Of a DNA stretch of 64,000 bases, positions 1 to 64,000 are shown one piece after another (positions within the stretch are counted from its first letter, which is position 1; the number at the start of each line of letters is the position of its first letter). Made by a program: the position numbers and the translations under genes. The DNA lies in the IMG/VR virus record IMGVR_UViG_3300009149_000016, positions 43,137-107,136 of that record. The stretch is one strand, 5' to 3'. This DNA comes from a virus. Under the pieces are notes generated by a model, which ran no database searches, was not told the origin of the DNA, and saw nothing but the letters and a program-made list of their open reading frames with translations.

Positions 1-2
1 CC

Positions 3-320
3 TATCACAAGGAGTGCTGGGACCACGCAGGACGCCCTACGAACGACCTGACGCCCAGTGAGCACGCAGGCGACCAAGGGTTCTTCTTCAACGACGGCGA
101 CCACGACATGGCGCCCCCCTCCTGCGAGGATCCCGAGACTTACATCACCGAGAAGCGGATCGAGCGCACCACGCGCCGCCAAGCCGCCGAGCTTTGCCAG
201 GTGAACAACTGGTTCGAAGAAGCCTGGTACGCCCTCTGCAAGTATCCCGAGGACGAGCCCACCTGGCTTGAGGACGAGCACAAGCGTGCGGTCAGGCGCT
301 CGGAGTACGGAGACATATGA
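3..320 (+). CDS. hypothetical protein, probably 5'-truncated
   Basis: Frame is open from nt 3 (YHKECWDHAG...) through the ATG at 108 to the stop at 320; ATGA overlap with the next gene. Confidence 0.55.
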   Translation, partial: YHKECWDHAGRPTNDLTPSEHAGDQGFFFNDGDHDMAPPSCEDPETYITEKRIERTTRRQAAELCQVNNWFEEAWYALCKYPEDEPTWLEDEHKRAVRRSEYGDI

Positions 321-679
321 GCAAGCCCCTCCCCGCCAAGTGGTACGACAAGGCCCCCCGCCTCGCAACCATTGCCAAGTGGATCAACGCGAACACAACC
401 CTACACGCATGGATCGAGGAAGGATTCTGCGACACGGACCGCAAGTACAAGGGGTCTCGAATCCGGTTCCCGGGCAAGGGTCGAACCGGCAATCACCTGT
501 TTGTGACCACCGAAAGGGTTTCCCGCCATGCGATGACCCGGGCGGAATTCTACAAGTTCGAAGTCATCTCCCACAACGCCGCCGAAACCTACCGGTCCAA
601 TGACGAAGTGGTCACGAGCCTCGACCACTACTTGAAAAAGAACCCGAAGCGGTTGATTGCGACCAAGCCCACGCCTTAG
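317..679 (+). CDS. hypothetical protein (120 aa)
   Basis: Upstream GGAG; overlaps the previous stop; plausible composition. Confidence 0.65.
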   Translation: MSKPLPAKWYDKAPRLATIAKWINANTTLHAWIEEGFCDTDRKYKGSRIRFPGKGRTGNHLFVTTERVSRHAMTRAEFYKFEVISHNAAETYRSNDEVVTSLDHYLKKNPKRLIATKPTP

Positions 680-689
680 AAGGGGCACA

Positions 690-1070
690 ATGAGAGCCAT
701 CAACAAAAAAGCCGCCGCCATCCTCTCCTCAATCGTCGAAGGCATGGAGCCCGGCACCAGCAAGAAGATTGACAACACGGGCGGCACGTTCATGCCCCTG
801 TCCGTCGAGCGCCTCACCGAGGACCGATACTCGATGGCGCACTACTTCACGCAGAATGGTGACTTGTGCGCCGACCCGGACATGGAGTTCTGGCGTGGAC
901 CCGATGGCAAGTTCTACCCCATCGCCATCCAACAGATCTACGGCTACCAGGTCGCGATGACCTTCGGAGCCGATGACAAGCCTTCCGGCACGTACCCCCG
1001 TGCCCAGCGCGAGCAAGCGGTCTTCGCCGCTCAGTGGCTCGACAACATCAAGAGTCAACAGGGGCTCTGA
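690..1070 (+). CDS. DUF6908/DUF1249-like protein
   Basis: YSMAHYFTQNGDLCADPDMEF and C-terminal FAAQWLDNIKSQ match this family from memory; AGGGG precedes the ATG at 690. Confidence 0.7.
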   Translation: MRAINKKAAAILSSIVEGMEPGTSKKIDNTGGTFMPLSVERLTEDRYSMAHYFTQNGDLCADPDMEFWRGPDGKFYPIAIQQIYGYQVAMTFGADDKPSGTYPRAQREQAVFAAQWLDNIKSQQGL

Positions 1071-1073
1071 GAG

Positions 1074-2303
1074 CTACTTGTCGGTCTTCTTACGGGGCTC
1101 GTGCCGCCAGGCCGAGCCCTCTACTTTGTCAGCAAGACTTGCACAGAACGCGCCGGGGTCGTCGATCTTGCCTTCCATCTTTTTGATGCAGGCGGTGACC
1201 TTGTGCTTGTTGTCGCCCGTGAGCTTGCCCCAGAACTTTTTGACGCTCTCATCCGTCCAGCCCTTCGGCAGCTTGTTCCACTTGCCAGCCTCTACGGTCA
1301 CCAAGTCGCTTCCGAACACCAGGGAGGCCCGAACGCACCGGATGCTGTTGGAAGCCATCTTCTCGGCGCACTTGGGGCAGATCTCGGCCATCATCTTCTG
1401 ATCGACCCAGAAGTCCGACAACGGCTGCGAACCGATGTGCTCGGCTGCGACCCGAAGGGTCATGTCGGAAGCGGTCTTGTTTTCTTTTCTGAGGTGGTCA
1501 AACAGTGCGCCCATGGCGTATTTCTCCCGTGGGGCAATTTCATTCCACATCTCGTCAACGACGTCTTTGATTGCCCAATCGATCTCTTGCGGCTGGTTTT
1601 CGACGTCAAGCCCCTGGTCCGTCAGGTACTTCCAGACCTTGTCGTAGGAGAATTCGCTCCCCCGGCCTGTCAACTTCGCCATGATGTGGCTGATCGCCTG
1701 GCGCTCCGGGGTCCAAAGGTCAGACATCGACGGGTCTACTTTGAAGTCGAACGGAAAGACCCCTCGACGAACGTTGTCGATGGCTCGTTCCAGGTCGCGC
1801 CGGATGAATTTGTCGAAGTAGTAGCGAACCTGAACCTCGATCTCCCGGGTCCAATCGTCCTTGTTCTCTTCAATGGAATCTTGGAGGCTTTTGAGAACCT
1901 TGTCTGCAAGCTTGCGCATGAAGCGCTCAATCCGGCGAAACGTCTTGTTGTCAACCCGGTTGATCTGTCCCTTGCGGTCAAGCTGGACAATCTTGGCTGA
2001 CATCTGGTTCGCTCGGCCGTAGACCTTTTCGTTGCCGTCGGTCGCACGCCACATGGCGACCATCTTGCGTTCCGTGTCGTAAACCCAAAGGTACTTCCAC
2101 TTGTTGCCGGAAGGGAGCTTGATCAACCGTGCGCCGCCAGGTACCTCTTCCTCATCCCCTAAGGCATCCATGAGGGGACCAGCATCGGTCGAGAGGTTAT
2201 AGGTCTCACCATCGATCTTGACGGTGGGCACACCCGGCTTGCGTTGCAGCGGGATCACATCACCAGAAAAGCGTTGAACGATTCTTTGTACCAAGGGATC
2301 CAT
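1074..2303 (-). CDS. hypothetical protein, possible virion internal protein
   Basis: Long ORF; likely start MDPLVQRIVQRF at 2303 with AAGGGG RBS; internal LRVAAEH; C-terminal Cys-containing domain. Confidence 0.7.
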   Translation of the reverse strand: MDPLVQRIVQRFSGDVIPLQRKPGVPTVKIDGETYNLSTDAGPLMDALGDEEEVPGGARLIKLPSGNKWKYLWVYDTERKMVAMWRATDGNEKVYGRANQMSAKIVQLDRKGQINRVDNKTFRRIERFMRKLADKVLKSLQDSIEENKDDWTREIEVQVRYYFDKFIRRDLERAIDNVRRGVFPFDFKVDPSMSDLWTPERQAISHIMAKLTGRGSEFSYDKVWKYLTDQGLDVENQPQEIDWAIKDVVDEMWNEIAPREKYAMGALFDHLRKENKTASDMTLRVAAEHIGSQPLSDFWVDQKMMAEICPKCAEKMASNSIRCVRASLVFGSDLVTVEAGKWNKLPKGWTDESVKKFWGKLTGDNKHKVTACIKKMEGKIDDPGAFCASLADKVEGSAWRHEPRKKTDK

Positions 2304-2328
2304 CACCCCTTGTTGAACCATCAAAAGT

Positions 2329-2724
2329 CTAGTTGTCGATGAGTTGGGCAAGCTCAGCGTAGGTTTCCGAAAGGGTACGAAAACACTTCGCCATCTTCGC
2401 GTGCTTTTGCTGTGACGGGGCGGGTGTCCCGGGCCTCGAAAAGTGCTCTTTGATTCGGTTGGTGTCCTCGGTGCACATGCAGAAGCTCTCGATTTGGTCC
2501 CAAAGCGTCAAGCCCGAGCCTGTTTGCATGGTGCGCTCTAGAATTCCAAGGGTGACGGCAACATCTCGCACCCGACGCCGCCGTTCTTTTGTTGAAAGCC
2601 GTTGAGCCCCTAAAATCCGGTCGTATTCGTTCCGACGGATGGGCCGTCCAAGGATACTTCCGAGCTTGAGCATGATTTCCATACCAAGCTTCCGGTAGTT
2701 GTAGTGCTGTTGTTTCGTCGGCAT
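2329..2724 (-). CDS. hypothetical basic protein
   Basis: ATG at 2724 lies 8 nt downstream of a GGTGTAG motif. Confidence 0.6.
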   Translation of the reverse strand: MPTKQQHYNYRKLGMEIMLKLGSILGRPIRRNEYDRILGAQRLSTKERRRRVRDVAVTLGILERTMQTGSGLTLWDQIESFCMCTEDTNRIKEHFSRPGTPAPSQQKHAKMAKCFRTLSETYAELAQLIDN

Positions 2725-2732
2725 GGGAAGAC

Positions 2733-3170
2733 CTACACCATCCGGCCGTCTTTCGGGTACCACAGGCGAGGCATGAGACGACGCAAGGTCAGGATGGTCG
2801 AATCACGAGCAGTTCCGTTGAGAGTGAACCGGGATGGGCGTCGCGCATTTCTAACCACCGCATGGGGTTGGTTCATCCGCTCCGTGTAGTCGAGCCACGC
2901 CTCCCACGCTTGCTGGGGCGTGAAGTGTGACGGCACGTTGAACTCGATTCCCCGTTTCGAAAGCCACACTTCCCAGTTCGGACGCTCCCAGACCCAGTAG
3001 CGGCGATGCCCCAAGACAAGGCACTGGGTTTGACGCCCGAGCCAATGCCTGTGGGCATCTACGAGCCGCCCTCCCTCATCAGAAAGGGCAAACGAGAATC
3101 TCAGGTAGTCTTTAGCGAATTCAGGCCCGAACAGGTCTGATTGACTCACGATGTTGAGGATGGGGACCAT
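2733..3170 (-). CDS. hypothetical Trp-rich protein
   Basis: ATG at 3170 follows the ligase stop at 3172. Confidence 0.6.
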   Translation of the reverse strand: MVPILNIVSQSDLFGPEFAKDYLRFSFALSDEGGRLVDAHRHWLGRQTQCLVLGHRRYWVWERPNWEVWLSKRGIEFNVPSHFTPQQAWEAWLDYTERMNQPHAVVRNARRPSRFTLNGTARDSTILTLRRLMPRLWYPKDGRMV

Positions 3171-3171
3171 G

Positions 3172-4035
3172 TTACTGAGCTTGTAGTTTCGCTTGGAAGT
3201 ATTTCTTGAACAGCTTTGCTGTCGTCGAACCAATGGCTTTTCGAGCCTCCTTGCTATCGACGATCTCCCCTGCACCCTCGCGCAAGACATCCTCCGTCAT
3301 CGCTTGGATGACTTCTTTGGTCCGTTCCATCCCGATGTCGCCCTCGATCTTGTCCAGGACATGCTCAAGGCGAGTCGGAGTCACCCACTCATCGGCGATG
3401 GCTTGCGCTTCCTCCAACACCTTGAGCTTTTCCGGGTCGACTACCTGGCGAGGCGTATTGGTCTCCCGCTCCTCATCTCGCTTGTGCTTCGAAAGGACAC
3501 GCTCCCCCCGGTGGTCTCGGTATTCCGTCAACGGACGAAGCACGACACCTTCACGGGGTTGAGGTTCTTCAATCCCATTGCGAACCGCTTGAACACTCGG
3601 CGCATCCCGCTGCTTGTCGATCTCTTCCACGGTGGCCGCAATCCGCTCATAGTGGACGAATTCCAAGCTAAGTTTGGTCGCAACATTATGGGCGTTTTCG
3701 ACGGACAGCCACGTGTCATCGATCTTGACCTCAAAGGCAGCGAACTTCAGATCCTTGCCGTATCTCCAGGTCTGCTTTTGCTGACTCCCACCATACGCTT
3801 CGCCGTAGACAACCACGGTCGGATGACCCAGCGCCTCGAAGGCTTTCACAAGCGCAGCCTCATCGAACAGCGACCGAAAGCGTTCCGCCTTCGCGCCGCC
3901 CGACGAGAATTGCAACTTGCCATCCCGCCATTGGATGCTGGTTGACGTCCCATGGAGCTTTTCCAAGGCAAAGCATTCCTTGAAGGCTAGGATTCCCTGG
4001 TTCTTATAGAGGTTCTCGATGTGTCGGTAGCCCAT
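3172..4035 (-). CDS. RNA ligase, Rnl2 family
   Basis: Nucleotidyltransferase motifs I (EKLHGT), III (VYGE), IIIa (FAAFEV), IV (EGVVLRP) and V (KHK); C-terminal VTPTRLEHVLDKI resembles the Rnl2 C-domain. Confidence 0.85.
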   Translation of the reverse strand: MGYRHIENLYKNQGILAFKECFALEKLHGTSTSIQWRDGKLQFSSGGAKAERFRSLFDEAALVKAFEALGHPTVVVYGEAYGGSQQKQTWRYGKDLKFAAFEVKIDDTWLSVENAHNVATKLSLEFVHYERIAATVEEIDKQRDAPSVQAVRNGIEEPQPREGVVLRPLTEYRDHRGERVLSKHKRDEERETNTPRQVVDPEKLKVLEEAQAIADEWVTPTRLEHVLDKIEGDIGMERTKEVIQAMTEDVLREGAGEIVDSKEARKAIGSTTAKLFKKYFQAKLQAQ

Positions 4036-4041
4036 TTGATC

Positions 4042-4227
4042 TCATCTTTCGTTGCAGAAAGGAATCTTCTTCCGCTCCATCTCGGCCTTGGCCTGGCAAG
4101 AGATACACCAGGCCACTTCAGGCCAGTTGGCTCGGCTTTTTTGACAGGTGGTGCCCTGCATCATGCAAGGCTTCTTTCCAAGCTCTAGAAGCTTCGCATA
4201 GGGCAGGGCTTCGAGGGGGCGTTTCAT
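4042..4227 (-). CDS. small Cys-rich hypothetical protein
   Basis: ATGA overlap with the clpX stop; C-x6-C...CxxC. Confidence 0.55.
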   Translation of the reverse strand: MKRPLEALPYAKLLELGKKPCMMQGTTCQKSRANWPEVAWCISCQAKAEMERKKIPFCNER

Positions 4228-5486
4228 CCCTTGGCCTGCTTTTTCTCCTCTTGCTGGATCGCTTCATCGATCCGGGCTTCGGCCCCCTCGACCACCAACT
4301 CAGTAACGTGGATCGCCTTCATGTCGGGGTCAGAGGGCGCGTCGAACATGTAGGGCTCCAAGATAGCCTCAACGATCCCTCGGAGCGCTCTTGCCCCCGT
4401 GGGCTTCTCGCAAGCCTTGCGAGCGATGGCATGCAGGGCATCATCGTCGAACGAAAGGGCAACCTCATCGATCGTGAACAGCGCTTCGAACTGCTTGACC
4501 AGGGCGTTCTTGGGTTCGGTCAGGATACGCACCATCTCATCCTCGGTCAGGGGAAGCGTGCTGGTGATCACCGGCAGCCGGCCGAGAAGCTCAGGGATCA
4601 GACCAAAGTCGAGGATATCATCCTCGGTAATGTTGCCGTAAACCTCATCGGCCTTGATCCTGTTGGGCTGCCCCCCGCCGAATCCGAGCCGGGCGCCCTT
4701 GTTCCGGCGCTCGCCCACGACTTCCTCGATCCCGGCGAACGATCCCGAACAGATGAACAGGATGTTGGTTGTGTCGATCATGTCGGAAGTACCCATCCCG
4801 ATCTTCGAACCCATCCCACGAGGCACGGGCACAACCCCACCCTCGACAAGCTTCAGAAGGGCTTGCTGGACGCCTTCACCGGACACATCTCGGTACCCCG
4901 TCGCTCCCCGCCCGCTCTTGCGGGTGAGCTTGTCGATCTCGTCCACGAAGATGACGCCCCACTCGGCGCGCTCGATATCCCCATCGGCGTCCTGAATGAG
5001 CCCCTGAAGCATCGTCTCGACGTCATCACCGACGTAGCCAGCTTGCGTCATGCGCGTCGCATCCGACACGTAGAAGGGCAGCTTGAGCATACGTGCCACC
5101 GACCGAGCGATGTGGGTCTTGCCGGTACCCGACGGGCCCATGAGCAAGATGTTGGACTTGTCGATTTCGATATCGCCCGCAATCCCGTCCTTGACTACGC
5201 CACGTCGTTTGAAGTGGTTGTAGACCGCAATGGCAATCGCTCGCTTGGCACGGTCTTGGCCGATCACATGCTCGCTGAGGATCTTGAAGATCTCACGGGG
5301 CTTGAGAAGGATGTCATCCCCGCCCTGTTCCGCAGCTTCCTTGTTGCGGTTGGTGATCGCCTTGACGGCAGAATCAATGCAGCGGTTGCAAATGAAGGGT
5401 CCTTCGTCACCACCCGAGATGATGTGCTTCACCTCGTTGGAAGGGCGACCGCAGAAGGAGCAGACTTGACGCTTGGCTCTGGGCAT
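4224..5486 (-). CDS. clpX: ATP-dependent Clp protease ATP-binding subunit ClpX
   Basis: C4 zinc domain (CSFC...CNRC), Walker A GPSGTGKT, GYVG pore loop, Walker B FVDEIDK, RDVSGEGVQQALLK, LGF loop, GARALR sensor 2. Confidence 0.97.
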   Translation of the reverse strand: MPRAKRQVCSFCGRPSNEVKHIISGGDEGPFICNRCIDSAVKAITNRNKEAAEQGGDDILLKPREIFKILSEHVIGQDRAKRAIAIAVYNHFKRRGVVKDGIAGDIEIDKSNILLMGPSGTGKTHIARSVARMLKLPFYVSDATRMTQAGYVGDDVETMLQGLIQDADGDIERAEWGVIFVDEIDKLTRKSGRGATGYRDVSGEGVQQALLKLVEGGVVPVPRGMGSKIGMGTSDMIDTTNILFICSGSFAGIEEVVGERRNKGARLGFGGGQPNRIKADEVYGNITEDDILDFGLIPELLGRLPVITSTLPLTEDEMVRILTEPKNALVKQFEALFTIDEVALSFDDDALHAIARKACEKPTGARALRGIVEAILEPYMFDAPSDPDMKAIHVTELVVEGAEARIDEAIQQEEKKQAKG

Positions 5487-5522
5487 GCCTCAATCTACAC
5501 CGGCACGGAGCCGGGAGCGAGG

Positions 5523-6257
5523 CTAGATCTCACCCATCACGAAGCAAGGCTCACTCCACTTGAGACCTTCACATTCGACCAATCCGTGCGGATGAATCAC
5601 GCACACGCCACCTTCCCCGAAATTGTTGGGAAGCTCTTTGCCATATCGGTTGGCAACGACCAACACACACTTATTGTCCTTGGCGAATTCCATCCATGTA
5701 ACGGCAGGAAAACCCCCATCGCCCCAGTTGGCACTCATCGCCACGATATCCGCATCCCCGGGATCGTAGAAGTAAGACCCTTTCTCGGTGGCCTTGTCTC
5801 GAATGTCCCGACAGATCAACAACCCCATCTTCAGCATCCGCTTGCCGTCAAGGATATGGATCACGGGAGGATTGTCGAAACCAGGATCAGCCCAAAGAAA
5901 GTCGTTCCCCCACCGGTTGATCTTGTTGTAGCTCTGGTAGTAGCCCCCCGGCGTCACCAGCACTTGGCTATTGAACAGATGATCGTCGACATGGGAGACC
6001 ATTCCCCACACGATATCCACGTTATATCGCCGAGCGACTTCCATCATGACCTTGAGCGTTGGCCCAGTGCTGATGTTCTCGGAGAGCTTCCAGGCGTCTT
6101 CCTTGTTCATGATGGAATAGCCCGTCGTGCAAAGCTCTGGTAGCACCACTAGCCTCGCGCCCGCTTTGGCAGCATCGACCACCAGCCGGGCTGCTTGTAG
6201 CAGGTTGACCTCTTTTTTTCCAAAGACGGGCTGAAACTGAACGGCTGCAACCTTCAT
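5523..6257 (-). CDS. carbon-nitrogen hydrolase (nitrilase superfamily)
   Basis: Glu-Lys-Cys triad motifs VLPELCTTGY, YNK and LLICRD; N-terminal KVAAVQF; VANRYG. Confidence 0.92.
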   Translation of the reverse strand: MKVAAVQFQPVFGKKEVNLLQAARLVVDAAKAGARLVVLPELCTTGYSIMNKEDAWKLSENISTGPTLKVMMEVARRYNVDIVWGMVSHVDDHLFNSQVLVTPGGYYQSYNKINRWGNDFLWADPGFDNPPVIHILDGKRMLKMGLLICRDIRDKATEKGSYFYDPGDADIVAMSANWGDGGFPAVTWMEFAKDNKCVLVVANRYGKELPNNFGEGGVCVIHPHGLVECEGLKWSEPCFVMGEI

Positions 6258-7597
6258 GCGTCTACCACCAATTCCTCGAACAAAGCTGCTTGGGACGGGG
6301 GAAGCTCGCCCAAACAGTAAAAAGCGAACATTTCGGCAAAGTTCTCATCTGGGCTTGTCTTGGCGTACGGGGTGATGAACCCCTTGAAATCGTTCTTGAG
6401 CATCCTTGGGTCGATGCCCTTGAGTCTCAGGTACCCGAACAGGTTGATCTCCGCTGTATCAATAGAGAAGCTGCGGCGGGTGATGATGTCGATGAGCATC
6501 TTCTTTTCCCGCTCTTGCTCTGGCGTGAGAACCCCTTTGAACAGATCGGGAGCCTGCTTTTCCGCAGAACGAAGCACCTGAGCTTCAAGCTCTTTCTTGT
6601 CCTTGTCCGTCAGGACTTTCCGAAGATGAACCTTGTCTTTCTTCATGTACGTGACTTCGTACGTCTCGCCCTTATCCGTGATGGTGTCACCACGTTCGGG
6701 ACGATAACCAAGGAAGTCGCTCTGATACCCATCCTCGGCGGCATTGTAGAGGATCTTGGGCACACGCTTGTTTTTCAAGAACTTGTTTTCGTACCGATGA
6801 CCAAGCTCATGAATGATGGTGCGCACGGAGCTTCCCGCCGCAATTTTCTTGTCAGCACGAACGAAGAATTCATCCGACCCGTAAACGTAGAACGCAAGTA
6901 CGTTCCCTTTGTCGATCGACTGGCTGATATGAACCTCGCCGTAGCAGACCTTGCCAAGCCCAGCGGTTGTGATCTCCGATGCAGCCTCTTTGACTGCCTT
7001 AGCGCAGATGTCCATCACACCATCGGGGAAGCCACCCATGTTGATGAGGGTGAAGGGTCCGGCCTTGACCTTCACGGGGTCGTCGGCATCACCCACCGCA
7101 ATCTCACGACCCTTGCTCAGCGCTTCTTCCAGCGTACTGAAATGCGCCCGAAGGGTATCGAGGTACTTGAGATAGTACGTCAGGTAAGCATCGGTGCGCT
7201 CCAAGTCCTTCCTTGGGAGGCGGGGGCGGCGGTTGGTTTTCTTCGTCGCCCAAAACTTGACGAGCTTCTCGACCTTCTTACGCAGCGTTGCTGACAGGCT
7301 GTAGGTCTGGAGGATCGCCATCGAGATCCCCCACATCTGGTTGAACCGCTGATTGAAGCCGACCACCTCGGACATGATTGTGAACATGTCCCGACCGAAA
7401 TCGGGTTTTGCCACGTCCTTGCCACGAGCCAAGTCCTTTTTGTACTGCGAAAGGATGGCTTGGAACCGCTCGGCGTCCTTCTCAGCGTTGTCGTAAAGGT
7501 CGAACTTGCGCCGAAGCTCTTTGAGAAGTGCTTTCGGATCCTCGACGACCGCTGCCTCCAAGTACCGGGTGGCGACTCGCTCAGCATGAACGCTCAT
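6254..7597 (-). CDS. zincin-like metallopeptidase domain protein
   Basis: HELGH plus distal YAKTSPDENFAEMF third-ligand motif; start at 7597 overlaps the CCA-gene stop (ATGA). Confidence 0.75.
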   Translation of the reverse strand: MSVHAERVATRYLEAAVVEDPKALLKELRRKFDLYDNAEKDAERFQAILSQYKKDLARGKDVAKPDFGRDMFTIMSEVVGFNQRFNQMWGISMAILQTYSLSATLRKKVEKLVKFWATKKTNRRPRLPRKDLERTDAYLTYYLKYLDTLRAHFSTLEEALSKGREIAVGDADDPVKVKAGPFTLINMGGFPDGVMDICAKAVKEAASEITTAGLGKVCYGEVHISQSIDKGNVLAFYVYGSDEFFVRADKKIAAGSSVRTIIHELGHRYENKFLKNKRVPKILYNAAEDGYQSDFLGYRPERGDTITDKGETYEVTYMKKDKVHLRKVLTDKDKKELEAQVLRSAEKQAPDLFKGVLTPEQEREKKMLIDIITRRSFSIDTAEINLFGYLRLKGIDPRMLKNDFKGFITPYAKTSPDENFAEMFAFYCLGELPPSQAALFEELVVDA

Positions 7598-8802
7598 GCC
7601 AACCACCGGTTGGCAACTCGGAGGGCCACACGATCCGCCCCGGACTGAACGAGCCTCGTGAGCCGGTCTTGAAGCTCTCGTGGCTTGACGAAGGGGTCGT
7701 CCAGGATCAGATCCCGGGCCATGTCCACAGCTTTGCTAATGGCGGCTCCCTTGATGCCCGTATCCTGAATGAGCCGTCGGGTATCAATCGGCGGCTTCAA
7801 AAGCTTGTTGTAGACATCTTCCAAGTCGTCATAGCCGAGCTTGCTCTCAATCCGGCGAAGCATCCGGAGATGTTCAGGACGGAGCTTGTCCAACCCTACC
7901 GGAATCTCGAAACCGGCGAGCGTCAAAAGCAGATCGATGTTCTTGACTCGTTGTCCCACGGCTCGACGCAAACGGCTTGCCGGAAACATCGAAAGCACAG
8001 GATCGAGAAGTCCGAGCCCCTTCATGATGGTGAGCGCCTTTTTAGCGCCGGGCAGCTTCAGGATCTTGTCGAAGAAAAGCTCGTCGATCGCCTCGTACGA
8101 AACCCTTTTGATTTCCTTGGCTTTGCTCTTGATCGCCCGCCGAGTCGCCGGGTCCAATTCGAAACCGTATTTCACAGCAAAACGAATCGCCCGAAGCATC
8201 CGGGTCGGGTCGTCATCGAAGGTCTCGTTGGGGTCAAGAGGCGTCTTGACGATCTTGTCCTGCAAGTCCTTGAGCCCAAGCCCGGTCAAGTCGAGGATGG
8301 CTTTCTTGTCGGGACCTTGAGCCACATCGAGAAGCCGCCACACGAGCGCGTTGAACGTGAAGTCCCGGCGAAGCATGTCTTCGAGGATTGTTCCGGGCTC
8401 GACCTTCGAAGGCTTGTGACTCCCCTTTTCCTCTCCCTTGCCCTTTTCGTACTTCTCTTTGCGAGAAGTCACGATCTCGATCTTCTGTCCTTTGAGGTTG
8501 ACCCCGTCGAATTCAACGTCCACGGGGACAGGTCCAATGTGCACGACGCCGTATTGGTCGGCCTTGACGTTGGGTACCTGAAGGGCATCGGCAACCGCTT
8601 CGGCGAGCGTGACGGCATTCTTGCCGTTTTTCGGCTCGACCACCACGTCGACATCTTTGAAGTCGAACCCCAAAGCGAAGTCCCGGGGGGCCCCGCCCAC
8701 GATGTAACTGTGACTGGCCATACCAAGCCGTTTGGCGGTGGCTGACAGCAGTTTGACCAAGGCGTTGGCCTGTTGGGGGGTGGCGTCGGCAAGTCGGAAC
8801 AT
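7594..8802 (-). CDS. class II tRNA nucleotidyltransferase (CCA-adding / poly(A) polymerase family)
   Basis: YIVGGAPRD, DVDV, EDMLRRDFTFNAL and DDPTRMLRAIRF motifs; no HD domain evident. Confidence 0.92.
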   Translation of the reverse strand: MFRLADATPQQANALVKLLSATAKRLGMASHSYIVGGAPRDFALGFDFKDVDVVVEPKNGKNAVTLAEAVADALQVPNVKADQYGVVHIGPVPVDVEFDGVNLKGQKIEIVTSRKEKYEKGKGEEKGSHKPSKVEPGTILEDMLRRDFTFNALVWRLLDVAQGPDKKAILDLTGLGLKDLQDKIVKTPLDPNETFDDDPTRMLRAIRFAVKYGFELDPATRRAIKSKAKEIKRVSYEAIDELFFDKILKLPGAKKALTIMKGLGLLDPVLSMFPASRLRRAVGQRVKNIDLLLTLAGFEIPVGLDKLRPEHLRMLRRIESKLGYDDLEDVYNKLLKPPIDTRRLIQDTGIKGAAISKAVDMARDLILDDPFVKPRELQDRLTRLVQSGADRVALRVANRWLA

Positions 8803-8837
8803 TTCAACCTCAGTCTGCCCGCCTCATAGGAAAATTG

Positions 8838-8871
8838 TTGATCGTGAACAACCCTACACCTTAGAGGGTGC
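8838..8871 (+). promoter_or_regulatory. putative promoter TTGATC-N17-TTAGAG-GGTGC-ATG
   Basis: Same architecture and spacing as 27412-27445. Confidence 0.6.
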
Positions 8872-9189
8872 ATGAAGACTCTCGAAGCCCCCTCAGCCGT
8901 CACCGTCAACGCAGTCGCCCGCAAGTGGGCCAAGGCGCGTCCCGAGAGCGCTCAGCGCATCAAGCGGGCGGTCGCCCTGGTCGCCACCGTCGAGCGCACC
9001 GGCTCCCACACGTTCGCCGTCGAAGGCTCGGACGGTCGCAGCTACCAGGTGTGGGTCAACTGGCAGAAGCACACGAGCACATGCACATGCCCTGACTCGA
9101 TGGGTCGGGGAGCCAAGTGCAAGCACCGCTGGGCTGCGGCGCTCGTCATCGCCGGCCGGTCAACCGACCGCAAGGCTGCCCAAGCCTAG
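8872..9189 (+). CDS. SWIM zinc-finger protein
   Basis: VEGSDGRSYQV...CTCPD...CKH SWIM signature. Confidence 0.85.
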   Translation: MKTLEAPSAVTVNAVARKWAKARPESAQRIKRAVALVATVERTGSHTFAVEGSDGRSYQVWVNWQKHTSTCTCPDSMGRGAKCKHRWAAALVIAGRSTDRKAAQA

Positions 9190-9617
9190 ACGGTCGCTTG
9201 GGGTGCCTGGGACTTGCGCTTGAGGAACTGGCGCTCCCAATGCTTGCTCCGGGTTCCCAAGTACAGGACCCGGTCGTTCGGACACGGCGTGACGATCACG
9301 TTTGTCATCGGCACCCGCCCAACCTTTTTCCCACACTGAAGCTTGTAGCCGGTCCCATTGGTCCAAACGGCGCCCCGCCCGCTCGTGAGCAGTTCGCTCG
9401 CAAGGTCCATCGCGTGCGTCCGGTCAATCCGAAACCGAATGAACGTGAGAGCGCCGATGTTGAGCGGGCCGTTCGCTTCGAGGAAATCAAACTTGATCTG
9501 GGCTTTCGCTGCGGTTCGCAAGACTGCTTCTGCGACGTCTTGGACCGATTCGAGGGATTGTTGTTCGACAGCGAAGTACGTCGCCGGGGTGTTCGAAGGA
9601 AAGAAGTGGTGCATCAT
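9186..9617 (-). CDS. hypothetical protein
   Basis: ATGA overlap with the DHFR stop. Confidence 0.6.
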   Translation of the reverse strand: MMHHFFPSNTPATYFAVEQQSLESVQDVAEAVLRTAAKAQIKFDFLEANGPLNIGALTFIRFRIDRTHAMDLASELLTSGRGAVWTNGTGYKLQCGKKVGRVPMTNVIVTPCPNDRVLYLGTRSKHWERQFLKRKSQAPQATV

Positions 9618-10402
9618 GTTCGTACGTAGTAGCGGTGGAGAAGGTCAGGGTCGTCGGGGTTGTGGCTCTCGGATTCGAGAGTGAATGCTTCCATGGGCAG
9701 GCGAGGCATCGGGGTGATGTCACCCATTGAGAGAACCACAAGATCTGGCACGATTGTCAGATCCAATGCGTCGACGAATGGCAGCGCCGCCTCATAGACC
9801 ATCGCACCACCCGCTACCCACCTTGGTCGTCCAGCAAAGTACATTCTCGAAAGTTCGAACGCAAGCTCGATTTCGTTGACTGCCCGCACGCCCGTGTCTT
9901 GAAACGGACCTGGGTTGCTCGTGAGCACGATGATCTCACGCCCCTTGAGCTTTTTCCGTCCAAGCGACTCGTAGGTCTTGCGCCCCATGATGAGCACACC
10001 GCCCATCGTCCGCTGTTTGAATCGGCGCATGTCGGCCTTACGATGCCACGGGATGCCTCCGTCGGCTCCGATGACACCTTGGGGGTTGATGGCGGCGATA
10101 AGCGTCGTCTTGACCTGTTTCTCTTCCACTATGCGCTCCCAGATGGTTGGGCGACCGGCGAGGGGCCCCCAAATCTCCAAAGCTTCCTCTTGGGTGGCCT
10201 CTCGCTCTGGGATCTTGTCCAAATCCATGATCTGCTCAGGCTTGTAGACATGCCCCCGGTCGACGAAGTAGCTCTTGTGGTCGGAAGGCATCTCTCCGGG
10301 CTTGAGGAAACGCCCCATGTTGAGCACGAGAAGCAGAAATCCATCCGTCGTTCGATGCCATTTGACGATCTGCTTCGTTGCCAGGATGTAGGTGCGGCCC
10401 AT
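9614..10402 (-). CDS. folA: dihydrofolate reductase with ~90-aa N-terminal extension
   Basis: LIAA...VIG...IPW...DMRRFKQRT...IMGRKTYESL...VAGGAMVY DHFR motifs in the C-terminal ~170 aa. Confidence 0.88.
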   Translation of the reverse strand: MGRTYILATKQIVKWHRTTDGFLLLVLNMGRFLKPGEMPSDHKSYFVDRGHVYKPEQIMDLDKIPEREATQEEALEIWGPLAGRPTIWERIVEEKQVKTTLIAAINPQGVIGADGGIPWHRKADMRRFKQRTMGGVLIMGRKTYESLGRKKLKGREIIVLTSNPGPFQDTGVRAVNEIELAFELSRMYFAGRPRWVAGGAMVYEAALPFVDALDLTIVPDLVVLSMGDITPMPRLPMEAFTLESESHNPDDPDLLHRYYVRT

Positions 10403-10659
10403 CAAAACACTCCAAGGTGAACACAGGGGGTCTCATTGACCGGAGAAGTCCACCCCAAGATCAGACATAGAGGACAAGGGATGTGCTCAAACTCGATACC
10501 ATGCACCTTTTCCACCCGCAAGATCGCCTGAAGGTACCTCTTGGACATCGGAAAGTGATGCCTTCGAAGATACCTCCAGCCTGTCACGTACCACAGGATA
10601 CAGCACGGGTGGATATCCGAGCGCAGCCCGTTGACCATGTGCTCAAAGGTGTCACTCAC
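10402..10659 (-). CDS. hypothetical Cys/His protein
   Basis: Overlaps both neighbours (GTGA, TGATG); IHPCC and IPCPLC. Confidence 0.6.
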   Translation of the reverse strand: MSDTFEHMVNGLRSDIHPCCILWYVTGWRYLRRHHFPMSKRYLQAILRVEKVHGIEFEHIPCPLCLILGWTSPVNETPCVHLGVF

Positions 10660-11771
10660 ACGGCGACCTTGAACTTGATGTTTTCCCGGGGCATGTAGTT
10701 CTCGATCCGGAACAGCTTCATGATCTGCTCCGTCGTCACCGAAGGATCCAAAAGGGCCTCAACGTCTTCGAGCGTCCGAATGGAATCGTCAATGAAAAGA
10801 TTGGGGGGCGAGTCAATGTCCCGCTCAAGCTGTTCTTCGAGCCCGGGTACGTGGTCGTACTCGGCTTGGGTACCGTCGGCTTTCTTCGTGTAGATGTGGG
10901 TATCCACGAGCGTGTGGCCGAAGATCCCAGCTTCCATGTCGGCAAACCGAGCCATGAGCGAACACAGAAGGGCGTAGCTTGCGAGGTTGTACGGCACCCC
11001 CAACGCCACATCGCATGAGCGCTGGGTCAAGTGCAGGCAAAGCCGTCGGGGGTCGTCATAGGCCGGACCATCCTTGAAAGGTTCACTCTTGTGAATCTTG
11101 TTCAAGATTTGTTTGCACTTGGGACACCAAGCTTGCCCCCGATCAAGCACAGCAATTCCGGTTCGGGTTTGCGAACCACGAGGTGCGCCGCAGACAGGAT
11201 CAAATCCGTCGTTGTGCCCATAGTGGAACACCTTGTCCACGCCCTGGTTCTGGACGTTGAAGATGAACATGCAGTGGCAGGGGGCCCAATAGGTCTTGAG
11301 GGTCGGGGGCGTTTGCACGATGTGAGGCTGCCAGGCGCTTACCACGAGATCCCGCCGCATCGGGTTGGTCTGAAGCTGCCCCATCACCCACTTGATTTGG
11401 TCGTTCCATTCGGTGACCGGCCCATCGTAGCCGAGCCCCGTCTCATCCATACGGTAGCCGGGGGTCTCGAACCGGCGCCAGGCGGGCCCATAGGCGGCGT
11501 TGACCTTCCCGTCGTCCCGGTACCAGGGTCGCCAGAACTTGATCCCATGCCGCTCAAGGAAGTCTTGCCCGTTGGTACCCGACAGGAACCACAGAAGCTC
11601 GATCACAATGTTCTTCCACTGGATTTCCTTCGTGGTCAGAAGCGGGAAGCCATCCCTCAGATCGTGCTCGTAGTAGTACCCAAACGTTGACAAGGTGTCT
11701 ACGCCAGTTCGGTTTTCCTTGCGAACGCCGTGCTTGAGCACATGGCGCACGAGATCATGATATTGTCTCAT
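10656..11771 (-). CDS. thyA: thymidylate synthase with internal insertion
   Basis: NRTG, FPLLTTK, ELLWFL, PCH catalytic Cys, QRSCD...VPYN (dUMP-specifying Asn), DTHIY, C-terminal KVAV. Confidence 0.95.
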   Translation of the reverse strand: MRQYHDLVRHVLKHGVRKENRTGVDTLSTFGYYYEHDLRDGFPLLTTKEIQWKNIVIELLWFLSGTNGQDFLERHGIKFWRPWYRDDGKVNAAYGPAWRRFETPGYRMDETGLGYDGPVTEWNDQIKWVMGQLQTNPMRRDLVVSAWQPHIVQTPPTLKTYWAPCHCMFIFNVQNQGVDKVFHYGHNDGFDPVCGAPRGSQTRTGIAVLDRGQAWCPKCKQILNKIHKSEPFKDGPAYDDPRRLCLHLTQRSCDVALGVPYNLASYALLCSLMARFADMEAGIFGHTLVDTHIYTKKADGTQAEYDHVPGLEEQLERDIDSPPNLFIDDSIRTLEDVEALLDPSVTTEQIMKLFRIENYMPRENIKFKVAV

Positions 11772-11997
11772 TTTCCACTTTCACGGGGAGGGGGTAGTGA
11801 ATGAAGTCGAAGGTGGCGCAGGTTCCGCAGCTTCGGCACTTGTAGACGTAGATTCCATCCCGAATGGCCTTGAACACCGGATCCACGTTGAGAAACTCAC
11901 CACATTTGCAGCGGGTCACGAAGCCTTGGTCGGCAAGTAGCTTCTGTTCCAGCCGTTTCCGAAGATAGGCGTGGTACCAGTCAACCAAGAACTTCAT
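11755..11997 (-). CDS. small zinc-ribbon protein
   Basis: CKC...CRSC; GGAGAGG RBS; ATGA overlap. Confidence 0.6.
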   Translation of the reverse strand: MKFLVDWYHAYLRKRLEQKLLADQGFVTRCKCGEFLNVDPVFKAIRDGIYVYKCRSCGTCATFDFIHYPLPVKVENETIS

Positions 11998-12272
11998 AGC
12001 CTCTCCCAGATGGTTGGGCGCTTCTGGTCCCACCCCAGTTCGGCCTCACGCACCCTGGAAGCGTGCACGAAGGCTTCCAGGGCGTCGTAGAAGTCCGTCG
12101 TGTGCAAGGTTATGCGCTCGTTGGAGCACAAGAGTCCATCCTTGACTCGCAGGGTGACCACCGGAACCTTTTCCCTCCGGTCGATCTTGAGATAAACCAC
12201 ATCACCTACGGCAAAAACGGTGACGTCATCCTCATCGGAGTTGGCTTCCGGGCCGATAACAACGGTCCTCAT
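11994..12272 (-). CDS. hypothetical protein ending in RPTIWERL
   Basis: ATGA-coupled on both sides. Confidence 0.65.
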   Translation of the reverse strand: MRTVVIGPEANSDEDDVTVFAVGDVVYLKIDRREKVPVVTLRVKDGLLCSNERITLHTTDFYDALEAFVHASRVREAELGWDQKRPTIWERL

Positions 12273-12838
12273 TGGTACCTTCGTCCGGTCCAGGCGGCGA
12301 CGTGGTTGTAGACGTCACCCCAGTTGTACGCCCGGGTCAAATGCTCGTCCTCTTGGTTGTATGTCGTGTCCCAGAGGATTCCCTCACCGTTCGGGTGCGC
12401 TGCGAGCCACTTCTGAACGTTTTCCGGCTTGTCATCGATCAGGATGTCGCCGTCGACGACTTCCTTATAGCCCGTCTGGACGATCTTCCTCGGGTCGAAG
12501 CCGAACTTGCCAGCGAGCCAGAAGCTTCGCTCATAGGCCCACGTAGGGCTCGTGTGGAACGGTGTGGTGACCGGAACCACCTCCCCGAACGTCTGAAGCC
12601 GCTTGACGGCTTCGGGAGCCTCTGGGAAGGGCTCGATCCCCGCACAGAACCCTGGCTGGTTCATGGCGAACCGCAAGTGCTCGTGGTGCTCAGATGGGAT
12701 GAGCTTCTGGATGTCCCAATCGACAACCTGCTCCGGGCGCAAGGTGATGCCCATGTGCTGCTTGATCAGCTTGAGAACGGCTCCCGTGAAGTCCCCGACG
12801 ACTCCATCAACGTCCAGCAAGATTCGTGGCTTTGGCAT
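12269..12838 (-). CDS. 5'(3')-deoxyribonucleotidase, HAD family (NT5C-like)
   Basis: LLDVDGVVGDF motif I; K...GDILIDDKPEN motif IV. Confidence 0.9.
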   Translation of the reverse strand: MPKPRILLDVDGVVGDFTGAVLKLIKQHMGITLRPEQVVDWDIQKLIPSEHHEHLRFAMNQPGFCAGIEPFPEAPEAVKRLQTFGEVVPVTTPFHTSPTWAYERSFWLAGKFGFDPRKIVQTGYKEVVDGDILIDDKPENVQKWLAAHPNGEGILWDTTYNQEDEHLTRAYNWGDVYNHVAAWTGRRYQ

Positions 12839-13156
12839 TTACTTCCTCTTGAAATGGATCTGGCTTCGAGCAAGAGCTTCTACCAGCCCAGGCGGGTCCG
12901 CATCTTCCCCCGCATCCTCGAACACGTCAAGATCGTTGGCAGCCCGCAAAAGGTGACTGTACTGGTCACCCCCCGTCTTCCATTCAGCGATGACGCCATG
13001 CATCGCACGGCTCACCTCTTGAAATTCAGAATCCGAACGGCACCGACGAAACATAAGGGTGAAAGTCTCGGCTTGCTCAGCGGTAAGCTCGCCAATCTTT
13101 CGGAACCCCTCAACGATGGTTTGGAACTTCTGCTTTTGTCGACGCTTGTTCGTCAC
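12839..13156 (-). CDS. hypothetical protein
   Basis: GTG start 9 nt after GGTGTAG; abuts the nucleotidase gene. Confidence 0.6.
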   Translation of the reverse strand: MTNKRRQKQKFQTIVEGFRKIGELTAEQAETFTLMFRRCRSDSEFQEVSRAMHGVIAEWKTGGDQYSHLLRAANDLDVFEDAGEDADPPGLVEALARSQIHFKRK

Positions 13157-13165
13157 CCAGAAGTG

Positions 13166-13387
13166 CTACACCAGCTTGTAACCCAGAGCGCACCCAGATC
13201 CCTGCCCACCGACCTTGGTCAGTCGACCCTCTTTGACCAACTCGTTGAGAAGCGCTTCGGCTTGCTCAAGGGACACGCGACCCTTGTAGCTTGAGACTAC
13301 AGTCCCGACCAGCAAAGGACGGTACCGCTGTTTCTTTGCCAGGGTGAGCGCGAACTCTTTCACTCGAAGTTCTTCAGCTTCGTCCAT
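13166..13387 (-). CDS. hypothetical protein, possible winged helix
   Basis: SLEQAEALLNELVKEGRL resembles a wHTH recognition helix and wing. Confidence 0.5.
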   Translation of the reverse strand: MDEAEELRVKEFALTLAKKQRYRPLLVGTVVSSYKGRVSLEQAEALLNELVKEGRLTKVGGQGSGCALGYKLV

Positions 13388-13655
13388 GCTCGATCCGTAT
13401 GGGGGGAAGCTCGGGCATTTCGGAATCAAGCCCGAATGCTTTCATTTGGTCTTCGACCGGCGCCACCGCTTCCAACTCGTCAAGTTGGTCTACACTCTTG
13501 ATCGTGGCGCCCTTTTCTTCCAGCCGGGCCGTCAAGCCTTCGATGTCATCTGTGATCACCGAAAATACGTTCGTGCCGGAATCAAGGACAATCTCCTCAG
13601 CCTCATCGATGATGAGATCCCGACAGAACGCTTGGACAGAATAGTGACCCATCAC
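13374..13655 (-). CDS. hypothetical acidic protein
   Basis: Coupled to the upstream ORF. Confidence 0.6.
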   Translation of the reverse strand: MMGHYSVQAFCRDLIIDEAEEIVLDSGTNVFSVITDDIEGLTARLEEKGATIKSVDQLDELEAVAPVEDQMKAFGLDSEMPELPPIRIEHGRS

Positions 13656-13873
13656 GAAGCGAGGAACGAGGGTTGCCCACCCAAGACCAGTTCCCGGTAG
13701 GCTTCCGTGAGGACGCCGCTCGGCTTGAGGTTGCCCTCGTACGCCAAAGCGGTTGAAGTGCCCCCACCCTCCGTTGCCCAGCGAGCCGAGTAGTTCGGAT
13801 CTGAGTAGGATTGGTTTTTACCGATCGGAGCGTTCCAATCGGGAAGAGTCGGAAGTGGATCGCCGGCTGCCAT
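13652..13873 (-). CDS. hypothetical protein (73 aa)
   Basis: AGGAG RBS. Confidence 0.6.
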   Translation of the reverse strand: MAAGDPLPTLPDWNAPIGKNQSYSDPNYSARWATEGGGTSTALAYEGNLKPSGVLTEAYRELVLGGQPSFLAS

Positions 13874-13884
13874 GATTAGATCTC

Positions 13885-14250
13885 CTATTCAGCGAGAACG
13901 CCAGCTTCGACCGTACCCGGTCGAGCCCATAGGATGGTACCACTCGGCCACTCCGTGATGGTAGTCGCTTCTGCCAAAATGGTGTTCCTATCCGAAACTG
14001 CCCCGGCGCCCTCGCCCTCCAACCGGACAGCGAACCAAGCGATCTCCCCAATAACTGAGCTATCACCGGGGATGAGCGCTTCGATGGTCGTGTCGTCCCA
14101 GCTTTCAGGGATTACCTCAAAAGCTCCTGCATTCTCGCAGTAGAAAACCAAGACGCTATCACCCTGAGAGGCGCCGAAACCTGAACCCTGAAGGGTTACC
14201 GTCGCGTCTTGTTCCCAGGTGGTTGTGGTACCTTCAATTGACGGGGGCAT
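13885..14250 (-). CDS. IPT/TIG (Ig-like) domain protein
   Basis: P.I...TVTLQGSGFG...V.F...SWDDTTIEA.IP pattern. Confidence 0.7.
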   Translation of the reverse strand: MPPSIEGTTTTWEQDATVTLQGSGFGASQGDSVLVFYCENAGAFEVIPESWDDTTIEALIPGDSSVIGEIAWFAVRLEGEGAGAVSDRNTILAEATTITEWPSGTILWARPGTVEAGVLAE

Positions 14251-14274
14251 ACCCTTTGCCCCTTCATAAGACGA

Positions 14275-15435
14275 CTAGCGGACCACCTCAGCAAGGTGGG
14301 AATCCTCGATCTTTGGTACCTCGAAGACCCGAAGCTCTTCCGTCCACAGATGCACCGTCAAATCAACGTGGGCTTGGATGCGCCACTTGTCGTGAAGCTC
14401 GACGCTCGTCAGTTCCTTGAATTCAGTGAGAACGGATCCAGCCGGGTTCATAATCCCGACGACAACGGGCGCGCTGTCGACGGACCGACAGGCCAAGCGA
14501 AGCCGTTGCATTGCCAAAGCCACCGAGGGAGGGGCCAACCACATCCGGCAATTCATTTCCTTGAATTCGTCCATCGTGGCCGATTCCAAAAGCTGGGACC
14601 CCTCGCACATCTGCGTGATGGCGTGGGCCACGTCGTTCATCAAACCTCGGTACAGAGCCGAGAGCACCTGGTTTTTCCGGTTGAAGTGAACGTTCGTGGT
14701 CGACGGGTCCTGAATGGGGATCGTCACCAGCGGGGAAGCGTGAACGAGCCGCTTGGTCCCATGCGCTGGTACCTTATCGGAAAAGGTCATGAGCCCATGA
14801 AGATGGGCGGCGGGTCCGCTTTCCGTCAGAAGGTTTTCCAGGAAAGTTTCTCGGATCTCCTCTGCCATGGTCTTTCGGCCATTGCGGGTAGCGATCCGAA
14901 GGCGCCGGTCACCGGTCTGCACGAGAAAGTCAGTCTGGGCGCCTTTCTTGGCAAGGGTCGCCTGGTTCGCCAACTCCCGCCCCTTCTCGTGGAAGTCGTG
15001 GATGACCTGGGCTTCGATCTCAGGATGCACCCGGGGAAGGGGCGTCACCATGTTGCCCGACTCACGAGGGACTGTGGCTGGCGTGTAGATGGCTTCCGGC
15101 GTGACCTTGCGAATCAAACGGCCGGTCTCCGTGTTGACCATGTAGATCGAACCGTCCCCACCGTCGACGACCTGTTCGTATTCGTCGGCGATGTACTGGG
15201 CAGATGCCATGGCAACCGAGAAGTCGTGACCACCCCACTTGGCGCTCAGGCGCACAGCGAGGTTGTCAGCGAGCCACGTGTTGTCCCGCTTTTCTTCGGT
15301 AAATTGGGTGAATAGAGCGGTTAGCTCTGGGTCTCGCTGGATCTCCCCCCGGGCTGCCATCAAGGCATCGGAGGGAGGCTCAGCGGTTGATAAGACGACC
15401 ACATCGGTCGCCTTTTTGGTGATGTCAGTCGTCAT
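14275..15435 (-). CDS. hypothetical protein; C-terminal half possibly a degenerate HK97 capsid fold
   Basis: Long ORF; start at 15435 overlaps the AAA stop (alternative start 15471); fold call is pattern-based only. Confidence 0.6.
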   Translation of the reverse strand: MTTDITKKATDVVVLSTAEPPSDALMAARGEIQRDPELTALFTQFTEEKRDNTWLADNLAVRLSAKWGGHDFSVAMASAQYIADEYEQVVDGGDGSIYMVNTETGRLIRKVTPEAIYTPATVPRESGNMVTPLPRVHPEIEAQVIHDFHEKGRELANQATLAKKGAQTDFLVQTGDRRLRIATRNGRKTMAEEIRETFLENLLTESGPAAHLHGLMTFSDKVPAHGTKRLVHASPLVTIPIQDPSTTNVHFNRKNQVLSALYRGLMNDVAHAITQMCEGSQLLESATMDEFKEMNCRMWLAPPSVALAMQRLRLACRSVDSAPVVVGIMNPAGSVLTEFKELTSVELHDKWRIQAHVDLTVHLWTEELRVFEVPKIEDSHLAEVVR

Positions 15436-16999
15436 CGTTGGTGATGAGTCGAAGGCTTTCGCTCTTGCCATCACTGGCGAACCGAGCACGAATGCCTTCC
15501 TTGGCGTCAGGGTCATACCCAACCCACTCGATAAGCTCTTGAACCTCGTCGACCATGGTCCGATGGATCCGGGGCTTGCTCTCCAACTCGATCTTCAGGA
15601 TGTCCTGATCGAGCTTGGGCTTCTCCTGCGAAAACGATTCGACCATGGCAGCGTAGATCGCTTGCTCAATCTCACGCCCGACCATCCGTTGAGACGATTC
15701 CGCCAGCATTGCCAGGTTGTAGTCCTCCGGGTCAGCGTTGACCTTTTTCAGGTGGATCTTGAGGATCTCGATGCGTTCCTCCTCGTTGGGCATGTCGAAG
15801 AAGAATCGCTCATCCATGCGGTTGACGAACTCGGCGGGCATGCTCGTCAAGCTGTTTGCCGTCATCGCCAAGCACACGGGTGCTTTCGTCTCCTGAAGCC
15901 AGGTCGACAGGATGCCGATGGTCCGGCTCGTGGTACCTGCATCCGACTGTGCCGACGACGCGTTGCCCGACAAGGACTTGTCAGCTTCGTCGAGCCACAC
16001 GATGCACGGGGCGACCGATTCGATCAGGCGGCATGCCCGATAGACGTTGGCTTCCGACTCGCCCACGCCGCTCGACCGCAGCTTGCCCATCTCCATCTGG
16101 ACGACCGGCAGTTGCCACGCCGCTCCCATCGCCTTGACGCTCAGGGACTTGCCGCACCCCCACACGCCCACAGCGAGCACTCCCTTGGGCGGCTTGAGCC
16201 CGTACTCCTGCCCCTTCTCGCTCCACGTCGCCTTCTGCTTGCGGGTCCACTGCTTGAACCGCTGGACCCCGCCCACGACGTCGAAGTTGAATTCGTCCGT
16301 GTCCACGTAGGTGAGCAGATCCGTCTTGGCAAGCTGCCGGCGCCGGAATTCGGCGACATAGGACGGGTCGATTCGCTTCGGGTCCTTCTTGTCCTTCTTG
16401 GTCTTGATGACGCTCTGCGCAATCGCCGCTCGCACCTCGAAGCTCGTAAGCCCAGCGAACACCTTGGAAGCGTTGGGCAGCGGGGGGCGCTTCAGGAATC
16501 CGCACGTTTCCGTGACGATTTCCTCGATCTCGGGATCCGTGAGCCCGTGGTCATGCACTACCTCGAAGTAGCGCGAAAGCTTCTCAGGGATCATCAACCG
16601 GGGCCCGACGAAGATCAGGATCTTGACGGTCCGGATGTTGTTGTGCAACTGGTGCACGATGTTGAGGATTCGCCGCTGCGTGTGCTCGTCCCGCAACCAC
16701 CGCTCAGGGTCCGTGATGATGTAGAAGTTCTGCTCCTCACGAGGGTCATCCCGGTAGATCTTGATCAGAGCGTCGTGGATCGAACCACACTCACGGTTCT
16801 CAGCGTGGGCTCTGGTGGACCAATCCTTCGTCAGGGCTTCGATGGGTTGCAGCCCCATGGCAGCGTTGAACACCCACGTTCGCTTGACTTGCTTGCTCAA
16901 GACCTGTTGGAATCGCAGCAGGAAGCGGTCCTCTTCGTCAGTGACGAAAAAGATGCACTTGGCGAGACTGCGGAGAAAAAAGGCTAGTTCCGAATTCAT
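15425..16999 (-). CDS. Ycf46-like AAA+ ATPase
   Basis: Degenerate N-terminal AAA domain; Walker A GVWGCGKS, VGESE, Walker B WLDEADK, TAN; GAGG RBS before the ATG at 16999. Confidence 0.85.
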   Translation of the reverse strand: MNSELAFFLRSLAKCIFFVTDEEDRFLLRFQQVLSKQVKRTWVFNAAMGLQPIEALTKDWSTRAHAENRECGSIHDALIKIYRDDPREEQNFYIITDPERWLRDEHTQRRILNIVHQLHNNIRTVKILIFVGPRLMIPEKLSRYFEVVHDHGLTDPEIEEIVTETCGFLKRPPLPNASKVFAGLTSFEVRAAIAQSVIKTKKDKKDPKRIDPSYVAEFRRRQLAKTDLLTYVDTDEFNFDVVGGVQRFKQWTRKQKATWSEKGQEYGLKPPKGVLAVGVWGCGKSLSVKAMGAAWQLPVVQMEMGKLRSSGVGESEANVYRACRLIESVAPCIVWLDEADKSLSGNASSAQSDAGTTSRTIGILSTWLQETKAPVCLAMTANSLTSMPAEFVNRMDERFFFDMPNEEERIEILKIHLKKVNADPEDYNLAMLAESSQRMVGREIEQAIYAAMVESFSQEKPKLDQDILKIELESKPRIHRTMVDEVQELIEWVGYDPDAKEGIRARFASDGKSESLRLITNDDD

Positions 17000-17041
17000 G
17001 TTGTCCTCTACACCGAGTGTTCCGACCCCTGAAATGCGACA

Positions 17042-17068
17042 GCCCGTCACCAGTTGAGGGTGACGGGC
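17042..17068 (-). other. 10-bp stem-loop with loop CUCAACU
   Basis: GCCCGTCACC/GGTGACGGGC perfect inverted repeat in the intergenic gap; no strong U-tract. Confidence 0.7.
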
Positions 17069-17108
17069 CGCAGACGGCGCACGTGTGACGTGTTCAGCCG
17101 GTGTTGTG

Positions 17109-17435
17109 TCAGCCGATGGCGTACATGAGGACGACGTTGTCGCCTTCCTGGCTCACCGACTCGATCGTGCCGCCCTGCTTGAAAACCTCTTCCTTGTACT
17201 TGGCGAGGTTGTAGTAGCAGCGCAACTTGCTGAAGGTCGTCTGGTTGTTACCGTAGTCCGTGTCGCCCGTGATGGTGCCGTCGCGAAGGTTGATCGTCGC
17301 GTCACGCAGCCCGTTGCCGCCCGTGATGCGCAGCGTGTCGCCGCTCTCGGAGAACGAAAGGCCCGCTTCCTTCAGGGCTTCCTTCGCCAAGCGCTTGTCG
17401 GTCATGTCAATCTTGGTAGTTACTCGATGGCTCAT
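17109..17435 (-). CDS. DUF1257 (Ycf35-like) protein
   Basis: MSH.....I.MTD...AL..G start and C-terminal Y...KEEV.KQG..I; context next to a Ycf46-like AAA gene. Confidence 0.7.
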   Translation of the reverse strand: MSHRVTTKIDMTDKRLAKEALKEAGLSFSESGDTLRITGGNGLRDATINLRDGTITGDTDYGNNQTTFSKLRCYYNLAKYKEEVFKQGGTIESVSQEGDNVVLMYAIG

Positions 17436-17473
17436 GGTATTCTCCTACACCGTGTGCGCCGCTAGAAGCGGAT

Positions 17474-17644
17474 CTAGTTCTGGATTTCCTCGACCCGGTC
17501 ACACTCGGGGCCGGTCTGTTCATCGTTGATCTGGTGGCCCACGGCGGTCGTGATCTTCAAGACTTCGGAGCAATTCTGCCCGCTGCGTTCCTGAACTTCC
17601 GTGATAACTTTGTTCGTAGGGGTGAACGTGACCTTGACTCGCAT
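17474..17644 (-). CDS. DUF2997-like small protein (56 aa, not in ORF track)
   Basis: Hand translation MRVKVTFTPTNKVITEVQERSGQNCSEVLKITTAVGHQINDEQTGPECDRVEEIQN*; GGAG RBS; V..EV....G..C......G pattern and gene context. Confidence 0.65.
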   Translation of the reverse strand: MRVKVTFTPTNKVITEVQERSGQNCSEVLKITTAVGHQINDEQTGPECDRVEEIQN

Positions 17645-17678
17645 TGTACTAGCTCCCTGGCTTGTTGCCTCATTCGGT

Positions 17679-18242
17679 TCACTTGGGGTCTACACCAGGA
17701 CTGCCCAATCTTACCTGGGCTCCCGACGGAATCACAACCTCATTTGTCGGTGCCGGCTTCTTTTTGGGCTCCCAAGGATCCGTTTGCGCTGGTTTTGTAG
17801 GGGCTCCCGCTAAAACACGCCCCTGATTCATAATAGGTTGAAATTGATCCGGTGGTGGCGCCGGGTCAGTAGGGTCCATGGCATCGTCCAGAGGTAACTC
17901 CACAAGTGGCTCACGCTGCGTGTCAGGTGGCGCTTCCTCGTCCTCTTCACCCTCTTGTAGGGGGTCGATCCATTGCGCCCCTAACTCGGGCATACGCTCC
18001 TCAGGAGCGGGGGCCCCGACGAAACGCTTGGCTTTGATACCTTGGTACCGTTCGTCGAGAGGGTCCATGCGGGGAACGTCAAGAAACAGGCGGCTTTCCC
18101 AGGTTTGGGTTCGCTTGTCGAACAGGCTCTTGCCCGCCATGCTCCGATGACATTCCGTTTGAACGCAGAATGCGCACCACGTCGCCTGGAAGTCTACCAG
18201 GGGCTCGCCTTGAGCATTGCATTCGCCTAGAAAGTCCCGCAT
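17679..18242 (-). CDS. hypothetical protein with N-terminal Cys cluster and Pro-rich tail
   Basis: C...WCAFCVQTECHRS; directly downstream of the polymerase gene. Confidence 0.65.
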   Translation of the reverse strand: MRDFLGECNAQGEPLVDFQATWCAFCVQTECHRSMAGKSLFDKRTQTWESRLFLDVPRMDPLDERYQGIKAKRFVGAPAPEERMPELGAQWIDPLQEGEEDEEAPPDTQREPLVELPLDDAMDPTDPAPPPDQFQPIMNQGRVLAGAPTKPAQTDPWEPKKKPAPTNEVVIPSGAQVRLGSPGVDPK

Positions 18243-18258
18243 CCCCGTAACCTAGCGC

Positions 18259-21200
18259 TTAATTGTCGTCGAGCAAGCCTGGTACCCCGGTCCCCAGATT
18301 TTGCTCTCGAATGGATTGACCGAACACCTCTGCGTCGATCTTGAGGCCAATACCACGAAAGTCCGGCCCAATCAACGTGTTGCCAGCGATGTCGACCAGG
18401 TGCAGCACACTGACCGGGTTTGTCTCCGGGAACCGAGCCTTCATGGCTGCCAAGCACACGCTCTGAACCGAGACTTCGTCCAGCTTGTTGATCTTGAAGA
18501 TCGCCACCTTGGGCGGCTCTTTGCGCTTGGGGAAGCTCGCCGATGGCTTCGGTGGCTCGGCTTGAGTCTCGCTGGCGCCGTGGTCGAACTTCAGGGTGAG
18601 CCAATCAGGGCTCTTGGCGTAGACCTTATCCCCCTGCCTGAAGTGGGAATCCTTGATCTCTTGCCCATCCTCATAGGCTTCGCCGTACTTCATCTGACGC
18701 CAGTCGTAAGTCGCTGCCCAGGACCGACCGAGAAGCGGTTCAACGATGAGCGGTACCTCCCACCCAACCATTCGACTGTACTCTTCCATGTAGAATTCGA
18801 TGACTTCCATGATCTCTTGAGCCATGTCGTCCCGAATCTCAAACACGATTTCATCGTGGACGTTCAAGAGGATGCGTGCGCAGTCGAGACCGTTCTTGAG
18901 CCAGCCCCGCTTGTAGAATTCCCGGTGCAGCAAGATGAACGACACCTTGAGAACGTCGGCGCCCGTGTTCTTGTTGATCGCCCCCTCACACTCAAAGCGA
19001 TGACCTTCATCCTGAACGGATAGAGTGAAGGTTGGACCCTCCTGAGAAAGGGTGCGGGTTTCCTTGACCCGTTGGTACCCATAGACCGGCTGGGTAATCG
19101 TCCAACCCATTGTGTCGAGCATGTGCTGAAAGGTGATGAGCGTCACGGTGCCACCCGACCGCATGCGCAAGTAGAGATTGTAGAGAGACTCGTTGGGGAA
19201 AGCAGACCGCTTTTCCTCTGGGTAGACTTCAAGCAACTCATCGATCAGGAAAGAAGGCGCGTACAGATCGACCATCTTCGGAAGCCGGGCCGATGTGTGC
19301 TCTACAGCAGACCGGAACATCCGCTGATTGATGTCCAAGCGGTAACTCACCTGTCCTTTGTAGGTGTATGGGCCATAAAGTGTGGAATCCACCCCTAATG
19401 TACGCAGCAAGAGCTTCACATCACGCAACAACTCTTTCTGGCAGAGGTGGATGCTGTAAGGGTCACCATTCGTGGTGCGATGCCCATCTGAAGACATCAA
19501 CCCCAACACAAACTGTTGTCGGTTGACCAACAACCCGGAGAAAATCCGAGACGAAAGTCGCTTGGTGTGAGCAGTAGCGGCGGGAATTCCCAACTCGTCA
19601 AGCCACCGAACCAAATCCACACTGTGAACACTCACGATGTATCGGGTGGAAACCTTTTCGTGTGGTTGGTGTGTGGCTTCACGAATGGTTGGGTTGAGCC
19701 CCCATCGCCGCCAGAAGCCCACACATTGATCCATTTTGGCCGTTTCATGAGCACCGAAGATGTAGTGGAGCCCATCGTCCCCCTTCCAACCATCCCCGAA
19801 GTAGTAACCCAACCAGAACCACAGGTCACCTTCATTGTCGGGAGGCATCACAGGCGTGTGCGTTGAGCGCTCGCCAGACACAAGAGGGGGGAGTGGAAGC
19901 TCAGGGAATGTGACTGGTTTGGGGATCGATGTTGCTACCATATCCCCAACACACAAATCCGAGAAATCTTTCCAGATATACCCGTGTTCCGAAAAGACAA
20001 GCACCTTGTGACGAGTATCGCAAGGGATGAGGGTTCCATCTGCAAGCTCGATCTCGGCGTATTGCCATGGGCCCATATCGCGAAGTTGGAAAGATGCCCA
20101 ATTGGTCCCCGTCCAAACCCGGCAATCCTTCTGCCTGGAAAGCTCGGCAATCGTCAGGTATCCATGATCTGTTAGGATGCGAGCCGAAGGCTGGAGACAA
20201 CCTTGAATCGGATAGTTCGTCGAGTACCGCTCACATGCAGCCCGCAGCTTGTTGGCGTCCTCTTTGTTGAGGAAACGCCCCATGCTGTCCTTCGTGCCTT
20301 CTTTGCAAGCGGCATCCGGGATGGAGATCCAGCGGCCCGAAGCCGTTTTGACTCCGAGGTTGGTCTTGACGTAGGCGTGCTGCCCCTTGACCCATGTGGC
20401 GAACTTGCTGACTTTCTTGTCGAAGTTTTGCTTACGACGTCGGGCTTCCTGCTTGTTGCAACCCGTGGCCCGCATGATGGCTGCCGGCCCGCCACCGTAG
20501 ACGAGCGCGAAGTTGGCAGCCTTGCCCATCTTGCGCTTGTCTGTGTCGTCCCTTGTGATGTGCGCCCCGAAGAACGCTTGAGCCGTGATTGTGTGAAGGT
20601 CACCCGTGCCGTGGATGAATTCCTTAAGCCAAACGGGTTCCTGACTCAAGTTGGTGACAATTCGAAGCTCTTGGCCTGCATAGTCGCTCTTGACTATCGT
20701 GTAGCCGGGCCGGGAGATGAACAGCCGACGCAGGCTGTGGGCGACCTTGGGACGCTTCGGGTCCTTGCGGGCAGGGATCCCGTGGATGGGAATGCTGGTA
20801 CCCCCATGGTCAGACTTACCAGCGGGAGCCGAGAAACGCCCCGTCGTGGTCCCCGTCTGCTTGAAGTCGAACCGAAGCTGGTCAAACTCATCAACGTCGT
20901 GGAGCATGCCTTCCAAGTAGGTCCCGATGATCTTGTCGATCTGACGCCATTTGACGATATCGACAAGGATATCGGGCGCATCGCCAGCCTCTGCCAGCTT
21001 CTCAAGGATGTCAGCCGACGTCGAGTATTGCTGCGAACCCGCCTTTTCAGCCGCTTTCGTGAGAGGGGGCTTGGGTTCTAAATCGAACCCCTTGCTCGTG
21101 AACAGCAAGTCACTCACTTGCGGGGGGCTGCCGGGGTTGAAGTCCTTAAACCCTACGGACTTGGCAACATCGACGATCCTCTTTTCGGTTTCAGCAAGCT

Positions 21201-22281
21201 CGATCTTTGCTTCCTCAATGAGGATGGCGACTTCCTTCAGATCGATCTTGACCCGGTTGCGGTCCATCACCCGGCAGACCTGGACGACCTTCTTTTCCAT
21301 CTGGTAGGCACCAGAGAATTTCTTGTCCTTCCACGCCTTGGTGATCTCTGGGTGTCGGCAAAGAAGCAACGTACAGATGCCGTCGCCGCCGACGTATTCC
21401 TTCACGCCGAAGCTCGCCGGATCGAGAGAAGCGAAGTCGACCGTCTGCCCTCGCTCGAACAGTTCCTTCATCTCGACCATCTCGTAGGGTTCATCGTCCG
21501 GCGTCCGAAGCAACTGCTTTGCCTTGGGCTTCAGACCAATGCGCTTGTCCCCTGAGAAAATCGTGAATGCCGCAAGCATTCCGTCTTGGAAAGAACTTGG
21601 ATGCCAGTAGTCGATCCCGGTGACCGGGTAGAGGAATTCTTGGTCGAACTTGGAGTGCCAGAAACAGATGACGACCTTGCCTGGTACCGCAACCTTACCG
21701 GCAAGTGGGTCCTCTTTGGCTGACTCTGGGTCGAGGGTGGGCTGTGAGGCCAAGCACAACCGCTTGATCTGCTCTTCAACCGCTTTGACGTCTGGGATGT
21801 TCGGATTGACATCCGGTGTCAGCGGATCTGGACGGTGCCGGACGGGCAGGTAGTAGCCCGTGACACCGTCGACGCTCATACAGTAGCCGACGATCTTGTG
21901 CGGAGTGCTTGGGGCTCCGTTCTCATCGTAATTGATCCGGTTGTCGAAGCCCTGGGTTTCCAGGTCAAGTGAACACTCACCCGCTTCGATAGCCTCATCT
22001 ACGAGCTTGACGACTTCCTCCACCGTCGAGAGCAAGACGAACTTGTGGTGTTTCATCCACGGCTTGATCACGGCTCGGGTGACAGATGCCGCCTTCAGCG
22101 TCCCATCGGCGAACATGCTCGCCGGGTCGTCCCCTACGTCGTCATCGTCATCGTCGTCCGGTTCGGGGGCCTTAGCCTTTGGGGGCTCGGGCTTGGGAGG
22201 ATCAGGCTTCGGTTCCGGGACGGGTGGAAGCTCTGCGTCGTCCATGTCGAATTCGTCATCGTCGAAGTCAGACTCATCCAT
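18259..22281 (-). CDS. polA: DNA polymerase family A (3'-5' exonuclease + polymerase), intein-containing
   Basis: Exo I DLET; motif A DYAGQELR; motif B RKMGKAANFALVYG; motif C VHDE; acidic/Pro-rich N-terminus; no 5'-3' exonuclease domain. Confidence 0.95.
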   Translation of the reverse strand: MDESDFDDDEFDMDDAELPPVPEPKPDPPKPEPPKAKAPEPDDDDDDDVGDDPASMFADGTLKAASVTRAVIKPWMKHHKFVLLSTVEEVVKLVDEAIEAGECSLDLETQGFDNRINYDENGAPSTPHKIVGYCMSVDGVTGYYLPVRHRPDPLTPDVNPNIPDVKAVEEQIKRLCLASQPTLDPESAKEDPLAGKVAVPGKVVICFWHSKFDQEFLYPVTGIDYWHPSSFQDGMLAAFTIFSGDKRIGLKPKAKQLLRTPDDEPYEMVEMKELFERGQTVDFASLDPASFGVKEYVGGDGICTLLLCRHPEITKAWKDKKFSGAYQMEKKVVQVCRVMDRNRVKIDLKEVAILIEEAKIELAETEKRIVDVAKSVGFKDFNPGSPPQVSDLLFTSKGFDLEPKPPLTKAAEKAGSQQYSTSADILEKLAEAGDAPDILVDIVKWRQIDKIIGTYLEGMLHDVDEFDQLRFDFKQTGTTTGRFSAPAGKSDHGGTSIPIHGIPARKDPKRPKVAHSLRRLFISRPGYTIVKSDYAGQELRIVTNLSQEPVWLKEFIHGTGDLHTITAQAFFGAHITRDDTDKRKMGKAANFALVYGGGPAAIMRATGCNKQEARRRKQNFDKKVSKFATWVKGQHAYVKTNLGVKTASGRWISIPDAACKEGTKDSMGRFLNKEDANKLRAACERYSTNYPIQGCLQPSARILTDHGYLTIAELSRQKDCRVWTGTNWASFQLRDMGPWQYAEIELADGTLIPCDTRHKVLVFSEHGYIWKDFSDLCVGDMVATSIPKPVTFPELPLPPLVSGERSTHTPVMPPDNEGDLWFWLGYYFGDGWKGDDGLHYIFGAHETAKMDQCVGFWRRWGLNPTIREATHQPHEKVSTRYIVSVHSVDLVRWLDELGIPAATAHTKRLSSRIFSGLLVNRQQFVLGLMSSDGHRTTNGDPYSIHLCQKELLRDVKLLLRTLGVDSTLYGPYTYKGQVSYRLDINQRMFRSAVEHTSARLPKMVDLYAPSFLIDELLEVYPEEKRSAFPNESLYNLYLRMRSGGTVTLITFQHMLDTMGWTITQPVYGYQRVKETRTLSQEGPTFTLSVQDEGHRFECEGAINKNTGADVLKVSFILLHREFYKRGWLKNGLDCARILLNVHDEIVFEIRDDMAQEIMEVIEFYMEEYSRMVGWEVPLIVEPLLGRSWAATYDWRQMKYGEAYEDGQEIKDSHFRQGDKVYAKSPDWLTLKFDHGASETQAEPPKPSASFPKRKEPPKVAIFKINKLDEVSVQSVCLAAMKARFPETNPVSVLHLVDIAGNTLIGPDFRGIGLKIDAEVFGQSIREQNLGTGVPGLLDDN
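18967..20199 (-). mobile_element. intein with LAGLIDADG homing endonuclease (411 aa)
   Basis: Junctions YPIQG|CLQPSARILT ... GAINKN|TGADVLK; block B CDTRH; LAGLIDADG blocks WLGYYFGDG and FVLGLMSSDG. Confidence 0.92.
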
Positions 22282-22714
22282 CGGTGTCCTCCAGGACTAC
22301 AATCACATACACGCCTTTTCGCCAATGACTGAGGATGTCAGCGGTGAAGGGCGCACCTCCCACGTCGGCAGGCTCATAGCACCAAGGCATCAATTTCGAA
22401 AAGGGGTGGCACTTGTGTTTCTCGAAGAAAATGCACTTCTGGCGTTGCTCGCACTGCTTGGCCGAAGCCGGCATTTTACGAAGGGAGCCTTCCGGGGGCA
22501 ACCCCAAAGCGTCGACCAACGGCTTTGTCCATCCACGGAGCGCATGATCCATCACCGACTGGGGTATGACGCTGAGTAGGGGGGCAAACGAAGTGGTCCG
22601 CACGGCGTCCCAGGTCCCCCACCCATCCTCTGACGCCCAGATGATGAACAGCGTGATCTCACCCATCTCAGTGGTGGCGAGCGTTAGCTGTCTGGGCACG
22701 GACCTTTTCCCCAA
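22274..22714 (-). CDS. hypothetical protein with four-Cys cluster
   Basis: CEQRQKC...KC...PWC; start codon uncertain. Confidence 0.6.
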   Translation of the reverse strand: MGKRSVPRQLTLATTEMGEITLFIIWASEDGWGTWDAVRTTSFAPLLSVIPQSVMDHALRGWTKPLVDALGLPPEGSLRKMPASAKQCEQRQKCIFFEKHKCHPFSKLMPWCYEPADVGGAPFTADILSHWRKGVYVIVVLEDTDG

Positions 22715-23303
22715 TCTTGTCGAGAATCTTCTGACAACGCTTACACGCCTGGGTCGCTGTCAGCTTGTCGCTCTTCATTCCGACGTGGATTCGGTCGAGA
22801 AGCGTACAAAGGGTGAGGTACGTCCGCATGTCGAACGCCGATTTCTCAGCGAGCAACCGGTTTTCACAGGCCACAATGAGTTGCTGGTACCTCTCCAGCG
22901 CTGGATCGACCGGGATGATCTCGGGCAACTTGGGCATCGGGGGGGTCTTGAGCCCGAAGTCCTTCTCGATCGCCAACAGCATTTGAGAGAACGACCCGCT
23001 CTGCCCGTGGAATTCCTTCCACAGCCCAATCACATCCCAGCTTTTCCGGCAGTAGTAGCACCAAATGTGGCTCTTGCTCGACGAAGTCTCAGGATAGGCC
23101 CGGGCGCTCGGCTTGTTGTCTTCCCCATGGAAGGGGCAACGGATCTGGTATTCTCGATCAGCGCTCGGTATGTCGTGATGATGGTGCTGAAGCATGTCGT
23201 ATGCCGAAATGCTCGCATGGATGTTGTCGATCCGGGTTCGGATCCAATCTCGGATGAGCTTCCCTCGAAGAATCTCGTCCCGGGCTTCGTCCTCAAAGCT
23301 CAT
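22668..23303 (-). CDS. stand-alone CHC2 zinc-finger protein (primase zinc-binding domain)
   Basis: IRCPFHGEDNKPSA...WCYYC...DVI; no TOPRIM domain. Confidence 0.85.
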   Translation of the reverse strand: MSFEDEARDEILRGKLIRDWIRTRIDNIHASISAYDMLQHHHHDIPSADREYQIRCPFHGEDNKPSARAYPETSSSKSHIWCYYCRKSWDVIGLWKEFHGQSGSFSQMLLAIEKDFGLKTPPMPKLPEIIPVDPALERYQQLIVACENRLLAEKSAFDMRTYLTLCTLLDRIHVGMKSDKLTATQACKRCQKILDKIGEKVRAQTANARHH

Positions 23304-24757
23304 ATCACATCCATCAACACCTCTCGGTGATCGGAAACCTCCATTCCGTTTCCGGTTTGCCCTCCATACGGGTTTTCGTTCTGCATTCGCCGGCAGATAA
23401 AATTGACGCTCGCCAGGAACGGCTCGAAAAGCGGGTTGTCCCGGTTCTTCAGGTTGCAGAACTTCGTGGTGCCGTCCCCTCGGTGGTCCTCGTTGAGGTA
23501 CGTGGTCGTGATGACGTCGGCACTGCGTTCGGCTTCATTGGCGTAGCTCAACGCCCGCATCCGGTAAAGACCTTCGTTCTTGTCGGCGTAGTCCTTACCA
23601 TCCCGGTTGATTTGGAACAGGAGTAGGATGGGGATGCCTTCGCCGTGGTTGAAGTGAAGGGCGAACTTCTTTGCCCCTCGAAGCACGCTGTTCAAGGCGA
23701 TCGTGTAGTCGCTGCTCCGTTTCGTCTTTTCGATCTCGATGAGCCCGCCGTGGTCGAGCACCACCAGGCCAATCTCCATCTCCCGGTGCATCAACTCCGC
23801 TTCCATGCGGATGTCTGGGATCGTCACGTCACGGTCGGGTGCCCAAACCTCGAAACGGCAGTATTCTGGGTTCGTGGAGAAGTCCTTGATCACCAGTTCG
23901 TAGAACTTCTCTTCCTCTTCTGTCAGTTCGCCGTCCCGAACCTTGCGGTAGTCAAGCGGTTGATACCCCTCAAGCCGGAACCTCGCGTGCGCCGAGTGCA
24001 GCACGTAGATCAACCGCATGAGGTGCTCGTACTTCATTTCCAGGCTCACGTAGAACACGTTCGTCCGGTACCGAGTCACCAGGTTGTAAGCCCAGTTGAT
24101 CGCGAAGGTCGTCTTCAGTTCACCGGCAAACCCGGCGTGAACCCACAGGTCGCCTTTCTTGATCCCGTGGCAAACCCGGTCGATGTGGTTGAGCCCCGTG
24201 AAGCGCCCCCACGCCTTGGACTTGTCTCGCTTGGCAGCCTGGTAGTCGTCCCAAGCTTTCTGACCGTCCTGGCGGATGTCGCCACGGGTCTTGGCGTTGC
24301 CCTCTGGGACGATCAGACCGTTGGTGTGCTGGACGAAGTGAAGGATGCCGTCCCGCACCCCCCGACGCATCTCCCCCTCGACCTTGGCCCCCTTCAGGAT
24401 GATCTCACGGGCCTCTTGGAGATAGGCGACCGCCCGGCTCTGGTGCTGTTCGTTCAGAAGCGACTGAAGGTGGAACGTGAAGTTGCTTCTCGTGTAGGCG
24501 GAATCGGCCTTGACGTCCTGAAGCCGCTCAAGCGCCTCGATGTTGTCGTGCTTCCGAAAGAAGTCCCGAACCGTTCGCTCGCTGGGAAGCTCAAGGTGGC
24601 TCTGAAAGAACGTGACGCAGAACTGATAGAGGCGCTGGTCGTCTTTCCGGTCCCATTGGAAGGTCGTATTCTGGACCTTCCGCATGTTGAGGACCAACTC
24701 CTCTTGCTCAACGTCGCCGAAGTCAATCAGTGAACGCAGAATTGTCTTGGTATCCAC
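23300..24757 (-). CDS. dnaB: DnaB-like replicative helicase
   Basis: GFAGELKTT (variant Walker A), VSLEM, VVLDH, FQINR, AERSAD, KNR; probable GTG start at 24757. Confidence 0.85.
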   Translation of the reverse strand: MDTKTILRSLIDFGDVEQEELVLNMRKVQNTTFQWDRKDDQRLYQFCVTFFQSHLELPSERTVRDFFRKHDNIEALERLQDVKADSAYTRSNFTFHLQSLLNEQHQSRAVAYLQEAREIILKGAKVEGEMRRGVRDGILHFVQHTNGLIVPEGNAKTRGDIRQDGQKAWDDYQAAKRDKSKAWGRFTGLNHIDRVCHGIKKGDLWVHAGFAGELKTTFAINWAYNLVTRYRTNVFYVSLEMKYEHLMRLIYVLHSAHARFRLEGYQPLDYRKVRDGELTEEEEKFYELVIKDFSTNPEYCRFEVWAPDRDVTIPDIRMEAELMHREMEIGLVVLDHGGLIEIEKTKRSSDYTIALNSVLRGAKKFALHFNHGEGIPILLLFQINRDGKDYADKNEGLYRMRALSYANEAERSADVITTTYLNEDHRGDGTTKFCNLKNRDNPLFEPFLASVNFICRRMQNENPYGGQTGNGMEVSDHREVLMDVI

Positions 24758-25497
24758 TAAATGTTCCCAAGTCCTGTTGGGCCCGAACCCTGGCTCTCTT
24801 TTCGAGCCTTGTCCTGTTTCCACTTCGGCTCACTGCTCACATCGTCGACCCCATGAATCGGTTCGCTGGTGCACGAGGACATATGCTGGATTGCCGTCGC
24901 ATGCTTTTCAGTCCTGCGTTGGGCCTTAGGAGCCATGTTGAGCCTTTTGAACCGCCGACGGATGTAGTTTTCCGTTTCCTGGCTCCATGAAAGGTGGCCC
25001 GCCTGAAAGAAATTTTCCGGCTCATTGATGATCCACGTTGGGGCTCCCGCCATCTCCCGCATCACGAGCGTCTCATGCAAAACGCCGGGGGCCGCAATGT
25101 TCTTGTACTTCAGACCGCCGAGCCGGATGATCAAAAGCTTGATATCCTCAGGGCCAACCAGGTCTCGGAGGGAGAAGTTGTCCTCCTCCCCGACGTACAC
25201 CCGAACGAGCCGTTGGTCCGTGACGAGCCGATACTGAAAGGTTGGGCCCTTGCACCCAAGCGCCCACTTCAGGTGCCCACGGGCAGTCTCCCACGAGACT
25301 TCAATCATCAAGTTCTTATCCGTCAGGTCGCGAGTCTCACTCCACAAGGGGCTTCTCGATGGAAGCTTGGCGTCGGCCAGTGAACCCAGGTAGGTCTTGA
25401 GCAGTTTGCGGTAGCGGCAGACGCACTGCGTCACCGTGTCGTCGGTCGTGAAGATGACCCCGGCACCTTTGCAGATGGTGCAAACGTCATCCTCCAT
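24757..25497 (-). CDS. DnaC/IstB-like helicase-loader homolog, ATPase motifs degenerate
   Basis: N-terminal CxxCxG...CxC; LLIIRLG in place of Walker B; adjacent to dnaB. Confidence 0.55.
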   Translation of the reverse strand: MEDDVCTICKGAGVIFTTDDTVTQCVCRYRKLLKTYLGSLADAKLPSRSPLWSETRDLTDKNLMIEVSWETARGHLKWALGCKGPTFQYRLVTDQRLVRVYVGEEDNFSLRDLVGPEDIKLLIIRLGGLKYKNIAAPGVLHETLVMREMAGAPTWIINEPENFFQAGHLSWSQETENYIRRRFKRLNMAPKAQRRTEKHATAIQHMSSCTSEPIHGVDDVSSEPKWKQDKARKESQGSGPTGLGNI

Positions 25498-25651
25498 TTT
25501 GCCGCTCTTGCTGTCGGAGTTGCTCATCTAGCTTTTTCCTCCGTCGTTCGTCCTGCCACGCTCGAAGTCGATCCATGAAGGTCGATCGGTACTGGCGAAC
25601 GTCCTTGTCGGGTACCTTGTGAGGGTCCCAACCCCCGTACTTTGTTGTCAT
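25487..25651 (-). CDS. small hypothetical protein (54 aa, not in ORF track)
   Basis: MTTKYGGWDPHKVPDKDVRQYRSTFMDRLRAWQDERRRKKLDEQLRQQERQNGG*; ATGA overlap with the SNF2 stop; GGAGG upstream. Confidence 0.55.
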   Translation of the reverse strand: MTTKYGGWDPHKVPDKDVRQYRSTFMDRLRAWQDERRRKKLDEQLRQQERQNGG

Positions 25652-27393
25652 TTATCCCTCCCTTGCAGCATCCCAACGAGATCCCGGATGCTGTTGCGCC
25701 CCTTCTCGAATTCCAAAGCGCCCACAGCCGCCTCACCAAGCACCTTGTTGATGACGTTGCGCTTCTTTCGTAGGAGAGTCAGGACGTAGTGGTCGATGGT
25801 GTGGACCCCCTCTTCTGGCTTGCCGTGCCGCTCGGCGATGAGGTGGTAGCACAGGACGTTCGGATGGGGGCTACCGATCCGGATGGGACGGCCCAAGATC
25901 TGGACGTAATTGCCGTAGCTCCACGGAGCATCGTAGAACACGATGGCTGCCGCCGCCTGCAAGTTGATCGATTCTGAACCGGCATCCGTAATGAAGATTA
26001 CATGGATATCGCTTTTCATATCCGTGAAGACTTTCTTGGCCTCTTCACGTTTGGCGTCATTCTCTTTGCCGGTGATCCGGACGGACTTGATACCGACCTG
26101 GTCGAGAAGTCCCCGGAGCCGAGCGACGACCGATTCGAACCGGGTGTAGACGATGACCTTCTCACCGTCCAACTCCTCTGCCATGAGCGCTTGGAGCATC
26201 TGTTCCTTCGAACCGAGCTTGCCCACCTCCAAGTCTTCGTCGAAGTCGATGATGAAATCTCCTTCCCGGTACTTGAGCAAGTCCAGGGAGTTGACCACCT
26301 TTTGGCACATCATCAAACTCGTCAGGGCTTTGCTGTCCTCATAATCAAGGACTTCGCCGGACCCAAGCTCCAAAACTCCGCTGAGCGCCTCGCAATACTT
26401 GGCGTCCTCGACCTTGCTCATCGGGAAGCGAACCTCACGGGTCGTGAGTGTCGGAAGCTCGGCCGATACCTCGTGCTTCTGGCGCCCCAAGAAAAACGTG
26501 TCGATTCGGTCCCGGAACCGGTCCAGGTTCTTGAACCCGAGCACGATCGGGATCTTGCGACGACCCACCGGCTGCATCTTCACGAAACAGAAGTCGTCCA
26601 TGAACTTCGTCTTCGTGGTGAACACCCCCGGCATGATAACGCCGTAGATGCTGAAGCCTTCCATCAAGTGGTTCTTCAGAAGGGTTGCGGTCAGGCCGTA
26701 GACCCGGTGGGAGCGGCTCGCCACCTGGGCGCATACGTCCCAGGTCTGGGTTCGGCTGTTTTTGAAGGCACTCGCTTCGTCGAAGATCATGACCAAGCTC
26801 TCGACCGAGTCGGTGATCCTGTCGAGAAGGCCAGGCACGACGGACGCGCCTTTCTTGAGGGCTTTCTTCTCTGGGATGAATCGGCCCTGTTTCCAATCCC
26901 GCACGAGGATGTGGTAGTTCATGATGAGAACTACCTTCTCGGCATCGGGGCCCGTGGGGGCCTCCTGCCACGCCTTGTATGCCGCCTCACGCTTGGCGAG
27001 GGTGCCGGATGCGATGACGGTCCGGACCCCCTTGGCAAAGCGCTGGATCTCCCCAGCCCACTGCCGAAGGGCGCTCTTTGGGGCGACCACGATCACCTTG
27101 TTGTTGTGCTCGATGCTCCACAGGTAGCACAGGGCGGCAATCGTCTCGATCGTCTTGCCTAGCCCGCACGCGTCCCCAAGGACCATGCGTTTGAGCTTGA
27201 GCATGTGGAAGGTGCCTTGGACCTGGTAGTACCGGAGCCGGAAGGGCTCTCGACCCCCGTCAAAGCTGGAGATTTCCTCCCGAAGCATTGGGCACGGTTT
27301 GAGTGAAACCGTCTTGGAAGCCCGGACCTTCTGGAGTTGCTCGTAGATGGGTCGATGGGTCTCGACCGGATCAGCAATCGGCTTGGCTGGCAT
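25648..27393 (-). CDS. SNF2-family SF2 helicase/translocase
   Basis: GDACGLGKT, DEAS, LTAT, ESINLQ, QILGRPIRIG. Confidence 0.92.
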   Translation of the reverse strand: MPAKPIADPVETHRPIYEQLQKVRASKTVSLKPCPMLREEISSFDGGREPFRLRYYQVQGTFHMLKLKRMVLGDACGLGKTIETIAALCYLWSIEHNNKVIVVAPKSALRQWAGEIQRFAKGVRTVIASGTLAKREAAYKAWQEAPTGPDAEKVVLIMNYHILVRDWKQGRFIPEKKALKKGASVVPGLLDRITDSVESLVMIFDEASAFKNSRTQTWDVCAQVASRSHRVYGLTATLLKNHLMEGFSIYGVIMPGVFTTKTKFMDDFCFVKMQPVGRRKIPIVLGFKNLDRFRDRIDTFFLGRQKHEVSAELPTLTTREVRFPMSKVEDAKYCEALSGVLELGSGEVLDYEDSKALTSLMMCQKVVNSLDLLKYREGDFIIDFDEDLEVGKLGSKEQMLQALMAEELDGEKVIVYTRFESVVARLRGLLDQVGIKSVRITGKENDAKREEAKKVFTDMKSDIHVIFITDAGSESINLQAAAAIVFYDAPWSYGNYVQILGRPIRIGSPHPNVLCYHLIAERHGKPEEGVHTIDHYVLTLLRKKRNVINKVLGEAAVGALEFEKGRNSIRDLVGMLQGRDK

Positions 27394-27411
27394 CCTTCTT
27401 ACCTACACTGG

Positions 27412-27445
27412 TTGATTGGCTTGGGCACCATGTCTTATGGGGTGC
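27412..27445 (+). promoter_or_regulatory. putative promoter TTGATT-N17-TTATGG-GGTGC-ATG
   Basis: Same architecture as 8838-8871. Confidence 0.6.
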
Positions 27446-27700
27446 ATGGAGCCTTTCAACGTTACGACCGAGACCACCCACCACCGACTAACTGCCGTGG
27501 TCATCCGTGAGGAGAACAGCGGACGTCGTTGGCGAAGCAACCGTGCGTTTGGCTCGGAGATGAGCGCCACCCGTTTCGCTATCGAACAGGTGGTTCCGGC
27601 GCTTCAAAAAGGTGCTCACCCGGGCACATCCACCAAGTGGACGGAGATCGAGCCGGTTCACCAGAGCCCGGCCTGGTACCTGCAACAGCGGGCAGGCTAA
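27446..27700 (+). CDS. hypothetical protein (84 aa)
   Basis: Fills the gap between SNF2 and MazG genes; shares the upstream motif of the SWIM gene. Confidence 0.6.
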   Translation: MEPFNVTTETTHHRLTAVVIREENSGRRWRSNRAFGSEMSATRFAIEQVVPALQKGAHPGTSTKWTEIEPVHQSPAWYLQQRAG

Positions 27701-28098
27701 GCCTGCTTGCCTCCGTGGCGAAAGGATCGCGTCTGATTGTACGCATCCTTGACCGCCACCGCCTTGCCGATGTCCACCCCGTAGAAGCCCGCCATATCGA
27801 GCGCTCGGATGATCACGTCGGCAAGCTCTTCCTCGAAATACGTGAGCGGCTCTAGCCCCAGCGCTTTCATCTCTTCAGCCTTGTCGCAGGGCTCGTTGAG
27901 GAGACCCTTTCGATAGGCGGTCCAGATCTCAGCCACCTCTTCGTGAAGGTTGGACGTGTAACGACCGACCCCCTGGGCTTCCAACTCTGGGTCGTGGAAG
28001 CCTTTTGCGGTGTGGATCTTGAGGATGTGGTCGCCGAGCGTGTTGAGGATGACCAAATCGAGCGGCTGGTACTGCTTGTATGGAGTCTGGTCAGACAT
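27697..28098 (-). CDS. MazG-like all-alpha NTP pyrophosphohydrolase
   Basis: HEEVAE...EEELADVIIRALD...K.AYN..R...HGGK. Confidence 0.85.
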   Translation of the reverse strand: MSDQTPYKQYQPLDLVILNTLGDHILKIHTAKGFHDPELEAQGVGRYTSNLHEEVAEIWTAYRKGLLNEPCDKAEEMKALGLEPLTYFEEELADVIIRALDMAGFYGVDIGKAVAVKDAYNQTRSFRHGGKQA

Positions 28099-28324
28099 GC
28101 CCGGATCTTACACCCTTGAAGGGTATGAATCGAGCAAGACGACGGCCTTCAGGCCAATCGACGATCTCATTCCACATCTCAAGCGGACGGATCCACGTGC
28201 CCTCTTGGTCCATGTTGACGTAGACCACCATCTTGGACTGGTCCTCCGAGTGTTTCCCCACCGCAATGACCTGGTACAGACCGCCCTTGAAGTGTCGGTA
28301 GAGTTTGCCAACTTTCGGTTGCAT
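28091..28324 (-). CDS. DUF1653 family protein
   Basis: YRHFKGGLYQV...HSE...VVY...WIRPLEMW...RF; start at 28324 (alternative 28330). Confidence 0.85.
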   Translation of the reverse strand: MQPKVGKLYRHFKGGLYQVIAVGKHSEDQSKMVVYVNMDQEGTWIRPLEMWNEIVDWPEGRRLARFIPFKGVRSGHV

Positions 28325-28353
28325 GCTCATACCCTACACCCCTTAAATTAGTT

Positions 28354-28444
28354 GGGCCCTGGTTGAGTTGTCAGGGCCCGAATATAGGCACAGTTGAGTT
28401 GTCGCGCCTACTAGAGCGGCCATAGTTGAGTTGTCATGCCCGCT
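28354..28444 (-). repeat. three tandem stem-loops with identical ACAACUCAAC loop (candidate structured RNA or iteron array)
   Basis: GTTGAGTTGTC at 28362, 28393 and 28425, each flanked by a different inverted repeat. Confidence 0.85.
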
Positions 28445-28478
28445 ACAAGAATCAAAGTATCGTTCGGGGAGCGAATTG

Positions 28479-29771
28479 TCAAGTGGGTTCCAAGCAGATC
28501 GTGACATTCGCATGGCGGCGAGACACGTTGAACTTGCGCTGGAAGGGCTCGGATCGAACGCCTGTGGACGAATCGAGCGCGTACATCTGCACCCTGCTTG
28601 CAATCTCAGAGGAATCCAGGTTGAGTCCAGCCCCCTTGGTGACTTCCAGAGATACGTGAATGTTGTGCGGACCGTCCACGTTATCCCAAGCATCCCAGCC
28701 CACAGAGGAGATCGACTTGCGCCGGGAAGGAATTCCCCGTGTGCCGACGTACTCCCCGATCACCCGAATCGAACCGCCTTGGTCAACACCGATCCCGAAG
28801 TGGTCGATCCCGTAGGGCTTCAGGTAGAATGCGTAGAAGGTGTCGGGGCCAGCAACGCGTGTGAGGGGGTAAACAACCAGTCCCTCACGGTGCTGGTTGA
28901 AGTATCGACCGCCTCGAAGGTCTGCCATGGTTTCGAGAGTCCTGACGGTCGGAGACGGTAGTCCTTGAAGCCCGAAGAACCGAGGCGTTCCGACTTGGAA
29001 GGTATCGCCGACGCCCGTTGCGGCGTAGTTGGCGGTTCCTGTGTTGTACGCCTGGCGTTGAGTCGAACCCGAGATCACGTAGGACCCCACCTTGGGTTGA
29101 TGGTAGAGGTTCTTTTTGGTGTGAGACCAGATAAGGCATGAACTGTTCAAGGGGGCCACAGGTGTGACGATTGAGTGAAATGCGTTCATGAAGTCACGAC
29201 CGGGCTCCGTGAAGGCATCGGTCCAATGACCGCCACCGCCTTCAAACGCAGTATCGATTCCACACGTTGGCGGAAGCCCACTACGATAACGCCGGTTGTA
29301 GGAGCCGCCCCCTCGCATGCTGCTGTACATCCGGTTGTGGCAAGAGACCCGAACTTGGTTCATGTCGGGGTCGAACACCTCGAAGACCCGAACCACAGCT
29401 TGGTCATCGAAAAAACCGCCGCTCGACGCCGTGTTGGCCCAAACATAGGAGATCACCTCAGCAATCGTGCCTTGTGCTTGATAGTGTTTCGTCCCGGTGC
29501 CGCCTGGAAAGTCGATCTCGAAGAACGCACCTTGCAAAGTGTCGTCCCACTGCTGTGCCGTGTGGCCCGGGGTGACTGCATTTGCGCTCACGGTGATTGG
29601 ACGCGTTCGCAAGTAAAACGTGATTTGGTCCGTCTGCCGCAAGTACCAGCGAGGACGACGGGTCCATGTCTGAGTCACGTTGTCCCACTGCCAAATCGTG
29701 CGCTCAGCGTCGACGTAAACTTGACGGGGCGATGTCGGGATTGGCTTTGTGACGGTGTTCCACTCAAACAT
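28479..29771 (-). CDS. hypothetical protein, probably virion-associated
   Basis: Beta-rich 430-aa ORF at the end of the late block; AGGA RBS. Confidence 0.65.
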   Translation of the reverse strand: MFEWNTVTKPIPTSPRQVYVDAERTIWQWDNVTQTWTRRPRWYLRQTDQITFYLRTRPITVSANAVTPGHTAQQWDDTLQGAFFEIDFPGGTGTKHYQAQGTIAEVISYVWANTASSGGFFDDQAVVRVFEVFDPDMNQVRVSCHNRMYSSMRGGGSYNRRYRSGLPPTCGIDTAFEGGGGHWTDAFTEPGRDFMNAFHSIVTPVAPLNSSCLIWSHTKKNLYHQPKVGSYVISGSTQRQAYNTGTANYAATGVGDTFQVGTPRFFGLQGLPSPTVRTLETMADLRGGRYFNQHREGLVVYPLTRVAGPDTFYAFYLKPYGIDHFGIGVDQGGSIRVIGEYVGTRGIPSRRKSISSVGWDAWDNVDGPHNIHVSLEVTKGAGLNLDSSEIASRVQMYALDSSTGVRSEPFQRKFNVSRRHANVTICLEPT

Positions 29772-29816
29772 GATGTGTCCTTAGTTGCAGGTATCGGACT
29801 GCACTCCGCTGGTCAA

Positions 29817-30401
29817 TTAGAAGGCGAACCAGAGCCCAAAGTGAGGGTTGTGTGTCCAGGATGCCCAAGCCAGTGCATAGCCTGCGTGCGCCCCGAAGTT
29901 CTTGGTGACATCGACCCCAAAGCTCAAGCCTGTCGACCTGATCCCGACGTTGGCGTTGAGGTTGGCCCACTGCCAATGGAAGAAATCGAGCATGGCAGAG
30001 ATCTCAAGACCCTCACGCAAGTCCTTGGCGTTCCACGCCTCGACCGCCAAAAGCCCCATCGCCGCCTTGGGTCGCAGCCGAAAGCCCCACGTTGAAGGCT
30101 CGACCATCCCCACCACGACATCGATCTTGCCCGCAGCGTCGGCTTCGTACGTGCACCACTGCATCCGCAGCTTGTATGGATGAGGCTGGGCGCCCGAGTA
30201 GAAGATGCGTCCCTCACGATCACGGATGATGGTGATCGGATCCAACTCGAAAGTCGGGTCCTGGGTCTGCAAGCACTTCTTTTCCTTCAGAAGCTCGACG
30301 AACACGTTCATGTCCGGCTCTGGGACACAGGTTCCGTCAGGGCATTCTTGCGCCGCAGCGAGCGACGGAAGGAAAACGAGCGCTAGGGGGGCCCACCGCA
30401 T
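29817..30401 (-). CDS. signal-peptide protein with C-terminal amphipathic beta-strands (putative outer-membrane protein)
   Basis: MRWAPLALVFLPSLAAA|Q signal peptide; ends FGLWFAF; GGAG RBS. Confidence 0.65.
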   Translation of the reverse strand: MRWAPLALVFLPSLAAAQECPDGTCVPEPDMNVFVELLKEKKCLQTQDPTFELDPITIIRDREGRIFYSGAQPHPYKLRMQWCTYEADAAGKIDVVVGMVEPSTWGFRLRPKAAMGLLAVEAWNAKDLREGLEISAMLDFFHWQWANLNANVGIRSTGLSFGVDVTKNFGAHAGYALAWASWTHNPHFGLWFAF

Positions 30402-30751
30402 CACTTCTCCCGATAGTAGGAGTAGACCTTGGGGGCGTTCTTCGACTTGTAGGCGTCCAACTTGGTCTTGAGCGCCGTCCACAAGCGAGGGTCGGACCCA
30501 AGATGGTTGGAGATGAGCCGGTAGCGTCCCCAGTTCGTGATCAGTTCTTCCAACTTGAACGGAAGCTTTTCCAATGCACCAAGGGACTTGAGCCATGGCA
30601 TCAAGATGTGGTTTCGCCCAAAAACCAAAGCGATCTGCTCAATCGCAACGACAACGTCACCTCGGTGAGGCACCGTCACTCTGTCTTTCAACAGTTGCTG
30701 GGCTTCCATCTTGACGTCGACGGGGAGCTTGAGATCTGCTGTCGGATTCAT
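30401..30751 (-). CDS. hypothetical protein
   Basis: Coupled on both sides; ends VYSYYREK. Confidence 0.6.
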   Translation of the reverse strand: MNPTADLKLPVDVKMEAQQLLKDRVTVPHRGDVVVAIEQIALVFGRNHILMPWLKSLGALEKLPFKLEELITNWGRYRLISNHLGSDPRLWTALKTKLDAYKSKNAPKVYSYYREK

Positions 30752-31023
30752 CGCACCACCGAAATTGCTTTTTCGAGAATCTTCCGAGCATCCGCAGAGG
30801 CCCTCGCTGGAGTGTCCCCCTCACCCGTGACAACAGGGGCACCCCCACCGAAGTACAACGCGCAGAACCATTTGTTGGACAAGGGGCCATACCCTTTTTT
30901 CATGGTCGCACGACCAATCTTCCTTCCTTTCGCAACCAAAGGAAGGGTGAAGCCCTCAGCCCCGGAGATGTCATCTACCCAAGGTTTCCAAGCAGCGATG
31001 TGGGTTCGGTCGTAGGAGTACAT
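30748..31023 (-). CDS. hypothetical protein
   Basis: Starts MYSYDR; coupled on both sides. Confidence 0.6.
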   Translation of the reverse strand: MYSYDRTHIAAWKPWVDDISGAEGFTLPLVAKGRKIGRATMKKGYGPLSNKWFCALYFGGGAPVVTGEGDTPARASADARKILEKAISVVR

Positions 31024-31541
31024 CACTCACCGTATTTCTTCAAAAGATCATCGACGTCCTTGCCCGTCACCGGGCTGCTGTCCTTGACCGTGACAACGGT
31101 GATCTCTGGGCTCACAATCACGACTTGGTCGACATCCTTGGCCTTGACGCCGTCAGGAAGCTCGATCTCGATCGTCTCTTCACCCGGGGGAGTAATCTTC
31201 ACGACGTCAGGATCGTCGAAAAGACCAGGAAGCTCGACAGGGACCACCTTGGCTTGGGTGACGCCCTTCGAATCAGGTGTGCCCGGCCGGATGATGTTGC
31301 CATCCTTGTCGACTCGACCCTCCGGAATGGAGTTGGCAATGTCGATGGCGCGCTTGGCCGACTTCCGGTCACGCCCAAAAAGCTTGCCGAGAAGCCCACC
31401 GATCTGAGGCTTGAACCCCAAAACGATGAGAAGCCCGGCGCCGACCACGATGAGGATGGCGACACCCGGAGCGAAGATCGTACGAGAGATCTTCTTTAGC
31501 CATCGCCAGGTGGCTTGCCAGAAGGTCTCTTCCTCGCTCAT
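31023..31541 (-). CDS. N-terminally membrane-anchored protein
   Basis: IFAPGVAILIVVGAGLLIVLGF hydrophobic helix; ATGA overlap at 31541. Confidence 0.7.
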   Translation of the reverse strand: MSEEETFWQATWRWLKKISRTIFAPGVAILIVVGAGLLIVLGFKPQIGGLLGKLFGRDRKSAKRAIDIANSIPEGRVDKDGNIIRPGTPDSKGVTQAKVVPVELPGLFDDPDVVKITPPGEETIEIELPDGVKAKDVDQVVIVSPEITVVTVKDSSPVTGKDVDDLLKKYGE

Positions 31542-31735
31542 TTTCTTTCCTGAACGGGGATTGCCCCCGCTTCCCAAGCCGCCAGCTTCTGAAGTTGCTT
31601 CATGATGACCTTGGCTTGAAGCTGGTCCATGATCGGGTTGGCGAGCATCGCCTTGAGGTGGGTCCGGCGCGTAGCAGCGGCTTCGCGCCGCTGCTGTGGG
31701 CTCAGATCCAAGTAGGACATGTGCTTGACGCTCAT
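31538..31735 (-). CDS. hypothetical protein (65 aa)
   Basis: AGGAG RBS. Confidence 0.6.
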   Translation of the reverse strand: MSVKHMSYLDLSPQQRREAAATRRTHLKAMLANPIMDQLQAKVIMKQLQKLAAWEAGAIPVQERK

Positions 31736-31743
31736 GGTAGCTC

Positions 31744-34700
31744 CTAGAAGTCGATGTCGTAGATGGCCGGGCTCAGGGTGATGGTGTTCGGATCAAGCTC
31801 GAAACGAACGTTGTCCCGAACCAGAGGGTGACCCTCAATCCGGTAGAAGTCCGCTGCCGAGTAGCCTTCACCCGTTCCCTGCGTACCGATGAGGGCCATT
31901 GCCAAACTTGAGATTGTGATGTCCTGCACCGTCGTGGTGATGAGCATCATCAATTCGTCGCCCGCCGAGACTTCTGTTGACGACACACTTGTGACCGTGT
32001 TGCGCACCAAGTGCGCATGCCCGGTCAGGCTCCGTGTGTGTCCAGCGCCACCACCGTTGATGAGTTGGTGACTCGTGAAGCATTCACCGCCAGGACGGAA
32101 GCCGGATCCAGAGAACGCACTTCCACCCCGATTGACTCGGTAGTTCGTAAGGAGGCTGTAGTTGGCCGGCTCACCATCCACATGGATGATGACGTCGCCA
32201 GCTTGCCCGCTCACGAGGTGGACGTTGGAGAGGTTGACTTCTCGAACGCCCAAGGTCGATTCAGGGGCGAGACTCGTGGCAAACACGCCGGGGGTTGCGT
32301 TGCCCCAGTAAATGAACGGGCTGTCATGTGCGGCTCCAACCTTGTCTCCCCGGAAGTCCTTGTCCCGGTACAGAGCACCGATTGGCAGAGTTTCCGTGCA
32401 GCCAAGATAGGTCGTCGAGACGGCGAACATGTCTTCCGAAGTGCCGCCCGGGTAGAACAAGGGACGATCCTGCAAGACGCTGGTCGGGGGATACGCAAAA
32501 GGATCCTCGTAGCCCACGTTGCGGAAGTCCGGCAGGTTCGTGTTGACCGAGTCACCGCTCAAGCGGCCGGTTCCGAGCGTCGTGGTGAAGCCAACCGAAG
32601 CCAGGACTTCGAACATCTTCTGGTCGGGCCGGGTGAGGTTGGTCTCGTCGAGGCGCGTTGAATCCACCTGGAAGGCCAGTGCTGTTGTCATGGGGCCCGG
32701 CTTGTATGGGTTGTCCATGTAGTTCGACCCGCTGCCCCATGCATCGCCCTGGTAGGGGGTGCGGCTGTAGTTCACCAAGATCTGGTCGGACACAGCCGGG
32801 GGTGCCGGAACGATGAGGCTGGGGTTATCGAAAGCTCCCGCCACGGGCAAGCCGATGTTGGCGTACCGGTCAACGATGCTGTTTGCCTGTTGACGCTCAC
32901 GGGTCGTCAGAAGGCGGAATTCCCCTTCCAAGTCGAAGCTTCCACGGTCGAACCCGAAGATGCTTGCTTCGATGACGAAGTGCGCCGTATCGAAGTCCGT
33001 AATCGGATTGGGGCTGCGGTCCAAGTCGATCGCGTCCCGGTTGAGAATGAACGTCGAGTCGCCATCTTCGTCAAGCTCGACCCAGAAGGTCGGCCCATCG
33101 AAGTCTTGCCGAAGCAAGTTCGTGGCGTCGGTGTTGTCAAGTTCACGAGTCGACAGGCTGTAGTTGGAACCTGCCGCCTTGTAGTCTTCGGATTCGTAGA
33201 CGGAGAACAGCCGAGCGATGCCGTAGAAGGGAGGAAGCTCCAAGCCTTCTCGACCCATTCCCCGGCTGTCCGTGTAGTGCTGCATTCCGGCGAGAGAGAT
33301 TGCACCGTACAGGAACTTGGAATTGTAGATGGCCGGCGCCGAAGTGTTCAGGTCGACCGTCGAGAACGTTGCGAACGATGCGGTTCCTGTCCCCGTGTAC
33401 GGAATGTAGTTCCGCTCGGAGTTGGGCATCGTGGTCGCTTGGCCCTTGGTGGACAGGACCATGTAGTTGACGCCCTCGTAGAAGGGGGCGACGTCCAGAT
33501 GCCGGATCGGAACCCGAACCGCACCCCAACCAGGGATAAGCTCCCGGGGGGCCGTCACGAAGATGTTCTTCATGAAGTAGGAGTTGCCGCCCGACCAAGT
33601 CGAACCATTGAAAAGCTCCAAGGGGTCTGTGTTGGTCCACTTGGGAACGACAGCAAAACCGTCCCACCGGTCCATGGGCATCAAACCGAAGCACTCACGG
33701 AAGTAATAATTAACGCCCAACGTTGGGAACGCTGTGGGAATGATCCGATCCACCGTGACAACGTTGACCGCCACTGACCGAACTGTGTAGAAGCCGTTCC
33801 ACGGACCGGGCTGTACGATGGTCAGTTGCATCCCTTCGACGACGCCCAAAGCCACGAAGTCCACGGTGGTATCCGTGAGCGTATCGCCCATCACACCCAA
33901 TTGACCTTGGTTGTTACCATACAGGTCGATGGGGATCGGGTTTGCCGACACGCCGTCGTAGGTGAGGTATTCGGCCGGCATCTGCACACGACGGAACGGG
34001 GAGAGGATGACCGTCTTGCTCGACGGGTCCGCATAGGCTTCTGCCGTCACCGGAAGCAACCCGCTGTACAAGTCGTTGCGGTAGCGGGACCAAAGAGCCG
34101 TCCAAGCCGTTCGAAGATCAATGTTGTGGGTCGGAATTCCGACCTGTTGAACCATCGCATCCGAAGGGGGGTCGAGGTAGGCGACATTCTGAAGTGAACC
34201 AGGTCGACGGCTCAATCCACGCCCGGGGCCGTACATGACATGGAAGCCAATGTAAAGCTGAGCTTCCGTGCCGGCTGGGAAGTCAGAACCGAGTGTGATT
34301 TCGATAGCCTCGTTCGGCGTGGGGTCGGCCGGGGTGACCGTGAAGAACGTCGAGCTTTCAAGAGGTTCAGACTGTCCTTCGATCCGAAGCTCGATGACAT
34401 TAGGCATGTTCGTGATGAACCGCACCTGATCTTGATCGCCGCCCGGGAGGCCTGCCTTGAAGTCGCTGATATTGATCCGGAGCACGTCGCCAGGGTTGAA
34501 CTGACCAGCGACTGAACGCACCGATTGGAAAACATCCACGCCGAGTGTCCAGGTCACACCCACTTGCGCCGGAAGCACCAACCCGTTGGGCTTGGCAACC
34601 GTGTAGACCCGCTGGAGACTCGCTGCATCTGAGAACACCTGGCGGATGTTGTCCGGTCCGTCGAGAAGCGTGATGCCAGTCGAAATGCCCGAGCCCACCG

Positions 34701-36078
34701 GAGCGATTTTGTCCTGGTAGGGAATGAACGGTCCTTGGGGTCCAGCGCCCGTGCGCTTCCAATTGCCCCGCATCTCGGCACGCAAGAGCTTGTCGAGGTT
34801 CGCCGTCAAAAGCGCTTGGTAGTCGAACCTGTTCGGATTGACTGCATGACGCAAGTCGAGGATGTCCGTCGAGTTGATTTGGTCGGAGAACAAGCCGTCA
34901 GGACGAATCGCCAAGAGCTTGACTTCGTCGCCAGCCTTGTGGGTTTCCGCCCGGGTCTGGTACTGCGCCCGAGCGTCGATCGAGACCGTCGTGCCGGTGA
35001 TCGTTGCGTAGGTCAGGATCTCATCGCCGATCTGAAGGGCGACCGGCGTGGCAGGGGTCGTGGGCAGCGGGATGTCAGCCACAGAAGCCAACGTGAAGGT
35101 CATGTCCGTCTTGGACATGTCGGCTCCGAGCGTCGGGGTCGTGGTGAAGGTCGTGTAGCCGGTCCGGTCGACAGCGGTCGGGTTGCGGTCAAACCCTCCG
35201 TTGAGGTTCTGACTGGGCTCACCGTTCCATGGGACCGAGTTGCGGCGGAACACAGCGGAGATCGGCACGGCGTAGACGTAGCCATCCACAGTGCCCAGGG
35301 AGTTGGCCGTCCCGTCGCCAGCACGCCACAGTCCAGGGTCGTTGAGTTCCTTGCGCATGTTCTCGTACACGAAGCTCGTCGGCGCCGTTGCCCCGCCCTG
35401 CGCTTTGACCACAGACGGATCGAAGCCATCCGGGTAGGAAGCAAGACCAACGAGGCCCGTGACGACCCGAATCCTGTACTGAAGCTGGACCCGCTGCGTG
35501 GTCTCGAAGCCAATGGCCGGGTCCTGAATGTCGTCGGGCAGATACGTGTAACCACCCTCGACGTTGCCGTACCGGTAGACCGAGGATGCGGCTGGCTTGT
35601 TGAGCGTGGACGGATCTGGCGGGATCCGAGCTTTCCAAACTTCCAGGAAGATGTAATCGATCCGGAAGTCGCCCGAGTTGGCCGGGGGCGGCGAAAGCGT
35701 CACGAGGTTGTAGGTGTCGGTGTCGTTGGGGCTGCCGGGTGGGGTTCCGGTGTGAGTCCCGGTCACTGGGATGAGCCAGCCATTGACAACCGCCCACATG
35801 ACGGCTTGTTTCTCGCCGACACGTTGCCGTCCGAATTGGAACCAGTTCGACCAAATGGGATTCGTGATGAAATCCTGGTCGGGGTTCGTTTCGTTTCCAA
35901 GGAACCCGGAAGGGCACCCACTGAGCATAATCTTGCGATCCCACTGGTCGCTGATCTGCTCCATCAAATTCAACTCTGCATCGAGCGGCGGCTTGCCCTT
36001 TTGCCAAATGGGCATCGTGAATCCCGATGCCGTTGGATCCAGAACTCTCGAAACCCCACTCCCGTAGTTGTCAGCCAT
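31744..36078 (-). CDS. large virion structural protein (tail/baseplate), paralog of 45791-48361
   Basis: 1444 aa; N-terminal WQKGKPPLDAELN and several motifs shared with the 856-aa protein. Confidence 0.75.
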   Translation of the reverse strand: MADNYGSGVSRVLDPTASGFTMPIWQKGKPPLDAELNLMEQISDQWDRKIMLSGCPSGFLGNETNPDQDFITNPIWSNWFQFGRQRVGEKQAVMWAVVNGWLIPVTGTHTGTPPGSPNDTDTYNLVTLSPPPANSGDFRIDYIFLEVWKARIPPDPSTLNKPAASSVYRYGNVEGGYTYLPDDIQDPAIGFETTQRVQLQYRIRVVTGLVGLASYPDGFDPSVVKAQGGATAPTSFVYENMRKELNDPGLWRAGDGTANSLGTVDGYVYAVPISAVFRRNSVPWNGEPSQNLNGGFDRNPTAVDRTGYTTFTTTPTLGADMSKTDMTFTLASVADIPLPTTPATPVALQIGDEILTYATITGTTVSIDARAQYQTRAETHKAGDEVKLLAIRPDGLFSDQINSTDILDLRHAVNPNRFDYQALLTANLDKLLRAEMRGNWKRTGAGPQGPFIPYQDKIAPVGSGISTGITLLDGPDNIRQVFSDAASLQRVYTVAKPNGLVLPAQVGVTWTLGVDVFQSVRSVAGQFNPGDVLRINISDFKAGLPGGDQDQVRFITNMPNVIELRIEGQSEPLESSTFFTVTPADPTPNEAIEITLGSDFPAGTEAQLYIGFHVMYGPGRGLSRRPGSLQNVAYLDPPSDAMVQQVGIPTHNIDLRTAWTALWSRYRNDLYSGLLPVTAEAYADPSSKTVILSPFRRVQMPAEYLTYDGVSANPIPIDLYGNNQGQLGVMGDTLTDTTVDFVALGVVEGMQLTIVQPGPWNGFYTVRSVAVNVVTVDRIIPTAFPTLGVNYYFRECFGLMPMDRWDGFAVVPKWTNTDPLELFNGSTWSGGNSYFMKNIFVTAPRELIPGWGAVRVPIRHLDVAPFYEGVNYMVLSTKGQATTMPNSERNYIPYTGTGTASFATFSTVDLNTSAPAIYNSKFLYGAISLAGMQHYTDSRGMGREGLELPPFYGIARLFSVYESEDYKAAGSNYSLSTRELDNTDATNLLRQDFDGPTFWVELDEDGDSTFILNRDAIDLDRSPNPITDFDTAHFVIEASIFGFDRGSFDLEGEFRLLTTRERQQANSIVDRYANIGLPVAGAFDNPSLIVPAPPAVSDQILVNYSRTPYQGDAWGSGSNYMDNPYKPGPMTTALAFQVDSTRLDETNLTRPDQKMFEVLASVGFTTTLGTGRLSGDSVNTNLPDFRNVGYEDPFAYPPTSVLQDRPLFYPGGTSEDMFAVSTTYLGCTETLPIGALYRDKDFRGDKVGAAHDSPFIYWGNATPGVFATSLAPESTLGVREVNLSNVHLVSGQAGDVIIHVDGEPANYSLLTNYRVNRGGSAFSGSGFRPGGECFTSHQLINGGGAGHTRSLTGHAHLVRNTVTSVSSTEVSAGDELMMLITTTVQDITISSLAMALIGTQGTGEGYSAADFYRIEGHPLVRDNVRFELDPNTITLSPAIYDIDF

Positions 36079-36122
36079 GGTCTACATCGTCTCCGATAGG
36101 ATGTCTGCTAAGAGTCCAGATC

Positions 36123-36758
36123 TTAGTAAATCACCGCCCAAGATCCCAGCCCGATGACGGTGCCCGGGGTGGAATTCGTAATGCGGATCACGAAGTTCGT
36201 TCCTTGGTGCGGGGGTGGGATGTTCAAAAAGCCGCCGTCGGTCGCCGGGTAGAAGTTCACCCCGTTGTTGAAGCTCACCTCACACGTCGTGACCAAGTCG
36301 GTTGTCGCTTCTTTGTACGTTCGCTGGAAACGCCCCGTCGTCGAATCCGTGTCGAGCCACTCGTTGGCTTCCCAAACGATCGTTGCTTGCGCAGGCGCCG
36401 GGCCCGTCAGAGAGACGGCCACCGACTCCATGAGCCCGCCTGGGTACAATGAGACTGAACCCCGGTCACCAAACTTGCCAGCGGTGCCAACTGCCGCCGT
36501 GTTGATGTCGGTCGAGTCGAGAAGATCGTCATAGGTGATCCGAGTCGCCAAGCCGGCGTACTGCCCCAAGATCCCTTGGTATTTCTTCGTGAGAAGATCG
36601 CCAAGGTTGGTAGGGTCACGCACCGGAATGCCCTCGCCGACCCGAACAATGAAGCTTCCGCCCGCCTCCGTCTCCCCATTTTCAGACAAGCGGACATCGT
36701 TGATCCCGCTCGCGCTGATTGGGTTGCCGAAGATGTCGACGAGGTAGTGTGTGCTCAT
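36123..36758 (-). CDS. putative virion protein (211 aa)
   Basis: Beta-rich; coupled to the upstream giant ORF. Confidence 0.65.
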   Translation of the reverse strand: MSTHYLVDIFGNPISASGINDVRLSENGETEAGGSFIVRVGEGIPVRDPTNLGDLLTKKYQGILGQYAGLATRITYDDLLDSTDINTAAVGTAGKFGDRGSVSLYPGGLMESVAVSLTGPAPAQATIVWEANEWLDTDSTTGRFQRTYKEATTDLVTTCEVSFNNGVNFYPATDGGFLNIPPPHQGTNFVIRITNSTPGTVIGLGSWAVIY

Positions 36759-39700
36759 CGTCTATGTCCATACTTGGTTGCCGTCCGGGAGCGGACATTG
36801 GTCAACCGAAGGGTTTCGACTTTCTTGTCCGGCGACAGCAATGACCGTGAATAGTTCAGGACGTGCTGAATGCCGTTCTCATTCGTGATGTTGAGCGGGC
36901 TGCCGACCGATTGACCAGCGTTGCGCCAAGTGGGTCGAGCCATCACAGGATAGGTTTCCTCAATGTCGACCACCTTACCGGAGATCTCGACGTCATCCAA
37001 GTAGCAAGAGTCAGCGTCTTGGAGTTTGACAGCGGCGTCGTCATAGCCGAGCGTCCAGCAAATGACGTCTTCCCGAGTCGAGATGAAGAACCAGCCAGGC
37101 GTGGCACCTTGGACAAGGTTCCTCATGGTCAAGTCGGCATCGGCGAAGTTGACGTCCACCGTGATGTTGCCGTAGTAGTCGGCTTCACCAGCCGGATCGG
37201 GAACCACACCACCCACGCGCAGGATAGTCATGACGCCCCCGACCTTGCCGGTCGCCTGGTTCCTGAAAACAATCCGAGTGCCCGGCTGGAACAGCGGGGT
37301 GATGAACATCCCGAAAAGGGTGTTACCCACCCAACTCGTCACCGGCCAATCATAGGAAGGACCGCCGCCAGCGTTGTACCAGGTGTAAAGGTTCCAACCC
37401 CAGTTTTGGAAGGAATAACCCCTCGCGAGGTTGGAATAACCTTCGAGCGCCCACAAGTAGGACGCCGAGACGATCCACCGGCCCATCTTGTCGTTCCACT
37501 TGATCTGGGATTTCTTGAGTCGGGCCTGCATCCGACCCCGTTGAGAAACGAACCAAGTTTGGTCCCCGCTCCAAGCATAGTCGCCGTAGAGTGCACCGGG
37601 CACGGTACCGGCCACACGCCCGATAACGGTCTTTTGTGGGTTGGCAACGAGTGAGTTGTTGAAGTGGTCGGCGATCTGTTCAGCCTCAACGAACGCAAGC
37701 TGCGCCGTGTACAAGGCATACCAAGGACTCTCGGATCCGTCGAGATCCCCTACCACCAAGTAGTGACGACCGTTCCAACCGAGCGATGCATTTTTAGCCA
37801 AAGCCAACGAGACAGGATTTTGTCGAATTGCTTCCCGCCGATTGAGATTGAAACCTTCACGCTTGAAGGTCGCCAAGTACGTGATCCGATCGGCAGTGAT
37901 GTACAACAACGCGTATTCATCGTCCACGTCGTTGTAAACGAAGCCCAGAACCCGGGCTGCATTCACGGTATCGCCATCGAGCCACCGTTCGTCAAGAGGC
38001 GTGGGATCGTAGTTCGTCCCCGACGGCGGCAAGCTCGTGATGTCCGAAATGAAGGGATCGCCGAACTGAAGCTGTTGTCGGTTCGAAGCCAGACCACCCG
38101 AGATGATGGAACCGAAGACGTCATTTCCGGCAATGCTACTCAGATCGTAGATGTCCAAGTAGATCCTTTGGTTCGGCATGTCGTAGTCCTTGACAACATG
38201 CCAACCCACATGATCGAAGCTATCGATTGCGCCCGCCTTTGACTTCGTGAGCACAAGAATATCGCCCGGCTGACACCGATCGGTCTCGATGCCAGTAAAG
38301 GAAATGTAATCTGGTTGCGTGATTGACGAAGCGTCGACCCCAACATTTCCGAGCACGGAGAAGGAGCCCGCAATCCTGGAGCTTTCCGCAGCGAGCCGGC
38401 GTACTTGCGTGGGGTTTCCAATTCCTAGTTCAGGAACCACCCACGTGTAGATACGAGGGTCGGGGGGGCTCAACGGCTGGCTTTCGAGCTTCGCTACGAT
38501 CACGAACTGCTTGCCGTCCCACAAAATCTTGGGGTTCGAATACTGCCCTTGGGTGTTAGTGGTGGCGAGAAGGTAGTTCGATGACGAACCAGCGCCATCG
38601 AAGACAGCAATGCCAAGCGCCGAACCGGACCTGAGGGTATCCGTGTTGAGGGAGTTCATCCCAGCAACCCACACGACGGCATAGCTCTTCCCGGAGAACG
38701 CAGCGTCACACACGTAAATCTGGTTGTAATCGAAGTGGTGTGGGTAGGCGGTGATCCCGAAAACATCGCGAGGGATATTTCCGCACGACACGCGAACGAC
38801 GTCAGCAATCTCAGGAACTTCGAACGAATCCCGAGCCGTCGTCAGTTTAGAGTCAATGTTCCCAACTGCATCGTCTCCCGGGAAGAACGCCATGCAGATG
38901 TTGCCGCCGTTCGTGTGAGCACCCTTTGTGAACGTCGGATCCTCATTGCGCTGGGATTCCGTCCAGAAGGCTGCAAAACGCTGGCCGTCCCAGATGACCT
39001 TGGGAGAAGAGGGCTCCTGGTAGCTCTTAGCCGGATCATAAACGAACAAGGGTGCCGTGTCAGTCCCGGTCCATCCATCCTGGACGTACGTCGAGAAGTG
39101 GCCCGTGCCCACATCGTACTTGGGTTCCGGCCCCCACACTTCGAGGGGGTTGCCACCCTTGGCATCCGTGTAGGTTGCCATCATCCGAAGATGGATGTTC
39201 TGGTTCGAGCTACCAGAACCAGGCAGCGACCGCATGTTGGTCCAAGTCAAGTCTGTCGTGAAAGTCGGGTCCTCGATTGGGGTTGCCACCATCGAGGGGT
39301 AGACGAAGCAATTGCGGTAACCGTCCGTGTCGAACCCAGCCGTGGGGGTGGCCGGGAAGCCGTGACGTGTGAACACGTTGTGTTTCGACTTGACCGTGAG
39401 GTGCTTCGGGAGGGTGAAGTGTCCAGGGGTCCGACGCTCCAACCCGTGGATGTTGAGAGATTCCGCTCCGCTGCGGTAAGGCCCGAAGCTTTGGCGGTAG
39501 ACCACCGTCTCATTGACTGTGCCGCCATGGGCGGGCGATCCCGAGATGTTGCGGTCGACAAGGGCGTAGAAGTTCTCGCCCCAAGCCATCGCCACTTGAG
39601 GCACCTCGAAGGGGGCACGCTCGTTGTAGCCCTTGGGGGCGCCGGGGCAAACGCCACGGAACCCAAGGTGACCGGCGATTCGAGTCGTCGGGTAGCTCCA

Positions 39701-42700
39701 ATCCCAACCAGTGCCCAAGTCGTAGATGTTCTCACCTGGCTCACGGTCACCGAATGTGATGGGTCCGTTGCCGCCGCCTGACGAGAAGGTGGGGAAAGCT
39801 CCACCCTGCCACCGACGGCTGACCGTCTGGACCTTGTCCGGCCGGTCTTGCGTGACGTTGTTCAATTCAACGTCATGAGAGTCCGTCAAGCGCGACGCGC
39901 CCATGATGAGCCGACCTTCAGGATCGACCCGGATGCCCATGTTCTTGATGCCCGAGTCCAGATGCCAGTTGCCCACCCGAGTCTCGATGGAAACGAGAGT
40001 CCAAGGCATCCGGTCACCATCGAGCAACGACCAAGCGCCACCAAGCATGAGTGCCACGTGCTCGGAGACCGGGATGATGTCGATGTACTGCGGTCCGGTG
40101 ATGGGGTCGACCACATACAGCAAACTGTTTGAGAACGGTTCCACCGTGGGCAGCAAGTAGTTACCGTCAGAAGCGGACCCGCTGTTTCCGAAGTAGAAAG
40201 TCGGGTCGACCACATACTGTTGGCCGGCGACATCTCGGAAAGTGCCAATCGGTGAAGTGATCGTGCGACGCGTCGGGCTTACGATAGCCCAATCGCTTCC
40301 GGTCCAAGCCACATCCGGGATGAGCGACACTGCACGTGCCATCGACCAAGGATGCAACAGGTGCCGTGCTGAGATCTCCAGATTGTAGCCACGCAAGTCC
40401 GACTTCCCAAAGGGAATGAAGTTGCCACCTGAAAGCGCCCAGTTCATCCACATGGCATTCGGTCGTGGAACGAGCGGGTCGCTTGCGCCAGCGCTCATAG
40501 AGGCAAGCTCGATGGGCCGGTCGACTTGCTGCATGTAGTCCGTCGTGGCAGCGTAGGTCGTCGGCGCCGCACGTCGGGGGTACATGGGGTCCGCTGCAAG
40601 ATTTGTAGAAAGGATGACGTAGCAAACACCAAGATGCTCACGTTGTGCCGTCTGATCGAGACAAGCGGCGCCCGCCACATCGATGAAAACGGCGTTGTGA
40701 CCGTCATCAAAGTTGCTGATCAGGTCCCGAGCCAGGAACCCCGTGGTGTTGAACGCCTGGAAAGCGATGATCCACTGGTTTTCCCCACGACTGATTCGAA
40801 CGAAGTCCGGCTCACGGGGGTTGGGGTTGAAAATAGCGGTATTCGCGTTTTCGTAAGCGCCCGCCACCGGCAACGGTGTGCCGCCGCCAAACTCGTAGTA
40901 AACCTGGATGCGGCTTTGAGGAACGATTGCCCAGTGAACGTTGGTCGCTGCGGCGTACGTGATCTCGTGCGGGGTGTTCTGAGGCTTGATGGCAGCAACG
41001 AGAGGGGCCAAGGCCCAAACGACGCCATCGGTGCCACCATTACCGTTTCCACCACCTGTGACGTTCAAGTGCAAGAACTTCGAACCCCCCGTAACGCCTT
41101 CGTTTGCGAAGTCGACCCCGCTGGCGTCGGAAAGCTCACGAGTCCCACCACCAACATCGGTGATCGTGCCCAAGGTGCCGGTCAGGAGTGCGTGGTCACG
41201 CTCGGACCACACAAAGACTGCGTAACCATCCTCGTTGATGCCGATGTCCGTCGAGGACACGACGTACTTATTTGCGAGAGCATGGGTCAGGATGCCAACC
41301 GGAGCGCCACCAACCATCCGGAACGCTTCCAGACGGCTAAAGGTTGGGCTTGTCCACCACCAGAGCACCCGCAAGTCCGCATCGGCGGGATCTGTCTCGT
41401 TGTACGCCAGGGAAGGATGGTCCCGGTAGCTCGACGAAATAGCACCCAATGTGTAGTTGACGTTGATCGTCGGATCTGTGGCCGGATCGAAAAGCTCGAA
41501 AGCCTTGAGTTGGATGCCCGAGCTTCCGGCTCCGTCCTCAACCCAGATGACAGCGTACTCGTTCGTGAACTTGTTGTACGCGATGCGAGGGTAGTGACCG
41601 CTCGTGTGATTCCCAGCACCAAACGATGAACTGGTGAACAAAGGGGTCGCCGAGTTCTTGAGATCCACCCCGGCACCAGAGTAGAGCATCGAGCCGTCCG
41701 TTGACATCTCGTTGAACCAGATTGCCTGTCCGGTTGCATCCGCCTGGACGATGCCCCACACGCGCCGGGTCGGATTCCAAACGATCCCAATCCCTTCCAT
41801 GGCGGTACCATCGGCGAAAGCCATCGTCGAGGGAGCCGGGGGTTCACCAGGACCGTCCGCTGACAGGTCGTAGACGCCCCAATCCGTGTTCGGTCCAAAC
41901 CGTAGGACTGTCTCACCCGAGATGTTGTGGAGCGTCGTGGACTGCCCTTCACCCTCGATGACCACGCCTGGAGGCACGAACAGCGTGTCCTGCGTGTAGA
42001 AGTGGCCCTTGCGAAGATGCAGCTTGCCGAAGCCATCCTCAGCAGTCTTGACGAGTTGCTCTTTGAGCGACGTGTCGGACTTCCGGATCCCCCGGACATT
42101 GGATGTGAACGACTGCACGGGGTTTTGGTCCGCACCGGGGCTCTTAGGCGGGTTGGCTCCGTCGCCAACGGACAAGGCATGCTTGTCCCCAACGCCGACT
42201 TCCCAATCACGAGCCGAGTCAATACCCGAGTCGAGGTTGAGCATCCGCCAATAGCCCTCGGTCGGGCGGTAGACGAAGTAGCGACGACGTTCAGTTCCCG
42301 AGGAAACCTGCGTTCCGAATTCGGTTGCCTTGGGGGATTCCTCTGCTTGAGGGAGCGACTTGACGTAGAAGTCGAGCAACGAAAGGGACGAATCCGCTCC
42401 GATGTGCCAAGCGTTCGTGGTCACGTCGAAGTACATGCGGGCGGGGCCCTTGGGCTCCGTCTCGGTCCCACGAACCTCGTAGAGACTGCGAGCGCCCCCC
42501 TCAGTGAGGGACTGATCAACCGCCCAGTAGACGGCATACAGGTTGAGCCGCCCCGTCAGGGGGTTGGTTCCGCTCGAAGCGCCAGCCGGCTTGATGTCGT
42601 CGCCCGTGGCAGGAGCCACCGAGAAGCGAACGAGCCCCGCCTGGAAGTCCATGGTCATGCGCTGCTCATCGGGAGCAATGCTGCCATCGATGACCGGGTT

Positions 42701-43594
42701 GAGTTGGGCGATTGGTGCCGCTAGGTTGGGCCCAGAACCGTCTCCAACGTCAGGATACAGAATCACTCGATAGCCAAGCTTGTCGAGGCTCTGGAAGGGT
42801 CCTGGGGAGGGGAAGACCCCATCTGAACGGTCAACCGACGAGTCAGCCCCAAAGTGGGGAGGAACAACGTTCTGGATCCGGACGGCGTTGATCTGATCGA
42901 TCGTCGGGCCTGGATCGTTGTGCAGGGGCGTTCCCGGCTGCACCATCATGAACGTCTGCTCTTGACCGAGCGGACCGCTTCCCGGAACTGCGAGAAGCTG
43001 CGCCACATTGGGGCGAACGATGACGTATGGGTACTCGGCTGTCGGGTCGACGTCGAATTGCGTCGTGACCGCACCGTTCGGGTTGAAGACCTGACTGCAA
43101 CCAAGTTGGTCCGGAAGCACTGCGGAGACGCGCCCCACAGCGTATTGGTTCGCCGTGGTACCCGCCACGATGGGGTACTTGACGAGCACGAGATCGCCCG
43201 CAAGGACGAACAACGTGAAGTTGAGCCCCGGGGTCGGGTCCCGCCAGCGATTTGCTAGGTTGGCGTAACCAATGTTTCCGTCGTACAGGTAATCCGGCCC
43301 GAACCACGAAACCGTCTCGGAGGGAACGCCCGCCACATGGGTGGTCGTACTCAGACCATTGCCAGGATTCGCCGGGGGCGTGATGGTGTAGATGTCATCG
43401 AGAGGAAGAGACGGGCCCGTGAAGTACGGTTCCGCATTGACATCGCCCTTTCCCACGACTCCGTAAGGGGGGGCACCATCGTCTCCGACCGTGAGCGCCT
43501 TCCCGTTCGTCCAAAAATCGGCACGACGGAGTTGCTCCAATTCGAGAGATTCGAGGTTAGAGTACGTCGAAGTGGGGGTGTAGCTCGCCGCCAT
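36755..43594 (-). CDS. giant tailspike/adhesin-like virion protein (2279 aa)
   Basis: Pectate-lyase-like start motif LHLRKGHFY...VPPGVVIEGEG.ST; repeated P.I.W(D/N)G..(F/Y)...W propeller-like blades. Confidence 0.7.
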   Translation of the reverse strand: MAASYTPTSTYSNLESLELEQLRRADFWTNGKALTVGDDGAPPYGVVGKGDVNAEPYFTGPSLPLDDIYTITPPANPGNGLSTTTHVAGVPSETVSWFGPDYLYDGNIGYANLANRWRDPTPGLNFTLFVLAGDLVLVKYPIVAGTTANQYAVGRVSAVLPDQLGCSQVFNPNGAVTTQFDVDPTAEYPYVIVRPNVAQLLAVPGSGPLGQEQTFMMVQPGTPLHNDPGPTIDQINAVRIQNVVPPHFGADSSVDRSDGVFPSPGPFQSLDKLGYRVILYPDVGDGSGPNLAAPIAQLNPVIDGSIAPDEQRMTMDFQAGLVRFSVAPATGDDIKPAGASSGTNPLTGRLNLYAVYWAVDQSLTEGGARSLYEVRGTETEPKGPARMYFDVTTNAWHIGADSSLSLLDFYVKSLPQAEESPKATEFGTQVSSGTERRRYFVYRPTEGYWRMLNLDSGIDSARDWEVGVGDKHALSVGDGANPPKSPGADQNPVQSFTSNVRGIRKSDTSLKEQLVKTAEDGFGKLHLRKGHFYTQDTLFVPPGVVIEGEGQSTTLHNISGETVLRFGPNTDWGVYDLSADGPGEPPAPSTMAFADGTAMEGIGIVWNPTRRVWGIVQADATGQAIWFNEMSTDGSMLYSGAGVDLKNSATPLFTSSSFGAGNHTSGHYPRIAYNKFTNEYAVIWVEDGAGSSGIQLKAFELFDPATDPTINVNYTLGAISSSYRDHPSLAYNETDPADADLRVLWWWTSPTFSRLEAFRMVGGAPVGILTHALANKYVVSSTDIGINEDGYAVFVWSERDHALLTGTLGTITDVGGGTRELSDASGVDFANEGVTGGSKFLHLNVTGGGNGNGGTDGVVWALAPLVAAIKPQNTPHEITYAAATNVHWAIVPQSRIQVYYEFGGGTPLPVAGAYENANTAIFNPNPREPDFVRISRGENQWIIAFQAFNTTGFLARDLISNFDDGHNAVFIDVAGAACLDQTAQREHLGVCYVILSTNLAADPMYPRRAAPTTYAATTDYMQQVDRPIELASMSAGASDPLVPRPNAMWMNWALSGGNFIPFGKSDLRGYNLEISARHLLHPWSMARAVSLIPDVAWTGSDWAIVSPTRRTITSPIGTFRDVAGQQYVVDPTFYFGNSGSASDGNYLLPTVEPFSNSLLYVVDPITGPQYIDIIPVSEHVALMLGGAWSLLDGDRMPWTLVSIETRVGNWHLDSGIKNMGIRVDPEGRLIMGASRLTDSHDVELNNVTQDRPDKVQTVSRRWQGGAFPTFSSGGGNGPITFGDREPGENIYDLGTGWDWSYPTTRIAGHLGFRGVCPGAPKGYNERAPFEVPQVAMAWGENFYALVDRNISGSPAHGGTVNETVVYRQSFGPYRSGAESLNIHGLERRTPGHFTLPKHLTVKSKHNVFTRHGFPATPTAGFDTDGYRNCFVYPSMVATPIEDPTFTTDLTWTNMRSLPGSGSSNQNIHLRMMATYTDAKGGNPLEVWGPEPKYDVGTGHFSTYVQDGWTGTDTAPLFVYDPAKSYQEPSSPKVIWDGQRFAAFWTESQRNEDPTFTKGAHTNGGNICMAFFPGDDAVGNIDSKLTTARDSFEVPEIADVVRVSCGNIPRDVFGITAYPHHFDYNQIYVCDAAFSGKSYAVVWVAGMNSLNTDTLRSGSALGIAVFDGAGSSSNYLLATTNTQGQYSNPKILWDGKQFVIVAKLESQPLSPPDPRIYTWVVPELGIGNPTQVRRLAAESSRIAGSFSVLGNVGVDASSITQPDYISFTGIETDRCQPGDILVLTKSKAGAIDSFDHVGWHVVKDYDMPNQRIYLDIYDLSSIAGNDVFGSIISGGLASNRQQLQFGDPFISDITSLPPSGTNYDPTPLDERWLDGDTVNAARVLGFVYNDVDDEYALLYITADRITYLATFKREGFNLNRREAIRQNPVSLALAKNASLGWNGRHYLVVGDLDGSESPWYALYTAQLAFVEAEQIADHFNNSLVANPQKTVIGRVAGTVPGALYGDYAWSGDQTWFVSQRGRMQARLKKSQIKWNDKMGRWIVSASYLWALEGYSNLARGYSFQNWGWNLYTWYNAGGGPSYDWPVTSWVGNTLFGMFITPLFQPGTRIVFRNQATGKVGGVMTILRVGGVVPDPAGEADYYGNITVDVNFADADLTMRNLVQGATPGWFFISTREDVICWTLGYDDAAVKLQDADSCYLDDVEISGKVVDIEETYPVMARPTWRNAGQSVGSPLNITNENGIQHVLNYSRSLLSPDKKVETLRLTNVRSRTATKYGHRR

Positions 43595-43616
43595 TACGTC
43601 GTTACCTCAATCGGGG

Positions 43617-45791
43617 TCATGCCACCGACCATTCAATGTCTGCGATTTCCAGGGTTTGGCCGATGCCGTTCTTGATCAAGATGACTCGAATGAACAGCAA
43701 GAACTCCCCGGATCCGTTGTCTTGTGTGTACTGCGTCGTGTCGAACGTGTACGTGAAGTCGAACCCGCTGCCCGTCACTGCCGTGCGGCAGCCGTAGAAG
43801 TCGAGGGTTCCCACGCCAGGATCGCCCTTGGGACGTCCAACGTCGAGCCAGCCCGTCTTACCAGGCACCTTCACCTGAACGATACAACCACCAGCATGAC
43901 CGGTCTGTTCGTTGCCGTCGAAAGGTGCCGTCGTTTCCAGATTCGTGAAAGTAACGCCCTGAACCCGGAGCTTGCCGGTGTTGCGGGGGATTCCTGTGTC
44001 GAAAGCCCGGACATACCGACGAAGAACGGCTCCCGAGTCCGAGGCCAAAACCGCAGCGTAGTTCGGCTGCCCGAGCGGCTTGTAACCGGACGTGTAGTTC
44101 TGATTCGGGTAGACAAGATCGTGGCCCACGACCTGAAGGTCAGGCCCGTCCGTCAGGAACACGGCAGCCGAGTTGAAGTCGTCAGGGTCACCGCTGGGAT
44201 CGAGAGGCTTCGTCGGGTCATTTCCATTGTAGTTGGAAAGGAAGCGGTACTTCTCATCCGTGAACGGTTCGGAGACTGCATCTGAGGATGTCGTCGGACC
44301 GCTCTGCGGGTAGCTGTTGAACATGTACTTGGTCAGGTCCAAGTACATTGACGTTGTGAACGGGGTCGAAAGCTGCATCCGAAGAACACCGCCGCCACCT
44401 TTGGGGGTCTCTGCGTTCGGAGCACCGATCGCCAACGTCGTGTTGAGGTACTGAGCGACATCGGTCAGACCCGGGGGCACGCTCACGTCATAGTTCGTGC
44501 CGGGGGGGAGCGACGCATCCTGCAAGCCGAAGTACGGGATCGGGACATCCGCCCCACCAAAGTCCCGGAAAAGCACTTCCATGGGAGCGAACACCGACTC
44601 AAAGCCCACCGGAAGGTCAGGGGGACTGGCAAGCGTTCCGGTCACATAGGAATCGTCGAACAGGTTGGTCGCCTGCACGTCCACGTTCCATGTGAGAGGG
44701 GTCGCGCCGTTGTCGTAATGAGCGACACCCGAGAGCAGGAAGGTCGTCGGGACGCCATTCTCCACGCTCGTGAACACGCTGCCAACAGGGCCAAGCGACC
44801 AATTGGCGTCCTGGTAAACCCAGTGCCGGTTGACGTTTTCGACGTCTCCATTGTCGAAGTCTGGGCTCGTATCGAGCGTCGCCGAGAAGCAGTTGGCGTC
44901 GACGAAGTTGGCCGGGATCAGAGCGGCTCCCTGAATATCCGCCAGCGCTGTAACGTAAGTCTCACGCCAGTGGACCATGACCCACGAACCAGCATCGGCC
45001 GGTCCCACGGTGATGGGATCGAACGTGTAGGTCGCCAACTGGTAGGTCGGGAAGTTCAAGGGGAACACTGAGTACGGAGCGCCTGGGAATCCCGAGTAGT
45101 CAGCGAGGTACGGAAGACGCCACGTGAGTGAGATGATGTCTTCCGGGGTGCTGAGGGACGCCACGTAGTCGAGTTGCTGTCCAAGCTGAAGTGCCTGGTC
45201 GTAAGCCGCCGATGCGATTCCGGGGGGAGCCGGGTTGGCGCCTAGCCAGAGAGCACCAACGAGCGTCGAGGCCCCATCGAGGTAGCTGCCCGTCGTCGAA
45301 TAGTAGAGCGCCACAACGCCCCGGTCGGCCGGGTAGATCATCCCTGTCGCTTGGTAGTCGATGGTCGTGGACGGCACCAGGTAGTGACTGAACTGAACGT
45401 TTGGTCCAGTGTTGGTCCAACCGCCTGTGTTCTTGACGTTGAGGTTTCCCCAATTGGGAATCCCGCTGTTGGGCACGCCGGTATCAAAACCGAGCTTGTC
45501 GGGCTTCGGGGGAATGAGCGCCATCAAAGTGTAGAGTGCATCGAGGACGGATTCCCCCTCGTAAGGCCCCCCAACTGACGTGAGCATGGGCACGATCGGG
45601 TTGGGGTAGTAGGGGTTGACTCCGATGGCCGATGCCATGTGGGCGTCAACCGGGTCGTTGATGTGCGCCGCCAAAGCAGCACCGCCGCCACCACCAGGGG
45701 AGAACGTGAAGGACGAAGCGGTCGCAACCCCGGCTGGGAGCTTCCCCGGACCCGGGTTGACAACCAACGCTGGTCTTTTCGTTGAAGGCAT
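43617..45791 (-). CDS. putative virion structural protein (724 aa)
   Basis: HIND...AH.ASAI fibre-type motif near the N-terminus; structural-block context. Confidence 0.7.
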   Translation of the reverse strand: MPSTKRPALVVNPGPGKLPAGVATASSFTFSPGGGGGAALAAHINDPVDAHMASAIGVNPYYPNPIVPMLTSVGGPYEGESVLDALYTLMALIPPKPDKLGFDTGVPNSGIPNWGNLNVKNTGGWTNTGPNVQFSHYLVPSTTIDYQATGMIYPADRGVVALYYSTTGSYLDGASTLVGALWLGANPAPPGIASAAYDQALQLGQQLDYVASLSTPEDIISLTWRLPYLADYSGFPGAPYSVFPLNFPTYQLATYTFDPITVGPADAGSWVMVHWRETYVTALADIQGAALIPANFVDANCFSATLDTSPDFDNGDVENVNRHWVYQDANWSLGPVGSVFTSVENGVPTTFLLSGVAHYDNGATPLTWNVDVQATNLFDDSYVTGTLASPPDLPVGFESVFAPMEVLFRDFGGADVPIPYFGLQDASLPPGTNYDVSVPPGLTDVAQYLNTTLAIGAPNAETPKGGGGVLRMQLSTPFTTSMYLDLTKYMFNSYPQSGPTTSSDAVSEPFTDEKYRFLSNYNGNDPTKPLDPSGDPDDFNSAAVFLTDGPDLQVVGHDLVYPNQNYTSGYKPLGQPNYAAVLASDSGAVLRRYVRAFDTGIPRNTGKLRVQGVTFTNLETTAPFDGNEQTGHAGGCIVQVKVPGKTGWLDVGRPKGDPGVGTLDFYGCRTAVTGSGFDFTYTFDTTQYTQDNGSGEFLLFIRVILIKNGIGQTLEIADIEWSVA

Positions 45792-48361
45792 TATCCGCTC
45801 CTGCCGATCAGGTTGCCCTTGAGCCGGTACACACTCGCCGACGAGGTGCTAATGTTCAAGTCCGTGTCGAAGTAGATGCCGTTGTTGGCATCGAAGCTGG
45901 CCCACCGACCGAGCACAACCAAGACAAGCTCACCATCCTTTGCAAAGCCGCCGCTCTGTTTGACTTCCGCAATGAACGGAACCATGACCTTGTGACGCTT
46001 CGCGTCACTCAAGCCCTGACCGTAAGCGTTCGGAAGGTAGCCACCCACCGGCACGCTCTTGAAGTAGGTTCGAGCTTCTGCGTCAACGTCGGTACCAACA
46101 CGGTCGAAAACAACCGTTTGGGGTTCCGGGACGTAGCCGATGTACATCGGGAGCTTGAGCCAGCCCGTGTCGGCATTGAAGTCCGTCACCGAAGTCTTTG
46201 CCCGAGCGTCAAGGTCGTGAGACCCATTGAAGATTCCGCCAAGCCCAGGGTAGACGCCAGGGGACTGAACGTAGCCGAAGGGGAATGGGTACGCTTCGTC
46301 GATCGAGCCACTTCCCACGGTGAGCGTGTGGACGAACTCTGAGGTGAGCCGGGGGATCACCGTCATCTGGGTTCCGAGGTTGACGTTCCGCACGGTCTGG
46401 GGCATCCGAGACTCGGAATAGAGCGTCATCTGGGGTGTCCCAAACAAGCTGTTCTGCGGGATCGGCCGGATCGCCAGGTAGTCGACCGTGATTGTGTCGC
46501 CTGGGTTGATGCTCGCCGGGGGAACCGTCACGATGCGCCCCGTGGGATCGAGTGTGAACGGCGTCAAGATGGCGTTCACCAGCACTTGGATGATGGACGA
46601 GGCGCGCTCGATGAGCCAGATTTCTGTCTGACCTGGAACTGTGTCAGCCCCGAAGACAAGCTGCACCGGAAGCGTTTCGTACTGAAGGTTCACTTCCCGG
46701 TGGGGCCAATCCATCACGAAGTTCGTGAAGGTCGAGAAAAACGTTGGCAGTGCGGGAGACAACGTCGCCGGGTTGTTGAAGTACAGACTGTTGGTCACGC
46801 CATAGTCGAGCGTGGGGGTCTTCGCCAAGCCAGCGCCAGGGGGGTAGCACACGAGAAGATCAATGAAGATGTCTTCGTTCGTGATGCCAGGGGGAATCAC
46901 TCCCACCGTGCCGTTGAGGGTCACGACGGGTTGCGTACCAAGGTTCTCGATCTTGGCAATGTCAGCGTCGGCGCAAACGGCACCGCCGCCCCCGCCAACG
47001 TACCGGGCCCTTAGGGCGTCAACGATGAATGTGGTGCCAGGTACACGGTTTGCCCAGTTCGAAGTCCCCCAAGGGTAGATCTCGAACGCCGTTGGGTTGA
47101 TCGCGAAGGTGTCGCCGACCACCCACTGAACAGCGGGACCAAAGACCTGGACCGTGACGACTTCGTAGGTGGGCCGATCAGAGAAGCGTCGGCGAACCCA
47201 GTCGAACTGACCACGGAATTCCGCTCCGGGCGTGTCACCGGTTGTGATGCCATCGCCAGGGAGGGTACCAATTTCATCGGCGGTCAGGACCGTGTGGCCC
47301 CAATAGCCGTTGCCATGCACCGTGGAGTCCCACTCCGAGCACAAGGCGTTGTCGAGCAAGAGGTTCATGCTCTTGTCGAGAAGTTCTTGCATCGGCCAAT
47401 CGCCGCTCGCCGCCATGCCGGGACGCAAGTCGACAACGTCGTTTGACTCAACGATGTCGTTGAAGAAACCATCGGGTCGGTCCGAGGGGCCGGGTCGAGG
47501 GACGCCGCCGTTGTGGTTCGTGTTGCGGTCGAAGGCCGTTCGGTTGCGACGGAACACCGCCCACATAGGCACGGCGTACATGTAGCCATCGACCGTGTCC
47601 AAGGCGTTCGCCGGCAGTCCATCGCCAGCCCGCCACAAACCCGGGTCATCCGGGGCTTGGGAGACGTAGTTGAACGTTGTGACGACGCCATCGGGGGCGG
47701 CAGCGCTCGCCGGTACCGTGTGGGCAAAGACCGTGGGGTCGTCAATGCCGTCTGGGTAGGCGAACATGTCCACACCCGGGATCACTCGCAAGCGATACTG
47801 GATCTGGACCCGCTTGGTTGTCTCGGCGCCCACGTTGGTATCGAACAAGTCATCGGGGAAGTTGAGGATTGCATCCTGTGCTGGATCAATCTTCACGTTG
47901 CCCCGCCACCAAATGCGCCCACCACCGGACTTGCCGTCGATGTCGGGGGCCGGGCTCAAAAGCTTTCGCCAAACTTCCAACACGACCAGGTCAACCCGGT
48001 GGGAGCCAGCGCCGATGGGGCCCGCTCCCAAGTCCAGGTAGTTGAAGCCAGCGCCAAGGGGGTCAACGCTATTCGAGATGTCGATGAGCCATCCGTTGAC
48101 ACGAGCCCCCATCCCATAGAACTGCCCAATGTTGGGACCAGTTCCAGAAACGAAGAACTGCGCATGCTCTGAAGAGTCGAGGTAGTCGGAACCGAAAACG
48201 CCCGAACTCAGATTGGGATGCTTGCTAAGCCCTGAGATCCCCTGGAAGAGGTTCAGTTCTTTGTCGACCACCGGTTTGGCAGCCTGAAAGACAACCGTCT
48301 CCCAGTTGCGACCTGAAGGGTCCAACCATCCACTGACTCCGGGTCCAAAATCCTTCGCCAT
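45791..48361 (-). CDS. virion structural protein (tail/baseplate), paralog of 31744-36078
   Basis: VVFQAAKPVVDKELN, ETTKRVQIQYR, DPGLWRAGDG, RPDGFF. Confidence 0.75.
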   Translation of the reverse strand: MAKDFGPGVSGWLDPSGRNWETVVFQAAKPVVDKELNLFQGISGLSKHPNLSSGVFGSDYLDSSEHAQFFVSGTGPNIGQFYGMGARVNGWLIDISNSVDPLGAGFNYLDLGAGPIGAGSHRVDLVVLEVWRKLLSPAPDIDGKSGGGRIWWRGNVKIDPAQDAILNFPDDLFDTNVGAETTKRVQIQYRLRVIPGVDMFAYPDGIDDPTVFAHTVPASAAAPDGVVTTFNYVSQAPDDPGLWRAGDGLPANALDTVDGYMYAVPMWAVFRRNRTAFDRNTNHNGGVPRPGPSDRPDGFFNDIVESNDVVDLRPGMAASGDWPMQELLDKSMNLLLDNALCSEWDSTVHGNGYWGHTVLTADEIGTLPGDGITTGDTPGAEFRGQFDWVRRRFSDRPTYEVVTVQVFGPAVQWVVGDTFAINPTAFEIYPWGTSNWANRVPGTTFIVDALRARYVGGGGGAVCADADIAKIENLGTQPVVTLNGTVGVIPPGITNEDIFIDLLVCYPPGAGLAKTPTLDYGVTNSLYFNNPATLSPALPTFFSTFTNFVMDWPHREVNLQYETLPVQLVFGADTVPGQTEIWLIERASSIIQVLVNAILTPFTLDPTGRIVTVPPASINPGDTITVDYLAIRPIPQNSLFGTPQMTLYSESRMPQTVRNVNLGTQMTVIPRLTSEFVHTLTVGSGSIDEAYPFPFGYVQSPGVYPGLGGIFNGSHDLDARAKTSVTDFNADTGWLKLPMYIGYVPEPQTVVFDRVGTDVDAEARTYFKSVPVGGYLPNAYGQGLSDAKRHKVMVPFIAEVKQSGGFAKDGELVLVVLGRWASFDANNGIYFDTDLNISTSSASVYRLKGNLIGRSG

Positions 48362-48371
48362 GATTAGCCCT

Positions 48372-49010
48372 CTAGGTAGTCAGTCTCCAAACGATGGTCC
48401 ACGTAGAAGTCGCTGGCTTGTTCACCACAGGAAACGTGAGATAGTTGATCTCTGTCTCGAATGCGGTGAGATCCACCGTGGGATCGTAAGGGCCGTTGGG
48501 AGGTGAAACGGGGTTGCGGACCGACAGGTTGGTCGAGATGTTGCCACCGAGGATGCCCATCTCAACGATGGGGCCCACCGCTTCGGCCTCCGAATAGGTG
48601 CATGTGTAATCGACGACGTTGGTCGGGTAGGCCACGGGGATGCCGCCGCTGTCGATGAATTCGGTGTTCGTGAACGTTTTTCGAGTCAGTTCCGAGTACA
48701 GGGCACGCTGCGTGTTGGTTGCAGCGGGCGGATTCATCGGATCCCAACCCGAGTCGCCGGTTCCCACAGCCAGGACGAACGCTCCGAATGGAGGCTCTTG
48801 GTTGTCCTTCAGGAGCCGAGCGATGAGGATCGAGGCGTCAAGGACCACGAGGTTCCCGATGCGCCGCTCATTATGACGTCGACCTGTCCTGGTATCCGTC
48901 ATGTACCAGAAGATCTCGCCCTTGGGCTTCGGGACCCTGTCTTGAAAGCGGAATTCGAAAAATGATGTCACTTCCGACTTCGCTTTTCGTAAAACGTCGT
49001 TGAGCCTCAT
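48372..49010 (-). CDS. tail-collar/fibre attachment-like protein (DUF3751-like)
   Basis: AVGTG...TQRALYSELTRK...EA.GPI.EMGI...YLTFPVVNK pattern. Confidence 0.65.
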   Translation of the reverse strand: MRLNDVLRKAKSEVTSFFEFRFQDRVPKPKGEIFWYMTDTRTGRRHNERRIGNLVVLDASILIARLLKDNQEPPFGAFVLAVGTGDSGWDPMNPPAATNTQRALYSELTRKTFTNTEFIDSGGIPVAYPTNVVDYTCTYSEAEAVGPIVEMGILGGNISTNLSVRNPVSPPNGPYDPTVDLTAFETEINYLTFPVVNKPATSTWTIVWRLTT

Positions 49011-49062
49011 TTACATCCTCGTGGGTAGCTTCTGCACAATGGGGTTGGGATAAGTAGAACCC

Positions 49063-49875
49063 TCACGGCTCCAACAACCGGAACGACGTCGCACCTGGTG
49101 GGATGGGCGTCAGGTTGTCGGCCAAGATGAACGGGTGCGCAGACGCCGGATCGAAGATCTCCCAGTAGGGATTGTTCGTCAAGCTCACCCGGTTCGGATC
49201 CCACTGTTCTTGCAGAGTTGACCGGCAATTGGAGGTAGCAGCCCCTCCATACGTATCTTCCCGATGATCCTCGATCGTCCACCAAGCTTCCTCAAGCCGG
49301 CTCGCTGAGGCGTAACACACTGCGTTATTGAGCGTCGAGGGTGTCCCGCCGTGCGTGAACAATACAGGAGGATCGGGAGGAGCAGGAGGACTGTAGACAT
49401 CGAAAGTTCTCGTGCACGTCGTGACGCTATCGACTTGAATTGCCGAATTCGACACGGGGGTCGAGAGTGCTGGCGAGAAAAACACCAAACCGTGCGGCGC
49501 CCCAAGAATCCCCCCTGAAACCTCTCCTGAAAAATCCCCGATCGGGATGTTCATCTCGCGAGGGCGTTCAAACCATTGGAAGTTCGAATACAGGGGGTTG
49601 AGCGGCTCAATTGCCGCATAGGTGCGCACATTCGGAGAAATGGCGAGCACATAAAGATCAGCAAACCGCAACCCGTGTGGGCAATCGAGGACAACACTTT
49701 TTGGCGCCGCTGGATTGTCTTCGATCTCGACGGTCGCAACTGTCAGGACCGTTCCAACAGGCTCTAGGATGAGGTAGTTGAAGGGATTGGTAAGCTCGAC
49801 ATCGGGCCTCATCACCTCGCTGAAGACAAGGCGAACCCGTGTGGGCGAGATGGGAATGGCTTTGTATGTCGGCAC
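49063..49875 (-). CDS. Ig-like domain virion protein
   Basis: VRLVFSE.M...NY.I Ig-like motif, also present in the upstream 1689-aa protein. Confidence 0.6.
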   Translation of the reverse strand: MPTYKAIPISPTRVRLVFSEVMRPDVELTNPFNYLILEPVGTVLTVATVEIEDNPAAPKSVVLDCPHGLRFADLYVLAISPNVRTYAAIEPLNPLYSNFQWFERPREMNIPIGDFSGEVSGGILGAPHGLVFFSPALSTPVSNSAIQVDSVTTCTRTFDVYSPPAPPDPPVLFTHGGTPSTLNNAVCYASASRLEEAWWTIEDHREDTYGGAATSNCRSTLQEQWDPNRVSLTNNPYWEIFDPASAHPFILADNLTPIPPGATSFRLLEP

Positions 49876-49884
49876 GGAGAACCC

Positions 49885-52800
49885 CTAGTCGATCAGCACC
49901 TTCATGGATGCGGTTTTAACATCTCGGACGATTCTGTACGTGTGGTAGGCACCGTCCAGGAAGTCGAATGTGACCGACCCGAGGATGTTACCATTGTTAA
50001 GGTCCAGAACCTTGACGAATCGCTCGCCCGTGATGGCATCCGTGATGAAAGCCACGCCTAGTGTCACGCCGGGACTACTCGTTCCGAATCGAATCTGAGA
50101 ATCACCAAATCCGAGCGTCGTGTCTTGCAAAACCCGAATTCGGAAGGTGACTTCACTCTGCAAACTGATCGCGTCGAGTAGCGGGGTGTTGTTCTTGTAA
50201 ACCGTGCGTGTTCCGACCGTGTCCGTACCGTACGTCAAGACTCCTGAAAAAGCCGACGCATTGACATGAGTTGGGTCATCGCTTTCAAGCTCCCAGGGGG
50301 TGGGGGCCGTGGTGTCATTTTGGGGCAGCACACTTCCGTCGTAGGTGAAACAGACATTGTGCTGATAGTTGAATCCGCCGATGTCCGGCGAGCAACTGTC
50401 ACAAATTGGCGAGAGCAGATCCTCTTCACCCGTCGTTTGCTCGATGACGTCCAAGCAATTGTACAAGACGTCGTCAGGAACAATGATCTCGATACGCTGC
50501 GTGGCGTCGTTGAGGGTAAAGTCGCCGTCGTTGTTGAGAAGATCCTCGATCGCGTTGATCTGAGAGATAGGAACGAACGTCGGCTGCGGGTTCCGAACCT
50601 CGTAGGTCTGCGTGAGGGGAACCAGGGGGGTGCCTTCGTTGAGCACCGTGTACGCAATCAGATCGGGGTCCTCAAGGAAGTCAGGAGCCTTCTTTGGTGG
50701 AATCCCCGTCGAGCAACTCATGTAGCCCGTATGGTCGTGCGGGATGGTCGTTCGAAGATGCTCTGGGCTCGCAACCACGTTCCACTGATTGAGGGTCTGG
50801 TGGTGCGGAGCGATTCGAAGCTCGGTCACCGAGCGCGTCACGCCGTAGCGCACGAAGTCCCAAGACGTTTGCGAAAGCTCTGAAGCCGAGAAGGCTCCAA
50901 AGGCCACCGCTGGCAAGCCCGCCACCATTGATCGGATGATGCCCGCCGTCGAGGGGGGTAAGTCGATCTGGTTGTAGCCCGTCAGGATGAGAGGGTCGGG
51001 GTCTGTGTTCAAGTAGATCCCGATCCCGCCGCCCGGGTCACGCACAATGCGGTATCGATTCTGTACCGACCAATCCGTTTCGGCTGGAATCCGGTAATCG
51101 ACTTCGCTTGGAGACAGCGGGAAGGCCGTCAGGACCGTAAGGGTTTGCTCGCCCGTGACGGCTGCGATCTCGTAGACGCCCTTGTTGGGGCCATCATTCA
51201 CCACGAGGGGGTCACCAGCCACAACGTTATCTGTGAGGAACATCGCTTGCGTGTCCTCAAGACCCATCGAAACAATTCGAGCATTCCGCCCCGACGCCTT
51301 GAGGGGCAAGTGGTATCCGATGAGGCTGTCACCATCGGCCCCTCGCCAAAGACCCACGTACTTTTTAACGTCTGGCAGGATCCGCCAGGCGTTGCAGTAG
51401 TTCCAATCGACGCTCGACACGGCTCCCATGGAAATGGACGTCGAGCTTCCGAACCGAACATCACCAACTGGGTCAAGTCCCGGGGAGGAGAACAAGGAAT
51501 AGGCCACGCTCCCGACGAACACGGCATCCACGAACAGACTGACGAGATCTCCCGCAGTGTCCTTGCGGATGCGGTACGTGTGTGGGGCGTCGTCCAACCA
51601 TTCGAAGGGGAACGTCACCACGCTCGTGCCATCCGACATCAAGTCGACGTATCGAGTCCCCGCCACCTCTGTGAGCATGATGCCCACCGACCGGATCGAG
51701 TCGTAGACTTGAGCCATCGTCCCGGCAAAGCCGCCAGCATCGGGGATGTAGCTGTCCACCCGGCACCGGAACTCCAAGACGTAGTCATACAGGTGGGAAA
51801 CGACCCGAGCGTCGTCATTGGCCGGGGCGTTATCTTCGATGTGGTAGATGAGCCCATCCACCGTTGAAGCATCGTCGATCCGGAGAAGCCGCCCGACCAT
51901 GGAAGCCGGCTGGGTTCCAAGATCCGTCCAAGCGTAGGGCGTGAAGTCCGTTGGGAAGCTTCGCCCGCCGTAGCTGATCAAAGGCGCCTTGCGGTCTGAC
52001 AGGAAGCTCAATTGGGTCAGGAGCGTCCCATCGTCCACCGCAGCCATCACAGCATGTGGGTCGAACCCGTGGGTCCAGGACCGGAAGGACAGTGCAACGT
52101 CGAGCACGACATCGCTTGAAGCTAGAAGTAGAGGTTCCGCACGGACGAACCCTTTGAAGTTCCCTTCTATAAGGCCCACGGAAGCGTCCGATCCACTGGT
52201 CGAATCAAGAATCAGGAAATCCGTCGCCAGGATTGTCTCTGTTCCATGCGAGCCCACCGGGGTCCAAGGGGTTGCCGCCTCTTCCGGAACGTAGTTCGCC
52301 TCGTACTTGACGAAGATGCTCGGCACCGACTCTTGGGGGTTGGTCGGCAGGATGATGTAGCGGAAGAAATCCCACGTGCTCTGGTTGCGTGCCGGCCTCG
52401 ACAGTGAACCGAAGAATACGCCCTGAAGCTCACCGAAGGGGTCGTTCACCTCATGAAGGAATGGAAGGTCACTTTCCTGCACATGAAGGAACTCGACGAT
52501 GCTTCCGTCGACGTAGACCCGCACGGTGCCGTCTCGGTCCCGGAAGATTCGGTAGCTTCGAAGGATTGACCAATCGAGATCTGCCGGAAGAACTGTTGGA
52601 TCCCCATTGCCGTCGATCCCACCAACCCACGCGTCCACTTCGGCGATGTCCACGAACCCTTGCTTCAGAACGCCGAGCTTGGGCACGCCACCGTCCAAGA
52701 GGTAGCCGATGACCAAAGCTCGTTCAGCGTTCGAATAGCCCGCTGCAACGCCTGTGAAGACGCCATTGGGCTCGGTGACCAAGTCGAGCGTCCCCCGCCA

Positions 52801-54954
52801 TGACGCTGCGAACGCATGGGAGAACGTCAGGTCAACCTCACGTGTCCAATACAAAGGCTGCCCGGTGGGGTAGGGCCCGCTGGAATCGTCTTGGATGGTG
52901 AGCGCACCTGAAAACACCGAAGCGGTCCCGAGACCATGACGGTCCCAGGGCCACTCAGGCTGGTTTTCAGGCAAGTAGAGCGCCTCGTAGCGAATGAACT
53001 CTTCCTGAAGCGGCCGTGCAAGCCTTGGGTAGGCAATTTTGTGTGTCGGCGAGTTGAGAAGCAAGAGGTTGGGATCGTTGAGCGCTGCCGTGTAAGCCCG
53101 CTCATACGCCCGGTAGTGCTCTTCCCTCGCCAACGGCTGGTCTTGGGTCGGACGTGTGTCGAGCGGATTGTAGTCCGAAGGACGAATCAGGACGTTGTTG
53201 TACCGGTAGCGATGCTGCGTGTCGCTCGGCCCGCCCTGATCCCGATTCCAATTGTTGAGCCGAAACTCTTTCGAATTCAGACGCCGAATCTCAACCTTTG
53301 GATTGCACATCCAATGGTAGTCGATGTCCACGTCGTCTGCGGGGTCGGGGACGGCGTTGAGCACGACCTGTCCCAAAAGACCCACCACAGCGTCAGGGAT
53401 GACCGGCGCCCCGTTGATTCGAACCGTCACATCGGCGGGGTCATCGGCGATGAGCCCGTCACGGGGGTCGTACACAACCCATGCGATCACTCCGGTGTCC
53501 GGAAGGGTAAAGCTCGCCTTCACCTTCACGGTCGTCGAAGTCATGACCGACAGAATCCGGAAGTCGCCATCGCTGTGCCCGCTGCCGGTCAACGACAGGT
53601 AGAGCCCAACGTGGTCTGGGGTCAGGGTCCCGCCTGGGAGATTGACGGCATCGAAGTCAAGGAACGAGGCGTTCGTCCCAGACTGAATCGTCTCCGGGGG
53701 CTTTGTGAGCGGTCCCTTGTCTGTGAACACGCTTCGGTGGATGAGGGGGGTCGCCCCCGTGAAGATCGCCGTATTGAACGTCGGGTCAATAGGATTGCCC
53801 GCTGCATCGAGCGGCGTACCGGTGGCGTTGACTTCCACGGTGTAGGAACCATCCCCAAACCCAGAGGTTTCTAGGAGAACTTGGTTGGCCGTCGTGTGCA
53901 TCGCCCTGAGAATGCGAACATTCGTGGGCCCCGTGATCGAATACTCGCCGATGTCTGTCAGGGCTTCGTTCGGGCGCATCGGATCCGAAAAGGTCAGGAG
54001 CACCTCGCCGTCATCGAAGTCAACACCCGTGAGCGTAGGCTTCGAGATGGCTCCAACAAACTCCTGAGTGAATTCGAAGGGGAGATCGAGGATCTTCGTT
54101 CGGAAGTTGAATCCGTGGATGCTGTAAAGCTGTTGGCCCGTCGTCTTGGTGTGGGTGATCCGAATGGCCTCAACCGCAGACGTGTGGGTCCAGGTAAAGT
54201 TCGTGTTCGCAATGAGCGCTGCCGGAAACTTGCGCTCCAACCGAATGATGTCAGGGGCGAGGACTTCCTCAATCCGAACCCACCCGATGACATCCCGCAC
54301 GTTTTCGATGTGCAGATAGTCACCGAGATGGTCGGCCTGAACGAACGTGCCGTCAAGCTGCACGACTGGGCTGCCGAAGTCCTCGGAGCTTCCATCGAGA
54401 ACGGTGCCGACGCTGCCCGTTTGCTTGACGGTGTACATCGGCTCGGTCTCGCCCACTTCCGAAGGGTAGGCGGTCTGCCCAAGCGGCGTGACCCAATAGT
54501 CAGCCACGACGTGAACGTTGTCGATCCGAATCTCTTCGTCGAAGTAGATGATGATGGTGTTGCCATCGACAACACCGACCGTGAACGTCCACTGAAAGAT
54601 CCCAGGGAGCCCCTCATTGCTGAGGGTGTTGACATCTACGGTGAGGGGTAGCCCACTCGGAAAGTCCGGGTGGACATTGATGGTGACTTCAAGTGTTTCA
54701 GGAGTGAAGCTGTAACTGCCCCCGTAGTCCGGCTGGAAGACCCCCTCAACGATGACAGGGGTCCCTCCAAACCAAACATTGAGGGCTGACAGGTCGATCC
54801 CGACCGGGCATGTGACTTCGAAGGCTACGGGGACGTTAGGCGGAAACCCGCCTAGCCCGTCGGCAGGGCTGGTGTAAACCAGGGTCGGGGCAACTTCGCC
54901 TGTGCTGCCCCATGACTCGACCCCATATCCTTCACCGTTGCCATAGCCCGGCAT
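49885..54954 (-). CDS. large multi-domain virion protein with Ig-like and ConA/LamG-like repeats (1689 aa)
   Basis: Ig-like TFSDPM...Y.I modules; repeated DW...(H/R)(T/S)YRI.(R/K)D...V.(V/L)(Y/F)VD lectin-like motifs. Confidence 0.7.
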   Translation of the reverse strand: MPGYGNGEGYGVESWGSTGEVAPTLVYTSPADGLGGFPPNVPVAFEVTCPVGIDLSALNVWFGGTPVIVEGVFQPDYGGSYSFTPETLEVTINVHPDFPSGLPLTVDVNTLSNEGLPGIFQWTFTVGVVDGNTIIIYFDEEIRIDNVHVVADYWVTPLGQTAYPSEVGETEPMYTVKQTGSVGTVLDGSSEDFGSPVVQLDGTFVQADHLGDYLHIENVRDVIGWVRIEEVLAPDIIRLERKFPAALIANTNFTWTHTSAVEAIRITHTKTTGQQLYSIHGFNFRTKILDLPFEFTQEFVGAISKPTLTGVDFDDGEVLLTFSDPMRPNEALTDIGEYSITGPTNVRILRAMHTTANQVLLETSGFGDGSYTVEVNATGTPLDAAGNPIDPTFNTAIFTGATPLIHRSVFTDKGPLTKPPETIQSGTNASFLDFDAVNLPGGTLTPDHVGLYLSLTGSGHSDGDFRILSVMTSTTVKVKASFTLPDTGVIAWVVYDPRDGLIADDPADVTVRINGAPVIPDAVVGLLGQVVLNAVPDPADDVDIDYHWMCNPKVEIRRLNSKEFRLNNWNRDQGGPSDTQHRYRYNNVLIRPSDYNPLDTRPTQDQPLAREEHYRAYERAYTAALNDPNLLLLNSPTHKIAYPRLARPLQEEFIRYEALYLPENQPEWPWDRHGLGTASVFSGALTIQDDSSGPYPTGQPLYWTREVDLTFSHAFAASWRGTLDLVTEPNGVFTGVAAGYSNAERALVIGYLLDGGVPKLGVLKQGFVDIAEVDAWVGGIDGNGDPTVLPADLDWSILRSYRIFRDRDGTVRVYVDGSIVEFLHVQESDLPFLHEVNDPFGELQGVFFGSLSRPARNQSTWDFFRYIILPTNPQESVPSIFVKYEANYVPEEAATPWTPVGSHGTETILATDFLILDSTSGSDASVGLIEGNFKGFVRAEPLLLASSDVVLDVALSFRSWTHGFDPHAVMAAVDDGTLLTQLSFLSDRKAPLISYGGRSFPTDFTPYAWTDLGTQPASMVGRLLRIDDASTVDGLIYHIEDNAPANDDARVVSHLYDYVLEFRCRVDSYIPDAGGFAGTMAQVYDSIRSVGIMLTEVAGTRYVDLMSDGTSVVTFPFEWLDDAPHTYRIRKDTAGDLVSLFVDAVFVGSVAYSLFSSPGLDPVGDVRFGSSTSISMGAVSSVDWNYCNAWRILPDVKKYVGLWRGADGDSLIGYHLPLKASGRNARIVSMGLEDTQAMFLTDNVVAGDPLVVNDGPNKGVYEIAAVTGEQTLTVLTAFPLSPSEVDYRIPAETDWSVQNRYRIVRDPGGGIGIYLNTDPDPLILTGYNQIDLPPSTAGIIRSMVAGLPAVAFGAFSASELSQTSWDFVRYGVTRSVTELRIAPHHQTLNQWNVVASPEHLRTTIPHDHTGYMSCSTGIPPKKAPDFLEDPDLIAYTVLNEGTPLVPLTQTYEVRNPQPTFVPISQINAIEDLLNNDGDFTLNDATQRIEIIVPDDVLYNCLDVIEQTTGEEDLLSPICDSCSPDIGGFNYQHNVCFTYDGSVLPQNDTTAPTPWELESDDPTHVNASAFSGVLTYGTDTVGTRTVYKNNTPLLDAISLQSEVTFRIRVLQDTTLGFGDSQIRFGTSSPGVTLGVAFITDAITGERFVKVLDLNNGNILGSVTFDFLDGAYHTYRIVRDVKTASMKVLID

Positions 54955-54958
54955 GAGC

Positions 54959-55363
54959 CTACCTTACGCGCCGGAACACCATGGTATCGACATCGAACTG
55001 CCACTGGCTTTGCGGGTTCGAACCGATGCCGTGCTCCTTCGCGATCTCGCTGACTCGATCTTGATAGGAACGCTCCATCTCGGCCGTCGCCTGGATCGTC
55101 TGGTTGATGCGGCCTTCGAGCATCGCCTTCTGCATCGTCATGTTGGCGATCTCCAACTTGGTCTGGAAAACGCGATCGTTGAGGCTCTTGAGAACCCCAC
55201 GCTGCTCTTCCGCCAACTCCACCAGATCGGCCTCAGGCTCCGTGATGGTCACTTCGGTCGGGGGCGCTGCTACAAGTTCTTCAGCCTTGAGCGGGGCCTT
55301 GGCCGGCGCTTTCTTGGTTGCACGCTTTTTGGTCGCCCTCTTCTTCGTCGTCGCCATTTCCAT
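54959..55363 (-). CDS. coiled-coil protein with basic ATKKR N-terminal repeats
   Basis: ATTKKRATKKRATKKAPAKAP followed by a heptad-rich helix; AAGGA RBS. Confidence 0.65.
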   Translation of the reverse strand: MEMATTKKRATKKRATKKAPAKAPLKAEELVAAPPTEVTITEPEADLVELAEEQRGVLKSLNDRVFQTKLEIANMTMQKAMLEGRINQTIQATAEMERSYQDRVSEIAKEHGIGSNPQSQWQFDVDTMVFRRVR

Positions 55364-55429
55364 GTTCCTTTCAATATGATCCGATAGGATCGCGTCCCAT
55401 CTTACTTGAACGAAGTATCAAAGCAAAGC

Positions 55430-55738
55430 TCAGACGTCGATAGCTCCTGAGAAGAATGCCTCCAACTTGACCTTGGCATAGATGGCGTCACGGGGATCAA
55501 CGCTTTTGATAGCGTTGATGGCATCGGCACCCGTGAGCACAACCTTGCGAATCGAATCGAAGTCTTGGCTGGTGAAGTTCACGGCGCTCTTGTCTGCTTG
55601 CCGGGCCGTCGCGCTCGCATACGGCAGAATTCTCGCCTGAAGCTGTTGATCCACCACATTGTAGTAGAGATCCGGGCCCACGCGCCAGTAAGAAACCGTG
55701 AACCCCTCGTCCGTGGTCTTGTCGATCTGTAGTGCCAT
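55430..55738 (-). CDS. small protein downstream of tail fibre (possible fibre assembly factor)
   Basis: MAL...YWRV...Y.S..AR...Y...K....F.GA.DV pattern; position. Confidence 0.6.
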   Translation of the reverse strand: MALQIDKTTDEGFTVSYWRVGPDLYYNVVDQQLQARILPYASATARQADKSAVNFTSQDFDSIRKVVLTGADAINAIKSVDPRDAIYAKVKLEAFFSGAIDV

Positions 55739-55743
55739 CGTGT

Positions 55744-58700
55744 TTACCTTCGACCCTGAGGATTGGTTGCTTCCAATGATGCAACCTTTGCCTTCAGGGA
55801 GTCAACCTGTAGGCTCAATTCCTGAACAGCTTTGATGAGCGGCGAGATGAATTCTTCATATCGGATCGACTTCATGGCGTCTTGGTCGCCCTTGTCGTGC
55901 CCGAGATCCACGTAACCACCGAAATCAAGATCTCGCTTGTCCAGGACGTCCTTCACCTCTTGGGCGATGAGACCGTAATGCTCCCGCACGTGCTTGCGAC
56001 TTTGTTTCCGGCCCTCGTTCTCACGATCCTTGAACTTGTACTGAACGGGCCGAAGCTCGTTGATGAATGAAAGCCCCTGTTTCAGATCCTGGATGTCTCG
56101 CTTCAACCGGCGATCGGAAGACCCTTGGATGACGCTCCAACAGTACACGTTGTCGCCCGTGTAGTCACCGAGTTGAATGTCGCCGGTCGTCAGGGCTGCT
56201 TGTGCCGTGAAGTTGTAACCGATGGCCGTCATGCCTGTGCCGCCTGAGTCGGCGCTGTTCAGGTTGACGTTGTAACCCAAGATGTTGTTGTAGCTGCCCG
56301 TCGTCGGGTACAAGTTGCCAGAACCAGCGCCCAGAATCGTATTGTTTGAGCCGGACGTGACTCCCGCTCCCGCAGAGGCCCCAAGAAATACGTTGGAATC
56401 TCCCGACGAAACGGTGCCACCGGCACTATTTCCGACCGCCGTGTTGGAATCTGCTGTACAAACGTCCAGGGCGAGATAGCCGACCGCTACGTTCTGACTG
56501 ACCGCCACGTTGGTCCCGAGCGTTCCTGAACCGATGGCAACGTTGCGGCGAGATCCGGCGCCGGGGGTCTGGTACATGGCGTTGTAGCCGACCGCCACGT
56601 TGTCATCATTTTCCTGATCGGTTGCCGTGGCAACCACAGCCGCCATGGCCTGGTAGCCGATGGCAACGTTCTCCCGGCAGTGACCATTGACGCCGAAACC
56701 ATTGCCAACAGCGAGAGCGTTGTAACCAATGGCGACTGAGCCGTCCCCAATATTGGTTATCGCCGCCGCCATAGCCCCCACACCGATGGCGATGTGCCCG
56801 TTCTCGGTGTCGAGATCGTTGAGAGCATTGCGACCGATGGCGATGTTATTCGATCCTGTCGTCAAAGCGCTCAAACTGGCCGAAGAAATGGCTACGTTGT
56901 CGGAACCGGTCGTGCATGCGTCCAGGGTCGCGTCTCCCAATGAGACGTTTCGACTTCCGGACGAAACGAGATATAGGGCCCGGTATCCGAGCGCAATGTT
57001 GTACGAAGCTGACAGGTAGGTACTGGCTCCGTAGTGGGCCTGGTAGCCCATGGCGACGTTGTAATCGCCTCCGGAGTCGGACCGGTAGCCCGTTTGATAG
57101 CCGATGTACGCACTTCCGGTGCCGATGCCTTGGTAACCAGCGCTGCGACCAACAAAAGTGCACTGAATGGTGCTGGCAGTAGTCTGATACCCTGAATCGG
57201 CTCCGATGCAGACGGTCTCGTTCCCGGTGATCGTTCCGGCCCTGAATCCTACGTACGTGCACTGAGTTCCGTCTGAGTTCGTTCCCGCCTGGCTGCCGAG
57301 CACGGTCGACTCGGTGCCCATCTTCAGATATCCGGCGTTGTACCCCAGCGCAACAGCGTTCACCGCAGCACCAAGGCCGTTGCCCGCTTGATACCCAATG
57401 CCGATGCAAGCAACCCCGGTGGAACCCTGCATAGCGCTGGTGCCAATGGCTACCGTGTATTGCCAGGGACTACCGTTCGCATTGCACGCGTTGTCCCCGA
57501 TGATCACGCAGTTGTTGATCCCAGTCGTCTGACTGGTATGCGCCAGTGCCGTGTACCCGATGATGATGTTGCTCGCCGACGTCGTCAAATACCTTCCGAC
57601 ATAGGTCCCCATCACACAGTTGAACCCGCCCGTCGTGACCGCAGAGATAGCCCCGAACCCGAGGGCCACGTTCCATGAAGCGCTGGACCCTGCCACATTA
57701 CCTTTGCCAGCCTGATAGCCGACGTACACGTTGTTGTCGCCGGTCGCGTAACGTCCGGTCTCATAGCCAAGGCAAGCATGGTTGTCGCTTGTGTTGCCAT
57801 CGGCCATGGAGAACATTCCGACGGCGGTGTTGTACTGTCCCTGCGTCTTTTGGTAAGCAACCTGGGTTCCGACGTACGTGTTGAAGCTGTACGTCGAACC
57901 CAAGTCCCTGGCTGCCAGTTGGCCGATAGCAACCGTGCTACCACCGCCCGTACTATTGGAAAATGCACCTGATCCAACGATCGTGTTGTTCGCACCAGCG
58001 GAAGTTAGAGACGCGCCCGTGTTGTAGCCAATGTAGGTCGAGCCCGTGCAGTACCACTTGTCAGTGAGGTTCCAACCCATCGCTCCATAACCAAGACGAG
58101 TGTTCGTTGTGGAGCCAGAAAAGGTCGTCACGCCTCGATACGTCAGTGCGTGTGCATGCTGCCCAGCGGTCGCAACCCACCTCTGGTTTCCCGCCCCAGA
58201 CGTATCGATGGTCGTCTGATTGTCATTCCCGGAAAGCGCGAGCGGGACCGCCTGATACATGGTCATGGTCGACTGAACCCAACAGATGTCACCATCTGTT
58301 GGCACCGCCGCTGCCGCTGCCGTGTAATCGGCATAGATCGTCACCCCACCACCACCACCCGAATTCAGATCGTAGAGAGTGGTCCCGTCGTCCGTGGCAC
58401 GCCACTTCTCAAGCGTGTCGTCATACAGAAGGTAGGGCTTGTTGGCGAAGTCATTGTACGCGACGATGTGGAAGTCTTCAGCGATCCCGGTGCCGAAGTA
58501 GACGTTCGCGCTCTTGATCGAGGTTGTGTTCGTACCTTGACCGGTGAGCCCCTGCCCAATGACGATCTCGTCCGACACCCCAACGGCAGACGGCGTGATG
58601 CTCGCCCCTAGATAGACGTTGTTTGAGCCGGTCGTTAATGTCGGCGCTGCCCAGTGGCCTGCGAACAAATTCGATCCGCCAGTAGTCACACCCTTACCAG

Positions 58701-60111
58701 CAGTCGATCCAATTCCAACATTTCCAACAGCGCTCGATATGTCGACCAGAGTCTCGAACCCGACCCCAACGTTGTCCACACCGGACAAGTACGTGGCGTT
58801 CCCCTGTAGCGAACTGGTGCCAATCCCGATATTTCTGTTGCCGCCAACATTGACATTTTGTCCAGCAAACGTACCGATGAAGATCGAGTTTTGGCTTACA
58901 GCATTCTGACCCGCCTGGTACCCGATCGAGATGAGCCCATCTCCAACGCCGTTCTGACCAGCTTGGAATCCAAGAGAGACGATGCCCAAGGCACCAACTG
59001 CGATAGCGCTGCCAGCTTGATGCCCAACCAGAACGCACGAGGCTGCTGTGGTAGCACTCGCGCCCGCACTTGTCCCCACCAGCACGTTGGAAGCCCCGCT
59101 CGCCAAAGCGGCTCCCGCACTATACCCAACGGCAACGTTGTCATTTCCGCTGTTGGCGATGACCTGAAGCGCCCCGTAGCCCACCGCCACGCAATGCTGT
59201 GCCGTCGCTCCTGAAACGCCTTGCAGAGCGATCTCACCAATGGCAACGTTGGCTTCACCGACGGTGTTGCTGGCCGCAGAATAACCAACGATGGTGACTT
59301 TGCCGCCCGTTTGATTTCTGCCGGCATTGTAACCGATCGTCACAGACGTGCCGCCTGAAGCCAACTCACCAGCCTGGAAACCAACCGCCACGTTTCCGGT
59401 AACCGAATTTGCGCCCTTCTGAGCCTTGTAGCCTACGAAAACGTTCGCATTACCGCCCGTCAGATCACCGGCTGTGTTGTGCCCAATGATGACAGATTGC
59501 GTCGTGGTCGAGGACGACAACAACGTGTCGGAGCCGATGATGACGTTTTCAGAAGCATTGAGGTTTCCAGCGGCGCCCGCTCCGATGACCGTGTTTCGAT
59601 TCGCTGTCGAAAGACCATCTGCCGCCTGGTAACCGATGATCGTACAATCATCGGCCGTAACCATCGAAGCGCCGGCTCCGAAGCCAACCACGGTTCGATG
59701 GATCGACCCTCCAACTCCTGAACCCACGGTGCCGGAACCAAGAACCGTTCCCCATGGGGTTCCCGTTTGCGTGTACCCAAGCAGAGACGAACCGGTCCCG
59801 ATGTCGAGCCAGGAACCGTCGCCATTGTTGATCTGCATGGCGCTGTCGCCTTCAGACCACCGGATCCCGGCGTTGGTCCCGGTCCCTCGCTCGAATTCTA
59901 AGGTTGAGGTTTCGCCGGTCCCTGAATAGGCCGAGTTGAGAATTGTCAGGCTCCCTTCGATCCTGATTCCCCCACCCGTCCCGGCTGTCAAGGTCAGGTT
60001 GTCAGTTGAAGTCGCCTTACAACCCGCACCAACGAGCAAGATGTCCCCGTCGTTGACTTCGCCCATGCTTTTTTTGGTGAAGTCGATGGTTAGGGCGCGC
60101 TCTTCTGACAT
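55744..60111 (-). CDS. tail fibre with YadA-head-like repeats and C-terminal intramolecular chaperone (peptidase S74)
   Basis: Dozens of ~14-15-aa N(V/T)A(V/I)G..A repeats; SDRRLKRDI...GLIAQEV...IRYEEFISPLIKAVQEL. Confidence 0.9.
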   Translation of the reverse strand: MSEERALTIDFTKKSMGEVNDGDILLVGAGCKATSTDNLTLTAGTGGGIRIEGSLTILNSAYSGTGETSTLEFERGTGTNAGIRWSEGDSAMQINNGDGSWLDIGTGSSLLGYTQTGTPWGTVLGSGTVGSGVGGSIHRTVVGFGAGASMVTADDCTIIGYQAADGLSTANRNTVIGAGAAGNLNASENVIIGSDTLLSSSTTTQSVIIGHNTAGDLTGGNANVFVGYKAQKGANSVTGNVAVGFQAGELASGGTSVTIGYNAGRNQTGGKVTIVGYSAASNTVGEANVAIGEIALQGVSGATAQHCVAVGYGALQVIANSGNDNVAVGYSAGAALASGASNVLVGTSAGASATTAASCVLVGHQAGSAIAVGALGIVSLGFQAGQNGVGDGLISIGYQAGQNAVSQNSIFIGTFAGQNVNVGGNRNIGIGTSSLQGNATYLSGVDNVGVGFETLVDISSAVGNVGIGSTAGKGVTTGGSNLFAGHWAAPTLTTGSNNVYLGASITPSAVGVSDEIVIGQGLTGQGTNTTSIKSANVYFGTGIAEDFHIVAYNDFANKPYLLYDDTLEKWRATDDGTTLYDLNSGGGGGVTIYADYTAAAAAVPTDGDICWVQSTMTMYQAVPLALSGNDNQTTIDTSGAGNQRWVATAGQHAHALTYRGVTTFSGSTTNTRLGYGAMGWNLTDKWYCTGSTYIGYNTGASLTSAGANNTIVGSGAFSNSTGGGSTVAIGQLAARDLGSTYSFNTYVGTQVAYQKTQGQYNTAVGMFSMADGNTSDNHACLGYETGRYATGDNNVYVGYQAGKGNVAGSSASWNVALGFGAISAVTTGGFNCVMGTYVGRYLTTSASNIIIGYTALAHTSQTTGINNCVIIGDNACNANGSPWQYTVAIGTSAMQGSTGVACIGIGYQAGNGLGAAVNAVALGYNAGYLKMGTESTVLGSQAGTNSDGTQCTYVGFRAGTITGNETVCIGADSGYQTTASTIQCTFVGRSAGYQGIGTGSAYIGYQTGYRSDSGGDYNVAMGYQAHYGASTYLSASYNIALGYRALYLVSSGSRNVSLGDATLDACTTGSDNVAISSASLSALTTGSNNIAIGRNALNDLDTENGHIAIGVGAMAAAITNIGDGSVAIGYNALAVGNGFGVNGHCRENVAIGYQAMAAVVATATDQENDDNVAVGYNAMYQTPGAGSRRNVAIGSGTLGTNVAVSQNVAVGYLALDVCTADSNTAVGNSAGGTVSSGDSNVFLGASAGAGVTSGSNNTILGAGSGNLYPTTGSYNNILGYNVNLNSADSGGTGMTAIGYNFTAQAALTTGDIQLGDYTGDNVYCWSVIQGSSDRRLKRDIQDLKQGLSFINELRPVQYKFKDRENEGRKQSRKHVREHYGLIAQEVKDVLDKRDLDFGGYVDLGHDKGDQDAMKSIRYEEFISPLIKAVQELSLQVDSLKAKVASLEATNPQGRR

Positions 60112-60133
60112 GTGATTTCTCCAAATAGGGGGA

Positions 60134-60164
60134 AGGTCGGAACCCTCACATAAGAGCCCGACCT
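60134..60164 (-). other. intergenic hairpin
   Basis: AGGTCGG/CCGACCT outer stem with a G-U-extended inner stem on the minus strand; no strong U-tract. Confidence 0.5.
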
Positions 60165-60187
60165 AAAAGGATTAGGGATGGGGAGGA

Positions 60188-63100
60188 CTAGGCGACCGAA
60201 ACAGGCTCGCCGATTTGGATGAGCATCTTGATCGGGGAGTGGCTCGTCAGGATGCCGATCTTGCAGCGCTCGTCACCGGAAGCAAAGTCCGTGACATCCG
60301 AGTGCGCCAAGAACTGGCCGGCGTTGTTCGGGCTGGCGTAGACCGGGAAGCCAACGTCACCCGAAGTGGGGTCGGCGTTGTCGAATCGCCCAGCGGCAAT
60401 CGTGACTTCACCGTTGGTGTGCACAGTCGCATTGTTTCCGATCGTAGCGGCTGCGGTCACGACGCCCACCGGATAGTACCGGGTACCGGAGGAAAGCATC
60501 GTGGAATGGAACACTTCAGGGCGAGTGTCCCCAGCATCCCACTCGGAAACGACCACGCTGCTTGCCGTGATGCCTTCGCCTGCGGGCTGCGTGATGGTGA
60601 GCGTGCCAGGTGTCGAATCGTGATAGTGAAGCCCGGTGGCGTCACTGTTGTCGGTCAGGGTATCGAGGTTGGCTGCCGTGACGTCGGCTCCGACCGAGAC
60701 GCCTTCGATCTGGAAGTAGGCGCTGGCGTTGAGCGGCAGGTTGATGTTCGCAGTCCCACCGAAGGACAGCAGCGGAGGCGTGGCATCAACATCGAATTGG
60801 AAGTTGTTGGTGCCGCCACCGATACGAACCAACGAGGTGTTCGTAACACCAAGGTGGATGTGGCCGTCGGGCCCGCCGCCCGCTGCGCCACCGTTGATGA
60901 TGATCGAGCCACCGTTGGCTCCGGAAGCACTGGCACCGCCTGTGATATTGATCGAACCAGCGTCGCCGCTTGTGGCTGCGCCGCCTGTGATGTTTACCGC
61001 ACCAGAGGCACCAGTTGTCACGTCGCCGCTTGTGAGGTTCAAGTCACCGGAAGCGCTACCAGCGTTGGTTGTGGCTCCCGACAAGATCGAAAGATCCTGT
61101 CCTGCCCCAGCGGTGGCTGTTTCCACATCGATTGTGCGGGCACCGGTTCCGGCAAGGGTCATGTCCAATTCAGCTTCCCAAGCGGTCGTGCTGTGGTTCC
61201 ACTGAAGGATCTGTTTGGTAACCGTGCCAGCTTCGAGGCTCGCGCCAGTGGCGAGAGGCTGCCAATCCTCTGCCGCTCCATCAACCGTGACTTCCCACTG
61301 GTCGTCTTGATGGTTGTACCGGATGCCGCCCTTGGCAACGCCCGAGATGTTGGCGAAAATCTGGTAGCCGTTGGCATCGGTCCCAGATGCTGTGTCACCG
61401 TAGAAGATGCTTCCTTCTGCGGTTTCAGCCGTTTGCGTTTCGCACAGCAAGTAGATGCTGCCAGGCGTACCATCGGTTCCACCGACGCCGCCAGCGCCAG
61501 TCAAGACCCGGAAGCTACCACCGTCGCCGCTTGTGGTCGTTCCCACACCGCCATCGCCGATCGCAACGACCACATCACCACCGTCAGGACCCGCTCCGAG
61601 GGTGGATGTGCCACCAGGACCGGTCGTGATGTTCACAGCACCACCGATGCCGCCGACGGTCGTAGCACCGTCACCACCGGCAATGCCCGAGACGTAAGCA
61701 GCGCCACCAGGCCCGCCGATTGCACCGTTGCCAGCACCACCACCACGAAGGTAAGCGTCGCCACCGGCTTGGGTCGTGCCAGTACCAGCACCACCTTGCA
61801 AGAACATGTCGCCGCCATCGGTCGCCGTAGGAGCGGCTTCCATGGCAATTCGAGCGCCTTCGTTGGTGTATTGGTACACCATGCCGAGACCTGAAGTCAC
61901 GAGGAAGCGAGTACCCGTAGCGAAGGAATCTGCCGCCGATGTGTTGGTCAGGTTTTCGCTTTGGAAGTTGATCCGACCATAGAGGGTGCCGGCAAGGTTG
62001 TCGAAGCTGATATTGCCGTACATGTGTGCGAAGCCAGCGTCTGAGGCTACTCCGGACCCCGACCCACCACGGATTTCAACATCACCGCCTGTACCGGTTG
62101 ACGACGGACCACCTTGGAGATACGTGGTGCCACCGGTCCCGGCTCCACCTTCAGAGCCACCAACGAGGTTGAGGGTGCCGCCCGTGCCATTGAGGAAGCC
62201 CAAGCCACCCTTGACATGTGTGGTTCCACCATCCGTTGCGAGAAGCCCGGATTGACCAGCTTGCAGCGTGATATCGCCAGGTGCGCCGCCTGTGCCACCA
62301 TCACCAGCCTGCAAGTTGATAGCGCCACCGCCACCAACTGTGGCATCACCCGCATTAAGAGTGATAACGCCACCGTTGCCAGCAACTGTGCCACCTGTGT
62401 TGGTGTAAATCAGGATGTCACCAGCACTGTCACTGGTCCCGGCACCGTCGCCGGCTGTGATGTTCAAGTTGTCGCCGTCGCCGGCATCTGGCGTGTCGAT
62501 CCAGATGAGACGCGTGCCACCCTTCGGAAGGGTCAGGTTGGTGTTGTCGGTCGTCCAACCACCCACAGCGTCGCCCACGAGGCGATCGTATTCACGCTGG
62601 GATGCCGGAAGCGTATTGCCGCCACCGACAAGGTCTGTCCAAGTGGCCGACGCACTATCGATGCGGTACTGCCACTTGTTGTTGGCGTTGTCGTAGCGAA
62701 GACCGGCTGTGTATGCTGTGCCGGTTGTGTTGGCAAGAAGTTGATAGCCATCCTCTGTGGTCGGCTGGGCGAAGTGTCCGAAGACCACACTTCCGGATGC
62801 GCCGGTCGTCTGTTGCACGCCCGGATTCAAGTAGATATGACCACCAGCCGAACCGGCTCCAACTCCATCGGCGGCTCGAAGTCGGAGGAGATCGCCGTCA
62901 CCACTTGACGGTGCGTCAATCTGCAAGGTCGTGGGTGCTGCCGTGAAGATAATCGAACCACGCACGCGAGCATTGGTGCTATCGAAATTGATCTCAGTCG
63001 TCGCGTCGGCTCCGAATTCGATGAGGCCATCGATCTTGACTTCCGCAGCCGGAGACGTCTGAGACGGTCCCAGGATTTGGATGCCGTGTCCGTTGACAGT

Positions 63101-64000
63101 GTAGGGCCCAATCTCAGTTTCGGCACCACCTGTGGTGGAGCCATTGGAACCGATCCAAACCTTGCCTTCCGTGGTGGCATCACCCGCCTGTACGAAAAGG
63201 TCGCCACCGGTCGAGGTGCCACTACCGTGACCGCCCCGGATGGACGCATCGCCGCCGTCTTGGCCCGACGTTGATGCGTCCTGGCCGTGAATCGTGATGC
63301 TGGTTTGATTGTCGCCATCCTTGACGAAGACCGTCCGGCTAGCGGCATCACCGAAACGGATGTCGCTCACCACCTGGTTGTCAGCATGTCCCGCCACGAA
63401 GTCGATGTCGACGCCTTCGGTGCCACCGAACTGAACTTCGGTCGTGTGATTGTTCCCAAGGTACACGACGCCGTCATCGCCAGTCGCGCCGCCGTCGCCG
63501 CCGTTGACGGCCACATCGCCGGCTGCTTCGCCGCCTGTTGCAGTACCACCTTCGACGATCACACCACCACCCGCCGAGTTGCCAGGGGTTCCGTTGACGT
63601 TCGTGCCGCCTCTTACGAGAACTGCACCACCAGCGGAAGCCGCCACGGTGTTGCTGGCACCGAGGAACTGCATGGTCGTAGCATCTGCACCGGAGTTGTC
63701 AGCCATCTTGACATGGGCTGTTGCCGCTGCGGGAAGCTGCATGTTGCTGACTGCGGTCCAACCACTGTTCCACTCCAGATGCTGGTCGGTCGTGCCGTCA
63801 GGAACGCCACCACCGGAACCGGTGAGGATGTCTTCCCAGGTGCCAGCGCCGTCATGGCATGCCTGCATCGTGGTTCCTTCGAACCGGATACCAGGACCGT
63901 TGGCTGCCGTCGGGGCCGTATGCACCGACGTCTTGAATCCCATCGTTGCGTGGTTCGCGCCACTGTTGCCGTAGTTCAGGAAGCCATGGAGGCCGGTTCC
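60188..64000 (-). CDS. glycine-rich fibre protein, 5'-truncated, with C-terminal cement/decoration-like domain
   Basis: Frame is open to the window edge; repeated GG.(V/I).(I/L).GG units; C-terminal AGE.I...GVV..AA..G...V...GEV...G.PVY.S. Confidence 0.75.
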   Translation of the reverse strand, partial: GTGLHGFLNYGNSGANHATMGFKTSVHTAPTAANGPGIRFEGTTMQACHDGAGTWEDILTGSGGGVPDGTTDQHLEWNSGWTAVSNMQLPAAATAHVKMADNSGADATTMQFLGASNTVAASAGGAVLVRGGTNVNGTPGNSAGGGVIVEGGTATGGEAAGDVAVNGGDGGATGDDGVVYLGNNHTTEVQFGGTEGVDIDFVAGHADNQVVSDIRFGDAASRTVFVKDGDNQTSITIHGQDASTSGQDGGDASIRGGHGSGTSTGGDLFVQAGDATTEGKVWIGSNGSTTGGAETEIGPYTVNGHGIQILGPSQTSPAAEVKIDGLIEFGADATTEINFDSTNARVRGSIIFTAAPTTLQIDAPSSGDGDLLRLRAADGVGAGSAGGHIYLNPGVQQTTGASGSVVFGHFAQPTTEDGYQLLANTTGTAYTAGLRYDNANNKWQYRIDSASATWTDLVGGGNTLPASQREYDRLVGDAVGGWTTDNTNLTLPKGGTRLIWIDTPDAGDGDNLNITAGDGAGTSDSAGDILIYTNTGGTVAGNGGVITLNAGDATVGGGGAINLQAGDGGTGGAPGDITLQAGQSGLLATDGGTTHVKGGLGFLNGTGGTLNLVGGSEGGAGTGGTTYLQGGPSSTGTGGDVEIRGGSGSGVASDAGFAHMYGNISFDNLAGTLYGRINFQSENLTNTSAADSFATGTRFLVTSGLGMVYQYTNEGARIAMEAAPTATDGGDMFLQGGAGTGTTQAGGDAYLRGGGAGNGAIGGPGGAAYVSGIAGGDGATTVGGIGGAVNITTGPGGTSTLGAGPDGGDVVVAIGDGGVGTTTSGDGGSFRVLTGAGGVGGTDGTPGSIYLLCETQTAETAEGSIFYGDTASGTDANGYQIFANISGVAKGGIRYNHQDDQWEVTVDGAAEDWQPLATGASLEAGTVTKQILQWNHSTTAWEAELDMTLAGTGARTIDVETATAGAGQDLSILSGATTNAGSASGDLNLTSGDVTTGASGAVNITGGAATSGDAGSINITGGASASGANGGSIIINGGAAGGGPDGHIHLGVTNTSLVRIGGGTNNFQFDVDATPPLLSFGGTANINLPLNASAYFQIEGVSVGADVTAANLDTLTDNSDATGLHYHDSTPGTLTITQPAGEGITASSVVVSEWDAGDTRPEVFHSTMLSSGTRYYPVGVVTAAATIGNNATVHTNGEVTIAAGRFDNADPTSGDVGFPVYASPNNAGQFLAHSDVTDFASGDERCKIGILTSHSPIKMLIQIGEPVSVA

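Follow-up and report, generated by a model that had tools for sequence, protein, structure and literature searches.

A short portable peptide tag on unrelated accessory proteins of an uncultured giant-phage clade, with the phage ClpX as its candidate reader

A ten-residue peptide with the consensus phi-A-[E/L]-R-[V/I]-A-x-R-[Y/F/W]-[L/Q/V] is shared by otherwise unrelated proteins encoded in a stretch of 64,000 nucleotides (the window) of the viral record IMGVR_UViG_3300009149_000016, a sequence for which no nucleotide similarity to known phages was found. This tag is a real feature that is under selection as a peptide, is modular and ancient, and gathers near clpX. It is a genuine portable module and apparently an undescribed one, and no description of it was found in the literature. 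Short portable tags that address proteins to one machine are known from T4 heads, encapsulins and the SspB/ClpX adaptor; to our knowledge, no such tag has been described for the large uncultured phages of soil and sediment metagenomes. It is read here as a portable docking tag, and its most likely reader is the phage's own ClpX unfoldase, although the physical contact, which is suggested by the gene neighbourhood, is given slightly less than an even chance.

Two copies of the tag lie in an operon that the initial annotation had described as three ATGA-coupled genes, and both overlaps can be read directly in the sequence. The stop codon TGA of the CCA gene (7596-7594) overlaps the ATG of the zincin gene (7597-7595), and the zincin stop codon (6256-6254) overlaps the ATG of the nitrilase gene (6257-6255). 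The end of the CCA enzyme and the start of the zincin both carry R-V-A-x-R-[YW]-L, as had been noticed. The features of the operon and its surroundings are as follows.

7594-8802, minus strand: tRNA nucleotidyltransferase (CCA-adding family), 402 aa, with a C-terminal tag (PF01743, 7.5e-17; PF12627; phrog_2244, 1e-30)
7597-7638, minus strand: C-terminal tag of the CCA enzyme, ADRVALRVANRWLA, a partly doubled copy (sequence and AlphaFold2)
6254-7597, minus strand: gluzincin-type metallopeptidase (zincin), 447 aa, with an N-terminal tag (HELGH at 6797-6811, ENFAEMF at 6326-6346; weak PF15890)
7559-7597, minus strand: N-terminal tag of the zincin, MSVHAERVATRYL (sequence and AlphaFold2)
5523-6257, minus strand: nitrilase-superfamily hydrolase, 244 aa, untagged, ATGA-coupled to the zincin (PF00795, CN_hydrolase, 1.2e-21)
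4224-5486, minus strand: phage ClpX, 420 aa, candidate tag reader (zf-C4_ClpX, PF06689, 6.5e-11; AAA_2, 5.4e-27)
9186-9617, minus strand: 143-aa protein, conserved partner of the nitrilase-ClpX cluster (tblastn)

The CCA enzyme consists of a PolyA_pol head (PF01743) and an RNA-binding domain (PF12627), both above the cut-offs, and the GG..R and D.D columns of the class II CCA-adding/poly(A) polymerase family are conserved in 39 orthologues. Its AlphaFold2 model (pLDDT 90.4) is confident to about residue 387, and after a break at 388-390 the tag forms a helix at 391-401 with a pLDDT of about 57. Concerning the zincin, Pfam gave a weak match to Peptidase_Mx1 (PF15890), but H263, E264, H267, E418 and E422 are invariant in 40 homologues, that is, the HExxH motif plus the downstream Glu of the gluzincins. 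Foldseek returned weak matches to M1/LTA4H, collagenase and lethal-factor catalytic domains (probability up to 0.98, E >= 0.1), with no PDB match below E 0.1. The zincin model has a pLDDT of 89.6 and a body that is confident from residue 21; the tag helix (3-15) lies at about 58, residues 15-17 are below 50 and residues 16-20 have no regular structure. No relative of this zincin was found in cultured phages, and only two weak metagenomic records matched it.

A proteome-wide search, which had been proposed as a check, showed that the tag is enriched about 80-fold. The pattern R[VI]AxR[YWF] occurs 8 times in the 107-kb contig (112 called proteins, 32,456 aa) against 0.10 expected from composition, and in 300 shuffles the mean was 0.12 and no shuffle had more than 2. 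Every copy falls within a real minus-strand gene, mostly at a terminus. The copies vary freely at synonymous sites and use different codons for every conserved residue, which places the selection on the peptide; a DNA repeat or duplication is ruled out on the same ground. The claim that the tagged proteins are otherwise unrelated also held, since the flanking sequences are unrelated and the tag swaps ends between orthologues, which rules out a shared domain or paralogy. A Tat or Sec signal was dismissed by eye, given the single Arg, the lack of a following hydrophobic region and the C-terminal copies. On the other hand, the AVARKW of the SWIM protein (8911-8928), once suggested as a weak match, lies outside the motif and was left out of the count.

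Within the tag, positions 1, 2, 5, 6, 9 and 10 are hydrophobic, 4 and 8 are Arg, and 3 and 7 are variable, which is the periodicity of a helix. In 5 of 9 copies here the residue before the first Arg is Glu, and elsewhere it is Leu, Lys or Gln; the internal and C-terminal copies have a K-[TS]-A prefix in common. In the AlphaFold2 models of the zincin and the CCA enzyme the tag is a low-confidence helix that follows a short break or a low-confidence stretch. The tag could thus be, at the low confidence of these models, a ten-residue amphipathic helix on a short flexible linker.

Copies were found at the N-terminus, at the C-terminus and inside proteins. Among the 21 closest CCA orthologues, 7-9 keep the tag at the C-terminus and 8 carry a YxYDRR tail instead; across CCA orthologues in general it is C-terminal, N-terminal or absent, and the strict tag is absent from 34 mid-distance ones. 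The initial annotation had proposed a check of cellular CCA homologues, and these lack the tag: of 51, none matched the strict pattern and 1 matched a looser one. The zincin homologues bear the N-terminal tag in 34-44 of 85 cases, and 8-9 also have a copy near the C-terminus.

The carriers in this phage are the CCA enzyme, the zincin, a topoisomerase IB (TopIB) and several proteins of unknown function; in relatives, J-domain proteins are also among them. The tag is at or near the C-terminus, or internal, in the CCA enzyme, in a 113-aa and a 335-aa protein and in many homologues. The phiM12 homologue of a 133-aa carrier is untagged. A second cluster of tagged genes (133-aa, 335-aa, TopIB and 509-aa) lies 12-17 kb from clpX in this contig. 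Copies had also been reported in the 1074-2303 protein, and the features concerned, with a possible tag on an RNA ligase, are as follows.

1074-2303, minus strand: two-module protein p425 (a longer ORF spans 1074-2351; 2303 is the likely true start)
2268-2303, minus strand: N-terminal tag variant of p425, MDPLVQRIVQRF (sequence)
1437-1478, minus strand: degenerate internal tag of p425, KTASDMTLRVAAEH, at the joint between the two modules (sequence)
3172-4035, minus strand: Rnl2-type RNA ligase (PF09414, 2.6e-13), with a possible degenerate C-terminal tag TTAKLFKKYFQ (3193-3225)

p425 has no Pfam or PHROG match. In the complete relative G002 the first module stands alone as a gene of 268 aa, and this homologue spans only aa 20-274. 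Both p425 copies are plausible: the form MDPLxxRVxxRF also heads proteins of two other contigs (L005 and L034) and several zincin homologues, and the arrangement of KTA followed by the tag recurs in relatives at C-termini or fusion joints. The internal copy is immediately preceded by ALFDHL, a copy of a second, C-terminal type of tag. The resemblance of the RNA ligase tail is weak, and it was left out of the tag statistics. In the relative L020 a single ORF of 1085 aa encodes a TopIB-p509-zincin polyprotein with tags at its joints, and another relative has a fusion of a 2H protein to a zincin (P0069). Module joints are tagged in three proteins, namely the 1085-aa polyprotein, p425 and the 335-aa protein.

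The clpX gene is located two genes downstream of the tagged zincin. Its product has the motifs CSFCG, CNRC, Walker A, GYVG, Walker B and LGF, and its zinc-binding domain aligns to the E. coli ClpX structures 1OVX/2DS8 with all four Cys, so the canonical domain is kept. Nitrilase, ClpX and zincin remain adjacent in varying order even where the zincin is only about 30% identical. Nitrilase orthologues (about 50% identical) adjoin ClpX in 8 related loci, and tblastn placed the 143-aa protein near nitrilase/ClpX in seven (L004, L005, L009, L018, L026, L031 and G002). The tagged neighbours of ClpX belong to at least seven mutually unrelated families (G001, G003, G004, G005, L018 and L031), with three tagged genes in a row in G003.

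The crowding was measured with strict tags only, in nine new, independently fetched ClpX-centred loci of the clade. Per 10,000 aa there were 5.1 tags within 1.5 kb of ClpX, 2.2 from 1.5 to 3 kb, 0.8 from 3 to 5 kb and none from 5 to 10 kb (28,280 aa), and 6 of 7 strict tags fell in the nearest 29% of the sequence (binomial p about 0.003). In this contig alone the enrichment near clpX is not significant (p about 0.07, hand calculation). Distant ClpX loci (34-45% identity, n = 24) contained 1 strict tag in about 149,000 aa. The complete relative G002 has a whole-genome density of 0.4 per 10,000 aa and no strict tag within 20 kb of its clpX. All five related records searched have a ClpX orthologue, and therefore its presence is of no use as a discriminator; ClpP (PF00574) was absent from the same five records in a search whose control worked.

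Evolution would have attached the tag to the ends or joints of a few unrelated accessory proteins of this uncultured giant-phage clade. It would probably bind the N-terminal zinc-binding domain of ClpX, as the XB tail of SspB does when it tethers cargo. The tagged proteins could then be held at ClpX and be unfolded and destroyed on schedule with ClpP of the host, which is the supposed partner because the phage keeps the ClpP-docking LGF loop and encodes no ClpP. Alternatively, the tagged proteins may themselves be adaptors or partners of ClpX; the zincin, which frequently has a tag at each end, would be a candidate.

The XB core is A-L-R-V-V, and the zinc-binding domain binds the XB tail as an extended strand (PDB 2DS8). 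The commonest core of the present tag, A-L-R-V-A, is close to it, both are followed by a basic residue, and the tagged genes have as a neighbour a clpX whose product retains an intact zinc-binding domain. Both are short, flexible-linker peptides that act independently of position; XB is reported to bind the domain at any position of the chain, and tethering alone can cause degradation (PMC12373786). However, the tag is longer than XB and has an aromatic residue after the second Arg, and its periodicity is that of a helix rather than a strand, so the binding mode would differ. Moreover, it stands on about 5-10 different enzymes per phage whereas XB stands on one adaptor, and the reader would be a viral ClpX without its own ClpP.

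Several points speak against ClpX as the reader. The crowding is partly shared synteny with the zincin, and clpX may simply sit in an island of accessory genes. What a phage would gain by marking a tRNA-repair enzyme for destruction is hard to see, and neither the lack of tags near clpX in G002 nor the distance of the second cluster is in its favour. If ClpX does read the tag, giant phages would use a private label to control how long their tRNA-repair, topoisomerase and protease enzymes persist or how they are delivered. This would add a new level to viral gene regulation, and biotechnology would gain an orthogonal tag, ready for use, for tethering or degradation. If the reader is the head, the tag would list the enzymes that a giant phage injects against host defences. 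Either way, it offers a sequence handle for functionally linked proteins among hundreds of unannotated genes.

A broader idea, put forward only tentatively, is that the clade has its own protein-addressing code. In it, at least three terminal peptides would be interchangeable and would direct accessory enzymes and early proteins to a viral ClpX that works without a viral ClpP, so that the host protease destroys them at set times or they are unfolded and loaded into the head. The three would possibly be the R-V-A-x-R-[YFW] helix, the C-terminal T-x-W-[DE]-R-L type and the Y-x-Y-D-R-R tail. Such a code would, equally tentatively, amount to a viral system of degrons or cargo signals in which the labels can be exchanged.

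The initial annotation had favoured a capsid-targeting or maturation signal, and this was not supported: copies are also C-terminal and internal, no cleavage motif is conserved beside them, and no head genes are recognisable in this contig, a fragment with tail-fibre genes. Capsid loading, perhaps with ClpX as the loader, is not the best-supported reading and we consider it rather unlikely. The helix would bind the procapsid interior or a scaffold, and carriers such as the CCA enzyme, the zincin and TopIB would enter the head along with the DNA and be injected, with ClpX possibly feeding them in. The T4 capsid-targeting sequence (IPI-III, Alt) occurs at the N-terminus only, and the prohead protease removes it by cleavage after L/I-x-E. 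Like it and the N-terminal packaging signal of P1 DarB, the tag is a short peptide shared by unrelated proteins of a large phage, including enzymes useful just after injection; unlike the T4 signal, it is not confined to the extreme N-terminus and has no consistent cleavage motif. A T4 gp21-type prohead protease model (PF03420) had no match in five related records, although the control genomes gave none either. Furthermore, no tail-fibre or other large structural protein of the window is tagged, and the tagged genes lie among nucleotide-metabolism, RNA-repair and accessory genes and crowd near clpX, not near structural genes.

In favour of loading, the basic amphipathic helix on a flexible linker, at either end of diverse enzymes, recalls the cargo-loading peptides of encapsulins, but the sequences differ, the encapsulin peptide binds in an extended rather than helical form and no shell gene adjoins the cargo genes here. 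The carriers also resemble the polyvalent proteins, predicted to be packaged and injected (zincin hub, Pol-beta-type nucleotidyltransferase, 2H phosphoesterase), for which domains and no short shared peptide were described (Iyer et al. 2017, PMC5512222). In both cases a zincin peptidase hub goes with nucleic-acid and anti-defence enzymes; here, however, they are separate genes linked only by the tag, and the fused form is limited to relatives, namely the 1085-aa ORF and P0069, which also count in favour. In addition, phage ClpX has been suggested to translocate unfolded proteins or to help virion assembly (Iyer et al. 2021, PMC7824862).

It is unlikely that another hub is involved, with the tags binding each other through an Ala-x-x-x-Ala face, or binding host DnaK, host ClpX or a phage scaffold that gathers RNA-repair and anti-defence enzymes. 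The small-x3-small spacing of the Ala residues and the tandem copies do suggest helix-helix packing and avidity, and the J-domain carriers and the absence of ClpX crowding in G002 point the same way. Nevertheless, the gene context offers no candidate hub except ClpX.

Still less probable is that the tagged proteins are pieces of a split polyvalent protein whose modules are released or activated by the zincin; it would bind the tag, in cis where the copy is its own, and cut next to it, at the K-T-A prefix for instance. The zincin is the most constant carrier and often has two tags, the tags occupy the joints of the three multi-module proteins, the K-[TS]-A prefix recurs, and autoprocessing by such peptidases has been proposed (Iyer et al. 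2017, PMC5512222). However, the tag is kept on stand-alone genes over distances of about 30% identity, cutting at the extreme C-terminal copies would free merely a peptide, and the ClpX crowding of tagged genes other than the zincin would be left unexplained. The tag helix of the zincin itself is also of low confidence in AlphaFold2 (pLDDT about 58), and because of this no docked position is supported.

Finally, that the tag has no function (chance resemblance, local duplication at the CCA/zincin junction or an ancestral shared domain) is scarcely credible, even though the junction copies are separated by only about 40 nt and share about 75% of their DNA sequence, and it is refuted by the 8 copies against 0.1 expected, the free synonymous variation, the unrelated flanks, the persistence of the tag in dozens of distant contigs and its end-switching between orthologues.

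Regarding two minor features of the contig, a GGTGTAG upstream motif was considered as a timing marker of the operon and was not decisive. An in-frame TAG separates the 335-aa gene from the TopIB ORF; read-through is not needed there because the orthologues start at the tag.

In the window, which comes from a virus record made up of one 107-kb contig, the genes follow one another in minus-strand order as listed:

8802-7594, minus strand: CCA-adding-family nucleotidyltransferase, the first of the series
7597-6254, minus strand: zincin of 447 aa
6257-5523, minus strand: nitrilase-superfamily hydrolase
5486-4224, minus strand: full-length ClpX, after a 36-nt gap
between ClpX and the RNA ligase, minus strand: 61-aa ORF
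4035-3172, minus strand: Rnl2-type RNA ligase

The ATGA overlaps reported by the initial annotation for CCA/zincin and zincin/nitrilase were read in the sequence and both are real. The R-V-A-x-R-[YW]-L-type tag is also present where it had been noted, at the C-terminus of the CCA enzyme (...ADRVALRVANRWLA) and the N-terminus of the zincin (MSVHAERVATRYL), with the variant MDPLVQRIVQRF at the head of the 1074-2351 protein. The upstream GTG start in the ORF list is unnecessary for the zincin because its homologues begin a few residues before the motif.

Gene calling by codon-usage score gave 112 genes (32,456 aa) on the 107-kb contig. R[VI]AxR[YWF] appears in them eight times versus 0.10 expected from composition (300 shuffles: mean 0.12, maximum 2), and all copies are within minus-strand genes. 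The carriers are:

CCA enzyme: C-terminus
zincin: N-terminus
133-aa protein: N-terminus
335-aa protein: N-terminus and aa 298
topoisomerase IB (TopIB) ORF: just before the catalytic core
509-aa protein (p509): N-terminus
113-aa protein, whose gene immediately precedes that of a 2H phosphoesterase: C-terminal tail

The last pair (L001:12706-13588, minus strand; genome 12706-13588) overlaps by 32 nt at the 2H start and also adjoins in the related locus L034; the phosphoesterase matches 2_5_RNA_ligase2 and Acb1.

The aligned copies extend the pattern to phi-A-[E/L]-R-[V/I]-A-x-R-[Y/F/W]-[L/Q/V], where positions 1, 2, 5, 6, 9 and 10 are hydrophobic or small, 4 and 8 are Arg, and 3 and 7 are variable. 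Read from these copies, the periodicity corresponds to three alpha-helix stripes, just one stripe being free. In the AlphaFold2 model of the zincin (40 homologues; overall pLDDT 89.6) the confident body starts at residue 21 and the tag is a helix at 3-15 (pLDDT about 58); residues 15-17 are below pLDDT 50 and 16-20 are without regular structure. That of the CCA enzyme (39 orthologues; pLDDT 90.4) is confident to about residue 387, and the tag is a helix at 391-401 (pLDDT about 57) after a break at 388-390. A low-pLDDT helix beyond the confident body in both models suggests that the tag, on two unrelated folds, is a tethered helix, probably disorder-to-order.

The zincin was not found in cultured phages. 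Its metagenomic homologues number 85, and the contigs of some measure 100 to >500 kb. The tag lies within the first 45 residues of 34 of these homologues by the strict pattern and 44 by the looser one, and also within the last 45 of 8-9; their internal residues hold 3-5 matches in 28,900. Among CCA orthologues the tag changes ends, and cellular homologues lack it almost entirely, as the initial annotation had supposed.

Tags at the termini of CCA enzymes
Closest orthologues (n=21): C-terminal tag in 7-9; Y-x-Y-D-R-R tail instead in 8
Orthologues at 37-40% identity (n=13): N-terminal in 3, C-terminal in 4
Mid-distance orthologues (n=34): no tag at either terminus (0 strict matches)
Cellular HD-domain CCA enzymes (n=51): 0/51 strict, 1/51 by the looser pattern

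The 133-aa carrier and its phage homologues make up a small family; the member in Sinorhizobium phage phiM12 begins exactly at the end of the tag. Furthermore, in 32 IMG/VR loci with zincin homologues many other neighbouring proteins, including two J-domain proteins and a second metallopeptidase, are tagged at the start (often MDPLxxRVAARF/Y) or at the end (often with K-T-A before the tag). The complete 448-kb relative G002 has five strict tags versus 0.44 expected, and therefore tagged proteins are few per genome. From these comparisons the tag is old and portable. No description of it was found in the literature.

Concerning the reader of the tag, the gene context gives one consistent signal, ClpX. 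The nitrilase, ClpX, a 143-aa protein and usually the zincin occur together in eight related loci, in changing order. In four of the five relatives compared, and in the viral loci L018 and L031, clpX has tagged genes beside it, three of them in a row in the related genome G003; by all-against-all BLAST these neighbours are mostly of unrelated families. An unbiased test drew on 66 ClpX-centred viral loci, with nine non-redundant clade loci (ClpX at least 49% identical) set against 24 distant-ClpX loci.

Strict tags per 10,000 aa by distance from clpX, nine clade loci
0-1.5 kb: 5.1
1.5-3 kb: 2.2
3-5 kb: 0.8
5-10 kb: 0 (28,280 aa)

The nearest 29% of the clade sequence held 6/7 strict tags (binomial estimate, p about 0.003) and 10/12 relaxed ones (p about 2e-4), whereas the distant loci had one strict tag in about 149,000 aa.

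In the phage ClpX (4224-5486, minus strand) the zinc-binding domain with its four Cys, the Walker motifs, the GYVG pore loop and the LGF ClpP-docking loop are all present; a search for ClpP, whose control worked, found no such gene in five related records, of which two are complete. In the related genome G001 (C1:277143-279434) one 795-aa open frame contains the ClpX match in two separate parts, suggestive of an intein-like insert. The commonest tag core, A-L-R-V-A, resembles the A-L-R-V-V core of XB, the ClpX-tethering tail of the adaptor SspB, but XB binds strand-like and the phage tag has helical periodicity instead. XB is reported to bind the ClpX zinc-binding domain whatever its chain position, and tethering can by itself lead to degradation (PMC12373786). 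The tag is best read at present as a new helix-type variant of the ClpX-tethering or addressing peptides, putatively used by a clade of uncultured giant phages; the CCA-zincin-nitrilase-ClpX block would be a typical case. Docking on the phage ClpX itself is favoured tentatively, at slightly under an even chance. G002 lacks the crowding at clpX, zincin-ClpX synteny accounts for part of it, and on this contig another cluster of tags is 12-17 kb away from clpX.

The initial annotation took the tag for a capsid-targeting or maturation signal of virion-packaged enzymes. Its shared tag was confirmed and generalised, but the capsid reading gains partial support at most, and the consistent signal of the gene context goes to ClpX; the contig carries replication genes and tail-fibre-like giants, and no recognisable head genes. 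Capsid loading is considered unlikely, and as a destination the capsid is compatible with ClpX as reader, the two not being mutually exclusive; a role of phage ClpX in translocase activity or virion assembly has been raised (Iyer et al. 2021, PMC7824862). Docking on another hub is judged somewhat less probable again.

A processing site for the zincin is more doubtful still.

The tag also stands at joints within fused proteins. In L020:7676-10933 (plus strand), from a related viral contig of 148 kb, one ORF of 1085 aa encodes, in order, tag, TopIB catalytic domain, p509-like module, tag, tag and zincin; it is a polyvalent protein in the true sense, uniting what are separate genes in this virus. 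Likewise, P0069/L008 has a 2H phosphoesterase fused to zincin. The 1074-2351 protein has two modules: the first, a stand-alone 268-aa gene in G002, ends in ALFDHL, a copy of a second (C-terminal) tag type, and KTAS with a degenerate tag copy follows before module 2. Polyvalent proteins have a zincin peptidase as hub (Iyer et al. 2017, PMC5512222), a theme that matches, whereas here the modules are mostly separate genes with only the tag in common. Finally, the codons differ between copies (CGA/CGC/CGT/CGG/AGG for conserved Arg, GTC/GTT/GTG/GTA/ATT for Val/Ile, the other conserved residues likewise), therefore selection acts on the peptide and not on a DNA or RNA element, and a tag without function is very improbable.

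In L002:12674-14752 (minus strand; genome 32674-34752, upstream of the window) a single reading frame contains both the tagged 335-aa gene and the TopIB ORF, with one TAG and 18 codons between them. A highly charged stretch of ~95 aa precedes the tag ahead of the TopIB core, and the orthologues in G002 and L020 begin at the tag.

Other terminal peptides were also observed. The second tag, [TS]-x-[WYF]-[DE]-[RHL]-[LIM], often with an acidic tail after it, terminates at least 14 of the called proteins genome-wide (G000), most of them encoded by small genes on the plus strand. Its sites in the window are on the minus strand, at 11997-12017, at 10130-10150 and just 5' of 1437-1478; it ends ORF 11994-12272 (RPTIWERL), marks the joint between a ~90-aa module and the DHFR to which this is fused (9614-10405) and stands ahead of the internal KTAS tag in the 1074-2351 protein. 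A variant, SRFDL[IM], is on seven proteins of G002. The third tail, Y-x-Y-D-R-R, stands in for the R-V-A-x-R tag at the C-terminal end in the eight close CCA orthologues; two zincin homologues have it after the zincin core, and another has two copies at its N-terminus (proteins with it: P0086, P0042, P0043, P0096-P0107). The window ORF 30748-31026 starts MMYSYDR (31006-31023, minus strand).

The thymidylate synthase (10656-11771, minus strand) has 371 aa versus 318 aa in G002, and by eye the difference seems due to an insert that contains Cys, with a CPKC motif. Moreover, GGTGTAG precedes the ATG by 8-10 nt in at least 17 genes of both strands, clpX included. It stands 52 nt ahead of the CCA gene, and no gene of the tail-fibre block has it upstream. 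Minus-strand sites in the window include 5495, 8854, 13166, 17008, 17445, 17690 and 28334, and many plus-strand sites are upstream of it; the element may act as a promoter or as an unusual signal for ribosome binding.

Follow-up and report, generated by a model that had tools for sequence, protein, structure and literature searches.

Three hairpins with different stems and one identical 10-nt loop stand in tandem in a stretch of phage DNA of 64,000 nt (the window), at the border of a block of replication and nucleotide-metabolism genes, and this element is real, well formed and uncatalogued. We read it as a cis-acting structured RNA of the sense strand, the three identical loops of which would dock one loop-specific factor, and we give this reading a probability of about 40%. 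To our knowledge, next to nothing is known of how huge uncultured phages regulate their genes. The array combines strong internal covariation with a position at the border of a replication block, and offers a synthesizable handle of ~100 nt with which a regulator might be fished out; if a binder exists, the two would make up a new RNA-protein recognition pair. The same contig uses at least one non-standard pre-start signal (GGTGTAG) and carries an RNA-repair toolkit.

Structure and selection of the triple hairpin array

The window comprises bases 43137-107136 of an IMG/VR virus record of 107,136 bases with a CheckV completeness of 23%; the source sample of this contig is a subsurface metagenome. 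Positions are those of the window, and the array and the elements that adjoin it are as follows.

28479-29771, minus strand: gene for a 430-aa orphan protein, upstream of the array
28454-28482, minus strand: TTGACA-N17-TACTTT, a candidate sigma-70-like promoter that overlaps the upstream stop codon, with its predicted start at the foot of hairpin 1
28415-28444, minus strand: hairpin 1, AGCGGGCAUG[ACAACUCAAC]UAUGGCCGCU, with the 5' arm at 28444-28435, the loop at 28434-28425 and the 3' arm at 28424-28415
28384-28411, minus strand: hairpin 2, (G)UAGGCGCG[ACAACUCAAC]UGUGCCUA(U), with the loop at 28402-28393
28354-28379, minus strand: hairpin 3, GGGCCCUG[ACAACUCAAC]CAGGGCCC, with the loop at 28371-28362 and 8 perfect Watson-Crick pairs
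28341-28353, minus strand: spacer of 13 nt, AACUAAUUUAAGG, from the array to GGTGTAG
28334-28340, minus strand: GGTGTAG motif, 3 nt and 9 nt ahead of ATG 28330 and ATG 28324, respectively, of the DUF1653 gene
28091-28330, minus strand: gene for a DUF1653 protein of 77-79 aa (PF07866, E 8e-20), the first downstream gene

All three copies of the loop sequence ACAACTCAAC (minus strand, 28425-28434, 28393-28402 and 28362-28371) fall within 73 nt, and the scan of the whole 107,136-base contig that the sequence-only reading had proposed found these three and no others. That reading had described three hairpins with unlike stems and an identical 10-nt loop, with the loops 31 and 32 nt apart and 13 nt from the end of the array to GGTGTAG (28340-28334). 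The hairpins are borne out both by the sequence and by RNAfold, which recovered all three in the MFE and in the centroid structure, and the distances are as described (32 and 31 nt between loop starts, in the order of hairpins 1 to 3). A further claim, that all stems pair, holds for 27 of the 30 stem positions but not throughout, the AGCGGG hairpin (hairpin 1) having a single internal G-G mismatch and thus 9/10 pairs, with a closing G-U; hairpin 2 has 8-9 pairs, 2-3 of them G-U. A G precedes every loop and closes it as G-U, G-U or G-C, giving an invariant unit of GACAACUCAAC-Y, and the loop itself is G-free, C/A-rich and 10 nt long with a YUNR-type CUCA turn. By inspection, the 3' flanks contained no pseudoknot partner for the loop.

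Pairing was analysed in an alignment of three 34-nt units anchored on the loop, and covariation was therefore judged among three internal paralogous copies in one genome, on which it rests because no homologous array was found. Stem cells were paired in 27/30 cases (90%), compared with 30-57% in a control in which the 3' partner was slid by 1-3 columns; both sides had changed in six of the ten pairs of the three-unit alignment, and none of 500 shuffles matched the observed pairing or covariation score. The loop was identical at 30/30 positions, whereas outside the G and the 10-mer the units were only 33-54% identical, which shows the loop to be constrained far more tightly than the stems. Identical loops on stems that are paired yet diverging point to selection both on the loop sequence and on pairing itself. 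A covariance model built on the array gave 46.1 bits for hairpin 1, 29.6 for hairpin 2 and 46.8 for hairpin 3, and found these three copies only. An alternative raised from the sequence alone, that the repeats are simple double-stranded iterons, is rejected because it leaves these paired flanks and their compensatory changes (90% versus 30-57% when slid) unexplained.

The hairpins also differ between strands. As RNA, hairpins 1, 2 and 3 have energies of -11.7, -11.3 and -17.3 kcal/mol on the minus strand and of -8.8, -5.8 and -19.9 kcal/mol on the plus strand; hairpins 1 and 2 are clearly better folded on the minus strand because of their G-U pairs. The earlier remark that G-U pairs favour this strand was thus correct, and it is for these two hairpins that the energies show it. 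Region z-scores were -2.56 (minus) and -0.45 (plus) with RNA parameters and -4.9 (minus) and -2.8 (plus) with DNA parameters, and this asymmetry under both sets of parameters indicates that the minus strand is the selected one. Such selection fits a sense transcript, or a minus strand exposed as single-stranded DNA (ssDNA); a cruciform or a plain double-stranded site is at odds with the preference. Taken as a whole, the pattern requires selection for hairpins on the sense strand, for an exact single-stranded sequence of 10-11 nt on each of them and for three regularly spaced copies.

The array begins 34 nt past the upstream stop codon and fills the 148-nt gap that separates the end of the 430-aa gene from the start codon of the next gene. 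A single homologue of the 430-aa protein (P0002, 33% identical and encoded on a 214-kb contig) was found among 5.8 billion clusters; the C-terminus of the 430-aa protein aligns with it to the last residue, P0002 continuing for 4 residues, and this supports the stop codon at 28479 and hence a non-coding array. On the downstream side the DUF1653 Pfam match starts at residue 10 of the protein, and the spacing of 31 and 32 nt places the three repeats in different reading frames. On these grounds the array is ruled out as coding and lies outside coding sequence. Two open reading frames were considered and rejected: a 116-aa ORF (28343-28693), which runs out of frame across the 3' end of the 430-aa gene, and an 8-codon mini-ORF that starts in hairpin 1 and has no counterpart in the other two units.

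Gene neighbourhood, associated signals and relatives

Nearly all genes in the window are on the minus strand, as is every neighbour of the array. The DUF1653 gene opens a block encoding a MazG-like pyrophosphatase, an SNF2 helicase, a DnaB-like helicase, a CHC2 primase zinc-finger protein and a 1340-aa PolA, in agreement with the earlier placement of the array beside replication genes. Beyond PolA, on the same downstream side, are genes for thymidylate synthase, DHFR, NT5C, a CCA-adding/poly(A) polymerase family enzyme and an Rnl2-type RNA ligase. With DnaB, primase, PolA and nucleotide genes all downstream, the array stands at the head of a replication and nucleotide-metabolism block. Upstream in the direction of transcription come very large ORFs, then several small orphan genes and then the 430-aa orphan, which could be assigned to no Pfam or PHROG family and gave no usable Atlas match. 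One of the very large ORFs carries a recognisable domain.

55744-60111, minus strand: gene for a 1455-aa protein with a C-terminal Peptidase_S74 intramolecular chaperone domain

This chaperone domain is typical of tail fibres and tailspikes. A 1444-aa upstream ORF has a weak tail-fibre match, and the ORFs of 1251-2279 aa beside the 1455-aa gene gave no Pfam family, the 2279-aa ORF having been checked against PHROGs only. For the gene directly upstream of the array, the 430-aa orphan, the earlier label of 'late block' is tentative.

Several other features of the window were recorded. The Rnl2-type RNA ligase, the CCA-adding/poly(A) polymerase family enzyme, thymidylate synthase, DHFR (with an N-terminal extension) and the NT5C nucleotidase are encoded at 3172-4035, 7594-8802, 9614-11771 and 12269-12838 (minus strand); together these enzymes make up a toolkit for RNA repair and nucleotide metabolism. 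A 54-aa ORF without family assignment that comes next to the SNF2 helicase gene, on its downstream side (25487-25651, minus strand), has an Arg/Lys-rich helix (RAWQDERRRKKLDEQLRQQERQ) that, from its composition, appears to resemble arginine-rich RNA-binding peptides. Two isolated plus-strand starts (27412-27448 and 8838-8874, plus strand) have in common GTTGAT, ~18 nt and TTAnnGGGTGC-ATG, an arrangement that looks sigma-70-like at both and would yield leaderless mRNAs.

The GGTGTAG motif next to the array recurs in the window, with 12 exact copies against 3.4 expected. In the form GGTGTAR it is found 8-9 nt ahead of the start codon in ~25 genes on both strands of the whole contig (for example, on the minus strand, at 28334-28340, 17008-17014, 5495-5501 and 2733-2739), and AGG or GGC often stands directly before the ATG. 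GGTGTAR is too distant from the start and too conserved for an ordinary Shine-Dalgarno sequence, and may be a phage-specific promoter or initiation signal; enrichment of GGTGTAG was absent in the two nearest relatives (G001 and LR745208.1). Given that ~20 other GGTGTAG copies have no upstream hairpin, the array is not part of this signal. The sigma-70-like candidate at 28454-28482 is no more than a lead: it is one of 22 equal-scoring sites in the contig and not above background, and a stricter scan returned none. An intrinsic terminator has a GC-rich stem with a U tract directly after it; no terminator-like site was found in 27500-29500, and the tail of hairpin 3 is AACUAAUUU, with no U tract.

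A second strong hairpin, proposed earlier as a fourth member of the set, lies elsewhere in the window.

17039-17071, minus strand: 13-bp hairpin with a 7-nt loop, CUCAACU (-25.4 kcal/mol), in the sense-strand gap between the DUF1257 and Ycf46-like AAA genes

A stop codon lies 37 nt ahead of it, and 24 nt (17038-17015) separate it from a GGTGTAG. The hairpin is indeed very stable and its intergenic position is comparable, but its link to the array is weak because its score against the array covariance model is at noise level (9.2 bits, E about 6) and because CTCAAC, the 6-mer common to its loop and the array, is frequent, with 68 copies on the minus strand.

Searches with the exact two-loop pattern returned 63 matches in viral contigs, all of them coding-type tandem repeats without stems; at least 120 in metagenome contigs, with no hairpin array among the matches listed; and 26 in genome contigs, all tandem repeats save one, in a Gemmataceae MAG (L219:80-195, DATNCY010000245.1). 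This locus has two CGGG[ACAACTCAAC]CCCG mini-hairpins with the same 10-nt loop, set in a stretch where the 5' arm of a perfect 23-bp hairpin is partly duplicated. It was rejected as a relative of the array; the motif is not enriched in the Gemmataceae genome and the match is probably coincidence. In the literature, ACAACTCAAC was encountered in primers and siRNAs only.

Protein-guided searches with the 430-aa protein, P0002, their alignment, DUF1653, SNF2 and PolA found no syntenic locus, and the contig of P0002 was absent from the collections that were scanned. The nearest records were G001 (89 kb), with an SNF2 domain 60% identical, and LR745208.1 (485 kb), an uncultured 'huge phage' record that is the closest database relative by DNA polymerase (PolA 32% identical); neither contained the loop motif or, in a de novo scan, a same-loop hairpin array. 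An independent marine-sediment run (2022) yielded a phage ~97-99% identical, at low depth, with contigs that span the whole array, and this was compared over positions 26500-29507. Both listed differences near the array are in the 13-nt spacer (28349 and 28350); one more, unlocated difference is in a 175-nt piece that holds hairpins 1 and 2 and the 5' tip of the hairpin 3 loop, and the flanking coding pieces diverge by 1-4%. This relative appears compatible with conservation of the array but too similar to prove it, and the array seems so far to be confined to one phage lineage.

A proposed docking RNA and alternative explanations

Conserved loops on free stems in a multi-hairpin arrangement are the usual design of protein-docking RNAs, as in CsrB/RsmZ, ANTAR targets, boxB and the T4 gp43 operator. 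A protein-binding RNA is ranked first because the array matches this design and because no complementary RNA was found in the contig. In the mechanism that we propose, the array would be carried on a minus-strand transcript, at the junction of a tail-fibre-rich block and the replication and nucleotide-metabolism block, and its three stem-loops, 31-32 nt apart, would each present the same loop on a G-Y closing pair. The loops would serve as three equivalent docking sites for one trans-acting factor specific for the loop sequence, most likely an oligomeric RNA-binding protein of phage or host origin. Occupancy of these sites would then set the fate of the transcript, through translation of DUF1653 and the replication genes, through read-through as opposed to termination, or through transcript stability. 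Transcription of the array, binding of the factor and a regulatory outcome are what we infer from its form and position.

The dependence of hairpins 1 and 2 on sense-strand G-U pairs argues against a cruciform or double-stranded site. It counts against a docking RNA that no canonical RNA-binding domain was recognised among ~35 scanned neighbouring proteins, that no homologous array was found, and that the array, unlike classic translational operators, does not overlap the downstream start region. Autoregulation by DUF1653 is not supported, the DUF1653 genes in seven other phage records being tightly packed against the upstream gene or without a structured leader. A wider role is put forward tentatively, and we hold it to be doubtful in its full extent: the array may be one half of an as yet undescribed phage riboregulatory pair, either as a trivalent platform that recruits or titrates a dedicated loop-reading protein or as a decoy for a host single-strand-specific RNA nuclease or small RNA, and would in this way govern when a huge phage switches between replication and the expression of virion genes.

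The array could instead be a passive boundary, with hairpins that terminate or insulate transcription, shield the 3' end of the upstream mRNA or offer processing sites to an endonuclease, and with a new transcript arising from GGTGTAG in a PeSL-like manner; we consider this unlikely. The location of the array shortly after the upstream stop codon (34 nt) and before a recurrent pre-start motif (13 nt) is in keeping with such a function, as is the similar placement of the strong hairpin at 17039-17071 (37 and 24 nt respectively), and PeSL stem-loops are known to terminate transcription at module borders (PMC2839356). However, the stems are without a U tract and the number of terminator-like sites is zero; termination or protection needs no invariant 10-nt loop, three weak hairpins would make an odd terminator, and ~20 other genes preceded by GGTGTAG have no such hairpin. 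Stems of 8-10 bp are, moreover, too short for RNase III, which counts against processing.

There is a slim chance that the array is an RNA-RNA element, with loops that act as kissing or seed sites for a GU-rich GUUGAGUUGU-like RNA, in which case the array would either titrate a host small RNA, as a sponge or decoy, or be the target of a phage RNA encoded elsewhere in the genome. The loops are unstructured and G-free and contain YUNR (CUCA), a motif typical of fast-pairing antisense loops, and three identical copies would suit titration. No complement of the 11-mer (<=2 mismatches) occurs at a meaningful position in 107 kb, however, although the contig is only 23% complete (CheckV) and a partner could thus be elsewhere in the genome; nor is there a terminator to bound a discrete small RNA.

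Also improbable are hairpins that function in replication as ssDNA, forming an origin, primosome-loading or nicking site extruded on the minus strand as in rolling-circle or geminivirus origins. The array adjoins the DnaB, primase, PolA and SNF2 genes, the spacing of its hairpins is close to three helical turns, and the minus strand folds well under DNA parameters too (z -4.9, versus -2.8 for the plus strand), but several of the pairs would be G-T wobbles, a weak form of pairing in DNA. Cumulative GC skew in the contig reaches its minimum only 3.1 kb away, at 31589; this was rejected as a clean origin signal, as the skew turns where replication genes give way to giant structural genes and reverses again at ~55 kb. 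Of the features of HUH/Rep origins the invariant loop is present, but the scanned neighbours, which are part of a contig that is itself about a quarter of the genome per CheckV, showed no recognisable HUH/Rep domain or initiator gene, and the phage, a large one with double-stranded DNA, encodes a DnaB and a PolA of its own.

A double-stranded DNA signal, in which a transcription factor or sigma appropriator would recognise the 11-mers as phased iterons, operators or -35-like boxes and the flanking dyads would be secondary, is very improbable: the three 11-mers do recur as direct repeats every 31-32 bp, xTGACA runs across the stem-loop border (ATGACA, GCGACA and CTGACA at the closing G and loop) and a perfect TTGACA lies 46 nt upstream, but the 27/30 paired flank cells with compensatory changes and the strand-specific wobbles go unexplained, no -10 element is found at a constant distance from the three boxes, so the -35-in-loop reading fails, and the sigma-70-like match is at background level.

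Comparison with known RNA elements

The impression gained from the sequence alone that the array belongs to no recognised family was upheld by Rfam, where the only match to the array was Flavi_TBFV_SL6, at 17.8 bits against a cut-off of 38.3 (E 0.26), and no family reached its gathering score anywhere in the 64-kb window. ARAGORN found no tRNA or tmRNA genes in the window. Two further classes of element have a different architecture. RNase III sites of the T7 type have about two helical turns of duplex and are usually two-tiered; the stems of the array are 8-10 bp long and 3-5 nt apart, with no enclosing long helix in the centroid fold. ToxI-like repeats of type III antitoxins are near-identical, ~36 nt long and in tandem, and are followed by a terminator and the gene for a ~170-aa endoRNase toxin; the units of the array are 33-54% identical outside the loop, and the downstream gene encodes a 79-aa DUF1653 protein.

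PeSL stem-loops of T4-type phages terminate transcription, sit at module borders and are ~100-bp conserved cassettes that recur dozens of times and keep the same GGGG...CCCC stem (PMC2839356). The array is likewise made up of intergenic stem-loops just upstream of a recurrent start-linked or promoter-like signal at a module border, but it is unique, its loop is conserved while its stems vary, and most GGTGTAG sites (~20 others) are without a hairpin. An invariant loop on variable stems is also the format of rolling-circle, geminivirus and nanovirus origins and of N4 virion-RNAP promoters, in which it is read in ssDNA. The array differs in being a tandem triple and not a single hairpin; N4 promoters have 3-nt loops and form on the template strand, whereas the hairpins of the array are better on the non-template (sense) strand.

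The nut sites of lambdoid phages (lambda and P22, with N-bound boxB) resemble the docking RNA proposed here in having a hairpin in an early leader with a loop that is read by a phage protein. The closing G and first four loop bases of the array give GACAA, the P22 boxB pentaloop; hairpin 3, GCCCUG...AGGGC, resembles the lambda boxB stem; and CGCUCU at 28418-28413 is boxA-like, with 4/6 of its bases paired within hairpin 1, where nut sites have a single-stranded boxA (CGCUCUUA-like) 5' of boxB and an N-type arginine-rich protein. These resemblances are short and could be due to chance. The loops of the array are 10 nt in every fold, as opposed to a GNRA-like pentaloop on a stem of ~5 bp in boxB, and there are three tandem copies in place of one boxB; no N-like gene was identified, and the Arg/Lys-rich ORF of 54 aa at 25487-25651 has no family assignment.

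The gp43 operator of T4 and RB69, like similar hairpin operators of replication genes, is a stem-loop with a specific C/A-rich loop of 8-10 nt upstream of phage replication genes; its loop in T4, AAUAACUC, may be set beside ACAACUCAAC of the array. The array differs in that it stops 13 nt before the pre-start motif without overlap of the ribosome-binding region, is present in three copies and precedes DUF1653 and not the polymerase gene. CsrB, RsmY, RsmZ and the ANTAR targets share with it the principle of unrelated stems that offer one conserved loop motif to a multimeric protein. The loop ACAACUCAAC has no G, however, and hence no GGA as in the Csr/Rsm RNAs; ANTAR targets have two A1/G4 hexaloops and competition with a terminator, in contrast to three 10-nt loops and no terminator; and, unlike both groups, the array shows no discrete small-RNA boundaries and has no Rfam match. 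The array matches no catalogued RNA family and is a familiar design in a new form.
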